This document shows positions 1-64,000 of a stretch of 64,000 bases of DNA, in pieces. The stretch is from Blasia pusilla. Its lineage: Eukaryota. Made by a program: the position numbers and the translations under genes. The stretch lies in the NCBI GenBank assembly GCA_050084515.1, contig CM114271.1:11346001-11410000 (forward strand), in the 5' to 3' direction. The notes beneath the pieces are model-generated. The model saw nothing but the letters and a program-made list of their open reading frames with translations, ran no database searches and was not told the DNA's origin. Within the stretch, counting starts at the first letter, position 1. Every line of letters begins with the position of its first letter.

Positions 1-869
1 ACTTAAAGGGGGCACCTATGGACGATTACCATCAGTTTTCCCAAAGATATGCCCATGAGATTGAAGATTGACTCTACTATGATCCACATTATGTGTAATG
101 GACGAATCCGTTTCTCGATGTGGAGGAGGAGTCAGGAGAGGCTTCTTCCTCTTCCATGAGTGATGTTTTAGGAGGAGTAACTCACAAAGGAGCAGTTGCA
201 TCGTCCAGTCGGGTTTGTCCCAGGTTCAACCCCGTGGTTTAGTTCTTTGCAGAGTTGAGGACGAGCTACTAGGGGGTACAGATTGAGAAGTTGCAAAACA
301 TCCACGACTTCCAAAGACGCATGGGTGAGAGTTTGTATGGGGCCTACACTCGCTTGCGCCGGTTGATTAACATCACTCAGGGGGATGACAGAGTCCCAGA
401 CTATCTAGTCATAGTACGCAATGTTGGACCGACTCCTGCGGACACGGGTGCGGGAGGGGTGCTTCTTATGAACACCTCACCTATGTTAAGAGATGTTTTT
501 AGGACCGCCGAGAATATTGAGTGCAAGATGGCAAAGGAGAGTGTAGCCACCATGGGTTCTAGGCAAAAGCAATCACGATTACCTATACCACCAGTGCAAG
601 AACGTGGATTCTGAGATAAGTCTGTGGCACCACGAGCTCAGGAAGGATATAGGGAGGCGTGCCATAGAGAACTACGTCTTCATATGTGGCTCAGCAGCAG
701 TCGCCTATGATTATTTGTCGGGCATGTGGTGGGGGCACAGCTTGTTGCTATCGTTATATGTGGAGCCACCGTAGAGTTGAATCCATAGAGAGGGGAAGCC
801 AGGAAACAGACCAGGCTTCCTCAGTCTTTCACGTTGTCTGAGGCGATGAGGACCCCATCGATGGGTCCT
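1..869 (+). mobile_element. gag-region fragment of DNMT/PHD Gypsy copy 2 (5' part; continues at 13294 after the nested copy 1)
   Basis: Homologous to the reverse complement of about 7250-8595 (ORF 291-614 'NIHDFQRRMGESLYGAYTRLRRLI' matches the copy-1 gag). Ends in gtcct at 865-869, repeated at 13294-13298, where the homology resumes. Confidence 0.85.
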
Positions 870-1638
870 TTCGTGCGCATACACATCGCTACATAACATA
901 CATCGCTGTCATTGAACACACACACAAATACACACGATCCCATGCTAACTCATGGCATCCATACATAGAGGCGAGACGTACCAAAATATCTCCAATTAAA
1001 GTTAGATCCAATCTCTCTCTACACTATCTCATACCATAGCTCTCAAAGGTGTCCACTCTCTCTCATGTCAAACCAAACCCACTCTCCTAATGAGAGGCTT
1101 GGATTACACTCACAAGACAAGGGACCATAACTCCGTTGCCTTATGCCAAGAGGTTCAACAAAGAGAGAATAAGCTCTCAAGCTCCCTCTCTTGGAGGTAT
1201 ACCCCCTTCCCTCTCCCAAGCCCTCTCAACCGTAACCTATGCTCGCACGTTACCTCCTTGGCTCTTGACTTGCTATAGCGGATCAAGGGCCACTTCCAAA
1301 AGTGGAAAGTGAACTATTCCCAATATGGAAACTTACCCGAAATAGTAAGTTTCTCTATATGGCTCCAAATGAGCCGAAACGAAGGGGAAACCTGCTCTCT
1401 TAGGTTTCTCTGGGCCTCTGCAAGTCATTCTCAATCTCCTAGGCATGTCCTCCACTACTCGTGAAAATGCTCTGCTAGATCCCAACGATCTATCCTAATA
1501 GTCATGACAGCTATCGTGCGCATACACATCGCTACACAACATACATCGCTATCATCGAACACACAAGAAACAATTACACACCATCCTATGCTAACTCATG
1601 GCATCCATACACAGAGGCGAGAAGTACCAAAATATCCA
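870..1638 (-). repeat. 3' terminal repeat block of copy 1: A (1512-1638), 11-bp spacer, B (about 995-1500), A (870-994)
   Basis: An approximately 125-bp direct repeat 'tcgtgcgcatacacatcgctac...ccaaaatatc' occurs at 871 and 1514. A G-run (PPT-like on the minus strand) lies at 1643-1648. Confidence 0.85.
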
Positions 1639-1826
1639 AGCGCCCCCCTAATTGGTGGTTAGGTCCCTCTAACTCTAGATAACCATCTATCCCTACCTAC
1701 CACGATATACATCTCTAGGACGCTAAGAGCAGAAAGGCCGGATGCTCATGTGGCCCCATCGTTAGTCACCTTTCCGTCATCCATATCACAGAAAAAGTTA
1801 GAATCAAAACCTACCTAGTATCTCCT

Positions 1827-1975
1827 CTATGTACATCTGGGACACATCCATCGTCCCTGAGGAACCCTAGTGAGAGGTGGCGTCAGACATGCCATATGCC
1901 AACCTCTCGAACTTCCATCACAGACTAGCATCATGGCCGCACCATGGGAAAAACCATACAACATACAACGCAAGC
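1827..1975 (-). pseudogene. PHD finger at the integrase C-terminus (copy 1)
   Basis: RCMLY...MLVCDGSSRGWHMACLTPPLTRVPQGRWMCPRC, a C4-H-C3 pattern; the two Cys missing here are present in copy 2. Confidence 0.88.
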
Positions 1976-3250
1976 GTGCAGGAACTACTGCTAAGCTTGG
2001 ATCTACTGTACCATCAATGTTAGGAAGGTGACATGGCGCACAATTACGCACATGCTCCTTCCATACCATACCATCGCATCCCTCCACCAGGAGAATACCG
2101 GATGGCAAAACGATACGCACTCTCAAGATAGTGCGCCCTGCAATCATATCCAACGTCGTCGGTGCAGTCTACTGCAAGTAGACATAATCTCCCTGATGAA
2201 ACCTCCGGATAGTTAGTCGATAACCACCACCCCGAATAGTCGCATACCTCAACGTATCCTGATGCTGCGCAATCGCCAAGTTCTCGAACGCCATGGGCAT
2301 CACTCTCCAAAACAACTCAGCCCTCTGGGTACATGCTCGCATCCATACATCTAGGTCATCAAGGTCCAATACCTCACCAACATCTCAACGAATGGCCGCA
2401 CGTAAATCTGGCTCTCGGCCATAAAGTAGCAAGTACACTGAAAAAGATGCTAAAGATGCCTGCCTGTTGAATCTGTATCCCATCGCGAACCATGGCAAGT
2501 GGAGGTCCCAATCTCCTAGGTGACCTCTATGCAAGCCATACTTGCATAAACCCCTCTTCACCGTCTGCACAACTCTCTCCGCTAATCCATCCGCCTCGGG
2601 ATGATCTTGCGAAGTCGTGCGGTGGTCGCTCAGCGCATGATTATACAAGGCCTAGAACTCACGGCGAAACTCAGTTCCCTAGTCTATGAACACCTCAGCG
2701 GGTGTGCCATAATGACTCAACACTCTGTCAAGGAAGGCATAAGCTACTCCCTCACTCGCTTTGTCAGGAAATGCAACTAACTTGATCCACTTCGAGAAGT
2801 ACTCAACCATCACCAACACATAACGACTGTGACGCTCCGTCAAAGGCAAAGGTCCTGCAAAATCCAAACTCATCTATACCCTAAGCCCATGATCGATAAT
2901 GGATGCAACTATGGAGTCGGAGCATTGAACGATGCTCGGACCTAATCACACACCACGCACTTGGCAACAAACTGCTGACGTGAGTCTGCATGCCTCGCCA
3001 CCAATACTGAAATCTGGAGCAAGCTGTACGTCCGCTTCATCCAAAAGTGACCCAACTCCTCGTGGGCATGTTGCACTAGTCGTGCTCTCTGCAAAGGATG
3101 TGGCACTACGCGTACTCTACCATCCTCCCAAACCCTCAAAACATGTGTCCCCTCCCAACGGAACCATCTGGCCCGCTGTAGGATCTGATCCCACTCTCTA
3201 GCACCCACGGTGCTCGCAAGGCTGCCACTACAAACGTACTCCAAGACTAC
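1976..3250 (-). pseudogene. DDE integrase with HHCC zinc-binding region (copy 1)
   Basis: HAHEELGHF...CVVC; SLDFAGPLP..YVLVMVEYFSKW; HPEADGLAERVVQTVK. Confidence 0.92.
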
Positions 3251-3459
3251 TCCATCATCATGAATATCTCAGCCACCTGTCGTCTCCTCACTGGCCTCGG
3301 GATCCAAGGACTCTCCACTAGACCTCGCCATCGAAGTCTCCACACTCTGGCTCTCCATAGTCAACATTCCTAAATAGGCTGATGCATGCCATCCTGGCAC
3401 TGACTATTCATCCCTCTCTCCATGCCATCGAGCTCTACTCACATCTCGCTGACTCGGGC

Positions 3460-4900
3460 ATGGGTTACGACTCAACCCGTCTGCATCTTGGTTGAGTGTC
3501 CTAGGTCTATGTACCACGTGAAAATCATACTCCTACAACAATAGAGCCCATCTCGCAAGCTTCCTTGTAAGCTTGTCAGACTCCATCAACCACTTTAGTG
3601 GTTGATGATCACTGATGATGGTAAAGGGGTTGCCAAATAAGTAACACCTGAAATGCGAGAAAACCCACACCGAATCCAAGCACTCACCCTCATAGGATTT
3701 TTACTTTGCCTCTACAGCGTTGTTTGAGCGGCTAGCGTAAGCCACCACGAACTCTCTACCCTCCTCATCATGCTAGGTGAGCACCGCTCCAAGCCCCAAC
3801 ATGCTCCAATCTAGGTGCATCTGGAAAGGACGCCCCCTGATCGGTCTCCTCAAGATGGGCGTAGACGTCAACTTGTCCTTGACCAACTGAAATGCTCCCT
3901 CCTGCTCATCCCCCCAGTGCCACTTGTGATCCATCTTGGTCAGCAAGGTCAGCGGCTTCGCAATCGAATTGAATCCCTTGACGTACCGCGGATAGAAGTT
4001 CGCCAATCCCATGAATGCGCAAACACAGCTCACATCTGTAGGGCGTGGAATATGTGAGATAGCCTCTACCTTTGTCTGCTAAACACCAAGGACCCCTGGG
4101 TATATCGTATGACCCAAATACTCAATCTAGTCGTAGAAGAACTTGCACTTGCCTGGATGTAGCTTCAGCCCATGTAATTGCAATCGTCGAAACACCTCCT
4201 CTAGATGTTGCTGATGCTCCTCAACCGTGGCGCTAAAGACTACAATGTCATCAATATAACACCTGGCAAAATCCAGACCACCCAAGATCCTATCCACGAC
4301 CATCTGAAACTCATATGGGGCGTTCTTTAACCCAAATGGTAAGAACCGCCACTGGTACAAAAAATCCTTCCCGTGAGGATTGATGCCCCAAAATGCCGTC
4401 TTCTTCCTATCCTCCAATCTGATAAGCAGTTGATGGTATCCGGCTTGCAAATCCAATGAACTAAAGACCTTTGCATGACCAATCGTATCAAAGATATCCT
4501 CAAAGGTGGGCATGGCATACCTATCCGACTTCGTCTGCCGATTGATAGGTCGGTAATCCCCACACATCCACGTATCCGTCCAGTTGCCATGCACATCCTT
4601 CTTGGTGGGCATGACAGTGGCAAATGCATACTCCCCATGCGACATCTCCACTAGTCCTGCTCCGACCTAGTCCTGGCTCCTATTCTGAATTAGAGCCCTC
4701 TCCATATCACTGTACCTGTAGGGTCGTTGGAAGATCGGCGTATCACTCCACAACTCAGTGTGGATCCCTGGTCCCTTCAACGTACCCAAATCCTCCATGC
4801 TAAACGCAAAGCAGCTCCTATAACTCTTGAGGAACTGATGTATCCGGTGCCGCTCTCCTCTTGTCAACTTAGGGCCCATATCTGGCTCCCAAGTCTCCAT
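3460..4900 (-). pseudogene. Reverse transcriptase and RNase H (copy 1)
   Basis: MCGDYRPIN, FSSLDLQAGYHQ, LPFGLKNAP, YIDDIVVFS, LHPGKC; FMGLANFY; LDWSMLGLGAVL. Confidence 0.95.
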
Positions 4901-5239
4901 CGTGACTACGGTAGGACTCTCCGGCGCGGGTATCGGTGGTTGCTATGGTGCAACCCCGTCTCGAACAACTACACTCGTCCGCTCTCTTGCAGCCAATTGA
5001 AAACTCTGATCTCCTCCAAGTGCAGTGCCCGGAACCACGCTCGATGTTATGGCTATCATCTCCTGGCGTTCCTGCAAAACATCCCAAGAAGTCCAAGGGT
5101 GTCTCTCCCTATCTTCCATGGTGTGTAGATCTCCTCGGGTCTCGCCCCCAACCACTGCCTCCACCGTCTCGGTAGGCATGGGGCTCACCAATGCAACCGT
5201 TGTGATCTGTCGCGATCTCATACGGCGTTGCTCAGCCAC

Positions 5240-6200
5240 TCCCAAGCTGAGGATCCATGTCAAGCAGTTCAGGTCCATCGCGTGACCCAAGACATGGCAT
5301 CGTGATGCCTCTGACACTGCCGTCACCCCTGTGGGAAATCCCATCGCTCACTCTCTCTCGTCGGCGTTGGGCTCCACCAAACGCTGAACCTGGTCATCCC
5401 AAACCAAGCCAGGACCGGCCTCCTTGTATGCATAGGAAGCGGGAAAACTCACAAACGTGGGAAAGGCTGCCCGCAGCCTGCCTACCCTCTTGACCATAAT
5501 CAACGATGGTCGATCATGTGCCTCATTGCCTCTGATCGACGACCTGGATCCAGAATGGAATCCACTAACAAATGGGAGGGGCGCTCCACTCTCGCATACG
5601 CCCTCCGTAACACCGCACGGGGCACCAAGTTGGTCCACCATAGACGCGGCCAATGGGCTCTAGAACCTACACTTGCCACATCCAAGAACACTACTAGGCT
5701 GATCTAGGCACACACTTGATGAGCACTCGTCATCACCCGTGACCTGGAGTCTCCTAAGGTCGGCACATTCTCCAGAATGTAGGCTGGAGAACGAGACTGG
5801 TGCTCCTGCAACTGCCGTAAGACCCTCAACATCTCCCAAAACAACCTAGACCGAGTGTCAGCCAACCCGCTGCCTCGTCTAGCATTTGATTGGCCCTGAC
5901 ATGGCCAACCGGGAATGACCAAATCAATGGTCCCTACCCGCTCTAAGTCCTGCGCCCCCAACAACGAAATATCCCTCGGTAGGGAACTCAGGTATCCCTG
6001 TACCGCGGACGGAGACAATAAGTGGGGAAAACATAGGCGTAACCGCGCCACATGTCATGGTGAGACGCGCCTCGCAACATCATCACTCTCCACATACAGG
6101 TACTGATGTACTCGCACTCTTGCTTGCAAAACAACAGCTAACCCAAATGCTAATCCCTCCAAAGAGATCTAACACTCGAATACCCTCCTTTGGGGTACAC
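5240..6200 (-). pseudogene. DNMT3-like C5-cytosine DNA methyltransferase domain inside pol (copy 1)
   Basis: Motif I IRVLDLFGG (about 6181-6155), motif IV IDLVIPGWPCQG (catalytic PC), motif VI YILENV, motif VIII-like GSRAHWPRLWWTNL, motifs IX/X EPNADERE.AMGFPTGVT...RCHVLGHAMD, all in canonical order. Confidence 0.92.
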
Positions 6201-6484
6201 CATATAATGGGTGTGGTATCCAAGGGTGTCATCGTAGCACTCCCTGATACCTCGGGTTTCTCACACCCGTCACGCTCCGGTGCAAACGCCTTGCTCCACG
6301 CAGTCTGCCCGTGCTCATTTTCCAATCGTCGAAGCTCCTCAGTCGAGCCCCACAGCGGCACCTTTCCTCCACGGGATGATGTGGCTGCCATAACACTTCT
6401 CTCCATAGAAATGTCAAGAACGGATAATGAGCTAAGGCGCTCATCACTTGACTGCCATCATGGTCTGTAGGACGTTGACTTCTC

Positions 6485-6817
6485 CTAGTAATCCAGGGAA
6501 AACCCCATCAGGTATAATACTGCTCCACCAACCAAGATGCCGTAGGACTCTCCATCAGTTACTATCGCCTTGGCTCGCGCCATGGACTCATAAGTAGGAT
6601 GTCCCGGGTGAATCCTCACCACGACCTCCTGTTGGATGATATAATGTGTGGCACTCGCTCCACCCAAGGATGTCTGTATCTGGAATGGAGAATGCTCCAC
6701 ATCGGCTCTTGTCAAGCCCAATCCTCTAAATGACGCTTTCCCCAACATCAAGGGTTGCGCTCCTGAATCCAACAAGATGCGCTGTGGACTAGAAGCTCTA
6801 TCTTCGGGACTCACCAA
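6485..6817 (-). pseudogene. Retroviral-type aspartic protease (copy 1)
   Basis: ILLDSGAQ active-site motif and downstream ILVGG. Confidence 0.85.
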
Positions 6818-8970
6818 CTAGAAGACCTCTCGGTTATCCAGAAACACAACACCAGGAGAATCTCGACACATGCCTCTCCTGATCATCAACAATAGGAGTT
6901 GTCGCACTCGTTTCTTCCATCGCCCTCCATGCTTGCATACCAACAACATCACCAAGGGCAGGCCCATCACCTCCTCTACAATCACCTCTGAACGTGATGC
7001 AAGAACTCCAACTCCACGCTCACATAGCGTAGCGGCCAGCCGAAAAGCCTTGGTGAGCGTACCCCCCAACGTCATAACATCCGATGTAGAAAATAAAGGA
7101 GCGCGGTACACAATGGTGGCCGCCCCCAACAACATGCTCGACACATGCCTCTCCTGAGCATCAACAATAGGAGTCGTCGCACTCCTTTCTTCCATTGCCC
7201 TCCGTGCTTGCATACCAACAACATCACCAACTCCTGAGGAACTTCGATCAAGACCCATCGATGGGGTCCTCATCGCCTTGCACAACGTGAAAGACAAAGG
7301 AAGCCTAGTCTGTTTCCTGGCTTCCCCTCGTTGTGGATCCAACTCTACGGCTACTCCATGCGTCACAACTGCGGCTACCTCCATCAAGGCAACCCCGCAC
7401 ATCCAACCAGGATCCTCCATATCTTTGGTTGCTCCATATGATGTTGATGCTACGGATCCGGCATCAGGTAATCTCAATGCCATAGCGTGAATCTGCTCTT
7501 GTATCTGAGCAGCCATCCTAGCCTCACGCCCGACATCTCCCTCGACGCATCGAGGTGGTAGGACTCTACCTCCTCCATGGGCAGCTCCACCACCGTGTCG
7601 GGCAACTCCAGCTACTCATCCCCCAATGGGACCACCTGGTGCACAATCTCTAGGCCCACCCCGACCGGCTACTTGCTCTGGTGCCCTCTCTGGCCCTCGG
7701 TCCGGATGTAACTTAAGATGTAAATTGAAACACCTGGCGCATGTATGACCATACCTTTGACAATAGTCACACTGATAACCTCTTGGTGCAGCACCATCTC
7801 CTCCTCCATGCTGAGGCACACGTCCATGACCCTGACGAGTGCAATCGCATTGATGATGGGCTCCACCATATGACCAACAAGTAATAGTAGGTGGTTGTTA
7901 TTGAGCCGTATATGAAGGCGCAGGTCTCTGTGGCACGGCCTCCCGGTATCCTCCTTGAGCTTGTGGTGCCACAGTCAACCTATCTCGGAGTTCACGTTGC
8001 TACACAGGTGGTGTAGACAATCGCGACAGCTCTTGCCCAGAACCCATGGTGGCTACGCTCTCCTCCGCCATGTTGCGCTCAATGTTCTTGGCGGTCCTAA
8101 AAACATCTCTCAACGTAGGGGAGGTATTCATAAGAAGCACCCCCTCCTGCACCAATGTCCGCAAGGTCTAGTCCAGCATCGCGTACCAGTATTGGATAGC
8201 ATGAGCCTCTATCACCCCCTGAGTGACGTTGATCAACCGGCACAAGCGAGTATAAGCCTCACACAAACTCTTACCGGGCGCCTCTAGAAGTTGTGGATGC
8301 TCCGCAACTTCTCCGTCCATACCCCTTGGTAGCTTGCCCTCAACTCAGCACAGAACTCAACCACAAGGTTGAACCTGGGACAAACCCGACTAGACGGTGC
8401 AACTGCTCTCGTGTGAGTGACCCCTCCTAAAACGTCACTAGTGGAAGAGGAAGTAGCCTCTCCTCACTCCTCCTCATCTGGAAATGGCTCTATCCATGAC
8501 ACATAATGTGGGTCATAGTAGAGCTTCCACGCCTCGATCTCACGTGCATATCTCTGAGAGAACTCATGGTAATTTTCCATGGGCGCCCCCTCTAAATGCT
8601 GGAACATACCATTCCATGCTGTAAATGGGTTGAACTCACTAGAGTCCGTGGCCCGCTGGGAGTCGCACCAACTCCTAAAGTCTGGTATGAAATCGTGCAA
8701 CTCAATCGTACCTACTGCATCTAAAAACCTACGCGGTCCTCTACCCAAGTCGTCCATCTCGTACGCCCAACTCGTAGGACCACTCACAATGTGTGGCAGT
8801 GTGCTCACAAACTCCTCTACATCCTCCTCCTCATTTGACGATGACACAGAAGGAGGTCGAGGTGGTCCCTCATGTGGAGACCCTAAGAACCTCGCGCCAC
8901 TCCGCGTAAAACCTCTAGAACTGCTCTGGGGTTCACCACCTTGACTCTCAAAGTCCCGAACGGACTCCAT
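6818..8970 (-). pseudogene. gag with CCHC zinc knuckle (copy 1)
   Basis: ORF 8464-8970 (FQHLEGAP..Y) and CDYCQRYGHTCARC at about 7730-7772; lies upstream of the protease. Confidence 0.78.
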
Positions 8971-10586
8971 GATGACCCTCGTGCCCCTCTCACTCGATCA
9001 CTCTCAACCCCACGAGTAATCCCTCAATCACTCATCCCAAACATGCGGCATTCGATCTACACTCTCCCTCCCCGAGACATGTAATGTGCGGCAACAAACA
9101 GCATGGTGCGGCAAATCGACCAAGCTATCATCTCATCGACAACCTACCCTCAACTCCGGAACATCCCACACAGGTCTATGTCCTCTAAACCACATACATA
9201 AGTGATGCTCTCAGCATCCACACAACCCAATATCCCCAAATAAACTTCCAAAATCCCACAATCCCTCACGCGTGTAGGGTAAAGGACCAGAATGGGTAAC
9301 CTGAACACATGTCGATGTCGCTCCTTAGCAATTGCAAATCTCAACCCCAACTTGGTCGTGGAGACAACTCCACCAATCAGCAAGCCATACTCCTCCCGCA
9401 CTGATGCCACTCAAAACTCCTCGAAAGATAGTGCGGTTCCAACGGAACGGTGGGGCGTTGCAGGCGGCACGGAACGGCTACGAACGACACGACCCTTGAT
9501 GGTGGGATGCGGCACTCGACGGCATACCCTCCTCAATCAACAATAAACCCACACTCTGCTCCACAATGATGGAGCGGCTCTGCGATCGAGACGGTGCAGT
9601 GTAGCCACGAGCGGCATGACGCAGCAATCGGCGGCGCGTTGCGGCTACGGGCGTCACGACACGGTACTCAATCTTTGTCGAGCGGCTACCAATCATAACA
9701 TAATAGCATGAAATCGAAACTCAAACACCATAAACGGAGGTCATCTTCCATCATTGGTTGATGACGAAACTGCGATAACGGTGGCGGCCAAAACAAAGTA
9801 CGTGGTGGCGACGCAAGTCAGAGAATCAACGAACGTCATAGAAGACCCTCCACTCCATAATGGCGGCAATGGCAACCAAAGGGTGGACCATTGAAGGTGA
9901 CGGTTGATGGTGACTATGATGGCGACGGCCGCCGCCGGCGTGGCGCCTGGTTTAGGGTTTGAACAATTTAACCCTAAAAATTGCCTAGCAATGGCAATTT
10001 TGCAAGATTGACCATAACTTTTTGCTCGCAACTCCAAATTGCGCATGGTTTATTCTACAGTGTGCACAACTTCACAATCTACGATAATATCAAAAATTTT
10101 TAGAATCAAACATTCCAGTAAAAACTGACAGGGATTTTTGTAAAGCCCAATGTCTCTTTCTCCTACACAAAATTTGGCAAGGCTTCCACGCTGATTTCTC
10201 CCAACGAAAATGTAAACCTGTAAAAATACAAATCAGCAAGCTACATGGTGCTCCCAAGAGCACTGGCATGGGGCAACCCGCTCCCATACTCAATCCCTAT
10301 CAAAAATTGGGCAGCGCTTCCCTGCGCCACTCTTCCACACGAAAAATCAGCAAGTGCAAAGAACAATCAAAGCAACCCTTGCTCCGGTGAGCACTCCTAT
10401 GAGCCACTGAATGGGACACAGTCCTCAACCTGAAAAAACAGCGAGCTGCCAGCAAGCTCCCCCATGAAGCTCTCTGACTCTCTCATTCTCTTGTGCGCCC
10501 CTCATAAGTGGCTCCCGTGTATGTTAGATACTTTTGGGACTCTAGTTAGGTGAGTAGAAGGAGCTAGAACAACAATCTGCAATTTA

Positions 10587-12707
10587 AATGGGATCATTGG
10601 TGCTATTTTGACCAAGATGGTGGCAACTCACAAATCAGATTGGGATAGGAAATTAGCTTCAGCTGTCCATGCTTACAACACAGCTGAGAAGAGTACAACA
10701 GGGAAAAGGCCCTACTTCTTGGTGTATGGGCAAAACCCTCTCTCGGTAGTAGAGTTGGAGTTGAAGACTCATCACACTCTAGAAGGGCACTTCCAACCTG
10801 AAGGTGGCATAGATAGCACGCTGGATATGATTGATGCCCTAGAGGAGGAAAGAAAGGCAGCATTGGAGAAGACCAAGGCGGTTCGGCAACAAAGGAAGAT
10901 GAGGTTTGATAACCGAATAAAGCATGATCCAGTGAAGGATGGGGACCTGGTGCTGATGTATGATAGTCGACACCAAAAGTTTTCAGGAAAGCTGCACATT
11001 CGACAGCTTGGGCCTTATCAGGTGGAGCTGAAGAGCATCCAAGGGAGTGATGAGAGCAGGTGGAGCTGAAGAGCATCCAAGGGAAGTGATGAGAGCAGGT
11101 GGAGCTGAAGAGCATCCAAGGGAGTGATGAGAGTAGGTGGAGCTGAAGAGCATCCAAGGGAAGTGATGAGAGCAGGTGGAGCTGAAGAGCATCCAAGGGA
11201 GTGATGAGAGCAGGTGGAGCTGAAGAGCATCCAAGGGAAGCTCGAACCAGCTTGAGAAGAAGCAAGCATGGGAAGAATGTAAAGGTAGGTCTTACCTTCA
11301 AGCATGTCCAAGAGACAAGTCGAGCCTATGCCATCAATGCTGCTCAAGAGACTTTAGTTAGGACAGGTTCAGAAGTAGATGAGGTAGAAATTTCATGCAG
11401 TAGATGCCTTGGAGTAGATGCTTAGGGGGAGGTAGATTTGTAGGAAGGTAGGAACCCTGAATGCCAGAGAAGCCCAAGTGGGAAGAGGGCTCTCAGCTTC
11501 ACTTATAAATACTCAGTTGGGTTTGCTTGAAGGGGGGCATATACATGTTGTTGGCTAGTAGACACTCAATCTCTTGAGCCAAGCTAACCAGCAGAGTTAT
11601 GTGCTCCCAGATCTAGGTAGTGTGTAGTGTGCTTGAAGGGGGCTGAGACTAAGAAGGTCTCCCATGTACTCGATGATTTTTTTGATACACAGAAGGTAGC
11701 CCTGTGAAATGAGTTCACTCCACTACCCTGTATCTGAGTTTGTGCATGATTGAGTGATGAGTTTGGGGGGTTGATGAAGTGAGATTCTTGGAGCTGATTC
11801 AACTAATCATTAAAAAGTGTAGTGAGTGGACAAGAGGCTATACCAGTAGAGGGGAGGCAAGCTTGGGTTCCAAGATTGTGCTCCACCAAGATGTGCTTGG
11901 AAAGCTTGCTGTTCTGCCCACCTGAGCTTGGCCTTTGACACCAATCATTGATTACTTCCTGGGTGTGACAACTTGGACTTCCAGGTCTGGTAAGTGATAA
12001 GAGTTAGTGAGTGGAGAGAGAGAGAGAGGGTCATGCTTGAGCTCCCCTATAGGTAGAAGACCATGGGCTCAGCCTATTAAGTCTCCTACTACCTGAACAA
12101 GAAGGGAGAACAAAGGATCAGCAAGGTAAGAGGAGAAGAAGAAGGGACGTGGGTGTTGGTTTGAGCAAATAGAGAGTTTCTTTCCTTTCAGGCTACCCTA
12201 GGGGTGGATGATTATACTAGACAGCGTATTGGATGGCCTTATGTTTTTTTTAGTAGTCTCTAGTTGTGAGCCTTGAGTATGTGTGCTGGTTGAATTCCCA
12301 CTGAGCACTCTATCTAAGGACTCAAAACTACACCCAAGCTCTCACTAGATACTCGGTGAGGAGAAAAAGGTGATTGCACTACCTGATCGGTTAGGAGTTG
12401 GGTGTGCTTTAGAGGATGTCCTTGGTACATTCAACTAGTCCAAGGCAGCACATTGGAGGACCTTATGCTGTCTGGTCATTCTTGACTGTGATTTCTAAGT
12501 AGAGTGTGCTTGTTGGGTTCCACTGGCCACTCCACTCAAAGCACTCAAGAGAAAGGAAGGAGTTTTGGTTAGTAGGGTGAGGACAGGATTGTGATATTGA
12601 AGTGGAGAGAGTTTCTCTAGCCTCTTAAGGTAAAGAGGTGGGGTTTACAGCTGTTAAGGAGTACATCTTGTAGATCTGATCTTTTGATCTGGCCCTAAGC
12701 TCTTACA
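10587..12707 (+). mobile_element. 3' fragment of an unrelated Gypsy element: integrase C-terminus, PPT and probable 3' LTR (about 11439-12707)
   Basis: NGIIGAILTKMV..DWDRKLASAVHAYNTAEKSTTGKRPYFLVYG...GDLVLMY..KL...GPY; purine tract 11424-11436 followed by tgtagg...cttaca. Confidence 0.75.
11019..11240 (+). repeat. Tandem repeat of alternating 38/39-bp units (about 5.8 copies)
   Basis: Unit caggtggagctgaagagcatccaaggga(a)gtgatgagag starts at 11019, 11057, 11096, 11134, 11173 and 11211. Confidence 0.95.
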
Positions 12708-12790
12708 TGGGACCGAACTGGTGGAACTAGCAACATTTTCTCCTGGGTTGTGTGCTGGCCATGTATTACCTGGTGAGACATCTCTCTTTG

Positions 12791-13293
12791 TAAAGTAAAA
12801 TCCAATCTCTCTCTACACCATCTCACACCATAGCTCTCAAAGGTGTGCACTCTCTCTCATGTCAAACCAAACCCACTCTCCTAATGAGAGGCTTGGGTTA
12901 CACTCACAAGGCAAGGGACCATAGCTCCGTTGCCTTATGCCAAGAGGTTCAACAAAGAGAGAATAAGCTCTCAAGCTCCCTCTCTTGGAGGTATACCCCC
13001 TTCCCTCTCCCAAGCCCTCTCAACGGTAATCTATGTTTGCAGGTCACCTCCTTGGCTCTTGACTTGCTGTAGCGGGTCAAGGGCCACTTCGCAAAGTGGA
13101 AAGTGAACTATCCCCAACATGGAAACTTAACCGAAATACTAAGTTTCTCTATATGGCTCCAAATGAGCGGAAATGAAGGGGAAACATGCTCTCCCAGGTT
13201 TCCCAGGCCTCAGCACGTCATTCTCGACCTCCTAGGCCTGTCCTCCACTACTCGTGAAGACGCTCTGGTAGATCCCACCGATCTATCCTAACA
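12791..13293 (-). repeat. 5' terminal repeat (B segment) of copy 1
   Basis: Near-identical to about 997-1500; ends ...gatctatcctaaca immediately before the TSD gtcct. Confidence 0.9.
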
Positions 13294-13653
13294 GTCCTGA
13301 TGAGAGTTTGCGGAGAGTTGATGTTGTTGGTGTGCAGACACGGAGGGCGATGGGAGAAGCGAGTGCGATGACTCCTAATGCTGATGCTCGGGAGGAGCAT
13401 GTGCCGAGTACGATGTTGGGGGCGGCCACGATGGTGTACCATGCTCTGTTGTTTTCTGCTTTCGATGTTATGATGTTGGGAGGTACGCCCGCCAAGGTTT
13501 TCTGGTTGGCCGCTATGCTATGTGAGCGTGGAGATGGAGTTCTTGCATCACGTTCAGAGGTGATTGCAAAGGAGGTGATGGGGATGCCCTTGGAGCTGAT
13601 GCTCGGGTTGTCCACCTCAGATTCATGGCAGGTTGCAGCTACTAGGATGGCGG

Positions 13654-14217
13654 AGAGGAGAGGAAGAGAGGAAGAGAGGAGAGAGGAAGATATTGGCAAC
13701 CCCTAGGGCTCTTTTGGTTTGAAGAGAGTTTCCGACAAGTTGAAGAGAGGAAAAATTTGACAAGTTGAAAAGGAAAAATTTTCCAAAAAAATTGGTGGTG
13801 AAAAAAATTTTGAATTTTTTTTTACCTTTTCAACTCGTCGGAATCCAATGGGTTGCAATTTATTTTTTATGGTTAAGGAAAAATTTTCATTTTTTTGGGT
13901 TTTTTTAACATTTGCAACCCGTCGGAGTCCAACCGGTTGCAAATGTTAAAAAAACCCAAAAAAATGAAAATTTTTCCTTAACCCACAAAAAAAAAAACCA
14001 AAAAATTGCATCCCATCGGATTCCGACAGGTTGCACTAAGTTTCCTCTCTTCAAAAAAAATCTCAAAAAAATTACTCACTTATTATCCATAATCTTCATA
14101 TTTTTTGAAGAGAGTTTCAGTTTTCTTTCCCTTTTGTGCCTTTTTTTTAAGAGAGGCTCTACTCTCTTCCTCTCTTCCTCTCCTCTCTTCCTCTCTCCTG
14201 CCAGAATACCAGCCCCT
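13654..14217. mobile_element. Foldback/MITE-like non-autonomous DNA transposon, possibly Mutator-like
   Basis: Long imperfect palindrome centred near 13928, with (GA)-rich and (TC)-rich ends. Flanked by the duplication ggatggcggaga at 13645-13656 and 14218-14229. Interrupts copy-2 gag. Confidence 0.75.
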
Positions 14218-15059
14218 GGATGGCGGAGATGCCCACTAGACCCACGATAGAGCATGCCATGGTTGCTCCAGGTGTTGTGTTGCTAGATAACCAAAGAGAG
14301 ATCTTTGAGTTGGTGAGTCCAGGAGGTAGATTGTTTTTTTCATAGCATGTCTTGTTAGATTCAGGAGTACAACCCCTGATGTTGGGGAAGGCGGCATTGA
14401 CGAGGTTGGGCCTAACGAGGGCCGATGTGGAGCGTTGTCCATTAAGAATACATACATCCTTGGGTGGAGCGAGTACCACATACTTTATCACCCGCCATGA
14501 GGTCGTGGTGAGGATTTGCCTAGGACATCCTACAGATGAGTCCGTGGTACGAGCCAAGCCAATCGTGATCGATGCACAGTCCTACGACGTCTTGGTTGGT
14601 GGAGGAGTGTTGTACCCGATGGGATTTTCCTTGGATTACTAGGAGGAGTCAGCGTCCTACAGACCAAGATGGTAGTTTGGCGATGGGCGAATTAGCTCAT
14701 TACCTGTTTGATTCACGAGTGGAGTGATCGAGCGATGGCCAAGAGAGATGGCAACTTTAGGAGCATTTAGCAGCGCCATCACGTGACCTTCTGATTTGAT
14801 TGAGGGGCATGTCCGTAGAGGACATCTCGCGCCTGACACTTCTAGGGAGAGGAGTGTTATGGTAGCCGCATCATTCTGTGGAGGAGAGGTGCCGCCGTGG
14901 GGCTCAAGTGAAGATCTCTGACGTTTATCTGATGAGCACGTGTAGACGGCTTGGACTGAGGCGTTTGCACTAGAGCGTTCCGGGTCAAAGGGACTCGAGG
15001 TAGCCGTAAGTGCTACTATGATCCCTTTCGACATCACCCCGATTGTGTGGTGCATTCCA

Positions 15060-16030
15060 GAGGAGGGTATTTGCGTGTTGGATCTCTTTGGAGATATGAG
15101 CACTGGCTTAGCTGCTGTTTTGTAGGCAGGAGTGCGTGTACAGAAGAACTTCTACTACTGCTGTACGTGAGATTGATGATGTTGCAATGCGCGCTTCACT
15201 TCACATGTAGCGCACTTACACCTCCGATTTCCTGACTTATTGTCTACGTCCGCCATCTAGGGATACAAGAGTTCCCTACCGAGGGACATTTCATTGTTGG
15301 GGGCGTAGGACTTGGAGCGGGTACGGACCATAGATTTGGTCATTGCTAGTTGACCATGTCAGGGTCAATCGAGTGTTGGACAAGGTAGCGGGTTGGTTGA
15401 CACTCGATCAGGTTGTTTTGGGAGATGAAGCGGATCTTGCGACACTTGCAAGAGCATCAGTCTCGTTCTCCAGCATACATTATGGAGAATATTCTGATTT
15501 TGGGCGATTTGAGGTCTTGCATGATGACAGTGCACATCAAGTGCACGCATGGATTGGCCCGACAATGTTGTTGGATGCGGAGAGTGTAGGTTCACAAGCA
15601 CATCGCCCACGTCTTTGGTGGACCAACTTGATGCCACATGAGATTTTGCAAAGGGCGTACGCGAGAGTGGATCGCCCCTCCCATTTGTTGGTGGATTCTA
15701 TTCTAGATCTAGGTCGTCGGTCACAGGCAGTACGACACGATGATCGACCTCCGTTGATTATGGTCAATAGGATTGGCATGCCATGAGCAGCCTTTCCCAC
15801 ATTGGTGAGTTTTCCCTCTCCCTATGCATTGAAGGAGGGCGGACCTGGTTTGGTTTGGGATGCAAAGTACAGCGGTTGGTGGAGCCTAACGCCACCAACC
15901 ACATGGGATTTCCCACAATAGTGACAGAAGTATCGTCACTATCAGAGGCATTACGACGACATGTCCTGGGTCAGGCGATGGACTGCTTAACATGGATTTT
16001 CAGCTTAGGAATAGCTGAGCAACGTCGTTT
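15060..16030 (+). pseudogene. DNMT3-like methyltransferase domain (copy 2)
   Basis: ICVLDLFGD; IDLVIAS*PCQG (about 15330-15365); YIMENI; GSQAHRPRLWWTNL; LVEPNA..MGFP...RRHVLGQAMD. Confidence 0.9.
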
Positions 16031-16629
16031 GAGGTTGCGACACATTATAATTATTGTGTTGGTGAGCCCCATGCCTATCAAAACCGTTGAGGCACTGGCT
16101 AGGGGCGAGACCCGAGGAGATTGACACACTAGGGATGATCGAGAGAAACACCCCTAGACTTCTTGGGATGTTTTGCAAGTACGCTAGGAGATGCTAGCCA
16201 CAACATCGAGCATGGTTTGGTTTGGCATGCACGTGGAGATCAGAGTTTGCAGTTGGCTATAGGGGAGCAATCGAGTTTTGTTGTCTGAGACAGGGTTACA
16301 CCATAGCAAACACCATGGTTGGAGTAGGACTAGTGGAGATGTCGCATGGAGAGTATGCATCTGCCACTATCATGCTTGCCAAGAAGGATGCGCATGGTAA
16401 CTGGACGGATACGCGGATGTGTGGAGATTACCAACCTATCAATCGGCATACGAAGTCCAATAGATATGCCATGCCTACCCTTGAGGAGATGTTTAATGCT
16501 ATTGGGCATGCAAAGGTCTTTAGTTTGTTAGATCTTCAAGCCGGAGGCCATTAGTTGCCTATCAGATAGGAGGATAGGCAGAAAACGATATTTTGGGGCA
16601 TCGATCCTCATGGGAAGGATTGCTTGTAC

Positions 16630-19077
<2,448 letters not shown>

Positions 19078-21459
19078 GCTTGTATGAGTGGTGGTTCTTA
19101 CCATTTGGGTTAAAGAATGCGCGGCTGAGTTTCAGAGGGTCATGGATAGAATCGTGGTAGGTCTCGATTTTGCTAGGTGTTATATTGATGACATCGTAGT
19201 CTTTAGCGCCATGGTTGAGGAGCATGAGCCACATCTAGAGGAGTTGTTTTGACGATGGCAGTTATATGGGCTGAAGCTACATCGAGGCAAGTGCAAGTTC
19301 TTCTACGACTAGATTGAGTACCTAGGTCATACCATATACCCAAGTGGCCTTGGTGTGGAGCAGAATAAGGTAGAGGCTATTTCATGCATTCCACGCGCTA
19401 CACATGTGAGTCGAGTTCGTGCATTCATGGGATTGGAAAACTTCTATCGACGTCAAGGTTTTCACTTCAATTGCGAAGCCGCTAACTTTGCTGACCAAGG
19501 TGGATCAGGAGTGGCATTGGGGGGATGAGCAGGAGAGAGCATTTCAGTTGCTCAAGGACACATTGACATCTGCGCCCATATTGAGGAGACCGATCAAGGG
19601 GCGTCCTTTCCAATTGCATATCGATTGGAGCATGTTGGGACTTGGAGCCGTGCTCATCCAACATGACGATGATGGTAGAGAGTTCGTGGTGGCTTACGCT
19701 AGTTGCTCAAAAAACATTGCAGAGGCAAAGTATAACTTGTATGAGGGTGAGTGCTTGGCTGCAATGTGGGTTGTTGCACATTTCAGGTGTTATCTATTTG
19801 GCAACCCCTTTACCATTATTATTGATGATCAGCCACTTAAGTGGTTGATGGAGTCCGACAAGCTTATAGGAAAGCTTGCAAGGTGGGCTCTTTTGTTGCC
19901 GGAGTATGACTTCTAGGTGGTGCATAGACCTGGGATGCTCAACCAGGATCTAGATGGTTTGAGCCGTAACCCATGTTCGAGTTAGCGAGATGCGACTGGA
20001 GCTCATTGGCATGGAGAGAGTGATGAGGAGTTGGTGCTAGGATGGCACACGTTAGGCTATTTGGGCTTGTTGGCTATAAAGAATCAAATTCTTGAGACTT
20101 CGATGGCGAGGTCTTATGAAGAGTCCTTAGATCTAGAGGCCGGTGAGGAGACAAGAGGTGGCCGAGATATTCACGACGATGGATTAGTCTTGGAGTACCT
20201 GCGTACTAGCAGCGTCGCGAACACAATGGGTACTAAAGAGCGGGATCGGATCCTACAACAAGCCAAACGGTTCCGGTGGGAGAGGACCCATGTGTTGCAA
20301 GTTTGGGAGGATGGTAGAGTATGTGTATTGCCTCATCCTTCATAGAGAGCACGTTTGGTATGTCATGCCCAAGAGGAGTTGGGTCATTTTGGAGTGAAGC
20401 GGACGTACATCTAGCTTGCTCCAGATACAATATTGGTGGCAAGGCATGCATACTGACATTCAGTAGTTTGTTGCCAGATGCATGATGTGTGATTGGGTCT
20501 AGGCATCGTTCAATGCTTTGACTCCACAATTACATCCACTTTCGATCATGGACTTAGGTTATAGATGGAGTTTGGATTTTGCCAGACCTTTACGTTTGAC
20601 ACAGCACCATAGTCGTTATGTGTTGGTGATGGTCGAGCACTTCTCAAAGTGGATAGAGTTTGTTACATTGCCTGACAAAGCCAATGAGGGAGTAGCGTAT
20701 GCCTTCCTAGATCGAGTCATTACAGCGCACCAACTGAGGTGTTGATAGACGAGGGTACAGAGTTTTGTCGGGAGTTTCAAGCCTTGTATGATCAGGCGCT
20801 GATCGACCACCGCACCACTTTGTGAGATCATCATGAGATGGATGGACTAGTGAAGAGGATTGTGCAAACAGTGAATAGAGGATTACGCATGTATGCCTTG
20901 GAGAGAGGTCATTTAGGAGATTGGGACCTCCAATTTCCGAGGTTGGCGATGGGATACAGATACAGCAAGCAGAAATCCTTAGCGTCTTTCTCACTGTTCT
21001 TGCTACTTTATGGTCGAGAGCCGGATTTACCTGTGGCCATTCGTCGAGATGTTGTTGAAGTGATGAACCTTGATGACCTTGATGTATGGATGCGATCATG
21101 TTCATAGAGGGCTGAGTTGTTTAGGAGAGTGATGCCCATGGTGTTTGAGAACTTGGCGATTGCGCAACATTGAGATACGTTGAGGTATACGACTATTTGG
21201 GAAGGTGATTATCGACCTACTATCCGTAGGTTTCATCAGGGATAATATATCTCCTTGCAAGAGATGGAACCTATGAAGTTGGATATGACTGTAGGGCGCA
21301 CTATCTTGAGAGTGCGTGAGGTTTTGCCATCTGGTGTTCTCTTATTGGAGGGATGCGATGGTATGGCTTGGAAGGACCATGTGCGTAACTATGCGTCAAG
21401 TCACCTTCCTAACATTGATGGTACAATAAATCCGAGCTTAGTAGTAGTTCTTGCAGGCT

Positions 21460-21605
21460 TGCAATGTATGTTGTGTGGTTATGCCTGTGGTGCAGCCACT
21501 ATGCTAGTCTGTGATGGATGTTTGAGAGGATGGCATATGGCATGTTTGACGCCACCTCTCACTAGGGTTCATTGGGGATAAGGGATGTGTCCTAGATGTA
21601 CATAG
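21460..21605 (+). pseudogene. PHD finger at the integrase C-terminus (copy 2)
   Basis: CMLC...MLVCDGCLRGWHMACLTPPLTRV, then MCPRC after a frameshift. Confidence 0.88.
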
Positions 21606-21786
21606 AGTAGGTAGTTCTAGATTCCAACTTGTGTCTCTAATATGGATGACAAGAAGGCGAAAAATGATGGTGCCACAAGAGCACCCAACCTTTTTGCTCT
21701 TAACGTCCGAGAGATGTATGTCATAGTAGGTAGGGATAGATGGCTATCTGGAGTTAGAGAGATCTAACCACCAACTAGGGGGCGAT

Positions 21787-22551
21787 TGGAGATATTTTGG
21801 TACTGCTCGTCTTGTTGTGTGTATTCCATGAGTTAGCATGGGATTGCGTATGTTTGTGTGTATGTTCGATGACTGCGATGGATATTGTGTAACGATGTGT
21901 ATGCGCACGACAACTATCACGTCTTTAAGGATAGATCGGCGAGATCTAGTAGAGCATCTTTGGAGATACTGGAGGATATCTTCAAGAGGTCAAGGATGAC
22001 ATGCTAAGGCCATAGGTAGCATACGAGAGCAAGTTTTCCTTTTGGTTCGGCTCATTTGGAGCCATATTGAGGAACTTACTATTTTAGGTAAGTTATTGTT
22101 TTTGGTATAGTTGAATTTTCACTTTGGGAAGTGGCCCTTGTTTTGCTACAGCAAGTCAAGAGCCAAGGAGGTGACTTGCAAGCATAGGTTACCGTGGAGA
22201 GGGCTTGGGAGGAGGAAGGGGGTATACCTCCAAGAGAGAGAGCTTGCGAACTCATTCTCTCTTTGTTGAACCTCTTGGCATGAGACGGCGGACCTATGGT
22301 CCTCCTTACCTTGTGTGTGTAATCCAAGCCTCTGATTAGTAGAGTGGGTTTGGTTTGACATGAGAGAGACTGCACACCATGGAGAGCTTGGTGTGAGATG
22401 TTGATGCGAGATTTCATTGATTTATTGGAGATATTTTAGTACTTCTCGTCTCGTTGTGTGTATTCCATGAGTTAGCATAGGATCGTGTTTATTTGTGTGT
22501 AGGTTTGATGACAATGATGTATGTTATGTAGCAATGTGTATGTGCACGATA
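21787..22551 (+). repeat. 3' terminal repeat block of copy 2: A (21787-21912), 11-bp spacer, B (21924-22425), A (22426-22551)
   Basis: tggagatatttt...gcacgaca/ta occurs twice; B is homologous to 995-1500; G-run taggggg at about 21776-21782. Confidence 0.88.
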
Positions 22552-22579
22552 CCCCCCTCTGCATCTTTAACATCTTCCT

Positions 22580-23930
22580 CTAACATCTCCTCTATGCGTA
22601 GTACCCTGAATTACGCTGGATGTTATGGCTACCAACTCCTGATGTACCTGCAAAACATCCCAACAAGTCCAAGGGTGTCTCTCTCGATGACCATTAATAT
22701 GTTGATCTCCTTGGATCTTTCCCCTAGTCATTGCCTAAACCGTATCGGTAGGCATGGGGCTCATCAACGCAATAGATATGACGTGTCGCAACCTCATCCG
22801 ACGGTGCTCAGCTACTCCTAAGCTGATGATCAATGTCAAGCAATTCAGATCCATCGCCTAACCCAAGACATGATGTCGATGCCACTAATAGTCATAGTAT
22901 TGTTATCACTCTTGTGGGAATTCCCATTTCCGGCTCTTGCTCATCGGTGTTGGGCTCCACCAATCGATAAGCCTTGTCATCCCAGACCAAGCAAGGACTG
23001 ACCTCCTTGTGTGCATAGGAAGTGGGAAAACTCAAAAAAGTGGGAAAGGCTGCTCGTGACATGCGAATCCTATTGACCACAATAAATGATGCTCATGTGC
23101 TCATGAACCTATACTCGCTGCATCCAAAAATATTGTTGGGTCGATCCATGCATCCACCTGATGTGCACTTGTCACCACCCATGACCTTGAGTTGCCCAAG
23201 ATCAATACATTCTTTTAAGATGTACTTTGGGGAATGAGGTTGATGTTCCGACAAATGTTGCAAGATCCTCATCATCTCCCCAAACAATATGGAATGAGTA
23301 TCAGCTAACTTGCTACCTTGTCCAACACTCAAGTGGCCTTGACATGACCAACCAGCAATGAACAAATTCATGGTCCCTACCCGCTCCAAGTCCTACGCCC
23401 CCATAAAAGAACTGTCCCTTGGTAGCGACCTGTGGTGCCTCCTATACGGATGACATAGACAACAAGTTTCATTGGGAAAATGGAGGCATAACTATAGTAA
23501 ATGTTGAAGTGAGATGCGCCTCAAAATCTCATCAAGCTCCACATACAAGCACTGGCGCATACGCATCCCTACCTACAAAACAACAACCAACCCAATTATG
23601 ATCCCTCTAAGAAATCCAATACCTGAATAGCCCCCCCTCTAGGATGCCCCACACAATTGGTGTGGTGTCAAAGGGTGTCATTGTAGCACTCCCGGCTACC
23701 TTGGGTTCCTATGACCCATCATGCTCTAGTGCAAACATCTCACTCCACACTATCTCCACATGCTCATCGGCCAAGCGTCGGAGCTCCTCACTCGAGCCCC
23801 ACACAGGAACTTCTCCTCAAGGGAATGATGCGGCTACCATAACACTCCTTTCCGTAGAAGGTGCTAGACAGAGATGTGTGCCTTGCATGGACATGCTCCT
23901 CAATCAGATGTGGTCTCATGAGGGGACCAC
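22580..23930 (-). mobile_element. DNMT/PHD Gypsy copy 3: fragment with the DNMT3-like domain and flanking linkers
   Basis: Collinear with about 5010-6430: ERVGTMNLFIAGWSCQG, YILKE, LVEPNTDEQEPEMGIP. Confidence 0.85.
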
Positions 23931-23959
23931 ATGTGTAGTTGTTAGGGATTTAGTGCTTG

Positions 23960-26900
23960 TGTACTACAGGTTGGTAGTGACTTGCTAGGAGGGAGATGAC
24001 CTGTGTGTACATGTCACCCATGGAGGTGCCAAGAGGATGAAGCTCATCTAGAGCTCATCTCAAGCGATGTTCTTCCAATCGAATTGGACTCTCACATGAG
24101 GAGAGCTTCTTAGGGAGGTTTGATCTTCGTCTACAGCCGCAAAATTCAAGAAACAAGTATCGAGGCCAACCTAAAATTGGACTCCGGACGATTGGAGGGC
24201 AACTTATATGCTTCTTGCCGCTCCTGAGTATGAATATGATACCGACCTGTTGGTGAAGCACGAGGACCTAATGGCGCTAGGATGTGTGACGTCGGACCGC
24301 TTAGGACAGAATGGCTATAAAGCTACATCCTTGTCCCTAATCTTGTTTGGAAAATTTTACAAGCACTTGATGACCTTGTTCCATCTTGCCCGTTCTTACT
24401 ACTAGACTAATAAGCTTGTCAAGATGTGCTATGTGCTGTGGAATCAACATTTGGAACTTGAAGCACCAGGTGTAAACTTCGCTGCCTTCTTGGATGGACA
24501 AGTGCGAGGAATGATCGAAATGCTTCATTCGAGTACAAAGTCTTTCCTATCGCCTTTCTTAATTCAATTTTATATTCATAAGCAAAAGATGTCGGCTGAA
24601 GAGGCGCTCAATTGGATTCAATTGACTCCGGTGCGCATGCCAAAAACTGGTGACACTTGTGCTTCAGGGAGCCACAAAGTCTTGCATACTCACAAAGCAA
24701 GTAGAAGGCGACACCTTCCTAGTTCTTCTTCAGGCAAAGACGAAGATCGACCCGAAGTACCAAGACCAAAGCTCGGTTGGTTAGATTTCAGATTCCGTTG
24801 GACAAGGACCCTGCACCGCCGGAGGAACTTGTCGAGACATCCAACAGTAGCGACGCCTCCCTCACTATTCGTCAAATGCCAAGGACTGCAACGCATCTTT
24901 TGTGGTTCTTGAATCTTGCCATTCTAGTCATGAACCATCTGCAGAAGGTAATACCCCTAGGCGATGAGGTAGGAGCGGATTAGTATATCCAAGAAGTGAA
25001 TGACTTAGATAGCACCACACTATCTTCCTCTGAGAAAAAAGCACAGCAAAGCATGTTACAACACCAGATGGAGCTTCGCATTCAAGAGCTCGATGACACA
25101 AAGGCGACGCTTCGTAAAGCTCAAGCCAAATTGGTGCAAGCACAATATGAATCCTCGAATGCGCGATAGTGAGAAAGCTTGGCAATTAATATTGAGTGTG
25201 GGCAGATCACTTACATGCACAAGTAAAGCAGGCTTCGCAGCTGATTCGGCAGTATCAACAACAAGTGGATATTCTACAAACGGAGATCAAGAAAGTAGCA
25301 AGGCATAATGCCCAGATTTCCAAGTTACTCCAAGATTAGCAAGAAACCAACACCGACTTGATGGCACAATGGTCGGAAGCCACAGGAAGGATCTAAGTCT
25401 TGGAAGCAAAACAGAAGCTTCTGAACGAAGTTCAGTTGGACCCTGAAGATGCTAAGGAGATAGTGGAAGAGGCAGTGAAGAAATTCAAACAACAGATGAT
25501 AGAAGAGCTAGAATAAGTCAACAAACATTGGAAACGCCAGTTCGACAACTATGTGAAGCCACTTCCCGAAGTTTCACCAACCATTACGATAGAACTTGAA
25601 GAACTCACTCCGTTTACACCACCTGATGTACTAGTCCAGAACAAAGTGCTTGGGTCTTTGTTGGTCATTGTTAAGTGGAGGGAGAATTTGAGGAACCACA
25701 CGCCCAACATCATCAAAAAACCTTCGACTATTCAAGGCCGTTTTCCTCCTGTAGTTGAGTTTGAAGGATTAGAAGATACATTTATGGACTTAGATGTAGA
25801 ACCTTGAGGTGTTCTCTGGGCGGCTCACATTTGAGGGAGGAGGTATGCGATACCCATAATTTTGCAATTTTGAAGATTAACACATTTTTGTATTCAACCG
25901 GAGTATAGATCTCTTCGAGAATGAAGACTCTTTGAAGTAAAGTTTGTATATACAAGGTTGTCTTGAATATTAGTTTTTCCATTGGAAGAAGGAGGAGTAT
26001 TGGAGTGGATCATGAAGCTCCTAGGATAAGGCAGAGAGATGAAAAATCAAGGATTTGCCTGGAGGAGAGGGAAATGAATTTACGAAGTCTAAAGACCAAG
26101 AGTAAAGCTTGGCAAAGACAACAAAGCCTAATAAAAAAACCTGTTTATGAAGTACTTCGCTCTTCAATGAAGCACCAAGACGAGGCAGCAATGCTTCGCG
26201 GAAGAATGAAGAGGGAAAAACAACGCACTTGGAACAAGCGCAAAGAATGCAACGCTTCGTCTTGGAAAGAAGAGGAAGAGCTTCATCTTTGAAGGAAGAA
26301 GAAGATGTCCCGTCTGCGTAGTGAAGATAAGACTATCCGTGATTCCAAGCGGCACACCGTTAGAGTAGTTAGGCTAGGAAGAGGCATGCCTTTCTGGACT
26401 AGATAAGAAGTTAGAACCGTTATGACCAGTGGATTCATAGGGATCATAGGAAAAGATAAGAGAACCGTAGATCAAAGTAGTCAAAGATCCCAATAGGTAT
26501 TTGCTTAACAAGGAACGCTTAAGTTCTTTAGGACTATTACCGTTTGGAAGGATATTTAAAGATCATCAATGTAGTTATCAACATCATTCTCTTACGATGT
26601 CTTGATGGTATTGGAATGGTCCGAGCAAGGGAGTAGTACCCTCTGGTGCTTGTATACACTTTGAAGCTTTCTATTCTTGATGGAAGAGTAAAGAACGCAT
26701 TTCTTCATTCTGATGTGCGATTCATATGTTTGAGAATTCTTATTGGGTCTATAGAGTAAGGAGTGGATCGGGAGAGCAAATTTCACCAATAGAATAATCA
26801 ACATCGAGATAAGAGAAATCTTTTTGATAGAGAGTAGCTTGCCAAGACGGATTGAGTTCCGAAAGTAGGAGAAGTTATCTCGTTGATGAGATCTCTATGA

Positions 26901-27060
26901 GGTTCTTTGGTGTTGAGTGAAGATTTGTCTAAGCATGAATTCAATTCCACTTGAGAGAATCAAGAAAGGAAATCTTGGTACTAATGAAGAGAAGAATACA
27001 ATGATAACTGATTAAATCCGAACTATATACACTTAACTACAACTATTACAAGATAAACGA
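23960..27060 (+). mobile_element. 3' fragment of an Athila-like Gypsy element: degenerate extra ORF, PPT and probable LTR from about 25846
   Basis: 24208-24900 encodes a homologue of ORF 38165-39682 (LVKHEDLMALGC..DRLGQNGYK; NKLVKMCYVLWNQHL). PPT gagggaggagg at 25833-25843. Confidence 0.7.
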
Positions 27061-27129
27061 AAACTTAAACTCTCTTTTCAGATAATTGTGATCCTCTTGG
27101 GGATTTAACTCATTAAATTATCCTAAAAA

Positions 27130-28340
27130 AATCAACAATATGTCTGATACTCAAAAAATAATCATTGATGCTCTGCTATCCTTTTCTCACTTCGTTCAAT
27201 TATTGTTTTAATTGAAGCTTTCTGGCCTTTGTAGATGTTTGGAACAACTTTTCCAATGCATCACAGGCCTCCTTTGTACTATCAACATCTTGAATGTGAC
27301 CAATCATTAGCGAACGGATTGTTGTTGAAATGTAGTGGATTACTTGCATTGCGCGTTTGTTCCAAGCGCAAACATTCAAGTCTGTTGAGTCACATTTTGG
27401 CTTAGCCTCATCACCTGTGACAAGCTCCCATAGTTCTTGACTCATGAGAAATTGTTTCATGAAAAAATTCCAAACACTGTAATTATGCTTATCTAGCTTC
27501 TCGCCTATGATTGTTGTTGAGGAATACTCCATGACGAAGGATTTCACTCAAAAAAATACAATTTCAGGCTCTTCATAACTCCAATTCAAGCATATACCAC
27601 TCCCATATAGAAATTGACCAACTATATGAAAGAACTAGTCAAAATTCGCATGTAGAGAGCAAACCGTAGACCTTTTCTTCACTAATTGCACTTTCCTACA
27701 TTGTAAGTGCTACTGCATGAGTTCAGAATGTCAAAATCAAGCGATTTTGGATGCGTTGGAAAGCTCTCAACGAGTTCTATAAGATGGTTAGAACAAGTCT
27801 TCAAAATTATTATGAATGATACGGACCCAGATGGCTAAATCAACCGGAAAAGCCGTAAAAAATGCCTCCAAAGTTTTATCACCGTCAAAGTTCCATCTGA
27901 AATTTGCACCCACTGAGCTCTGAACAAAATTTCTTTCTTCCAAACTGAAATTTTGCCTTCTCTTGCCTCTCTTCTCTCCTCAAACACCAAGAATTTCAAG
28001 TGATGTTCTCCTATCGCTCTGATACCATGTAGAAAATTGCTAAAGAAGCATAACTCGCGGAAAACGACTCTCACACTTGCACACAATCATGGAGAATAAA
28101 ATTTTGCAATGAGAGAATGAGTGGAGGTTGGTCTCCTTCTCAATTATGTAGGGTATGTACAAGCAACCCTAACCCTAATCTTAACCATAGTCTCAAGTTA
28201 GACTAACTTTGATTAACTAACCCTAGTTAAAATAATCGTGCTTAACTGACTAACCAAGATTAAGCTTCCCGTGTTTGTATGAGTACCAGATATAGCAGTT
28301 CAGGTGTCTGAGAAGCTTGACTGTAACTCAATCTTCAATA
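27130..28340 (-). mobile_element. Ty1/Copia 5' fragment: LTR (28028-28340), tRNA-iMet PBS (28016-28027), gag N-terminus (27200-27547)
   Basis: PBS tggtatcagagc on the minus strand; gag EKLDKHNYSVW..MKQFLMSQELWELVTG...ACDALEKLF. Confidence 0.88.
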
Positions 28341-29620
28341 CATATGTGGGCCAATAGCTTGTCGATGGATGTATGTTATGGAACGATACATAGGGTACAT
28401 GAAGATGTATGTGAGATCTATGGCTCGTCCTGAGGGATGTATTGCTACATTAAGGATGAAGCACTAGGTTTTGTAACAGAGTATATGAGGTGGTTTGAGG
28501 ATGTTAGGACCCAAGTCTGGGATGCTGAAGAGGATGATGGAGTGGATGGTGAAGGGCTTAAGGGAGCAGGAGTGCCTATTCGGTTATCATCAGAGATGAT
28601 GAACTTAGCACATGACTACGTCTTACATAATACTGAGGCTATGGTTGAATGGATAAAATAAATTAACAATGATTTTTCCACAAAGTGTTTCTCAGGTCTT
28701 TTATTCTACAAGGGAAGATGCGTCATGATCATCTCAAGAATTTATTGGAGGAAAGTTAGTTTAACCAAGTGGCTGACAATACATGTTATTGTATATGGAT
28801 GAACAAGAAATATGAAGCAACATCTACTAACATACCTTTCGCTCAATGGATAAGGGCTACTCTCATCCAAGATTAGTTAGATAGGTTAGGAGTGATGGAC
28901 ACTCAAGTGCATGCCTTGTCAATCCCTCCTCGTTGAAAGGTGCTTTCATACAAAAGCATGAAAGCTTATAGAAATCATGATAGAGTAGAGGGACCGCATG
29001 GTGTTAGTACATTCTCTACTTACAAAAATGGGATCAGAGCTATATTTGTTGCTGATTCCAAAAGTGTTCAAAATTGTGCACATTCGTATGTCGGGGTATT
29101 GGTAGAGATACTTGCTTTGGATTATGGAATTTTGGGCCAACATATTATATTTATGAGAGGGAAGTGGGTGAGTTCAAATGGGGGAGGAAGAAATCCTTCA
29201 ATGAACATGGAAAAGAAAGGATTCGTTCTTGCTAACTTGAAATCATGTGACCCTCTTAACCACCAGCCATTTGTGTTTCCATCCCAAGTTGAGCAGGTAT
29301 TTTATGGGGATTGCCTTGAGGGTGACGGGTGGAGAGTAGTCTTAAAGAAGGAAGCTAGATCTCACCGATTTTTTTGGCAATAAGAAATCAAAAGAGCATG
29401 GGATATACCATGGAGTGATTTTCCTAGTCTCTTAGTGCCTCTTTCAGAACCTCGAGGTTTAAAAGTGACCAATACTCTTGGAGCAAGGGAGTTGACAGAT
29501 TCAAAGCTTATTGTAGCTTGAGGAGATGTTCAACATGTCCCTATTATTCATGTTTCGGACGAGGTTGAAATAAAAAAAGAGGATCTAGATTCAGAAGAGG
29601 ATGAAGGGGGGTAGGATTAA
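28341..29620 (+). mobile_element. CACTA/En-Spm transposase C-terminal remnant (DUF4218- and DUF4216-like)
   Basis: CGPIACRWMYVMERYIGYMKMYVRSMARPEGCI; YVGVLVEILALDYG; QPFVFPSQVEQVFY...WRVV. Confidence 0.88.
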
Positions 29621-29644
29621 TTTTTTTGGTATGCAAGCTATATG

Positions 29645-30387
29645 ATAGCCCCTCATGCCATACAGTGTCGTATGCCTTCTTGAGATCCAAGAAGAAGCAA
29701 TAGGTGTGTTTTCCCTCTTTTTTCCTACCCTAGATAATCTGACTGAAGGTGAAGATGTGATTCATCCATCCTCGGGCTTGTCGGAAGCTATCATGGCCTT
29801 CCTTGATGAAGCAATTCTCCTCTAGGTACAAGGAGATCCTGTTGTTGAGTATAAGGTAGAGAAGCCTTGAGAGAAGCTTCCCAACTACACTCAACAATGT
29901 AATACCCCTATAGTTTCCAAGGTCTTCTCGTTCACCCTTCTTAAAGAGGTTCACCATGACTCCCACCTGCCACCTTTGTGGAATGACTTCTGCTCACCAA
30001 ACCAGGTTGAAGAGACTCACTAGCTAACGAGCCACAGCAGTGTCGACATATTTCAATCACTCATTCACAAGTTCACCACCACTGCCTACTTTGTGGTTCA
30101 CAAGTTCTTTCATCGTTGCTCCCACCTCAGCTAGGGAGAACCAATCATTATATGGGTTGCCTAATTCAACCTTATCATCTACCTTCTCCCGTTGTATCTT
30201 AAAAAAATCCTCAAAGTTCAAAGTTCTGCTCTTCAAGGGATGTCTGAGGGGGTTTCCTACGTAAGTCCTTGTAATGGTCTTCCAACACATGTCCGATCTG
30301 TTTAGCAGTGGTCGCCATCCCACCGTCTATTCTCTTCAGGGCCTTTACGTCATTTTTGTCCCTGGCCTTGCTCAATTTCTACACTTC
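29645..30387 (-). mobile_element. LINE (APE-type, RTE/CR1-like) RT N-terminal fragment
   Basis: VNLFKKGEREDLGNYRGITLLSVVGKL, FRQARG..NHIFT, and FLDLKKAYDTVW at about 29700-29657. Confidence 0.88.
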
Positions 30388-31925
30388 TGTAGTGCCCACG
30401 TTTTTGAAATTTTGACAGAAAGAGCATTTTTTGTAAATAATTCTTCCTTGAGTGAAGACTAAAGACTCAATACCAGAGGTAAAGATGCATACTTTACCAA
30501 AATTGTGTGAAAACAAGTAAAACTCTGTTACCCTAGGCCGTTAACTCTAATGAGAGGACAAGAGATACTAAGGGATTAAGGACTGTCTTGTAAGAGTGAG
30601 AATTGTGTAAAACTAGGAAAAGATAGGAAAAGAAACTAGAATAAGAGGTGCGGGTACTTCGCAAGGAAGACCGCACTAGGAATAGTGGTGAAGACTGTCA
30701 ACGAAGACTCAAAAAATCCTCTTTGTAAAAGAAGACTGAAGGTGGTCTTTGTGCAAAGACTGGGTACAAAGAGCAAAGACCGAAGACCCAAGAGCAAAGA
30801 CTAAGAACTCTAAGAAGGAAGAGGAAGAAGAAGAGGAATTAAAGAATCTTCACAAAGCAGAAAGGTGTATAAAGAATAGGAAATAGAGAAAATGTTTTTG
30901 AAGAAAGCGGATTGAAAGGAAATTGCAAGGAGGACTCTTCGTGGCGACAAAAGCATAAGAGTCTTCACGAAGATAGGATCGCGAAGATAGGACAGCAAAG
31001 AGCACGAAGACTATGAAGACCAAACCGTCACGGCAATTTCGGAAGCAAGAAATGGAGCGGCGCAGCAGTTCAGGAGGAAGTAGAAATGAATTGCCAAGGA
31101 AACCAACCAACTTAGGAAGGTGAAGGGTTGGAGAATTTGAATCGAGGAGGTTAGGATTATTAGTTAGAAATCTAGAGTAGAATAGGAAGATCAATCAAGA
31201 ATTGTAAAAGACTATTTAAAGAGCAAATTAGAAGAAGAAGGGATCATTCCCTTGTGTCCTGAATTCCCCAATACTGTGGGTGAAAGTCATTTCCTTATAT
31301 CTGGAGTTTCCTAGTTGTCTTGGTGGGTTATGTAAGGAGTTCTATGAGAATGATCCAAGCCAAAGAGCCTTACACTATCTGAAGCTTGCAATACTTTCTA
31401 GTTCTTTCCACCCTTCGATAAAGAAGAAGAGTCTTCTCTCATGCTTTCTGATGTGCGGAGTTGGGTGTAAAATCTTATTGGGCTGCAGTAGGCATGAGAG
31501 TTGAGTCTTGTGATTTCAAAATTCCAGAAGAATCAAGAAGAGCATAGGAAAGTTGTTAGACAGTGAATAACCTGCCACGACACATTCTGTTCTGAAAGTA
31601 GGGTGAGCCGCCATTCTTGAGGTCTCTTAGAAATCTATGTTGGAACTTTTTTTATCTGAGACTCAAAAGAGTCTTTGTCTGCACTTGAGAAGATTCTTTT
31701 CCAAGATGGAAGAAAATCCTTGTATTCTTTTGTACTTGTAAAGACACTGTAGTTGTAGTTAGTCAGTAAAGTTAGTGAAGAAGGAGTTATTCTTGTTATT
31801 TCTTATAAAACCTCTCTTTACTTAGGAAACGTTGATCTCTTGGGAACGAACTGAATACTTATCGATTAAAGGAGTATCTTTTTTCTTGAGTTGTACATTA
31901 CATAAGGAAATAGGTAAGGAAATTT

Positions 31926-31942
31926 TGGCACCATGCCGGGGA
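31926..31942 (+). promoter_or_regulatory. Primer-binding site, tRNA-Asp type (degenerate)
   Basis: tggcaccatgccgggga versus the Athila-type TGGCGCCGTTGCCGGGGA. Confidence 0.75.
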
Positions 31943-32486
31943 CCACAGGATCTCCCAAGCAAGGAGAGGTAGCGAGAGAGTGGGGTATGGGAGTAGAACA
32001 AGTTGCCGGACCTCCACTTGGTGTAAGATAGGTATTGTAGGCGGAGGATCATCCTGCACAGAGGGTGCTGTGGAAATAAGAAGCTCATCCAAAGAGTCTT
32101 CATTCCCATGTAGTGAAGCCTTGCATGTTGGTGAGGCGTTTAAGATCTCTGGAAGTTTTGGATGGATTAGGAAAGAAGCATTGAAAAGCGGGAGCAAAGA
32201 GCCGAGTGACAAAGAAGAGAGAGAGAAGAGCGACGTGCCTAGAGACCGCTAGGGACACGTGCAAAGAACCGTTCCCCTCTTTGTCCAAAGCCTCCTGGGC
32301 AAAGACGAGAAAGGAGGAAGTCGCCTATGCCTCTTGATTCACCACCAAAGACAGACCCAAAAGAGGAGTGGGATCGGTCCGACCTCAAAAGTTGAGACAA
32401 AGAGAAGGATAATAGTACCACATGGGACTTGCCTTTCCCATCAGGTGGCGGAAGTCCTCTCAGTAGCAAAGACAACAAACTACTAA

Positions 32487-35400
32487 TGGCACAACCATCC
32501 AAGTTGCTGGTGAGGTACCCCACCTTTGCTAGAAGCAAGAAGGATGATGCGGATGACTTTATTCTGAAGTTTACCCATGTAGCAAAAGCAAATGGAGAAG
32601 GATTGGAGGAAGATCTTCGTAGAGTCTTTCTTGGACTCTTAAAGAAGGGTGCCACTCAGTGGTATGAGGGAATAGAAGCTGAACACATGGAAACTTGGGA
32701 AGCCCTGCTTAAGGCGTTCCTTCATGAGTTTCGGGACCTGGAATTTAATGATCGCTTACTTACAAAGCTTTGTGATTTCAAGAGGAGGAAGAAAGAGACT
32801 TTGAGACTCAAAGATTTCGCAGCTTGGTTGGCAAGCTGGAGCACACCACTATGTCACAGTTGGTGGATTGGTATGTGTCGGGTCTATCAAGGAGATGGAT
32901 GGTTATGTCACAGAGGGCAAAGAGACTCCTTAGCAGCGGTCATCGCCTGTGTAGAAGCCAACAAGGCCTTGGAAAAGTCCAGAGGACACGGAAGAAGAGA
33001 CATCAAAGGAAACGGACTAGTTCTTTGTCCGAAGAGTCTTCGTCTTCGTCTTCGTTCGAATCTTCAGATACCTCGTCAGGCAGTACCAGCAAAGACTCAG
33101 AGTCTAAGGAAGACTCCAAGGGCAAAAGCAAGAAGAAAGCAAGATGCCCAAAATAGTCTTCGTCCTCAGGGAAAGGGCGTAAGGACAAGAGCGTGAAGAC
33201 CAAGAGCCGTAGATCTGTGAGTCTCGCGCGCAAGACTAAGAAGGATGGGGAGAAGTCCGCCATTAGCAAATTGATGAAGCAAATGGCCGAACTAAAGGTA
33301 TACCTAGCAACCCAAAAGGATCCTAGAAGAAGGCTATGACTTATGTGGCCTAACATATGGTGTGAATCCTGTGGGACTCAGGGGCATACAGCGCGTGAGT
33401 GCCCGCTTCAACAAGATTTACATTGGATCTAAGAAGACCCATCTATGGAGGAGGGATGGTATCAAGCACATTTGTGGGAGGGATGCTACGCAGTCCAGGA
33501 AGTTCCTGGAGCCAGTACTCCTCGCAGCTGGATTCCTAGATACGTACCGCCCGAGTATGGAGAGCAGAGGCTTTGACGTTAGATCATGGGACCCGCAACA
33601 TTCACCCCACCAATCAAGAGAAAGTGCTTCTTTAATTTTGGGGCAGCCGATGACTGGGCGAACAACTATCCAAACCCAAAGAGACTAGTGGGGTTGAATC
33701 TCCTCTGTGGCAATTGTAAGAAGGGAGGACACACTGCCGTGGAGTGCTTGGAGCCTCAAGTTCCAAGACTCTTGGTCAAATATGTAACTACCCCACCCGC
33801 GCCGATAGAAGGCAAGAATGATGTTAATGTGCAGCTAGTACACGTAGAAGATGTCACTTCACCAAGGGAGACAAGGAGGGTGATTATTAAGGAGGAAGAA
33901 CCTGCAAGGAAGATCGGGGAAGAGTCCTCAGATTGGCCCAAAGACATCCTCAACGAGGTCTTTGGATTGGAAATCAGATCAAAGAATAAGAAGACTGCCT
34001 TGGCGAAGACCCAAGAGTCTTCGTCTTCATGAAGCAAACAGGCTACAAAGAAAGTAGTTGAGACGTTTCGAGCAGGGAAGGCTATTCTCAAAGGCGATGT
34101 GGACTCAACGTTTGATGGAAATCATCCGAAGTACTTCCACTATGAGGTGGAGAAGCAGGTCCGCAGCTAAGTCCATGAGGAGCAAATAAGTGCAGCTTTA
34201 CCTAAAGATTCCTCGACCAAGCAAGAAGAACCCGGGTTGGAGACCTCGGTGGCTTCCCCGCTGGTGATGGAAGCCTATGACTTGCTGAATATTTGGCAGC
34301 CATTCGAGCAAACATATCCCTGTTGCAACTACTCATGGATAATCCCATTAACAGGAAGATTTTGCAGCAGTGGAAAGTGGGACACAAGAAGAAGATAGGA
34401 GCAAAGAAGCTCCCAGTGGTGGACTTGTTCTGCATAGAAGTTGAAGACCTTGGAGCCCCAGAGATGGAAGTGGAAATTGAGGGGCATACCATCAAGAAGG
34501 TCCCTATTGATTCGGGAGGCGGGATCAACATTATGACAGATCAAACCGCTCAGGCCTTGGGTTACACTAAGTACGAGCCCACACATAAGTACTTATGCTT
34601 TGCAGATGAGTCTTGTAAGTGACCATTGGGACAACTTACTCAGATTCCCACCCTGATAGGAGGAGTGCTATTCTTACTAGACTATCTTGTCCTTCAGCCT
34701 TTGACGGTCACACTGTACCCCCTACTAATCGGAAGACCTTGGCTCTATAGGGCTCAAGTCAACACGGATTGGGAAAGACAAAGATTCACTTTCCAAGCAC
34801 CATACAGTACTCCAAAGAAGCTGGTAAAGTTTTCTTGGAAGTCTCGGCCTTCTCAATGAGAGACACCCGCTACGGATGAGGGTATACTTCGGATCAAGGC
34901 TCGGCAGCTGACATAGAGTCCTCGTCCTATGTGTGCTATCTGGAATGTTATGAGATAGATGAAGAGTCCTACAGCTAGAGCAGAGTAAGTCCTTCCCTAG
35001 AGAAGAGCCAGTCGGGCTCACTACCTATCAATTTACGGAGAAGATGGTGCAAGAGGAAGACTACCAAGAAGTCCTTATCTCCAACACTTAGGCCTTGCGT
35101 CTGTCTACAGATTTGTCTACTTCTGAACTTTCACAACATAAGACCTTACTTGCACAATACCTTGATGTGTTTGCCTACGCCATGGATGAGATGAAAGGAG
35201 TGCCAGCCAAGTATGGGTAACATAGGATTGATCATAAGCCCGGTACAATTCCGGTGCGGATGCGTCAGTATAGGCTGAATCCCAAGTATTCTTTAATGGT
35301 TAAGGATGAGATTGACCAGTGGTTGGAAGCAAGAGTCATGTATCCTGTGTTGAGTAGTGAATGGGTGTCCCTGATTGTCATTGTACCGAAGAAGCAGTTG

Positions 35401-37830
35401 GGAAAGATCAGGGTTTGTCAAGACTATCGGAAGGTTAATGCAGCCTCCATGAAGGATCATCACCCACTACCTTTTACCGATACTATCTTAGATAAAGTGG
35501 CATGTCATGAGCGCTATATATTCTTGGATAGATATTCACATTACAATCAAGTGTCCATTAGAGAGAAGGGTCGGACCGTGACCACCTTCACTATGGATTA
35601 AGGCACTTTTGCCTATCGAGTGATGCCTTTTGGGTTGTGCAACGCCCCAGCCACTTTCCAAAGAATGATGATTTCTATCTTTCAAGAGTTCTTGCAAAGA
35701 TTCATAGAGATCTTCCTGGATGACTTTTGTGTCTTTAGCTCGGCAGCCAAGCATTTACAAAAGTTGGAGCTGACCATGGCTCGGTGCCAAGAAATCCAGT
35801 TGTCTTTGCACCCAGAGAAATCTTACATTGCAATAAAGCAAGGTATCTTGTTGGGGCATCAAGTGTCCTCGCGCAGTATTGAAGTGGATAAGGCTAAGGT
35901 GGAGATAATTTCAGAGTGGGAAGCTCCCACGAGTCTTCGTGAGCTAAGAGGATTCTTGGGGCATGTAGGGTATTACCTCCGGTTCATTAAAGATTATGCA
36001 CTAAAGGCAAAGCCTTTGACTACCTTACTGAAGAAGACCAAGGAGGTGGAGTGGTCTCCAACTTGTCAAGCTACATTTGAGGAGTTGAAGCAAGCGAAAA
36101 TGACAGCTCCGGTGCCTCTCCCTCCTGACTGGATGAAGACATTCCAGGTGCATGTAGATACCTCTGCGTTTGCAATTGGAGTGGTACTAAGTTAGTTGGA
36201 TGAGAAGAAGAAGGATTACCCCGTCTAGTATGCAGGTCGGAAGCTCTCAATTGTGGAGCTGAAGTACACTATAATGGAGAGAGAGGCCTTAGGAATGGTC
36301 TTCGCTTGCAAGAAGTTCCGGCATTACTTGTTGGGGTACCCTTTTTTTTTCATGTCGACCATTTTGCGCTGCGTGCCTTAGTGGTGAAAGCAGATTTGTC
36401 AGGGAGGATTGCTCGGTGGATTCTCTTGTTACAAGAATTCACATTTGACATGGTAACAAGAGCTGGGAAGGTCCACACCAATGTGTACTTCCTCTTGCGC
36501 TTGAAGGTGCCAAAGACCGATCTCACAAAGACCCTGGAAGACAACTTTCTGGACAAAGATCTGTTCTTAATCAGCGAAAAGTCCCTGCGACAATCTTCGT
36601 ACGAAGACATTCTCTGATTCCTCATCACTCTCAAATTTCCCACCCCTATGACAGTGGAAGAATGGGCAGTGTTTTTACATAAGGTAGGGCCCTATGAGCT
36701 CTGCCAGTATGTGCTATTCAAGCTAGGCATAGATGAAGAATACAGAAGGTGCTTGGAGAAGGAAGAAGTTCCTTGAGTGATTGCTACTATGCATTCGGAG
36801 GATGCAAGAGGACATTATGCAATCAAGAATATTGTCAAGAAGATTTTGGTCGCACACTATTGGTGGCCCACAATGTATCAGGATGTCCGGTTCTTCATCC
36901 TGAAGTGTGATGCTTGTCAAAGAGCAGGAAGGCCGACAGAGACCTCTCGCTGACCTTTGGTTCCTATTCTTCCTTTGGCCCCTTTTGAGAAGTGGGGTAT
37001 TGATGGGATGTATCTCACTAGCCACTAGGCAGACCCACCAAAAATATATCTTAATTGCTAGATATTATTGTACCAAGATGGTGGAAGCAATAGCTACTCG
37101 CAAAGATGACAGTGAGGCAATGGCCAAGTTCTTATATGAAAAGATAATTACCAGATACGCTTGTCCGCTGGAACTGGTAAGCAATCAAGGGACCCATTTT
37201 CTCAACAAGACGGTCGAAGAGTTGACGGATCACTTCTTGATCAAGCATAGGAAGACTGCACCCTACAATCCCAAAGCCAATGGGTTGATAGAGAAGTCCA
37301 ATGGGCTTATTTGCAGGATCTTGAACCGCCTAACTGTCACCTATTCCTATGACTGGGATACCAAGATCCCTGTTGCACTCTGGGCCTACCAAATAGAGGA
37401 AAAAGTCACAACCAAGTACACACCATTCTACTTGATGTATGGGATTCAACCCCTTATTCCCATTGAATGGGATGTGCCCACCTATCGGATTCTGGAAGAG
37501 GAAAGGAACAAAGAAGATTTGGTTATCACCACAAAGAGGAATGAAGACTTGGTAACTGTAGAGGAGGCAAGACATCTTGCTCTTGGCCATACGAAGACAG
37601 TCCAAGCATAAAGAAAGAGACTCTATGACAAGAATCTGCGCCCACAGTCAATACGAGAAGGGGATTTGGTACTACTGTTTGACAATCGCCGTTTGAAGTT
37701 CCCGAGGAAGCTGAAGTTAAATTGGATGGGACCTTATGGAGTCTCGGAAATTTTTTAAAATGGTTCCTTACAATTGGAAACATTAAGGGGGGAAGCATTT
37801 CCAACATGAGTAAACGGCATGCATGTTCGA
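32487..37830 (+). pseudogene. gag-pol pseudogene
   Basis: Gag LKKGATQWY; knuckles CESCGTQGHTAREC and CGNCKKGGHTAVEC; PR IDSGGGINIM; RT MPFGLCNAPATFQR and FLDDF; RH VHVDTSAFAIGVVL; IN SNQGTHF..YNPKANGLIE. Many stops. Confidence 0.93.
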
Positions 37831-38164
37831 AGATATCATGTACCCAACTAAGGGCTGTGGGAGGGGGAATAGGTACACTAGTCCCTTTCCATGCAAAGTG
37901 CATCAAAGACACATGTAAAGACTCCGTAGTATCTTCGGCCAAGCCTACAAAGACTATTGTCTTGGTCTTTGTGTTCTTTATCTTGGTCATCTTTGTCTTT
38001 GTTGTCTTCGCCTTCTCGATCTTCAACTTCTTCGTCTTTGGAGTCTTCGCACTTGATCGCAAAGAGTGCCAAGAGGCCGTTACGGAAGGAGCAGCCGTTA
38101 CGTAAGACTAGCGATTATCAGGTGCACAGAAGCCAAAGAAGGGAGGCAAATCCGCTCACTTCAC

Positions 38165-39682
38165 ATGGCGAGAGGCCGAGGGACTGCCAAGAGCCGACCT
38201 AAGAGAACTCTTCAGACAACTCGCAAACATAGACAGAAGCAGGAAGTGATGGCGAGAGGTGCGGCCATGGCTCTTATGAAGTCCGGAGTATACTTGGCCT
38301 TAGGTATTTCGAGTGAGCTTTGCAAAGCCTTGGAGGAGAGGTCTTTATGGCAGATCTTTGGCGTGGATTGGTTGAAGTCTCCGGTGGCGTTACTTACGGA
38401 GCTGCATTCAAGTTCCAAGATGAACGAATTCATCAAGAAGGGGTTCAAGTATCAGGCCCAGCCAACCAATTGGTACGCCGATCTATGGAGCCTTTTGTAT
38501 GGGTTACCCATGACCCCTGAAGAAGAGCTTAACTATGATGCCCTCGTCCGGCACGAAGAGCTTGGAGAACTTGGGTGTGTGATAGCGGAGCGCTTAGGAA
38601 GGAACGGCTACAAGCCGCAGTGGTTGAGCCCTCCCTTGTTTGCGCAATTTTATAAGTTGTACCAGGTCTTGTTCAACCCTAGAAGAATGTACTACATGAG
38701 CAATAAGCTTGTGAAGCAGTGTTACACTCTTTGGAACATGCATTTGCATTCTGAAGAGCCAAGATTAGATTTTTCGGGGCTTGTTCACGCCCATGTAATC
38801 AATTTGGTTGAAGCTTTGACGCCGAGAGAGAAGTCTTATCTCTCTCGCTTCTTGATTTGTCTATACATCCATATTGAGGAGATTTCCATTGACGAAGCCT
38901 GGGATTGGGTCACGGCTCCCCCGATCAAGAAGCCAAAAGCGTCCGAAGCATTTGCTTCAAGCACCTGGGAGGCAACAATAGCAACAACGGCAGCAGCCAC
39001 GCCGCAAAGTGTTCCAAGAACCAAGCAGAGACTAGCGGAAGGATCTTTGTCCCGGCCGCCTTCACAATCCCTTGAGCTACCAAGACCAAAGAGAGTCAAA
39101 ATCGAATCACAACCAAACGAAGAAGAAGAAGCGGCTGAAACACCAGTAGTCTCTACAGTAGAGTCGAATGTCGTCCCTTCAAGTTCGGGAGACAGCCTTG
39201 CAGTACAGCCCATTCATATGACCTTGAAGCACTTAACCTCATTTCTAGGGGTTGCCGAACCTATGCTTCAAGAATTGAAGAAGATCGGGACCTTGTCCGA
39301 TCATGCTCCGGTGCAAGACTACTTGAAGGTCCTCAGGGAAATGCGGAGCATTGCTGTCAAGACTCAAATGCAAAGGACAATCAACAAGTCTATGGAAAGA
39401 CAAAACCAAACCCGGGAGGAGGAAATTGATGAGCTTCAGAAGTCTCTTTGCAGAGCTGAAGCAAAGTTGGTGGAATCTAAGTACGAGTCACGTAACGCTC
39501 GGCAGTGGGAGAGCTTGGAAATCAACATTGAGCATGGAGCGGACCAGTTCTTTGCACAATTACAACAGTCTTTGCTCCACACAAAGAGGCTGCAAGAGCG
39601 GATCGATCTTCTCCAGGCGAGTCTTCAGAGTGTGATGTTGGAGAACGCGAAGAAGGGTAAGCTCCTCGTAGACCAACAATAG
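38165..39682 (+). CDS. Extra ORF downstream of pol, unknown function (about 505 aa from ATG 38165; basic N-terminus, helical core, low-complexity linker, coiled-coil-like C-terminus)
   Basis: Longest ORF in the window and uninterrupted; homologue at 24000-25500. Confidence 0.7.
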   Translation: MARGRGTAKSRPKRTLQTTRKHRQKQEVMARGAAMALMKSGVYLALGISSELCKALEERSLWQIFGVDWLKSPVALLTELHSSSKMNEFIKKGFKYQAQPTNWYADLWSLLYGLPMTPEEELNYDALVRHEELGELGCVIAERLGRNGYKPQWLSPPLFAQFYKLYQVLFNPRRMYYMSNKLVKQCYTLWNMHLHSEEPRLDFSGLVHAHVINLVEALTPREKSYLSRFLICLYIHIEEISIDEAWDWVTAPPIKKPKASEAFASSTWEATIATTAAATPQSVPRTKQRLAEGSLSRPPSQSLELPRPKRVKIESQPNEEEEAAETPVVSTVESNVVPSSSGDSLAVQPIHMTLKHLTSFLGVAEPMLQELKKIGTLSDHAPVQDYLKVLREMRSIAVKTQMQRTINKSMERQNQTREEEIDELQKSLCRAEAKLVESKYESRNARQWESLEINIEHGADQFFAQLQQSLLHTKRLQERIDLLQASLQSVMLENAKKGKLLVDQQ

Positions 39683-39687
39683 ACCAA

Positions 39688-41720
39688 GTGGGATGACTTC
39701 TGCCCGCCAGACCAGGTTGAAGAGACTCACTAGAGAACGAGCCATAGTAGCATCGCCACACTTCAACAGCTCATTGAGAACCTCATCACCATCGCCTGCT
39801 TTGTGGTTCAAAAATTATTGGATCGCTGCTCCCACCTTGGCCAAGGAGAATCAATCGTCATATGGGTTGCCTAGCTCAACCTCATCATCTACCTTCTCCC
39901 GTTGTATCTTAACAAAATCCTCCATCACCCTCTCAAAGTTCTGCTCTTCAAGGGATGTCTGAGCGGGCTTCTTGCCTAACTCCTTGTAATGGTCTTCCAA
40001 CACGTGTCAGATCTGTTTAGCGGTGGTCACCATTCCACCGTCTTTTCTCTTCAAGGCCTTTATGTCATATTTGTCCCTGGCCTTGCTCAATTTATGCATT
40101 TCCATCTAGAACTTTTTCTGATTCTCAATAAAATTCTCATGGATGGATGAGTATGTCGCTTGGTTCAATTTCTTCTTCTACATGCGCACGAGAAGACGAG
40201 TTTCCTTGCGTAGGGCCACATACTCTGCCCACAAGGATGCATCGTCCTTGGCTTTGGCACTTGTTACATATGCTTCCCTTCGTTTGGCAATGGTTGCCTT
40301 GAGTTCCAAGGACCACCATTTGACGGCTGTGCCGCATACTATCAATTTCCTACCAACAAAAATCTCGGCGGCATGTGTCACTCCACGTTCCCACCATGCG
40401 AGCACCATGTCCACAGTTGTTCTTGTGAACTCAAAGGTCTTGACGGTAGATTCAATGAAAGTGTCAAATGCCAAGAGATTTTCTTCCAGCTTGCCAATGT
40501 ACACCTTCTTATTACCCTCATCTTGGAAGTCCTCTATCCTCCATTTCTTGATCACTCTCTTCACTGGTTTAGTCGAGCATTTTAGCCTTTGCTACAACTC
40601 TGTCCAAACCAATGAATGATCTTATCTTCTAATGTGTGTCGCATCCACTGTGATCTTCCCACTACGTGTGTAGAGTTCCTCATCCACAGCTCTGTAGTCC
40701 ACAATGGAGCTTTCATTCTCCTTGAAGTTGACCCTAGTCCAAGCCGGGGAACCCACCTTATGCCTATCTTTTAGTGCCATCACTTGAAGTTCTCTCAACA
40801 TCGTGATCAGCCGTGTGCCATTTCCATTCACTCTCACATCTCCAAACATCCCGATCTCCGCTTGGGGATCAGTACCTTGCCCCATCCAACTGTTGAAGTC
40901 TCCCAGCAAGACTATGTTCCCCTTCATCTGGAACCCAAGGCAATCAGTTTTCTCACTATCAAACGTTGCCTCTGTTACAGCAGTAGATTCACTGTTTGTA
41001 GGCATGTAAATACACCCAATATACATATCTCGCGTGTTGCACTCTACTCGGACTTTGACCCAAATGCTCGAGCCCTGTGCTGATGATCTCACACCTGTCC
41101 ACCATGAAGTCTCTGATGACGAACCCGACACCCTTCATACCTCTGTTGTTGTTCTCCTGGGTGTTGCACATCCATCTTTCCAAACCATGCATAGTGTGGT
41201 ACATGGGGTATCTCCATTAACTTGGTTTCCCAAGTTTCTTGACCACCGCATATATGTATTTGATTTTTCAGCAAAACTTCAGCAACCTCCAAATGCTTTG
41301 TTGCATGGGTCAATCCATAGAAGTTCCACGTACCCAAACGGAGACCTATTACTAAGTGGATTGGGGTTCGGCGGGCATGCTTTTTGCGTAGGTGTGGTTG
41401 CTTGCAACATGGAACCTCTTCATGTGCAGGCTCTTCATCAATGGTTCCTTGGAGAGCACTAAAGATATTAGGTGTGTAGATCACTTGCGGTTTTGTGGAG
41501 ATGGTTTCCTTCAAGCTGGAACTACCCTCGACTACCATAGCCCTCTAGTTGTAGGCACGTCTCATTTCTTGAGACACCTGGTTTTTGTGGCAAGCCAAGT
41601 ATTGGCCTCCTCTGCCCTTGATAGATGCCTTGAAGATACATTGAAGGCCATTCATCATCCGAGTAACCCCAGCTGTAGCCAGGAATTCAAAGCCCAGAGC
41701 TGCGCACATGATCTCATATG
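39688..41720 (-). mobile_element. LINE 5' fragment with APE endonuclease, same family as 29645-30387
   Basis: RLGTWNFYGL, ICGGQETW, IVLLGDFNS, SIVDY; 39690-40100 is homologous to 29980-30385. Confidence 0.88.
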
Positions 41721-41721
41721 A

Positions 41722-41724
<3 letters not shown>

Positions 41725-41786
<62 letters not shown>
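41725..41786. repeat. (GA)n microsatellite
   Basis: Pure GA run. Confidence 0.98.
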
Positions 41787-41790
<4 letters not shown>

Positions 41791-41834
41791 TATGCATATT
41801 AAGAGACCTTGTTGAGACGAGTGTTGATTTAATT

Positions 41835-41930
41835 AGAGATATTTAGGTACTCGATATTTGGATGTCATGAGCTAGTATGGGATCTTGCGTCTTTGTGTGT
41901 GTATTTTGTGACAACGATGTATGCGTAGGA
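41835..41930 (+). repeat. Degenerate solo copy of the A terminal segment of the DNMT-Gypsy family
   Basis: gagatatttaggtact...catgagctagtatgggatc...tgtgtgtgt...aacgatgtatgcg resembles 21788-21910. Confidence 0.55.
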
Positions 41931-44900
41931 CATAGTGGCAAACTAGTCACAAAATGGAGCGGCAAGGTAGTCGCACAAAATGGACTCAAATGGAGTCATA
42001 AGATAGCTGCAAAGTTGATCATTGGACTTGCAAATCAACAACATGATGGTTACAATCCCTTGTAGTGAGTATCATGGTGAACAGTAAGGCAACTAGGTTT
42101 TGCCAATGGGGTAGTTTCTTGTATAGATAAGAGTCCTTACATAGGAAAAACTCACACTTTAAGATGGCATAAATATACAATGGTAAATAATAGGTTCCAA
42201 CATTAGTTTCCCAATGGATTGCAAGAATTAAACCTTAATTTTTCAATGATGCAAATGGAAGATACCCATAGAAGCAAGATTTCACATAGAGAACTCTAGA
42301 AGGATAGCCAACAAAAGAAAATAGTAGGATTGAGCAGAATAGTGAAATACTAGATTAGCAATTTTGATGTTGACCAGGCATAAAATGTATGTATTTGTAA
42401 CAAGAAAGAAAGTGGATGATTTCACGCCATGGGATTGAGTATGGTATGTACATGAGCTCAATTTTTTTTTAATTTCTTTCAAATGATTATAACTTTGTGG
42501 AAAAAAAAGTTAGGGGTAAATGTGAAGTGTAATATAGGGCATGTGGAGAAGGTAAGCTTCAACCTAGGGTAGGATCAATCTAACTAGCGTATCATGAAGG
42601 CTCGACTTAAGGAAATTAGATGTGTCATCTAAGCCGGATTGTATGAAAGGTTATACTAGAATGTAAAAAGAAGCATTTGTGTGTAAGGACAAGACAACAC
42701 GGTCGTGGTGGGAATCCAAATGTACAAGTATTGAAGGACCCGAATGTAAGACCTCGAGGGGGCAGTTATGTTATTGTGATCTTCCGTGGAAGGGAGTGGC
42801 ATCAATGGAAATCAAATCCAACTAGTGTATAGCCCATGTCATATAAAAATTGAAACAAAAAATTACTGCCTTTAGTATGGGAAACATTTTCTTGTTGTCC
42901 ACTTGCCACATGTCAAACAGAAGAGGTGTTTCCAAATCGAGAAGAAACTCTCCAATAAATATAAATGGTGTCTTTCACCTATACAATTCCCTGGTGGAAG
43001 GAAGAAAGGCCGTAGTTGAATAAGAGATGCACCATAATTAAATACCAAAACATGTGAAACGATTGCCCCAAAAAATTATTTAGGGCACACATGGTGGTCT
43101 CATAGTGCCAAAGTTCCAATAGTTTATGCCTCACTATGGAGAAGAATGAGTTAGCCTCCTTGGAGAAGTAGGTGCCGATAATATTCTCCATTTCTCAAAT
43201 TGGAGACTGGGATTATGAGTTACACGTCTACAACGTAAAGCTTGAGCACGTCTTAAATCAAGAGACTTGTGTATATCCTCCGGAGATTGTTGAAGGTTGG
43301 TTTTCTTTGGAGATTCTTTTGAGTAGTCCTTGATTTGGGATGATTTTCGTTGGAGATTCTTCAAGCTATGTTGTTTTTCGGATATTCTTCTTGGTGGTTT
43401 CTGGTTTGGGATGATTTCCTTTGGAAATTTTTCGAGGTTGGTTCTTCTTTTGGATGGTTTTCATGGGAGATTCTTGCAGCTTGGCTCCTCCTCTTTAAAA
43501 CGATTTCCTTCGAGGATTCCTCCAACTCGGTTCTTCCCCTATGGGAGAAGTTCCTTGGTGGACGATTTCCCTCGGGGAATCTTCCGGGTTGGTTCAAGTT
43601 TTGATTCGGGTTAGGGATGACTACAATTGGAGATTCTTCCAGCTTGCCTCCTCTTTAGGACGACTGCCTTTCGAGATTCTTCATCGGGACCACTCTTTTC
43701 GGAGATTCTTCTAGCTTAGTTTCTCTTTTAGAGGCTTTCCTTCAAGCTCGTTCTTCTTTGGAGATTCTCCCAGCCCCCGGAGGATTTCCTTCGAAGATTC
43801 TCCAAGCTTCCTTCATCGGGGTGACTTCTCCTCGAGGATTTCCTTCGACTATTCTCGAAGCCCAGTTCTTCCGTGGGACGATTTCCTGCAGAGATTCTTC
43901 CACCTCGGCTGTCGTTGGGGGCGATTTGCATTCCACATCGGATATTCTCCCCGTGAGTTTCTTTTGGGTTTTAAAGTCTCGCCGGTGCACTCGTCGGATC
44001 TTCACCACTCCCCAAACATACGTCGTCCGTCTGTTTGTTTGTTGGTTCGTTGAGCAGAGCCATCGCACGTATCGCGTTGCATCACTCGCTGCCACTCAAT
44101 TCCCCGTGCGTATGAGCAACACTTTGATTCTATCAACTTTGACTGACATGTATGGTCCACAAGGGGTACCTACGTCGTTATGGTGGGCCCATCTCTATGC
44201 TTGTGTGTGGCCTCCTTATGTGGTGTGCTGTGCACACACCAATGCGCACAAGCACGTTCATGACCAACAGCAGCGGCAGCACCAACGACACATCATGAGT
44301 GCTTTTATCGTGACTTGCGAACTGATCAATTGATTGCATTTGGGAAGGGAAGTAGACAAGGTTGGGTTTGACGTTGTGAGAATTCAACGAAAGCCGGGAG
44401 CATAGGCTGAATATTGGAGGGGTTACGAAGAACAGATCCTTTCGATGAGGGGAGGAATTTTTCATGACCGGGTTTGACAATTTGTAGAGCAGATTCATTC
44501 CTCCGTTTCTTAAGGTGTTTGACATCGACTTGTGGGGACTTTCTTATGGGAGAAAGACTTTGACATGAAGAAAACTAGTTGGTGGTTTAGCAAAGCTAAA
44601 ATTTGGAGGAAACACTCCGTTACTCATCCTATACTAACCAACCAGAATATGTTAATGTTAAATCCGCATTATTCATTAAAAAATAATAATGATTGATAAC
44701 AGTAATAAAAAAATCACTACCGATAGTCTTGAAACCATGATATCACATTATATCCTAATTCATTTTGTAAAATAAGTACACGCTTACAGCCACAATAGGT
44801 CATTGCAAGAGTAATTATGTAGCACTTAGATGAATGATGACTAGCCCTTTTAAGAGAAGGGCTAGTGAACAATTTTTAAAGGGTGTCTTAGGGCAACCGC

Positions 44901-45081
44901 AGACAATTGGAAAACAATTAAATAACAGTTAAAGGTATCATGGAATCCCCAGGTATGTGTTATGCCACGAACAATAATTCCCACTAGGAGCGTTTTTAAA
45001 CGGTGAAACCAGAATTCAAAGGGGGGATACGGGAAGGCTAGGGGAGGGAGGCATTCAAGTAACGGGGTTTTAGGGAACATG

Positions 45082-45120
45082 GAGTGGACTGTGCACGGTC
45101 CGCTCACATGTCCTAACTAG
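45082..45120 (+). mobile_element. Helitron-like 3' terminus
   Basis: 24-nt GC-rich hairpin gagtggactgtgcacggtccgctc, 11 nt, then CTAG followed by T. Confidence 0.6.
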
Positions 45121-48100
45121 TGAGTTCTATTGACGGCTAGAACTCGCTAGCTATATGCACACATATTTATGCGTTGTATGCCAATTCACACAAACTTTTC
45201 CTCTCCCTCTCATAGAAAGTACAAAAACTTTCTATGTAATTTGAGCCATAAAAATCACTTTTAAGACTAGAAAATGATAATAAGAGTTCAAAAAATGTTA
45301 ATGAAAAGTATAGGTCGTGATTAAAATATGGTGTGTCATAAAGCCTGGACTCAAAAAATTATTACTCTCTCTTGCTCAACAGGACTTATGCTTATGGAGG
45401 AAAATATATCATTTGCAAATCTACATTATTAGCCTAGGAAGGAAATAGTGTAAGTAGGAAGGGTAGAAAACAAAAAACGAAAAATCATAAGTGAAGCATT
45501 ACACTTTTTATCTGTTGGTTTTTAGTATTATGCCCGTTGTAGTACGCATGTTTTAGTGGACCCTCTATAAATCCACAAAGGTAAGAATATTTGTTTTTCT
45601 AACATTTGGGGGTTTTCTAGTTTAAAAAAGTGTATTTAAGATTAGAGTTTGGATTGTATCCGCATTAGATGACGCAGTAAGTGAAATGAGATAAGGTGAC
45701 AAATTGAAAAAGGAACCAGTGTACCAGTGCCTCCTCACATACTTGCTATTGGCTACATTATTGTGAGTTGATCACCGTTTGTTTCCATTCCATCATTCAA
45801 ACAATCTTTCTGCATTCTATCAAACCTCCGAAATAATATTAATTTTCACAACTCAACTTTAAGAGATGGAAGGTTGCAAAGCCAAAAAGTAAACATTCAT
45901 TTTTATCGTTAGGTCATGAAGCCAATGCATCGTACGAGCATCTGTATCATTCCATATAGTATTTGAAAAACTTGTACATCCAAGAGCGTGTTAGAAACTC
46001 TATTATTCCTTAGGCAAGCAAAATTCATAAGATTGGACAACAACATGGAGCGGATATGCAAGGGAAATGGAATGCCCTCCACCACACTTGTAAAGCATTC
46101 AATTTTTTGAGACCTTAAAAAAATAAACGTGGACAAGAACGGTTTTGAATTATCAATATGTCAAGATTAAAGGTCATTTGTTTGGATAATCTAGTCTAAA
46201 GATCCACGGTGTGCACAATTAGCTTCAAACACATGCTAAATGCTAATTTCCATCTCGTAGGGAAATATCATCCTTCTAAAAAATATGTCAAAAAATAAAT
46301 ATTTATTTATTCTTTCAGGTTATATTATTAAAATTTTCATTAGAACATGTATAGTGGAAAATAGAATTAATTAATGGGGGAATATAGAATTAAGGGGAGG
46401 GTAGTCTTTCAATGTATGGAGCATGAGACGTATATATATTAATAATCCAACCAGCTAAAATGTGTGTTTAATACCCTCTAGCAAAACCTTTTTCTGTTTT
46501 GGGCCATCCATAAGACACAAATCTCCGTGAATATGTATGGATGATGTGTGCCTTTGTTATGTGCCCTAAACACACAAATCTCCATGAAAAATGTCATGAC
46601 AAGATTTCTTTATTTTTCTATCACCAAATTAGAAAATATGGGAGTGGTTTATGTGGTTCATTTTTGGTCGATAGTACTGTCACAATTTTCAAAGATGCCA
46701 TTTCACTTTTCCATGATTTTCCAACCACTTTTTATGTGTGGATGTCTTTTTAGTTGGAATATTAAAGGTTAAAACAACACATAGACATCATGATGATGTG
46801 CCTAATTTAGAATCTCCTTACTTCTATAACTATATACTATTAAGAGGTCAATCCAAAATTGATTGTTTGACATAGTTAGATTTTCTTCTTGAAATATATT
46901 CATCTTAGTAAAATATGTATTGAATAATGAATCTCTTAGAAACTTCTAAAATTATATTATATAAATTTAGACCTAGGATATTGCTTAATTTCACCAAATT
47001 TTGAGAATTTTTTCAGATTAAATTTCAGGCCAAGCTCTTCAAAAAAAAAGTATTCATTCCTATTCTTCATGTATTTGTAGGATATTTTCATCGAATTATT
47101 TGATGAAATAAAAAATTATGTGCTAATTTAAGACATCAGTGTATATCCATCTCCATGGGAATTGTAAAAACCTCAACTCGTGTGGATATCTTATGCATTC
47201 AAAGCTAATGTGAACCTATTGATCATATCTTTATTATTATTATTATCAACGTGGCATGAACAATAAGAAATAATAATAATACTCTCACTACCGAGTACTC
47301 CTTGATACTAGGTGGATATAACATATGGGGAAGGGAGAGAGATTGTATTGGAATTTCACAGGAAAGGTAAAGCAGTCACAAGGAATTATTTGGTACTTCT
47401 CAAAAAGAGGAAGAGATGAACCTCAAAAGTGGAGGATTGGGGATTATTTTGAGTGAGAAGTGAGATGTTTCTTCATGGAGTTTCTATTTCTGCTTGTTGC
47501 AAAGGCCAAGAAATTATTTGGGATAGGGAGTGGAGGAGTTGGATATTTATTAAAGATTAGGAACCCAAAGAAGTACCATTTTTGTGCGTAGTGCATACAT
47601 GAAACTAGTCTAGTAAACCCCATTGTCCTCACACATTAAAAAGAGATAAGAGAAGAAAAAAGGGAACCCCTTAGTAGTATGGTAATTTAGTTTATCCTAC
47701 CCACCAAATATTCAAAAAATCATGCATACTTGAAAAGAGAATTAAAATGAAGATTCCTGGATGAATGCATGTTATATTTGTAATTCAAGGCTGTGCCACA
47801 CATACTATTGGGCTGATGGATTTTATTTTTTAAACCCGTGAATATAAATTTCCAAGAAAAAATGATGAGGCATTTAGAGTAGCTAAATTCTCTGATGTCA
47901 AATATATGGTGTGTTAGCATTTCTAGGTCATCACTTCAGGCAAGAAACTTGTGAAGATGGAAATATGATAGGAAAAAATTTTGATGTTAGAAATTTGATT
48001 TGAAAAGAAAAAATGGGTTGGACATTTCAAGCGAGAATTTCCATGCAACATGAATTTTCTTTGAAAAAAATTAGTTTGAAATTTCTAGCTGAACATTTCA

Positions 48101-51100
48101 GATAACAAAAAAGAGGGGTAAAAAATCCCACTCCGTCAAATTTTCAGGTCCTTAAATTTGGAAATTTTACTTTTCAGAATTGTTGGATTGCCATTGCTAG
48201 TCGAGACACGCTAATACAAACGCCAGATAAAGCAGACTTTTTGACCTATACGGACCAAAAAGCTTTTCTTTGATGAAGACCAAAAAGCTTTTCTTTTATG
48301 AAGAGAAAAGAATTCAATGGTTTCGTACGTTGGGATGGTGAGGGAATGAGATATATGGGTTAAGATGGACAAAAGTGGATCGAAAAATTGATAGGGTACA
48401 AGGACGCGGACCGTAAGGAGAAAGAGAATTATGAGAGAAAGAGAAATATGAGAGATGGATGAGTGAAGAAAAACGAATTTAGAGGATAAGAAGAGGTCAA
48501 ACCATGAGGAGCTTGAAAACAAAAATTAAAAGCTTATCGAACTTAGAGAGTTATATTTTTTCTGGAGGCATCTTTTTTCGAATTCAAATAACTGTTAAAG
48601 CATCCTAAAAGTAGAGAAATAAAGTGAAATTAAATGAGATGAGAGTGGAAACAAGGGAAGAAATGAAGGGAAAAAAGATATGATTGTAGATAAAGAAGAA
48701 AAGTGAAAGAATTCAAGATGAAAAAAACAAAAGATCGAGGTCGTAGTAAAGGTGAGACAAAAGGAAAACATTCTTTTGAAGGAATTGAATTCTTTTCTCT
48801 TCATCAAAGAACATTATGACTAAGATTTGGATCACCTTGAGACTCTAAGATTTGATGTCCACTTAAACCATTTGATAAGAAAAAGCCAAAAAGTACAAAC
48901 AACTTTGAAAAATATATATTATTAAAATACAACACAAGTAGTCAACAACATAAGCCACAAGGGCCCTTTTAGATATGGAGCATTCTTGGGAGTTTTTTTA
49001 TGTCTTTTTAAACGTAACATTTTTATAATAAAGTTCTTATTAATACTTTGTTCCGCATATGCGCCATGATACTAGCAATTTTTTAGAGAGAAAATAACAT
49101 AAAAAAACAAAAAATTGAAATATATTGGCCTCCTCATTTGACTTGGGAATCCGAAACATAATGCCCAAGAAAGGAGTTTAAAAAAGTAGAAGGCTCATAT
49201 CACCCCAAATTAATCGCATAGACCTTGTGTTTCATGTTTTCTTTGAATTAAAGGATTTAAAAGGGGACATTCAGCATCTTAGATTTTTGTCCAAGTTTTG
49301 TACCAAGATAAGAAAAAAATCACCTTATTGATAAAGTGAAATCTTGGGAACTCAAGAATTCATAGTATTCCATATTATTGCATCAATAGAAGGAAGTTCT
49401 TGATTTTTGTATTCCTGAATTGTTGAAGCCTATTTTAACATGAGATCATATAAGGAAAAATTTAAATGCGTGGAATGAATAATCACCTTGCATAGGACTC
49501 TACCTTTACGAAGATTTTTTTTTCTACCACGTGTTATGATATTTTCTTCTTGTTGCACATATGCCACGTGTCAAGCAAAGGGGCTTTTGAAAATCTAGAA
49601 TCCACTCTTAAAAACATACATTTAACTTTTCACAATGCAAGTGTTAATGGGATGTTGCTTACAACACATCTGAAATTGCATTTTGCGAATGAATTATGGG
49701 TAATGCGAAAATGAGGGATGAAAGACTTGGGTCCATGCAACACACATCCAAGAGCAAGAGTTGCAAAGCATGGATGATTTATTCCCATTGAAATCTCATG
49801 TGTTAGTAACTTAAGCATGTATGGAAAATTATGAGTTCAAATTATTTTTTATCATATTTTCTCTTACCAAATTATGATGCCATCTATACTCTTATTTCAA
49901 ACTTTCTTTTAGAATGTATGGTAATCTTACCTTCAATAGTAGATTAAAATAAGGGTTATTGAGTAAGGTCAAAGTGGACTTGACATATAAGATATGAATC
50001 GAAGAGTGGGGTGGAACGAGATGGGGAACGGATGGATCGATGAACAAATGAAGAAGTGTAGGGATGGGTGCACTAAATAACGATCCACTAACTAGTCAAA
50101 CTATTAGCCCTTACATGCATTTTTCGTTTGCAATTAAAATTTAGTATTTTTAGATTTTAAAATATTTATATTATAATAATAGGATAGGTTTTTCGTTTAA
50201 AACTTGTGTCCATTTTAAATATTTCCCTCTCACCATTTTAAAAGAAATTTGAACCATAAAGTAAAGATAATATTTTCAAGTATGCTTACTTTTATCCTCC
50301 TTTTAGCTTTGTAATTTTCATATTTACCATATTCCACTTCCATTATTTTTTACAGTTTTAAATTTTAAATTTTTATGTAATTCCTTTTCTAGAAAAAATT
50401 TATATTTTGTAAAATAATTTTTTATATTTATAGAAAACCTATCCCTGGAAATTACTTAATAAATTAAAGTGTGTAATATTTTTAAAATATTAAAAAGCAT
50501 AACATAGACTCTTTGGAATTTGGTTGAAGAGGGAAGAAATATGATTTAATTACTTATGAAGATAGGGAAAATTTCTATTCAAATTTTCCCCTTAGCTTCT
50601 CTTCATTTTTATTTACCATACATCTTATGAAATACTCTTTACCTATTTTTTGAGAGGAAAATTAAAAATATTTTTTGCAATTTAAAAAAAAAATAGTTCA
50701 AATATGAGAATGGGGAGTATGTGGATCATATAAGGAGGATTTATTTTTCTAAAATAAAATGGATCTTTTTAATAGTTTGATGTAAGATTTGAGGCACAAT
50801 TCCAATAAATGGAATAGATATAACTCTTAGAGGATGGGTTTGGGAAGATGCTTACATATTTCCATTTGACTTCTCTAGCATCCCCATATATCACATTTTC
50901 TTTGAGATTCACACTTGAATCCAAAAGAAAAGAGAATTATATAGAGTGTGCCTACTTTAATTTCCGTTTCTAATGCAAATAAGCAACCTAAAACAATGTT
51001 TTGGCTTGCTTATTTTCATTGTCTCCATTATTTTTGATAATTTTAATATATAATAGTTTCATTTTCTATGTGTAATGATAGATCTTTATTCCAAAATTAA

Positions 51101-52469
51101 AAGAAAGAAACCCAAAGAAATCTGGAAATTAAAATTAACTTTATTGAGGAAGGAATTTGAGTGTTTGGATGGAGAATCATAGGCTCTTGGGAGGAGCATT
51201 GTGTAAAAAAAAAAATGGTTATGAGTTTTGTTTAATTGGTAGGAGTGCAATGGATACCGAGAAGAATTTCGTTCCCAAATTAGGAAGAGAAACGAAAAGA
51301 AAAGAAAATATTTTTTTTAGGAAAAAATGGAATAAAATTCATCTGAAGAGGCGAGAAATTCTTGAGCATGGTGGTATTTAAGATTGGTAATTTCTTGTGG
51401 CATTCCCAACCAAACCCTTTTTCGAGCTGCAAATTTTCTACTTGAAATTTGATGTGATGGCGTTAGGCTAGGAAAGGGACTTAGCCTTAAGTTTTATGCT
51501 TAGAGTTGAACCAAATGGCATACCTTGGAAAGATGTTTACAAACATGAAAGTTTTGAGAGTATAGCTATACATGGTATTTGTTTGGAGACTTGAGGAGCA
51601 GGACTTGAGCAAGGGATGTGCAAGAGTTTATTGAAGAAAGAGTCAAACATCTTGGCAATAACTCTATAGATCTTGATAGCTATTAAGATGAAGAGATGTC
51701 CTTTGTGAAGACAACTATATAAGTGAATCTTTTTCCCTACCTACGATTATTGTATCAATATTCCTTGTGTAATCATGTGTGCCCAAAGTGACTCTCACAT
51801 AGGATGTGTAACTACAAAATTTACCACCACGTTCGTCTTTTGTGCCATTTTTAAGTCTTCATGGATGATGGAATCTTGTATGGAATAGTGTTGCTCCCTC
51901 TTTGCTCGTAGAAGCTACTCTCATGGGCAATATGGAAAATGATATTCCTAATCTTGCACAACGTCATAAGTGGCTATTATCTAATCCTCAATTGGACAAC
52001 ATGCACACCAAGAGAATCCAAGCTACGCAAACACTTATATAGTGTCAAACCAACCATAAATCGTTCAGAAACATCCACATGAAATCTCATTTTTATGATA
52101 AAGGGAGGTAGTTGCAATGTGGATTGCCAAAATTAATGGTCTAATTCCCACCTTTAATCCATTCCCTTTCTAGAATAAGACTTTGATTAAAAGAAGAGAT
52201 GTCCCTATGACCCAACTCCATAAACCTTTCAAGAAGAATTGTGAGGAATTGGAAAAGGATGGAACTGTGCAAGACTGGGCAAGGGAAGAATTGTGATGGT
52301 CCTAAAAATAGCTTTGTAACACCCTTTTGCAAAACCCGTGCCTTGGTACGTCCCCTGCAAACATTCGTTGTTTTTTCTTCTCCATCTAACCTATCAACAC
52401 GTCCTCTAAACCTATTTCATAATGAACCTCATTTGCCGTCTTAAAGGACCGCACACTTGTAAGTAAGAG

Positions 52470-53520
52470 TCAATGTAGCATAGAGGAAGGGAGAAAGAGA
52501 CCTCAATAAAAAGTGAATGATGGAAAACCCATCTAGAATGCAGAAAAGGATGGACTCAAAGAGTACTCGGCTCTTTGAGTCTCTCTTTCCGACCATAACT
52601 AGCTCGAAAAAAGAAAAGGGGCACCCCCTATCAGCTAAACTCACTAGTAGCAAAGACGTTCTCAGAAACACATGACTACCACTAAGTGGGCCTCTAGCAT
52701 TGGCGTCTCCCACAACCCGATCCCACCACAAAAGCCCACTGGCTTGGCCATGTTGCAAACCTATGGAGACCCGTTGCCTAGAGTAAAAAATCACAATAGC
52801 TAATGATGAGTCATTTCTCGACTGGAGATGATAGGTGCAATCCGTAAGGAGTGAGTCAAACCTCTCCCCCATAGCCCCATACATCTCTATGGCTAGGGGG
52901 ATGAATCAATGTCCCTCATGAAGTCAACTATCGAGATGGATCTTCTTCACGACCGCCACCGCTGCTCCTTGTAGCAATCTCCCTTGTGCCACCACTTGGG
53001 CTCGCAACGTAGGATCCACCACTACAACGTCCACCGCCACCACGTGCACATCTCGTGTCATATCAAGATTAGCATGGGTAAGGGAATCCCGCATGGAGTA
53101 ATGCCTCTCTCGTGGAATCCACTTTCGCAAGAAATATTGAATATGACATCGCACATAACATCGAAATTGGAAATCCTCTCACCTCCCATTGGATAGCGTG
53201 CAAAATGCACACCAAGTGTATCTAGACTTTAGTGACACTCACAGTGTGTTGAACCAACCACCGATGGTTGGGGTAGGCCTAGTCGAAATTAAACCGCATC
53301 GTTGTGGTATAGGTAAGTGGTGCGATATGGAAAGTTGGGATGAGGGGACGAGCCCCCACCCATGAGCCTAGTACAACCTATCCCCTTTTCGAAGCAAGAG
53401 CAAATATGGACCCAAACCTCCATGGGAATATCCCCGTCTAACATAGTGACTCGAAAAATTCCCTCAAAATGGGCTTCCATCAAAGAAGATTGGAGCCTGG
53501 ACTGATCGGAAGTAATTAAG
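52470..53520 (-). mobile_element. 3' remnant of an RLE-type (CRE-like) non-LTR retrotransposon
   Basis: HF.RYPMGGER zinc-knuckle remnant; VDVVVVDPT; FIPLAIEMYGAMG; FYSRQRVSIGLQHGQA, resembling a restriction-like endonuclease C-terminus. Confidence 0.7.
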
Positions 53521-56500
53521 GAGGAGAAAGTGGGGAGATGAGTTCTAACCTCAACAAGAAGAGAATCTCTACATGCTCTCTAAACCATCATCAAATGATT
53601 CTGTACCATAAATCTAAAGTAAAGAAGGGGTGTTGCTATGGCACTCAAAAAAGAAACCTATTCAATCAAGAAACATGTATACAAACTACTCTTACATGGG
53701 CCCTTAAAGAGCCGGGTCTTAAAATTCCCAAACACCTCACTATCTAAATAGGAGAATGGAAGAAAGGCCGGAAGAGCCACGCCTTTTAACCGCGCGCTAC
53801 AATGGTCACCGGGAAAAGGAGAGGAACGTGCTAGGATTGGTCCACTAGCGTAATAACTAACTACTGGTTCCAGGTACGCACTCCTGGCGGCGGGGGGAAC
53901 GTTATCAGGGCTGGTGTGGAGCTTGGGTACGTAGTAGTAGGCGCGGCCGGTCAAATAAAGCCCAGCCGGTGGGTAACGCACTTCATCGCCCGCTGCTGCC
54001 GGGCCTCCCCCCTCAGCATGTGTATCCTGTGGCGCGGCGCGGCGCCGTGCCGATCGCCCGTCAATAGGACGGGCTCCCGTCAACTCCCGTCCGTAAGCCT
54101 TCAACATACGGGTTTGACTGGTCAAGCGCACATCTCTCCCACATTTAGAAAGAATCCCTGACACGACTTCATTGGAGATTCAGGTTTCCGGATGTGGTAA
54201 CACGTTGGGATCGCGGGCCCGTGGGAACGTCGGGGGTACTACTCCGACTGCAACTCTACTTGTCGTAGTCTGATTGAACACTGCGCGGCGTAAGCTCCCT
54301 TCGCCGGATGCCGGTGGGACCCGTGCGATGATGGGGTACTTCCCGAAGATGCCAGGTGCCGGGTACCAGGCGCTTGGAGCGTGTGTGTCCATTTTACGAC
54401 GACGTTGCGGCTTCAGCCCATGTGTTTTGGTCGGGCCTGGTCGGCGAGGAGGCTGGAAGGAAGTAAAAAATCATGCGGCAACTCGTTAATTGCAAGTATC
54501 TCTGCTTTCTGTTCACCTATGAGACGGCTACAGTAACTTGAAATTGAAGAGTGCGAAACCGTAAACCTCATAATCAAGTTTGACTGGATGCGTTACTGAA
54601 TCCGGTTTGAAAAACGTAACACTGAGGCAGGAGAAGAACAAGGAATGATTCCACCGCTCCAACTAACACGAAGCGTCTAAGGTACTCATTTATTGTTTGC
54701 GGGTTCGCCAGACAGCCTGCTCCAACGGCTATGATCATTGAACAAGTGGTCGCCATTTCGTTCTGAAAGGCAAACGGCAGGCGAAGGGTTACACTATAGA
54801 CCTATCTGCCCTTCCAATTTCAGCATACAGCAGTAATTTTATCCCTTGGGAGGTTTGGCGGACATGCCTTCTCCCTCTCGAACGCGTTTAGTTTAGTGAA
54901 AGACTGCGCCAACTTTTACCAATTGGTTGAATCAGATCACCGGCTTTCTTGAAGTCGGTTCCATCTAGAACTGGTGGTCGCTTATCAATTGCTTCTCAAA
55001 AGTCGAGGTGATAATAGCATGGGGCTTTCCTTCTTCCTTTCCCACGATCCTCGTCCGCTTTCTCCCATCTACACTCCGAGTTCTTGACTGGTCCGGGAAG
55101 CTTTTCTCAGTTTCATTGATGTGACTCAGATTTTTCCTTTGTCCTACCTGCCGTCATTGCTTCCCGCTCCTACGGTACGACACTTGCAGCTTATATAAGC
55201 CATTCCACTGCCAGTGTCTTCCGCTTCCGAGAGCAATTCCTACGTCGTCACAGCTTCGGTGATTCGTAACAGCCTGACAGTGAGAATTTTGAAGTTTCAG
55301 GATTCGAGTACTAGTAGTTGCAGTACTAGTGGCTAAATCATGCTCGATCTCGTGGAAAGAAAGCCAAGTTATTATCACGTTCGATTCTGCATGCGGTCAT
55401 GAAGGAGATGTATCTATTGGATAGTTATAGCACTCGGCTAGCGCTCTTTACATCGGCACTTCTTTACCGGATTCCGATCATTGACAAGCGAATTTGCCGC
55501 TTAGTAACGAGCAGGTAAAACGCCGCTCCCCCACTTCTCTAACAAGTCCTTTGTAATTAGCACTGCTGATGACAGTCTCAGCCGTGGACACCAGCTTGTC
55601 AATGATCGTTCGCAAGCTCTCATCCTGCTACTAGAATGCTACTCTTATGGCCGAATCTACTGCTGCTGCTGTTGTAGTTGATCGGATCTCCCCTTGACAC
55701 TTGGTGCAAACTTAATTTATACGAAATACTGGCAAGCATAATCTACAGATAATAAGGCAGGATAATGGAAATACGTATCTTACGTGCATCAGTCCTTCCT
55801 TTTATAAGTTAAAAAATCAAGTTTCAGCATGTGCATGCTAGCTAGCGGTTCGAGGTAGTTGACGCCGTAGGGACATCAGCATTCTCTTCGACCGATTCCA
55901 GGCACGCACGACTTTCCTATTAAAGTGATGAACTGAGATAGATGATGGCGATTCTTCATTGATTCATCGATCACGACTTTCAGGCCCACGGAGCACTACT
56001 TAACTTATCCAAGGTTTGAACCTCTGTGTAGATACTAGTACTGCCCTCATCCATCGCTAAGTACTGGTCAGTGAACGACATCGAATGCTTAGACGACCTT
56101 CGAGCGACTTATCAACCGACCTCTGTGAGACTCTCAGAACCCTTTAGTTGCATTTTATTTACATGTGCCTAGATCCAATCGTTGACTGTTAAATTACCAA
56201 GATTTAACTCTCAGCAGACATTCCTGTAAACTAGTAGGGGAGTTACAATAGCGGATTCTCGGACTGGAGTTCGTACGACGCTGGGAGGAACTACACAGTC
56301 TACGTATCGGAAGGAATACTCCCGAAGACATAAACGAAAGGAACCAACAGTTCCTTTCTCTTCGTGTGACAGTGGTTTTTTCTCATGAATTTTTGGGGAA
56401 GTCCTTAGGGCATAGGGGTTGATTTTTTCCGAAGGGGTTTTTCAACCAATTATTTTCCGAAGAGGAAGGACTTCATTAACTGTTTGCAGAACAGGGCAAA

Positions 56501-56731
56501 CCACCCTTGTTTCCCCCGAATAACTGTTCCAGGCCTTCGGGAACTGTGCCCAGATCCCCTTCTCCCAGAAATTGGGAAGGACTTTTTGAGACTTAGAGAG
56601 ATGTGCAGAATCCCCTACCACTACACGACTTTGTTTGACATGAGTTTATTTCTACCCACAAGATTGTACTCGCTCTGTAGTTAGTCACGATCTTCTCGGA
56701 CTCCAGGAAACGAAAGGAATTGATACATAAT

Positions 56732-56734
<3 letters not shown>

Positions 56735-56803
<69 letters not shown>
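56735..56803. repeat. (TA)n microsatellite about 540 bp upstream of the PHO1 ATG
   Basis: Pure TA run. Confidence 0.98.
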
Positions 56804-56806
<3 letters not shown>

Positions 56807-57342
56807 AAGTGCTGGCTATAGTACGTGGTCTGTACTTTCTGCTTCCTCGTGAGAATTGACCATCGAACATGTACCCGCAGCGTATCCTAGTGTAGACTTG
56901 GAAGTGCTCGAAGCTCCAGATTATCATGGCCTTGATTAGTCGTGACACCACAATCACTCCATGTGCAGCACACATATTATTATCTTGTAAAGTTTAGAGG
57001 TGGACTTCCGCTAAACGTCTTCGGGTCTGGAAGTCGATGAATCTCGTGCGGATAGTGGTTTTTCGACTATGTGCAATGCATTTCACAGGTTTCAGATTCA
57101 GCTACGATTTTGTTTTAACTTGGGTTCGACAGAACTTCCAGTCCGATCTGATCTGCGTGATGCAAAACGGGCTTAGCCTACCCGAAAAAAAAGAGTGTAT
57201 GAGGGGCCTTTGGATAGCGAGGAGGTAAGGCCTACATTTTATACTAATTCTCATCTCCTCCACCAGGATTACTCTAGTCGACGCATCGTCGTGAGAAGTG
57301 TCAGAGTAGGCGAGCGAAAGCTCGCTCTCTGGACAGACAGCA

Positions 57343-60300
57343 ATGGTGAAATTCCAGAAACAGCTTGCGGGACAGCTCGTGCCTGAATGGGAGGAAGCGT
57401 ACTGCAACTACAAGCAACTCAAGCAGGACGTGAAGCGGATCAAAGAGCATCACCAACTCGTCGATGACAACCTTTCGGTCGCGAAGATTTCAACGAACTC
57501 GGTCTACACCCTCAAGTTTATCGGAAGTCCGTTAGGAGCCTTTACCGGAAAGCTCGTGAACCACTCGCGATTCCTCTGGGATAAAGTGGAGCACATAGTG
57601 GTATTATCGTCATACCACCCCCGATCATTCACATCGAATCTCTCACGTGCGAGAATCCAAGCTCCTAAAGCGCTGCATATATATGATTAATCGAACTCTG
57701 TAGTCGTGCATGGATGAATGAATCACTCTATCAATCGTCACATTCATGCCAGAAGATCTCTGGTGCAATTTCGATCTGATGAGCCTCAGCTCAAGAGTCC
57801 CTTCCTTGCTCTACTTGCGCACGGGCCTCGTGGACGCTGTGAGGGACTCACAATAATATGTTGTTCAGAGTCACGTAATAATATGTAGCTGTCAAGGCTT
57901 AGAGCCAAGATCAGCTTCAGTACGTACACTTCATGAAGTGCTAGCTCGAGTAGCTCAGGTTCCTAGCTGTAGGTGTCTAAGGAATTCTGAAGTGGATCAC
58001 ATAGAGTGCGTTGAAAGCAACGTGGAATACTAGTAATCGTCTAAAGCAGTGCCATCATCCCGCAGTCTATTCGTTCTTTCTCTCGTTTCAAGCTTGCATT
58101 AAGGTATTCCGTAAGTCTTACTGATAGGTTCTTGTCAAGCTCTTAGTCCAGTAAAAGAGCAACGCATTAGTGTCCTCGTCACGCGGGAATCTGTTAGCAA
58201 GTCGCGACCGTCATTATCAATGTGATTCGGGGCGGTCCTAAGCTTCCGGTTACCGACAGAAAATTGTGTTTTAGCTTCTTGGATTGGAGCCAATCATCTT
58301 TCATGAGCATAAAAATTCCGACAAGTTCGTGAGCATGTAATCGCCTATCTTAGTGCTATGCAGGACCTGAAAAGAAAGGCAGAGAGCGCGCCGTAGGATG
58401 AGATGGGATCGGATCCGATCGGAGCTGAAGTGAAAGCTAACGCAGTGCCTGTGCACGAACTACAACAGGTACACGCACAACCAGGCGCAGACGCGTACGA
58501 GGAGTTTTACGAGACGGAGCTTCTGGAGTCGGCACTTACGCCTACGGAACTCGCGACCGACTTTTTCCAGAGATTGGATGCTCAGCTAAACATGGTCAAC
58601 CGATTTTACAAAATAAAGGAGGAGGAATATAATCTCCGAGCGCATAGTTTGCAGCTTCAGATGGAAGCTCTTCTCGACCTGCGGAAGGCCCTCGCTCGTC
58701 ACAGCAGCCAAGTGAACCATATCTCCAGCGGAAGCGACGAGGAGAAGTCAGGTACGCTTTTCCATGTCTCTCCATGACTCGTTGATCAACACCGTGCATG
58801 TCTCTCGATGCGTTTGACGTTTCTAGCGACAGATGACCCCGTCGTTCACAACAGTACACATGCTGAGTGCACTGAAACGATCTAGTACTAGTAGTCCTCT
58901 GGGACTTCCTAAACTAAACGTTCTTAATTTAGTAACACTAGAGCGAAGCGTTTGGTGCGATGATCAATGAATGTGCTTGGTTTCGTGCTTGGTCCTGCCA
59001 GAGGACCCGTCGATTGAGTGTACCGTTCGTAAACTACGGTTTCCATGGGACCGAGGAAGTCTCCTCTAATCCTAATGATGTTGATCGGGATGGAGCCGTG
59101 TATCGACGGTACATGGTCATATTGAATCGATATAAGCATCCGATCCTAGACCCACAATTTCGTCGGCGACTAGGTAGTCCGGGTAGATTCTAAAGCTGTA
59201 TATAGAATGGTTTTGGAAGTATGTAGCAAAAGCTGTAACTGCTCCGGAACTATCACGAATCCAACACTGACGGACGTGAGTCTTGATTACTTGGTACTTG
59301 ACATTACCTGTCTCTCTGTGCAGAAACAACTCTGAGCGCGTGGAGCGCACGATCAGGACAAGGACGTGCAGTGACAAAGAAACAAGTGCAGAATGCCGAG
59401 AAGCTCTTACGCACCGCTTTCGCCGAATTCTACCGCGGCTTGAGCAACCTGAAAAGTTACAGGTATGGCATCATCAAGTTTCTCGATGATGACAGTGGAG
59501 GGATGAGTATGATCGTCTGAGAGTGTAAACGACAATATCAAAAACCCAACTCTATCTGAATGAACTCATTCATTCTACGTGCAATGAATGACGATGTCCA
59601 ATTCACGACCTTCCCACTTTGCAGTTATGGATGTTCAGATCCAGAGTCTACGTTGTCTCGAAGCTTTCTCGTGTAATCTTAATAGATTAGGTTATAGAAT
59701 TGAAGGGTGCGATGGGCGTCCTGGCGCACCGGGACAGCTATTCTTCGATTTCATCGCGAAGAAACACATTCCAGAAACGAATAGTCCTCAGAATAAATAT
59801 GTATAGTTGCATGTTTATGTAAACCTTCACTATCTAGGGGACACAATCCCAGACTGAATCAGGTGACACATTCATTTTGGGGTTTAATTGATTGCGTATC
59901 TTCTGGTCTATCGACGTACATTCTCAAGGGCCAAGGCGATGTCCGTGAGATTTCATCTGTTTAAGTACTTTGCTAAATCCTGCGATCTCTCTAATTATAG
60001 AGATAGATAATCACACCTGAGAAGGACGTAAAGTAGAACTTCAAATGCACAGTTAGCGAACGTGGAATATCCTTCCAAGTGATGTTTCCTAGCTTTATCT
60101 TTATGACATTGTGGGGTGTTTTCATTCCACTCTGAATCCTGTTGTTCTGGGGCCTGATTAGTTGACGTGTCTTTTCTTCCTGCCTGTTTGATCAACGGGA
60201 TGCAGCGCTTTGAATATAATGGCGTTTTCGAAAATACTGAAGAAATATGACAAGGTCATTCCCTGATATTCCTTCATATTCCCAGTGAGGTGGATTTTGA

Positions 60301-63300
60301 ATTCTGGGCTTTGAACTGTACACATGAGGAGAGCATTTGGAGAAATTCTCCGCATTCACTAATTAGGATGTTGGTAAAAGAAGCGATAAACGATAATTCG
60401 TGTCTGATCTTAGACGTGAAGAGGACCATGTATTTCCAAGTTGAATTTGGAATAAATCGAAGCGCCAGAAACAGTGAGTGCATTGCCAAGCCTTATTAAT
60501 TACAGCAAATTGTAGATCAAATGCCTAACCGTTTCGTTGGAATAGTCGATGAGCAGGTCACAGGATGGAATGCGTCACTGACTTATTTAAGAGTTGTCGA
60601 GGGCTCCTACTTCGCGTGCTCACATAAGGCAAGTCCATCATTCATTATCTCGAACTAAATGCGTGGTTTGTCATTCCCACTCTACATCGTCACTTTGTAG
60701 AATTCTTCTTTTGTATTAAAGTTTCTGGATGTACCAGAAGATCATCGCGTGCCTACTCCTGATCTTCTGGAAGTTACTGTAACGCCCTTTGTTGATTCCA
60801 TCATGATCTCCCTCCATAGCCACTACGTACGCACCGTTGCAGCAGAATTTAGATAGGGCCAAAATTTTCCTTTACATCCATATCTGATCACTAGTGTAAC
60901 CGTAGGATTTTTCACCGTTTTCCAACCGGAACCCGTGCTCAGCGACTGTTGAGGTTCATTATTTGAAGTCTGACAAAGAGGATTCAGATTTCTGGCGAGG
61001 GTAAACAGAAAGATTGAGATTTCTCACCACCACTTTAGAGAACACACCACTATAAAACATGCGTCGTGTAGTGGGGGGAAGAAAGGCTATAGCTTCGAGT
61101 CTTGAAAAACTTACGCGTGATGTTTTCATGTTAAAGAATGAATGACTTACATTAACTTGTTCGTGATCCAAGTATCGAATTATAGACGACTCAATTTTGT
61201 TTCTAGCAAGGACCTTCATCACACCTTCAATTTAGATTTTATCTTATAGTCGAGTCAAACACTTGTCAAACAAAATGTTGGAAAGAATTCATCAATTCTT
61301 CTATTGTTAACATAGACCTGCAGGTGGTCAAGTTAATGGACAGGGTTGAAAACCTCTTCACCCAACACCTTGCAAAGCAAAATCATAGGGAGGCTATGGT
61401 CTATCTCAAACCCGTGCAACAAATATCCTCCACAAACGTTTCATACTTACAAGGTACTTAGATCTACATTTTACATGCGATGTGATTTTAAATGGTACTT
61501 ACATCTACATTTTACATGCGATGTGATTTTAAATGGTTGGTGTCGAGGTTAGCTGAGTCATGGTCACATGCCAACATGGGTACGATACCGATGATGAATT
61601 GAGTGGTGGATGAAATTTCAAAAAGAAGACCACATTTAGATTGATATGAAATATCTTCATAGCTTGCCGCAAGATCACACCGTCTTGATATTTCCCATGA
61701 TTGTTGCACATTTGGAAAGGCTATCAACCACAACAACATGGGTTATCATCTTGCTATCAACGAATAGATCTGGAGTTGAAATGAGATTAATACTTACTGG
61801 CTCATTTGGAATGATATGATTAAGAAGTTGTAGTTTCAAGCCAATAATCAAAATGTGATGATGTTATACCAGGCCTATTCACCGGGTGTTCGGTGGCCCT
61901 CTTCGTAACCATTGCAATTACATTTATTCCCTCGAGATTTAACACCCAAACTCTCCAACAAGAGGCGAGAAATGGTGCTCTTCTTCCTGTATCAAGGTAA
62001 ACAATCATTTCCTTAGATCATGGGCCTATGCGCATAGAGAGGAAAAAATTATATTCTTTAAGCTTGTAAAAATAGGGCATTTGAGTCAGCTGACATTGAT
62101 AGTACACATAAGTAAAATAGTTTATCATTTCATTCAACGACAATCCCATAAGCTCCTTGAATTTGAATTGAATCCTAGTCTCTCATTTTGGTCTATGTAC
62201 TTTTCTTCCAGGGCTTATGAAGCTTAGTAGACATGGTTGATGAGTCAATGTTTTTGACTGCTTGAACAGTACTGTCGGGTTGGTTCTACTACATTTGTAC
62301 ATGTATGGTTGGAATGTATATCTTTGGCGTCGGGCTCGGATCAACTATACCCTCATTTTTGAGTGGGCGCCAGGGATAGAGCTTCTATGTCAAGAAGTGC
62401 TACTTTTGAGCACAGGTCTTACCACACTTTGGATGTTAGCCATGAGCGTTGTGAAGTTGTGCCCAGGAATGCCACATAGTGACCTTGTACCTCTCATTCT
62501 TCTTATGGTGAGTGGCTATTTCCTCTTAATCCTTTATTTATGATTTTTTCATTTTTGGAAGCTTAGTTAAATATTGAAATTCATGGTTGTTTAGATCATT
62601 AGGATATTTTGGGTATGATTTCTACCGGAAGACGTTTGCTTCTAGTATTTTTATTCAATTGTATTTTTTTTCAAATTTAAGTTTTTTGAAATAAGAATAA
62701 CATCCCACTGTTCTAAATAACTTAACTCTTCAATAAAAATTAAAATAACACCCCATTCCTCTAAATTATTCTACCTTTCCAAAAAAATTTAAAGTATACC
62801 TACTCCCCCTTCAAATGACACACATTAATTAATTTTAATTAATGAAATCATTTCTGTCTTATGTCTTTTCAAAATATCAAGTTTGAATTGAAAAAATGCA
62901 AACTTGTTATTTGTCTTACGATCTCGCTATTTTATGTGCATATAGGATAACCAATTAAGATAGAGATATTAGAAAAATCACATTTCATTTTAACCATTTG
63001 TAATAGTTGCACACAACTTATTGAGTAAAAGGGGAGTGACTAGAACGTGAGTTTTCTTACAACTTATTTAGTAAAGGGGAGAGAGTTTTTTTAGAAAAGA
63101 AGAGCTTTTATAGTCCCAAAATTAGAAAAAAAAATTCCTAAAATTTAAACGAGAGCTAAGAACTCCCATTGGTATAATATGATAACCACCTTCTCACATA
63201 ATATACAAACTCAATTCTAGACACTTCGGGCCTAAGACTACCACAAGTGCTTTACATAATATTCGAACATTTTCCATGTCGTAAAGACCAGCTCGGAAAA

Positions 63301-63529
63301 TATATTCGTTCATTCTATTGAATTGAAAGCCAAGGGAAACTACAAGCACTCACATCATTGTTTTTGAAAGAATGGGAAAGACCATGGCAGATCTCGAGAA
63401 TGAAACTTGGAGTGAGTTTTGCAGGTATATTTGGTCATCCTTTTTTTTCCTATGAACTATTGCTACAGATCCACGCGCGTGGTACTGATTCGTTGTATTA
63501 TTCACATCGTCTGCTCGCCTCTGCATAAG
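57343..63529 (+). CDS. PHO1: PHO1-family phosphate exporter (SPX-EXS), 3'-incomplete. Exons: 57343-57600, 58469-58751, (possible 59002-59028), 59324-59462, 60206-60254, 60557-60628, 61324-61453, 61873-61996, 62270-62507, 63425-63529
   Basis: [120 protein letters not shown]. Splice phases join in frame. Confidence 0.93.
61454..61537 (+). repeat. 41-bp tandem duplication at an intron 5' end
   Basis: gtactta(g/c)atctacattttacatgcgatgtgattttaaatg occurs twice. Confidence 0.9.
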
Positions 63530-64000
63530 GTACCCAACAGCCTCCGTCCACTCATACCCCAATGTCTGTCGCGCTCTTACCGAATTGCAACAAATATACA
63601 TCCATGTTGACACGCCAATGTCATTGCTTTCTCACAGATCTCTCGACAAATGCTTGTCAATGCTCACACATAATTGTGATTGCCTTCTCAAACATCTCTC
63701 GTGATTGAAGCCCAGACATAGCACATGCAACCGGAATTCAAACTAGACCAGCGTAGTGAGGAGCCGTGCAAAGTAGATGAACAAACTAACTGGAAATGAG
63801 TACATCGAAGGTACATGTCAGAAGGCGATCATGCAGACAAATGATTTGCCTTTTATCGATGTGCGTTTGGCGTGTTTTTCACCAGGAAGGGAATGTTAGA
63901 GTAGCAAACGAGAGCTTGGGGATGGATAGCCGTACCGACACTAGTCGTTGAAAAGAAAATAGATTCAGCATCGGCCGTGCATGCTGAGGCTGATAATAAG

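Follow-up and report, generated by a model that had tools for sequence, protein, structure and literature searches.

Split direct repeats on a Gypsy family with a DDE integrase, and a candidate route of integration through an internal palindrome

Whether LTR-LTR junctions are integration substrates or dead ends is a decades-old dispute in the retroviral field. In insertion sequences of the IS3 family, a DDE transposase integrates a circle opened at abutted ends that lie a few bp apart; these elements transpose as DNA, by way of a true circle, and reverse transcription plays no part. On the retroviral side, one study argues for the junctions as substrates, describing how the foamy virus integrase cuts palindromic LTR-LTR junctions into processed ends (PMC1180852). 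In foamy virus and HIV-1 (PMC1180852, PMC1905944), the palindrome comprises two att halves, could be opened by a DDE integrase, and is formed on a side route by the joining of cDNA tips. Tf1-type self-primed elements (Tf1/Sushi, and Tcn1 of plants) are described as using no tRNA, their PBS being complementary to the predicted 5′ end of the RNA; they have a PPT, a DDE integrase and a pair of equal LTRs whose tips carry the att sites, and Tcn1 is a chromovirus (PMC6317226, PMC4600332). PAT/Ngaro elements are reported to carry split direct repeats, of which a single one stands at the 5′ end and three lie side by side at the 3′ end (PMC7192593). The closest description is that of KnitGypsy-Dnmt3 from Klebsormidium nitens, which combines DIRS-like repeats (A-coding-B-A-B) with Gypsy domains according to the legend of Fig. 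4c in de Mendoza et al. 2018; the parts of text and supplement available give no TSD, priming site, junction, mechanism or PHD finger for it (PMC5890265). A search of the literature, most subscription journals and Repbase excepted, returned no published mechanism for a split-repeat Gypsy element with a DDE integrase.

Two copies of one Gypsy family are present in the window, the 64-kb stretch of Blasia pusilla DNA that was analysed. The consensus element reads B-internal-G-run-A-GC-B-A, with a 4-bp TSD and a DDE integrase. By its published description (PMC5890265), KnitGypsy-Dnmt3 resembles this family in having a C5-methyltransferase in Gypsy pol and DIRS-like repeats. The present family shares with Tf1 and Tcn1 a PBS complementary to the predicted RNA 5′ end, a PPT and a DDE integrase, and differs from them by a PHD finger, a DNMT and split ends. 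Its split direct repeats are those of PAT/Ngaro, but it is not a member of that group: it has an rve integrase and no tyrosine recombinase, 4-bp TSDs of random sequence, TG...CA ends, a PBS and a PPT. Unlike the junctions of foamy virus and HIV-1, its palindrome is RNA-encoded, has a 2-bp centre and is apparently the sole source of ends. The terminal design is real, conserved and largely overlooked, the layout being on record once, in the KnitGypsy-Dnmt3 figure legend.

Copy 1 lies on the minus strand at 869-13293, nested in copy 2, which lies on the plus strand (1-868 and 13294-22551) and whose 5′ side is interrupted by another copy. The site as it was before copy 1 inserted is collinear with positions 7220-7270 of copy 1 itself. 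Both 3′ ends (copy 1, minus, 869-1649; copy 2, plus, 21777-22551) read G-run, A (128 bp), 2 bp, B (about 512 bp), A; the repeats are called A1, B3 and A2 in that order, and the 5′ repeat B5. The parts are as follows.

865-868: TSD GTCC (4 bp) at the 3′ end of copy 1, matching 13294-13297
869-996, minus: A2 of copy 1, the terminal A copy, ending in the att half ...GCACGACA, decayed in copy 1
997, minus: end-to-end joint B3/A2 of copy 1, with one extra base corresponding to the first base of the PBS, as judged from the joint spectrum
998-1509, minus: B3 of copy 1, starting TGTCA
within 998-1509, minus: putative poly(A) region in B3 of copy 1
about 1158-1173, minus: self-primer sequence within B3 of copy 1
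about 1196-1203, minus: TATA-like box within B3 of copy 1
1506-1515: att-att palindrome GACA-GC-TGTC (end of A1, 2-bp GC, start of B), with one transition in copy 1
1512-1640, minus: A1 of copy 1, directly after the PPT, putative template for A2
1641-1649, minus: polypurine tract (G-run) of copy 1
1830-3268, minus: integrase (H2C2, rve DDE core) with C-terminal PHD finger, copy 1, with stops and a frameshift
3401-4942, minus: reverse transcriptase and RNase H, copy 1, containing stops
about 5200-6200, minus: C5 cytosine methyltransferase domain of copy 1, between protease and RT, frameshifted (PF00145, E 2.4e-11 on 5707-6054)
about 6488-9000, minus: gag with zinc knuckles and aspartic protease, copy 1, assigned by eye, the protease being under the Pfam cut-off; relatives have the same order
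10482-10491, minus: 3′ part of the self-priming PBS of copy 1, beyond the foreign insertion
10492-12780, plus: foreign TG...CA insertion in the PBS of copy 1, with its own 5-bp TSD TCTCT, unrelated to the family
12781-12791, minus: 5′ part of the self-priming PBS of copy 1 (ACAAAGAGAGA), immediately after B5
12792-13293, minus: B5 of copy 1, the 5′ repeat without A, beginning at an internal TG 9 nt short of the family end
13294-13297: TSD GTCC (4 bp) at the 5′ end of copy 1
21777-21784, plus: PPT of copy 2
21785-21912, plus: A1 of copy 2
21913-21914, plus: junction centre of copy 2 (2 bp), AC, a decayed GC
21915-22423, plus: B3 of copy 2
22424-22551, plus: A2 of copy 2

The original prediction had described both 3′ ends as G-run, A, an 11-bp spacer, B and A. 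This order stands in both copies, but the spacer is 2 bp long. Family members begin TGTCAC, 9 nt upstream of B as previously called, and end so as to be bounded by TGTCA...CACGACA (TG...CA); the supposed 11 bp are therefore 2 bp plus the first 9 bp of B. Similarly A, which had been placed at a TG, begins ATTGG immediately after the G-run. A reading of the 11 nt as a retained self-primer was discarded, as the 5′ ends identify 9 of them as the real terminus. At its 5′ end, copy 1 indeed consists of B alone, bounded by the TSD at 13294 (4 bp, GTCC). The caveat that a 5′ A segment and a PBS might have been lost near 12790 is refuted: the insertion there sits inside the PBS with TCTCT as its TSD, and excision of 10492-12780 in silico leaves B-PBS-UTR, the usual leader of the family, without A. 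At position 13293, the target adjoining the internal TG resembles the missing 9 nt at 6 of 9 bases.

A split-direct-repeat design on a DDE-integrase Gypsy element, as originally proposed, is borne out family-wide. The 14-mer that ends A has 5,062 exact matches in the genome, against 1 for its reversed control; the junction pattern, which recovers 20 of 28 known junctions, has 2,811 against 48 for the control, and B-PBS has 2,025. All 40 candidates scored, out of 8,986, matched most of an A-B-A query. At the 29 other loci fetched, internal sequence leads into A-B-A and then into unrelated flank, with the G-run intact ahead of A1 in 27. Extension of the fetched loci by 10 kb gave 15 5′ ends, in which B is followed by the leader and never by A (0/15); among 30 5′ ends picked independently (two overlap the first set and one is truncated), A abuts B in none. 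It had been asked whether A follows B at 5′ ends, and whether the extra A is confined to a small subfamily; the answer is no in both cases, the layout extending also to families with unrelated A and B. The two equal LTRs of Ty3/Gypsy elements are thus wanting: A stands between the PPT and B3 and again after B3, and is absent from the 5′ end. As had been claimed, no purine tract precedes B, the purine fraction in the 10 nt upstream being 0.59 for B versus 0.78 for A1.

The 2 bp between A1 and B3 read GC in 8, AC in 12, GT in 6 and AT in 2 of 28 junctions; judged from the sequences, AC, GT and AT are transition products of GC. The 4-bp TSD is exact in 7 of 14 elements and has at most one mismatch in 11, versus 0/182 and 10/182, respectively, when flanks were paired wrongly. 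A 5-bp TSD was rejected for the family (0/14 exact).

The coding order of the family is gag, protease, C5-methyltransferase, RT, RNase H, integrase and PHD finger, the copies in the window being broken by stops and frameshifts. The PR-RT-RH-IN order with an rve DDE integrase is that of Ty3/Gypsy, and the catalytic D, D and E are invariant in 22/22 relatives. The second D and the E (D744 and E779; row P0003; window 2388-2873, minus) are separated by 35 positions, whereas the spacing in retroviruses is usually one longer, and this short spacing is possibly relevant to an unusual substrate. No chromodomain, as carried by the Tcn1 chromoviruses, was matched; a PHD finger occupies the integrase's C-terminal end instead. 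A search for tyrosine recombinases (PF00589), made as a loose first look, gave a single weak match genome-wide, within a 281-aa open frame at G000:C20:19592-20047, on a contig unrelated to the family loci. The three long ORFs of an intact relative contain no recombinase either; it is on this genome scan and these three ORFs that the absence of a recombinase is stated.

The original prediction also envisaged a non-canonical strand-transfer or priming scheme. Replication must be non-canonical, but priming looks canonical for a self-primed element, with a PBS after B5 and a PPT before A1. Immediately after B5 comes a sequence that can pair with a site within B, 28-31 nt behind a TATA-like box. 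In five of six 5′ ends, which represent four families with different sequence pairs, the helix between PBS and primer counts 16, 16, 14, 16 and 10 Watson-Crick bp, a length attained by 0, 0, 0, 0 and 1 of 200 shuffles, respectively. The sixth, decayed 5′ end (L157) fails this test, with 8 bp reached by 8/200 shuffles; in a fifth family, a 13-nt pair was recognized by eye. In the sequences, the pairing covaries across the four families, which is the signature of Tf1-type self-priming. A tRNA PBS, which was to be looked for, was rejected, as TGG is absent after B5 and the self-priming PBS stands there instead; the window has no tRNA genes, which is uninformative on priming. In one copy, L293, the point of fold-back coincides exactly with the primer sequence, as predicted by the PBS-primer pairing.

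Since A begins at the first base after the G-run and the PBS follows B5, the unit that reverse transcription duplicates, between PPT and PBS, is A-GC-B, and the joint formed end to end is B/A, not A/B. The A-spacer-B joint, taken at first for an end-to-start circle junction, is instead an inherited att-att palindrome, the new joint being B3/A2. Among the first 100 of 1,230 B/A joints (three of the listed matches are tandem neighbours), 70 are flush, the last base of B against the first base of A, and 25 carry a prefix of the PBS, which is a single nucleotide in 20 cases, 2 nt long in three, and 4 and 11 nt long in one case each; the remaining five are point variants. Because the PBS occurs only at the 5′ end, its remnants at the 3′ joint must be added in each cycle. 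In the family of the intact relative, the start of the PBS and the start of A (L336:6940-6960 and 7415-7430) have ACTTGA in common, and such microhomology could help RT to jump; in other families the two starts have 0-2 nt in common.

Stranded RNA reads came from two runs chosen by species label, and were aligned at 85% likeness to a single 3′ end, on which reads from many copies fall. Sense depth was 136-231 in A1, 162-385 in U3 and 7-12 in A2, falling across the last 100 bp of B3. RNA therefore mostly ends before A2, in B3. The depth displayed no step at the predicted start, and no position where many molecules begin or end. The kinship of the two A copies was also assessed. Across 40 pairs, A1 and A2 have 81 subfamily alleles in common, versus 32.7 ± 7.7 in shuffled pairs (0/2,000); within one young star-like subfamily, shared private alleles are not in excess (9 vs 11.1 shuffled, 28 pairs). 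Divergence is 0.078 between A1 and A2, about that between B5 and B3 (0.074), and in an intact young relative, a contig pair from a bacterial MAG, A1 equals A2 over 106 bp.

The first base of A is a hotspot for joints: a pattern that excludes the normal upstream bases gave 124 matches. Of 30 that were read, 2 have mutated PPTs, 8 have longer PBS prefixes, which thus recur at 8/30 loci, and 20 (19 independent) are aberrant, joining the exact first base of A to truncated, inverted or filler DNA. A control of the same design, at one internal position of A, gave 10 matches, 5 of them true breakpoints. Of 16 aberrant loci that were extended, 4 are flanked by a TSD that matches; at least 2 have a B start but a TSD that does not match, and for the others a left end was not found, so that the far ends of most inverted copies are missing from the data. 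Both att ends and an exact TSD are kept in five aberrant copies (L276, L093, L293, L099 and L110), L099 being a one-LTR form, B-internal-PPT-A. Filler DNA lies at joints in L110, L270, L279 and L284. In 7 of 10 targeted matches, a palindrome half with the central dinucleotide is joined to the start of A (4 A ends, 3 inverted B starts). Such GC-tagged ends are what the fill-in of a 2-nt staggered cut after each CA would leave, although with n = 7 they could alternatively result from RT template switches. Deletions that remove the PPT in L277 and L292 stop exactly at the first base of A1, with B3 and A2 intact.

The favoured hypothesis, to which I assign a probability of about 0.58, is that a self-primed and PPT-primed cDNA integrates by the opening of its left palindrome, with a 4-bp TSD, its real tips being joined to each other. 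The RNA would start about 30 nt after the TATA box of B5, and its end is seen in B3. Its 5′ end, which is complementary to the PBS after B5, would pair with it and self-prime the minus strand as in Tf1. The plus strand would be primed at the G-run, and ordinary strand transfers would yield a linear cDNA with A-GC-B at both ends, as suggested by where A starts and B ends. Integrase would then open the left GACA^GC-TGTC with a 2-nt stagger, generating two normally processed CA-3′ ends and the 4-bp TSD. Either before insertion or after it, the cDNA tips, namely the end of B, carrying a primer-site remnant of 0 to about 11 nt, and the first base of A, would be joined end to end, in the joint that is observed, through template jumping of RT or through end-joining by the host. 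The product would be B-internal-PPT-A-GC-B-A. The RNA ends, self-priming, cDNA and tip joining are highly probable; the opening of the left palindrome by integrase with a 2-nt stagger is probable. The unusual step looks to lie in how the ends form and integrate rather than in how synthesis is primed.

The absence of permuted copies bears on how the ends arise. Copies of the form B-A-GC-B-internal-A were sought over the initial 13.4 Mb of contig 1, where a junction lies about 510 bp upstream of 17 of 42 joints and about 130 bp downstream of none. PBS sites have an upstream junction in 2 of 72 cases, both tandem copies, and the lone permuted candidate of the contig 1 scan is a nested insertion. 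The process is consequently one-sided, and opening of the palindrome needs an added left-side bias. Such a bias may stem from the order of synthesis, since the second strand transfer would at once make the left repeat double-stranded, and the right one would have to wait for full plus-strand synthesis; a left repeat that is double-stranded first would also fit the many 3′-truncated bodies. The missing permuted copies are accounted for if the ends are set by priming, a second plus-strand primer at the GC of A1 fixing the start of B, a third RT jump leading from the end of U5 into A with a stop after GC, and integrase trimming GC from blunt ends. This scheme also accounts for exact A starts on truncated or inverted bodies and places the same GC at both ends, as in the aberrant copies. 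However, the purine fraction before B (0.59) betrays no purine tract, a 5′ end of the minus strand is required at the same GC to make the right end, which leaves one palindrome to provide two unexplained primers or nicks, and the filler DNA at the L110, L270, L279 and L284 joints resembles break repair; I regard end formation by priming as unlikely. A closed 2-LTR circle with B and A ligated by the host may instead be obligatory, integrase opening one A-GC-B junction in the manner of IS3. The structure of the element is that of a 2-LTR circle opened at the left junction, its B/A joint has primer remnants like LTR-LTR junctions, and the one-LTR form L099 with its exact TSD and the foamy-virus precedent as published (PMC1180852) fit as well. 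Yet the two junctions of such a circle would have the same surroundings, over about 128 bp to one side and 510 bp to the other, and half of the insertions are therefore expected to be permuted. Permuted copies predicted by a symmetric 2-LTR circle, sought in three ways, were not found (17 to 0 among the joints, and 0/30 5′ ends), which makes an obligatory circle distinctly unlikely.

If B+A were simply an ordinary LTR, and the element had a fixed second A inside it, inherited by read-through, the 5′ A having been lost in an old deletion, this would explain why solo B+A copies (L090, L094, L096, L110 and L118) behave as an LTR with exact 4-bp TSDs, and why RNA depth in A2 is low and non-zero. 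With the PBS confined to the 5′ end, a fixed structure cannot yield PBS prefixes that vary at the 3′ joint; furthermore, RNA mostly stops before A2, and the same layout occurs in families with unrelated A and B. This explanation is largely refuted and very improbable. A tyrosine recombinase acting in cis or in trans on a PAT/Ngaro-like element would account for the repeat layout, which is the same in the published description (PMC7192593), but it is refuted by the 4-bp TSDs of any sequence with TG...CA ends and by the coding content (invariant DDE residues, the one weak PF00589 match lying elsewhere in the genome, none in the three long ORFs of the intact relative), and is scarcely tenable.

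The design recurs beyond the family. A second family in the same genome is about 75% identical internally and has the same layout, its A and B being unrelated except for the last 37 nt of A and TGTCAC. A third (junction followed by TGACC; L044, L108:1387, 1475, 1521) is well transcribed and resembles the metagenome loci L127, L129 and L130. When 36 metagenome or viral loci were dot-plotted, most having termini out of range or too decayed, B...A-B-A was found in six contigs representing five distinct loci (L129, L135, L143, L145/L146, L150, L157), B...A-B as far as the contig end in L130, and 3′ A-B-A in nine further loci, two of which are repeats of the same loci. These relatives keep the G-run before A and the CACGACA-GC-TGTCA junction; one TSD is exact, three have one mismatch and one has two. 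The palindrome is conserved in relatives whose proteins are about 46-64% identical to the query, and the same junction is present in the intact relative formed by the stray contig pair in a bacterial MAG. L336, L337, L338-L340 and L343 are eukaryotic retrotransposon contigs in bacterial MAGs, one protein being annotated as cyanobacterial; the more distant, GC-rich L338-L340 and L343 have no recognisable termini. In the intact relative, a single in-frame stop (L336:3489-3491) splits gag-PR-DNMT (1,162 aa) from RT-RH-IN-PHD (1,047 aa), and the split recurs at this position in many relatives from the databases, suggesting readthrough or splicing. By protein similarity, with termini out of view, named relatives are found in Marchantia polymorpha, Haematococcus and Monoraphidium, and weakly in Closterium; no Klebsormidium-named sequence appeared in the protein similarity searches, and IMG/VR gave no relative with termini. 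L204 was discarded as an unrelated element with a long extra ORF, and the repeats of L172 were traced to an inserted, unrelated solo LTR (10812-11868) with a flanking 57-bp duplication inside pol. The odds are about even that a green-lineage clade of DNMT-PHD Gypsy elements carries its att sites in an RNA-encoded internal palindrome and integrates only through its cleavage, the tips being joined before or after.

If integration by opening of the palindrome is confirmed, no LTR retroelement before this one would have had junction opening as its normal route. It would also provide a DDE-based path to the split-repeat design of PAT/Ngaro, and possibly show how an ordinary self-primed LTR cycle can give rise to split direct repeats. 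The family, which is natural, abundant and transcribed, appears dependent on such a junction, and offers a 10-bp substrate together with intact integrase genes in relatives; the substrate question is therefore directly testable. LTR finders are described as requiring equal LTRs with TG/CA ends and a TSD (PMC6317226); they should miss or mis-bound these elements, of which there are thousands in this genome.

Several minor features accompany the two copies. The insertion at 10492-12780 contains an integrase-like ORF (10554-11066, no Pfam match) and a 77-bp tandem repeat. Just after copy 2, at 22585-23909, lies an inverted fragment of the methyltransferase region of the family, and a lone, decayed A-like relic is found at 41828-41923. 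L120-L123 are tandem copies with one complete PPT-A-GC-B-PBS unit in common, and in one of them the leader is amplified about 7-fold.

Follow-up and report, generated by a model that had tools for sequence, protein, structure and literature searches.

A PHD finger behind the integrase of nested Gypsy-Dnmt3-type retrotransposon copies in Blasia pusilla resembles readers of the unmodified histone H3 tail

The association of an integrase with a PHD finger and of both with a DNMT3-like cytosine-5 methyltransferase characterizes a retrotransposon of Blasia pusilla that is present, in the region studied here, as decayed and nested copies. The original prediction, made from the sequence alone, held that the finger closes the integrase in two of these copies, that it occupies the place where chromoviruses carry a chromodomain and that the same element brings its own methyltransferase, and on these three points it was borne out. 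With a probability of roughly 0.6, we propose that the finger is the integrase C-terminal PHD module of a streptophyte Gypsy-Dnmt3 element, which in active members would bind the H3 tail unmethylated at K4 and tether the integrase, while the DNMT3-like domain would act separately.

The window, by which we mean the whole stretch of DNA analysed, covers 64,000 nt of B. pusilla on the forward strand (assembly GCA_050084515.1, contig CM114271.1, positions 11,346,001-11,410,000). Self-comparison and tblastn revealed three nested copies of one retroelement family in its first 24 kb, two of them with a finger:

868..13300, minus strand: copy 1, a decayed Gypsy-Dnmt3-type element (self-comparison; 5' boundary somewhere in 13300-13318)
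13319..22549, plus strand: copy 2, main part (self-comparison, tblastn), the gag start lying at 3-867, left of copy 1
22585..23906, minus strand: copy 3, a fragment with the DNMT region only (self-comparison, tblastn)
1830..1967, minus strand: PHD finger of copy 1 (PF00628, 32.5 bits), with the stop codon at 1827-1829
21465..21602, plus strand: PHD finger of copy 2 (PF00628, 27.3 bits), with the terminal stop at 21603-21605

A scan for PF00628 had been suggested together with the prediction. Run on the stop-to-stop open reading frames (ORFs) of copies 1-3, Pfam recovered the domain above its gathering cut-off of 24 bits in both copies, namely in ORF 1830-2168 of copy 1 (minus strand, 113 aa, E 8.8e-08) and in ORF 21246-21578 of copy 2 (plus strand, E 3.7e-06). 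On their different strands, both fingers directly follow the SH3-like C-terminal domain of the integrase in the same ORF, and the whole stretch of copy 2 from RNase H through integrase to PHD is covered by a single tblastn alignment, in frame +3, to an intact relative, P0029. Since the first Cys codon of copy 1 lies at 1967-1965, the span 1827-1975 takes in the finger of this copy and its stop. The C4-H-C3 pattern attributed to both copies holds for copy 2, which keeps 8/8 zinc ligands (Cys1 at 21465-21467) although an in-frame TAA at 21579-21581 falls within the finger, between ligands 6 and 7, after which the frame runs on to 21603-21605. It does not hold for copy 1, where the ligands read C,Y,C,S,H,C,C,C and 6/8 are kept, Y and S standing in place of two Cys.

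Beyond the finger, copy 1 can be followed through the other parts of the element:

1968..2168, minus strand: SH3-like C-terminal domain of the integrase (same ORF as the PHD finger; conserved CAPCH motif; alignment)
2388..3268, minus strand: remains of the integrase zinc-binding (H2C2) domain and catalytic core (PF17921 on 2945-3268; tblastn frames; frameshift near 2873-2972)
3776-4078, minus strand: RNase H (PF17919, 40.9 bits)
4130-4666, minus strand: reverse transcriptase (PF00078, RVT_1, 102.4 bits)
5230..6460, minus strand: DNMT3-like cytosine-5 methyltransferase region (several frames; tblastn to the relatives P0018 and P0034; PF00145)
6488..8600, minus strand: aspartic protease and gag region (protease at 6488-6817, PF13975 at 16.9 bits, below cut-off; likeness to the gag-PR-DNMT relatives P0214 and P0212)
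868..1636, minus strand: 3' terminal repeats (in sense order short 1636-1511, long 1507-997, short 990-868)
12791..13300, minus strand: 5' long terminal repeat (self-comparison)

On the minus strand, the Pfam matches of copy 1 thus succeed one another as protease (PR), DNMT, reverse transcriptase (RT), RNase H (RH), integrase (IN, H2C2) and PHD. They include the order PR-RT-RNaseH-IN that is typical of Ty3/Gypsy elements with an H2C2 plus DDE-type integrase, and intact relatives carry RVT_1, RT_RNaseH, Integrase_H2C2 and rve. The element is a Ty3/Gypsy LTR-type retrotransposon with the order gag-PR-DNMT3-like-RT-RH-IN-PHD. The SH3-like segment of both copies (…GRTILRVREVLPSG…NCAPCHLPNIDG…) is predicted to form a small beta-barrel in the model of a relative (pLDDT 84-87). 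Decay has gone far: besides its frameshift, copy 1 has accumulated 6 stops between 2972 and 1830 and 10 between 4906 and 2873, and the reading frame of copy 2 is interrupted by 15 stops between 19452 and 21602. Neither of the two copies retains an intact finger or an intact integrase; both are pseudogenes and therefore encode nothing at present.

The methyltransferase is recognized by PF00145 (44.1 bits) in ORF 5707-6054 of copy 1, which holds the PCQ and ENV motifs, and both Pfam and tblastn locate it between protease and reverse transcriptase. In copy 1, the DNMT and RT parts share a frame, split by one stop at 4943-4945. Bryophyte proteins match the DNMT piece, the named ones coming from Sphagnum troendelagicum and Calypogeia, and the relatives P0214 and P0347 carry gag, PR and DNMT in one ORF. 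In P0214, motifs I, IV (PCQ), VI (ENV), IX and X are readable in the sequence of a non-rearranged domain, which has no reader domain of its own; its nearest solved proteins in a PDB search are DNMT3A, 3C and 3B, then plant DRM. The element DNMTs are 32-39% identical to that of the K. nitens polyprotein P0251. When the DNMT of the K. nitens Gypsy element was expressed in yeast, no methylation was seen, a result that the authors call inconclusive in the text of PMC5890265.

The terminal repeats of copy 1 are of two types and succeed one another in sense order as long (13300-12791), internal region, short, long, short (A-internal-B-A-B). The two short repeats agree at 89.7%, and the long repeat 997-1507 agrees with 12791-13300 at 92%, with 40 differences in 510 aligned bases between the 5' and 3' long repeats. 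By self-comparison, the 3' end of copy 2 is arranged as in copy 1. The legend of Fig. 4c in PMC5890265 gives a DIRS-like arrangement of two repeat types for KnitGypsy-Dnmt3, and the repeats of copy 1 have this arrangement.

Intact relatives show what the window copies have lost. The 113-aa piece of copy 1 has 34 longer protein matches, 28 of them with PF00628; those with species names come from Marchantia polymorpha, Calypogeia fissa and Sphagnum fallax, the best being 70-75% identical, and the M. polymorpha matches, in this same identity range, are annotated 'PHD-type domain'. The original prediction depended on a finger in frame with the integrase in intact members, and intact ORFs ending in IN-SH3-PHD are indeed found in P0028 (1043 aa), P0029 (1033), P0036 (1073), P0006 (728) and P0022 (591). 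Reverse transcriptase, RNase H, integrase and PHD share one open frame in the Marchantia, Calypogeia and Sphagnum relatives as well as in many further records. The cluster of P0028 at 90% identity or more counts 226 members, and 9/15 among the members listed are 1043-1044 aa long, which suggests a recently active family with an intact finger.

On a larger scale, a search of 1.84 billion representatives returned 3439 matches at E <=0.001 and 585 at E <=1e-10, and all 28 long proteins scanned among the best 150 matches place the PHD behind an H2C2/rve integrase. The C4HC3 pattern is complete in 23 of the 34 matches of the 113-aa piece and in 121 of the 150 of the large-search set. The relative P0034 (1583 aa) joins DNMT-RT-RH-IN to a complete C4HC3 pattern 13 residues before its end, despite which Pfam at E <=1e-5 does not list its finger. 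The algal relatives continue for 7-507 aa after the finger, which is therefore not always the terminal module. A metagenome scan with P0036 returned only chlorophyte-type relatives, 38-55% identical, and not the contigs of P0036 itself; in three of the metagenome contigs (L002, L005 and L006), all shorter than whole elements, no terminal repeats were found.

What kind of PHD finger this is can be approached through solved structures. A search of the PDB found 77 matches of the finger, 60 of which were listed. Among the matches listed, the nearest by sequence are CHD4 PHD2 (E 8e-13), Drosophila Lid, KDM5A/B PHD1 and PHF12, followed by the second fingers of KAT6A/B (MOZ), DPF3 and DPF2 and by ATXR5, PHF21A (BHC80), AIRE, BAZ2A/B and UHRF1. 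A preference for unmodified H3 is stated in the titles of PDB entries for BAZ2A, UHRF1 and ATXR5. In this sequence search, the matches to readers of the unmodified H3 tail range from E 8e-13 to 1e-7, and ING4 is matched weakly, at E ~4e-4 only. Most of the other nearest fingers also prefer unmethylated H3K4. No DNMT3 ADD chain occurs among the 60 listed matches and the finger is like canonical PHD fingers, for which reasons an identity as an ADD domain was rejected.

Structural modelling points in the same direction. The model of the relative P0003 has a mean pLDDT of 67.6, its finger reaching 80-88, and the modelled finger superposes on solved PHD fingers with an rmsd of 0.5-1.6 A over 45-51 columns at 34-48% identity. 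The individual comparisons give 48% and 1.0 A for BHC80, 46% and 0.8 A for DPF3b, 44% and 0.5-0.6 A for DPF2, 38% and 1.3 A for ATXR5, and 34% and 1.1 A for BAZ2A with 'unmodified H3K4 histone peptide'. A PHD fold is thereby predicted for the family. With the two domains together, the top fold matches are the Tudor-PHD cassettes of PHF1, MTF2 and UHRF1, at an rmsd of 12-15 A, a value at which element and cassettes have in common only the succession of barrel and finger, not its geometry.

Residue conservation adds to this resemblance. In readers of H3K4me3 of the BPTF and ING type, a cage Trp stands two residues ahead of the His ligand. At this place, the 144 family fingers with the full pattern have Gly in 130 cases, Ala in 11 and Cys, Thr and Ser in one each, and never an aromatic residue. 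The CDxC motif has an invariant Asp (D189 in the alignment), and the beta-strand residues MLxCD and the tail PPL..xPxGxWxC are conserved. With the readers of unmodified H3 (BHC80/PHF21A, CHD4 PHD2, KDM5A/B PHD1, DPF3/MOZ PHD2, ATXR5, AIRE, BAZ2A/B), the family shares the pattern MLxCDxC...H..CL.PPL..xP.G.W.CP.C; by sequence and by predicted fold, the finger is most like readers of the unmodified H3 tail. It differs from them in belonging to a transposon polyprotein and, in its bryophyte forms, in the lack of acidic loop residues. Several H3K4me0 readers hold K4 by acidic residues, and residues of this kind also hold R2. Algal fingers (…CEVCRFPDNEAEMLLCD…) have such residues in the loop that follows the second Cys and ahead of Cys1; bryophyte fingers (…CMLCGSAGQAARMLVCD…) lack them there, so that their specificity may differ or be lost.

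The original prediction went on to suggest that integration is targeted to H3K4-unmethylated chromatin. Such targeting appears plausible because the finger resembles readers of unmodified H3 and has Gly at the place of the cage Trp. In active members, the finger would bind the N-terminal tail of H3 unmethylated at K4 and, once bound, would tether the integrase and the cDNA to nucleosomes away from active promoters, by the same logic as that of the chromovirus chromodomain. The DNMT3-like domain would act separately, on the cDNA or on the new insertion; for DNMT-bearing elements, an action of the enzyme on the element's own cDNA or new copy has been proposed by de Mendoza et al. in the text of PMC5890265. 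Copy 1 itself sits within another copy of its own family, inside a transposon nest; one such insertion, in a region rich in transposons, is hardly informative on targeting.

An alternative that we consider unlikely is that the finger aids integration or particle biology by binding a non-histone partner (a host chromatin or nuclear-import factor, nucleic acid or a part of the intasome) and does not read H3K4. PHD fingers with non-histone partners exist. The loss from bryophyte fingers of the acidic loop residues of their algal relatives would fit this alternative, and so would the Tudor-PHD cassettes among the fold matches: paired as in these cassettes, the SH3-like barrel and the finger could form a composite surface, distant as the superpositions are. 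Against it, both sequence and fold are most like those of fingers solved with H3 tail peptides, and the MLxCD strand and the PPL..xPxGxWxC tail have been conserved.

The lineage of the element was assessed with a tree of 34 polyproteins (940 columns, quick maximum-likelihood search under LG+G4). The 25 rows of the family unite in a single clade, apart from the 9 other Gypsy polyproteins (SH-aLRT 100). Within it, the three bryophyte rows share one branch with P0223 and the K. nitens polyprotein P0251 (SH-aLRT 92, not starred), a grouping of bryophytes with K. nitens that has moderate support, and 18 algal rows form the sister clade (SH-aLRT 100). Chromodomain-bearing polyproteins fall in the outgroup, outside the family clade; with no PF00385 in the ORFs of copies 1-3 and a PHD in the place of the chromodomain, membership of the chromoviruses was rejected. 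P0251 ('KFL_009030040, partial') has the order PR-DNMT-RT-RH-IN; its sequence breaks off inside the SH3-like domain, short of where a finger would lie, and P0251 is alone in its cluster. As the DNMT, the split repeats, the K. nitens domain order and the tree agree, we place the window element in the streptophyte Gypsy-Dnmt3 kind.

Methyltransferase and finger travel together through this clade. Among 103 relatives of P0034, 21 have PF00145, and 19/21 of these also have PF00628, the exceptions being the truncated K. nitens protein and P0223. The latter (2352 aa, with DNMT) stops soon behind the SH3-like domain and has no PHD, and the finger is therefore dispensable in at least one line. We also built a DNMT profile of the family from five segments, with P0087 serving both as a source and as a target. 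It matches 24/28 long IN-PHD proteins, 8/8 further algal proteins and 0/4 outgroup Gypsy proteins; the four long proteins missed are P0048 and P0050, which begin too late for the domain, and P0036 and P0164, in which RH and IN are as closely spaced as in the bryophyte type. It likewise matches 0/2 bryophyte RT-RH-IN-PHD ORFs, both of which begin at RT, downstream of the DNMT position. In the algal clade, RNase H and integrase flank the DNMT, as for instance in 'pol [Scenedesmus sp. PABB004]' and in proteins of Cymbomonas tetramitiformis and Haematococcus lacustris. Bryophyte and Scenedesmus DNMTs are 39% identical over 353 residues (E 3e-59), while DNMT3A is matched at E 4e-11, in a much larger search; the Scenedesmus enzyme being far closer, the two arrangements have a single DNMT module in common, whose position has changed. 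Throughout the green-lineage clade, a homologous DNMT accompanies the IN-PHD module.

A wider evolutionary proposal can be drawn from this co-occurrence, which we regard as possible yet tentative and would not ourselves favour. An ancient, Viridiplantae-wide Ty3/Gypsy clade would ancestrally pair a transposon DNMT3-like enzyme with an integrase PHD of the H3K4me0-reading type, the DNMT having moved between PR-DNMT-RT (streptophyte) and RH-DNMT-IN (chlorophyte) positions, and the capture of DNMT3 would not be an event of the K. nitens lineage. By choosing H3K4-unmethylated chromatin for insertion and marking their own new copy, these elements would rebuild, with its parts distributed along a polyprotein, the logic by which animal DNMT3 works ('read H3K4me0, write 5mC').

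The same co-occurrence bears on whether the finger could serve the methyltransferase itself, in the manner of an ADD domain, sensing H3K4me0 and directing or activating the methylation of the new copy or of its neighbourhood. In addition to the joint distribution of the two domains, such a role would suit the absence of a reader domain from the DNMT of P0214 and the chlorophyte order RT-RH-DNMT-IN-PHD, in which the DNMT directly precedes the integrase, so that one mature DNMT-IN-PHD protein is conceivable. In the window arrangement, however, about 1000 residues of RT, RNase H and integrase separate the DNMT from the PHD, and bryophyte database ORFs end after the DNMT (P0214, P0347) and begin again before RT (P0028). 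P0223 keeps its DNMT without a PHD, and the finger resembles a canonical PHD, with no ADD chain of DNMT3 among the listed PDB matches. We hold this role to be somewhat less probable still than a non-histone partner. That the finger is a chance Cys/His-rich stretch, or a captured piece of a host PHD gene set beside a dead integrase by nesting, can be dismissed, since, although insertions are nested in this region and neither copy is whole, the two copies, 83% identical over 3460 aligned bases, agree in the position of the finger and in its frame, which is that of the integrase C-terminal domain, and intact one-ORF relatives occur in several species, with 585 representative clusters reaching E <=1e-10.

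We return to the finger as a putative integrase-tethering reader of H3K4me0, in order to compare the element with known systems. Gypsy elements with a PHD finger and Gypsy elements with DNMT3 (K. nitens, PMC5890265) have each been published already. The closest system is KnitGypsy-Dnmt3, described in the text of PMC5890265 as a Gypsy element with a non-rearranged DNMT3-like domain in its polyprotein and DIRS-like split terminal repeats, and called 'streptophyte Gypsy-DNMT3' in the text of bioRxiv 10.64898/2026.05.21.726589; its polyprotein P0251 has the domain order of the window element and groups with the bryophyte relatives. Its host is Klebsormidium nitens, whereas the present one is a bryophyte, and the DNMT module is found here in bryophyte and chlorophyte elements too, whereas de Mendoza et al. 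(2018) present the acquisition of DNMT3 in the text of PMC5890265 as an event of the K. nitens lineage. The word 'PHD' is absent from the main text and one supplementary text of PMC5890265, and the finger may be drawn in its Fig. 4c. In the searchable text of the literature, PMC11982613 and PMC9998398 included, we found no description of a PHD finger in Gypsy-DNMT3 or bryophyte Gypsy elements.

PHD fingers are known from other green-lineage elements. Gypsy-7a_cRei of Chlamydomonas has one in its Gag-Pol, and its new insertions are intergenic 2.6 times more often than expected according to the text of PMC9940879, where REM1 (Perez-Alegre 2005) is also cited as a PHD-bearing Chlamydomonas element. 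By their description in the text of PMC9940879, these elements share with the present one a green-lineage Gypsy Gag-Pol with a PHD, LTRs composed of sub-parts and a proposed role of the finger in the choice of insertion site; compared by description only, Gypsy-7a_cRei differs in that a figure legend names the PHD before INT and lists no DNMT. Across 172 genomes, the text of bioRxiv 10.1101/2021.11.30.470311 reports PHD and Chromo domains that co-occur with RT and integrase domains. Chromoviruses likewise have a histone-tail reader at the integrase C-terminus, behind an SH3-like domain (Gao et al. 2008, as cited in the texts of PMC6673714 and 10.1101/2021.11.30.470311), but it is a chromodomain there and a PHD finger here, and the mark is H3K9me there and would likely be unmodified H3K4 here. 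The EpiLTRs of Cymbomonas and Euglena, LTR elements with DAM, DNMT and chromodomain in the text of bioRxiv 10.64898/2026.05.21.726589, also join a DNA methyltransferase with a chromatin reader. They differ in their DNMT, sister to DNMT4, their chromodomain and their DAM, the present elements having a DNMT3-like enzyme, a PHD and no DAM. Cymbomonas also has polyproteins of the present DNMT and PHD clade (P0264).

The gain of the analysis is that bryophyte copies are placed in the published Gypsy-Dnmt3 kind, that the PHD proves to be a conserved part of this kind, a point for which we found no text in the searchable papers, and that DNMT and PHD are also paired in chlorophyte elements, where the DNMT occupies a different position. 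If the finger does steer integration, it would represent a second independent case, after the chromoviruses and by a different mark, of a retrotransposon that chooses its landing site with a histone reader; the finger together with the element-encoded DNMT3 would make the family naturally suited to the question of whether transposons determine their own epigenetic state. The old pairing, found throughout the clade, of a DNMT3-like enzyme and an integrase-fused PHD of the unmodified-H3 type, the DNMT standing at two positions, may deserve a specialist look.

The nest itself can be resolved in part. Copy 1 inserted into the gag region of copy 2, its flanks (769-867 and 13319-13593) being neighbouring pieces of copy 2 gag that match positions 7350-7252 and 7226-6952 of copy 1, respectively. 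No clear target-site duplication was found at these flanks, and the insertion is old, as the differences between its long repeats indicate. Copy 2 is further split by about 2.4 kb of other DNA at 16630-19080. The remaining window contains a Copia gag fragment, a different Gypsy element and a host SPX-EXS gene at 57-63 kb; the ratio of observed to expected CpG is 0.69 and 0.64 in the copies and 0.91 around the SPX-EXS gene.

The reading frame of copy 1 gives hints of a two-ORF organization in these retrotransposons. The DNMT-containing and RT readings share one frame and are separated by a single stop at 4943-4945. The database ORFs of bryophyte relatives end after the DNMT (P0214 and P0347, both gag-PR-DNMT proteins) or begin before the RT (P0028, an RT-RH-IN-PHD protein). 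Together, the single stop and the breaks between bryophyte ORFs hint at a layout where gag-PR-DNMT and RT-RH-IN-PHD form two ORFs linked by read-through.

Upstream, about 4.2 kb without any Pfam match (8600-12790) separate the gag of copy 1 from its 5' repeat, and inside this region, at 11019-11240, units of about 38 bp are repeated in tandem. The region could be a long ORF1 or leader, comparable to algal relatives whose ORF1 measures about 1900 aa (loci L006 and L003), or else another insertion. The ends of copy 1 are split terminal repeats rather than simple LTRs, and the same arrangement is found at the 3' end of copy 2. No clear target-site duplication was detected around copy 1.

12791-13300, 5' end of copy 1: long repeat, 510 bp
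868-1636, 3' end of copy 1: short (125 bp)-long-short repeats
2033-2047, minus strand: window equivalent of the C-A-P-C-H-L-P motif, from alignment A1 of relatives

This motif is nearly invariant in the integrase SH3-like domain of bryophyte and algal relatives, and might represent an extra metal site or this family's version of the motif that Gypsy integrases usually carry at their C-terminus. In the chlorophyte-type relatives (proteins P0085-P0168, loci L002-L015), the DNMT is placed between RNase H and integrase, and the PHD finger is followed by another 100-500 residues that gave no match at all in Pfam; one of these relatives, P0167, additionally carries a G-patch domain. P0321, an intact 1043-aa RT-RH-IN-PHD protein from the cluster of P0028, belongs to the plant-type family and is publicly labelled 'uncultured Synechococcales cyanobacterium', probably because DNA of a eukaryote was included in a genome bin assembled from a metagenome.

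Copy 2 is interrupted by a 2.4-kb insert (16630-19080), in which positions 17443-17691 form a perfect (CT)n microsatellite. Further features of the window are:

27203-27547: Copia-type gag fragment (PF14223)
32396-39679: second, unrelated Gypsy element, with gag, RT, RNase H and rve
29978-30378 and 39688-40093: direct repeat pair (85%) on either side of the second Gypsy element
57310-62540: host gene, SPX and EXS domains on separate exon-like ORFs

Downstream of its integrase, the second Gypsy element carries a 541-aa ORF (38057-39679) with no convincing Pfam match. The host gene resembles a PHO1-type phosphate exporter, and its CpG observed/expected ratio is 0.91, against 0.64-0.69 in the element copies.

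Follow-up and report, generated by a model that had tools for sequence, protein, structure and literature searches.

The 64,000-nucleotide stretch of Blasia pusilla DNA analyzed here (the window) contained two Ty3/Gypsy-type elements, Y and X, and a fragment of a third insertion, Z, with Y lying inside X. A C5 cytosine methyltransferase (DNMT) domain, classified as Dnmt3 type, was present in all three of the insertions covering the corresponding region (Y, X, and Z), and every one of these copies was a pseudogene. The best explanation, which we hold with good confidence, is that they are decayed streptophyte Gypsy-DNMT3 elements of an autonomous type, with a single frame of the order gag(CCHC)-PR-DNMT-RT-RNaseH-IN-PHD; the identity part of this explanation is regarded as practically certain.

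The arrangement of the copies was worked out by self-comparison and by reading of the junctions (Table 1). Since X was colinear on either side of Y, Y was placed within the gag of X. The assignment to the Ty3/Gypsy type followed from the CCHC gag, the protease (PR), the reverse transcriptase (RT), the RNase H (RH), and the DDE integrase (IN). The integrase of Y showed 47% identity to residues 1971-2181 of protein P0033 in tblastn, and the Ty3 Gag-Pol integrase was among the PDB matches of the integrase ORF of a relative. No Pfam match was obtained with the gag fragment of Y. The preliminary description of this DNA had counted three copies. The second and third methyltransferase domains were indeed found at the coordinates given there, but the second copy and the RT-IN part of the third turned out to be one element, X, and the third domain belonged to the fragment Z. 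That description had also overlooked the strand and the nesting, as well as the PHD finger and the split direct repeats.

Table 1. Features of elements Y and X and of fragment Z (positions are those of the window)
Feature	Position	Strand	Basis or remark
Element Y, near full-length Gypsy-DNMT3, nested in gag of X	868..13300	-	X colinear on either side
Y 5' long repeat (first unit of A-coding-B-A-B)	12791..13300	-	510 bp; 92% identity to 997-1507, direct orientation
Y leader, enlarged by foreign sequence	9000..12790	-	Distance from 5' repeat to gag ~4 kb vs ~1.15 kb in relatives
Integrase-like ORF inside Y leader	10554-11069	+	Reading by eye; no Pfam match
Tandem repeats inside Y leader	11019-11240		
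Y gag	7616..8770	-	tblastn, P0173 residues 9-900 onto 8742->6122
CX2CX4HX4C zinc knuckle in Y gag	~7730-7771	-	Read from translation
Y aspartic protease (LLDSGAQ)	6464..6817	-	gag-asp_proteas E 0.0099, under cut-off; tblastn, P0033 residues 803-907
Y Dnmt3-type C5 cytosine methyltransferase domain	5078..6244	-	PF00145; tblastn, P0173 residues 860-1243; pseudogene
Y reverse transcriptase	4127..4852	-	RVT_1 E 3.5e-29; tblastn, P0033
Y RNase H	3533..4078	-	RT_RNaseH_2 E 2.2e-10
Y integrase (H2C2 zinc domain and DDE core)	2232..3268	-	Integrase_H2C2 E 6e-6; rve E 1.3e-4, under cut-off
Y C-terminal PHD finger	1833..1940	-	PF00628 E 8.8e-8, 32.5 bits vs cut-off 24
Y 3' split direct repeats	868..1636	-	Short 1511-1636, long 997-1507, short 868-990
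X piece 1: gag; 5' end beyond window start	3..867	+	80-88% identical to Y 8595->7252
X piece 2: gag end, PR, DNMT (15012-16172), RT start	13301..16630	+	13301/13319-16630 matches Y 7226->4354
Foreign 2.45-kb insertion splitting X RT	16631..19079	.	G-rich inverted ends; TTGTAC / TTGTAT flanks; junctions vs uninterrupted Y
X piece 3: RT, RNase H, IN, PHD (within 21246-21581), repeats	19080..22549	+	82% identical to Y 4360->871; Pfam RT_RNaseH 4e-30, rve 2.5e-5, PHD 3.7e-6
X short-long-short 3' repeats	21785-21910, 21916-22411, 22424-22549	+	
Fragment Z, DNMT-only remnant of a third insertion, adjoining X 3' end	22585..23909	-	DNMT 22654-23605

The element appears to end in split direct repeats, arranged long ... 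short-long-short, in place of plain LTRs. In Y, the long unit preceding the coding region was repeated behind it between two short units, which were 90% identical to one another. This A-coding-B-A-B layout is presumably that of the split direct repeats of Ngaro/PAT-type elements. When 19 loci outside the window were inspected, the full layout was observed in three of them (L007, L033, and L023), the long unit measuring ~337 bp and the short one ~115 bp; three others (L001, L017, and L015) had the long pair only, and the remaining 13, many of them too short in flank, had neither pattern. An "A-coding region-B-A" layout is described for DNMT-bearing DIRS elements, and said to hold also for the Gypsy element of Klebsormidium, in the available text of PMC5890265. 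Comparison of the ends of Y gave no clear target-site duplication at this divergence.

The copies in the window were 78-83% identical in pairwise comparisons. Their CpG observed/expected ratio was 0.47-0.70, vs 0.92 in the PHO1 gene region, and TG/CA was in excess; the CpG depletion and the TG/CA excess are consistent with a prolonged exposure to host methylation. The contribution of the window itself is one of dead copies only.

The methyltransferase domain and its type

The preliminary description had placed a methyltransferase at 5240-6200. The domain was present there, but it proved to be slightly wider (~6244->5078) and to lie on the minus strand. The Pfam model PF00145 matched 5704-6054(-) with an E-value of 2.4e-11 and 44.1 bits (cut-off 22); the remaining three of the four DNMT fragments gave no Pfam match, and the PF00145 cut-off was passed by six of seven named or intact relatives. 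In tblastn, the Y domain was 58-63% identical to protein P0173 (Marchantia polymorpha Mp_4g09160, 1278 aa) with an E-value of 4e-115, a match far beyond chance. Furthermore, residues 9-1243 of this protein were colinear with 8742->5078 of the window, a stretch spanning gag through DNMT.

The motifs read from the Y translations were LDLFGGIS (I), GWPCQG (IV), ENV (VI), RLWWTNL (VIII), and MGFPTGVT...VLGHAMD (IX/X), in the unpermuted order I-IV-VI-VIII-IX-X. Motifs I, IV, and VI were kept in Y and motif VIII had lost its first Arg; motifs IV and VI were changed in X and Z. One frame was common to the protease ORF of Y and the N-terminus of its DNMT, and the C-terminus of the DNMT was in the same frame as the RT, the two frameshifts within the domain cancelling each other. 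When compared with an intact Marchantia relative, the Y domain contained two frame changes and three stops. Three frame changes and ~10 stops were counted in the X domain (15012-16172, +), and three frame changes and six stops in the Z domain (23605->22654, -). Hence, the in-frame, unpermuted Dnmt3-type domain between PR and RT proposed in the preliminary description was borne out by Pfam, tblastn, and the frames together. Lack of a PF00145 match, or a frame differing from that of PR and RT, had been named there as grounds for abandoning the proposal; a match of 44.1 bits was found and the domain was in frame. The same description had called all the copies pseudogenes, in agreement with the frame changes and stops in the DNMTs of Y, X, and Z.

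The enzyme type was approached through the sequence and the fold of relatives. Among the PDB sequences, 25 of the 27 matches of P0173 were DNMT3A, DNMT3B, or DNMT3C (best E-value 1.7e-8); the other two were the HaeIII methylase and 4onj, listed as "DNA methyltransferase" (E-value 2.6e-3), which we take to be a tobacco DRM. An enzyme of the DRM type was rejected, given the unpermuted motif order and the E-value of 2.6e-3 for 4onj vs 1.7e-8 for DNMT3A. L001:12587-13780, an intact relative, was modeled with AlphaFold from a 34-sequence alignment (mean pLDDT 86.7). With this model, the Foldseek matches listed were DNMT3A/B/C throughout, with a best E-value of 2.2e-19 and TM-scores of 0.79-0.86, target-normalized and for chains of the methyltransferase domain alone. 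The modeled domain was ~60 residues longer than the catalytic domain of DNMT3A. Neither PWWP nor ADD was detected on the proteins of the element. By sequence, predicted fold, and motif order, the domain is thus closest to the Dnmt3 type; placement in the Dnmt3 clade by a tree comes from PMC5890265, for the algal relative.

Across 34 aligned domains, no variation occurred in the catalytic Cys of PCQ, the ENV Glu, or the motif VIII Arg and Asn. Additionally, dN/dS was estimated from three intact sequences, with a dS (~1.5) near saturation; the values of 0.19 and 0.21 between sublineages point to purifying selection at that level, and 0.86 was obtained for a near-identical pair.

Relatives in bryophytes and two domain orders

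The Y DNMT, read through over 185 residues, served as the query of an exhaustive HMMER search, which retrieved 1259 proteins at E<=1e-3; of these, 294 reached E<=1e-10, and polyproteins of 1000-3200 aa were numerous among the relatives. Gene models of Marchantia polymorpha accounted for 15 of 55 matches; five of the 15 had Mp_ identifiers, on chromosomes 2, 4, 6, and 8 as judged from the gene names, and the other, MARPO-named models may be the same loci as named in an older assembly. Further named relatives came from Calypogeia fissa, Sphagnum fallax, and Sphagnum troendelagicum, and the nearest named relative of the window DNMT was that of Calypogeia (65-66% identity). A search with the PHO1 exon of the window gave just two matches, both of them Marchantia proteins with 50% identity, in line with a liverwort-like bryophyte as host. 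Four Marchantia models had one ORF comprising the DNMT together with the RT or at least its start, and three of the four also contained the protease.

Metagenome contigs were also scanned, which yielded 110 loci coding for relatives (80 retained). Because the scan relied on peptide patterns within the DNMT or beside it, the share of the family without a DNMT is not derivable from its result. The DNMT domain was uninterrupted in only three of the 77 metagenome loci with a DNMT match, and no single ORF from gag to IN occurred among the metagenome loci of at least 9 kb.

The DNMT-bearing Gypsy family is abundant in land plants and common in bryophytes, namely liverworts and mosses. The rarity in land plants that the preliminary description had implied was therefore not upheld. 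Its view of the domain as a heritable feature of the family was confirmed: the domain was inherited in the insertions of the window (three of three), in the Marchantia models whose single ORF contains PR-DNMT-RT, and in numerous metagenome loci. Klebsormidium was absent by name from the protein searches and from the cluster look-ups (30 proteins), the latter giving only the names Calypogeia and Scenedesmus, beside unnamed metagenome records; the protein atlas gave generic PF00145 clusters only. Searches of the full text of the literature found neither a bryophyte DNMT-bearing Gypsy element nor any of four Marchantia gene identifiers, and the supplementary DNMT3 trees of PMC5890265 and PMC12344493 may include such sequences. 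Three things are new with respect to the searched text: the range of land-plant hosts, a model species among them; the presence of a PHD finger; and the division into two architectures.

These two architectures emerged from 225 proteins with a DNMT match, in which the domain orders were PR-DNMT-RT(-RH-IN) and RT-RH-DNMT-IN-PHD (class II). In a FastTree analysis of 143 domains, all 64 rows with the order RT-RH-DNMT-IN-PHD fell into one clade with a local support of 99, and all 35 classifiable PR-DNMT-RT rows were placed outside it. The window copy belonged to a clade of 22 rows with those of Marchantia, Calypogeia, and Sphagnum (local support 100). A quick IQ-TREE search with 66 rows, from which one long branch and Marchantia rows that were near-identical had been removed and in which class II was represented by 24 of its 64 rows, gave the same picture, with class II forming one side of a branch (SH-aLRT 98). 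In these unrooted DNMT trees of the window copy and retrieved relatives, the groups track the two domain orders. Since a PHD finger followed the integrase in both architecture classes, descent of the two orders from a common ancestor is suggested.

Possible action of the enzyme

Cytosine methylation is the main weapon of the host against transposons, and a transposon with a de novo methyltransferase of its own is a paradox. In the searched text, the Gypsy-borne form had previously been documented for one charophyte alga only. Its occurrence in bryophytes moves the question to a tractable land plant, as methylomes, mutants, and transformation exist for Marchantia, and brings in a linked PHD reader.

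By analogy with the elements described in the available text of PMC5890265, the methyltransferase of live copies would be made within Gag-Pol and would travel with the replication complex. The enzyme would methylate either fresh cDNA or the copy just inserted, most likely at CG, and the PHD finger of the integrase may steer integration to a particular histone state, so that new copies would arrive already bearing the silent-chromatin mark of the host. This mechanism of cDNA methylation, drawn from analogy, is offered tentatively and with somewhat less than even credence. In the preliminary description, too, cleavage from the polyprotein, packaging, and methylation of the cDNA or of host chromatin are predicted steps.

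The target of the enzyme could also be host chromatin, at the integration site or in trans, with the PHD finger and the DNMT forming a module that reads and writes silent chromatin. The inheritance of the PHD finger together with the DNMT in both architecture classes speaks for such a module, as does the insertion of the family into itself, Y in X and X against Z; this nesting, however, may just reflect heterochromatin rich in transposable elements, since other such elements were nested here too. The closest solved relatives of the PHD finger, which include those of PHF21A, KDM5A/B, CHD4, UHRF1/2, ATXR5, and AIRE, point in the same direction. Most such PHD fingers read unmodified H3K4 or H3R2, but for the element a histone specificity of this kind would be taken over by analogy. 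On balance, an action on host chromatin seems somewhat unlikely. It is quite improbable that the domain is a non-catalytic module, acting either as a binder of DNA or chromatin or, like DNMT3L, as a partner by which host DNMT3 is recruited or blocked. For this reading there is the single activity test published for the algal relative, which had a negative outcome that its authors call inconclusive in the available text of PMC5890265; against it stand the invariant Cys, ENV Glu, and motif VIII Arg and Asn across the 34 domains of both classes, the retained cofactor motif I, and the purifying selection estimated between sublineages. Methylation of RNA, such as the genomic RNA of the element, is an idea raised for LINE-borne DNMTs (PMC5890265, in part), but it is very improbable for a domain whose sequence and predicted fold are nearest to those of the DNA enzymes DNMT3A/B/C. 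Finally, a host DNMT3 pseudogene lying by chance among transposon fragments, or a one-off capture, was rejected as practically excluded, given the same position and frame in three insertions, the colinear gag-PR-DNMT protein of Marchantia, the 110 loci, and a tree that tracks the architecture.

A wider proposal, speculative and in our judgment unlikely, would see in Gypsy-DNMT3 an old group of the green lineage that has persisted in liverworts and mosses, with two DNMT positions tracking two clades. Its PHD finger and DNMT would constitute a self-contained module for reading and writing silent chromatin, which would steer copies into silent DNA, including older copies of the family, and pre-methylate them; the nested pile in the window would be a trace of this process. 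With its near-identical gene models, Marchantia polymorpha would be a genetic model plant in which to put this proposal to the test.

Comparison with known systems

The elements of the window are of the streptophyte Gypsy-DNMT3 kind represented by KnitGypsy-Dnmt3 of Klebsormidium nitens, a kinship drawn from shared architecture and not from a tree, in which the position of the DNMT in the pol of Klebsormidium may or may not correspond to PR-DNMT-RT. According to the available text of PMC5890265, the two have in common an unpermuted Dnmt3-type domain in a Gypsy pol ORF without introns, DIRS-like A-coding-B-A(-B) repeats, conserved key residues, and host copies that are methylated or silent; the Ka/Ks given there is <0.2, vs ~0.2 between sublineages here. 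Expression of the KnitGypsy-Dnmt3 domain in yeast gave no methylation, a result that the authors call inconclusive in the same text. One difference lies in the host, which here is a land plant, the closest relatives being found in liverworts and mosses. The DNMT-bearing retrotransposons of de Mendoza et al. (2018), which the preliminary description had cited, correspond to those of PMC5890265, as far as its available text goes.

SymbioDIRS-Dnmt3 of Symbiodinium likewise has a Dnmt3-type domain in pol and A-coding-B-A repeats, and its de novo CG methylation was demonstrated in yeast (PMC5890265, available text). It differs by its tyrosine recombinase and DIRS backbone, whereas a DDE integrase and the Gypsy order were found here, and by its dinoflagellate host; in the portion of PMC5890265 at hand, the authors hold its capture to have been independent.

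Host DNMT3A/3B/3C gave the best sequence and fold matches and have the same motif order, but PWWP and ADD were not detected on the proteins of the element; from DRM, the element differs by its unpermuted order. Chromoviruses are not known to carry a methyltransferase and possess ordinary LTRs. They resemble the present elements in that a histone reader, presumably for targeting, is fused to the integrase C-terminus (PMC6673714, available text), although the reader is a chromodomain there and a PHD finger here. In the EpiLTRs/DAM-LTRs, as presented in the available text of bioRxiv 10.64898/2026.05.21.726589, LTR elements also combine DNA methyltransferase domains with a chromatin reader; however, theirs comprise an adenine methyltransferase plus a cytosine enzyme related to DNMT4 at the 3' end of pol, and their acquisition is stated to be distinct from that of the streptophyte Gypsy-DNMT3.

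The group itself is named in that preprint as "streptophytes (Gypsy-DNMT3)", and retrotransposon-embedded DNMT3s are mentioned "as previously reported in streptophytes" in the accessible part of PMC12344493. As the family is common in bryophytes, the Blasia window represents one more host of a known kind of element and not the first.

Nested insertions of the DNMT-bearing family

Three insertions of a single family, all bearing a Dnmt3-type methyltransferase (DNMT), were found piled up and nested in 3-23909: the decayed Gypsy-type retroelements X and Y, and the DNMT-only fragment Z. This arrangement may reflect a preference of the family for its own copies as insertion sites; alternatively, the region may simply be a TE-rich island. 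The insertion that splits the reverse transcriptase of X looks like a non-autonomous DNA transposon, since its inverted ends are G-rich and its flanks read TTGTAC and TTGTAT; it also contains a long simple repeat (17443-17691) matching 41720-41786.

Additionally, a plus-strand ORF of 171 aa was observed within 10554-11325, inside the enlarged leader of Y. Judged by eye, it resembles the terminal portion of an integrase of the Gypsy type, and no match for it was obtained in Pfam.

Features of the analyzed stretch
Feature	Position	Strand	Remarks
Y	868-13300	minus	Host site, gag of X
PHD finger, Y	1833-1940		After integrase
Tandem repeats	11019-11240		Period ~77 bp; adjoin 171-aa ORF in Y leader
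2.45-kb insertion	16631-19079		Interrupts reverse transcriptase of X
PHD finger, X	within 21246-21581		After integrase
X 3' end	22549		Adjoins fragment Z at 22585
RT, RNase H and integrase, second Gypsy element	35221-37611	plus	
Extra open ORF, second Gypsy element	38057-39682		541 aa
PHO1-like gene	57310-62543	plus	
SPX exons, PHO1-like gene	57310-57690, 58397-58777	plus	
EXS exon (probable), PHO1-like gene	62244-62543	plus	Read by eye

A second Gypsy element and the PHO1-like gene

Another Gypsy element, unrelated to the DNMT-bearing family and lacking a DNMT, was observed on the plus strand (29978-40102). Its boundaries seem to be formed by direct repeats of 415 bp (29978-30387 and 39688-40102), which share 84% identity. 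No convincing Pfam family was found for the extra ORF of this element, to which an ORF fragment at 24406-24912 is related.

The PHO1-like gene gave just two database matches, both of them Marchantia polymorpha proteins with 50% identity. Its CpG observed/expected ratio was 0.92, whereas the values for the DNMT-bearing copies were between 0.47 and 0.70. Elsewhere, the region 46000-52000 presented a very low GC content (0.31-0.32), a low CpG ratio (0.42) and no ORF of at least 110 aa.

DNMT placement and PHD fingers in relatives

A sister group of DNMT domains (class II), in which the DNMT is placed between RNase H and integrase (RT-RH-DNMT-IN-PHD), was found outside the window. Its members are P0013, P0055, P0022 and 60+ other proteins, none from the window, and one of them is annotated as "pol" in the green alga Scenedesmus sp. 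When 24 of the 64 class II rows were sampled for the reduced IQ-TREE set, these rows formed one side of a branch with an SH-aLRT value of 98.

In most of the class II proteins, and in an outside relative encoded by a metagenome locus (L007:15857-16978), a PHD finger is located after the integrase, as in X and Y. The solved PHD fingers closest to that of the elements are those of KMT2C/D, CHD4, KDM5A/B, PHF21A, ATXR5 and UHRF1/2.
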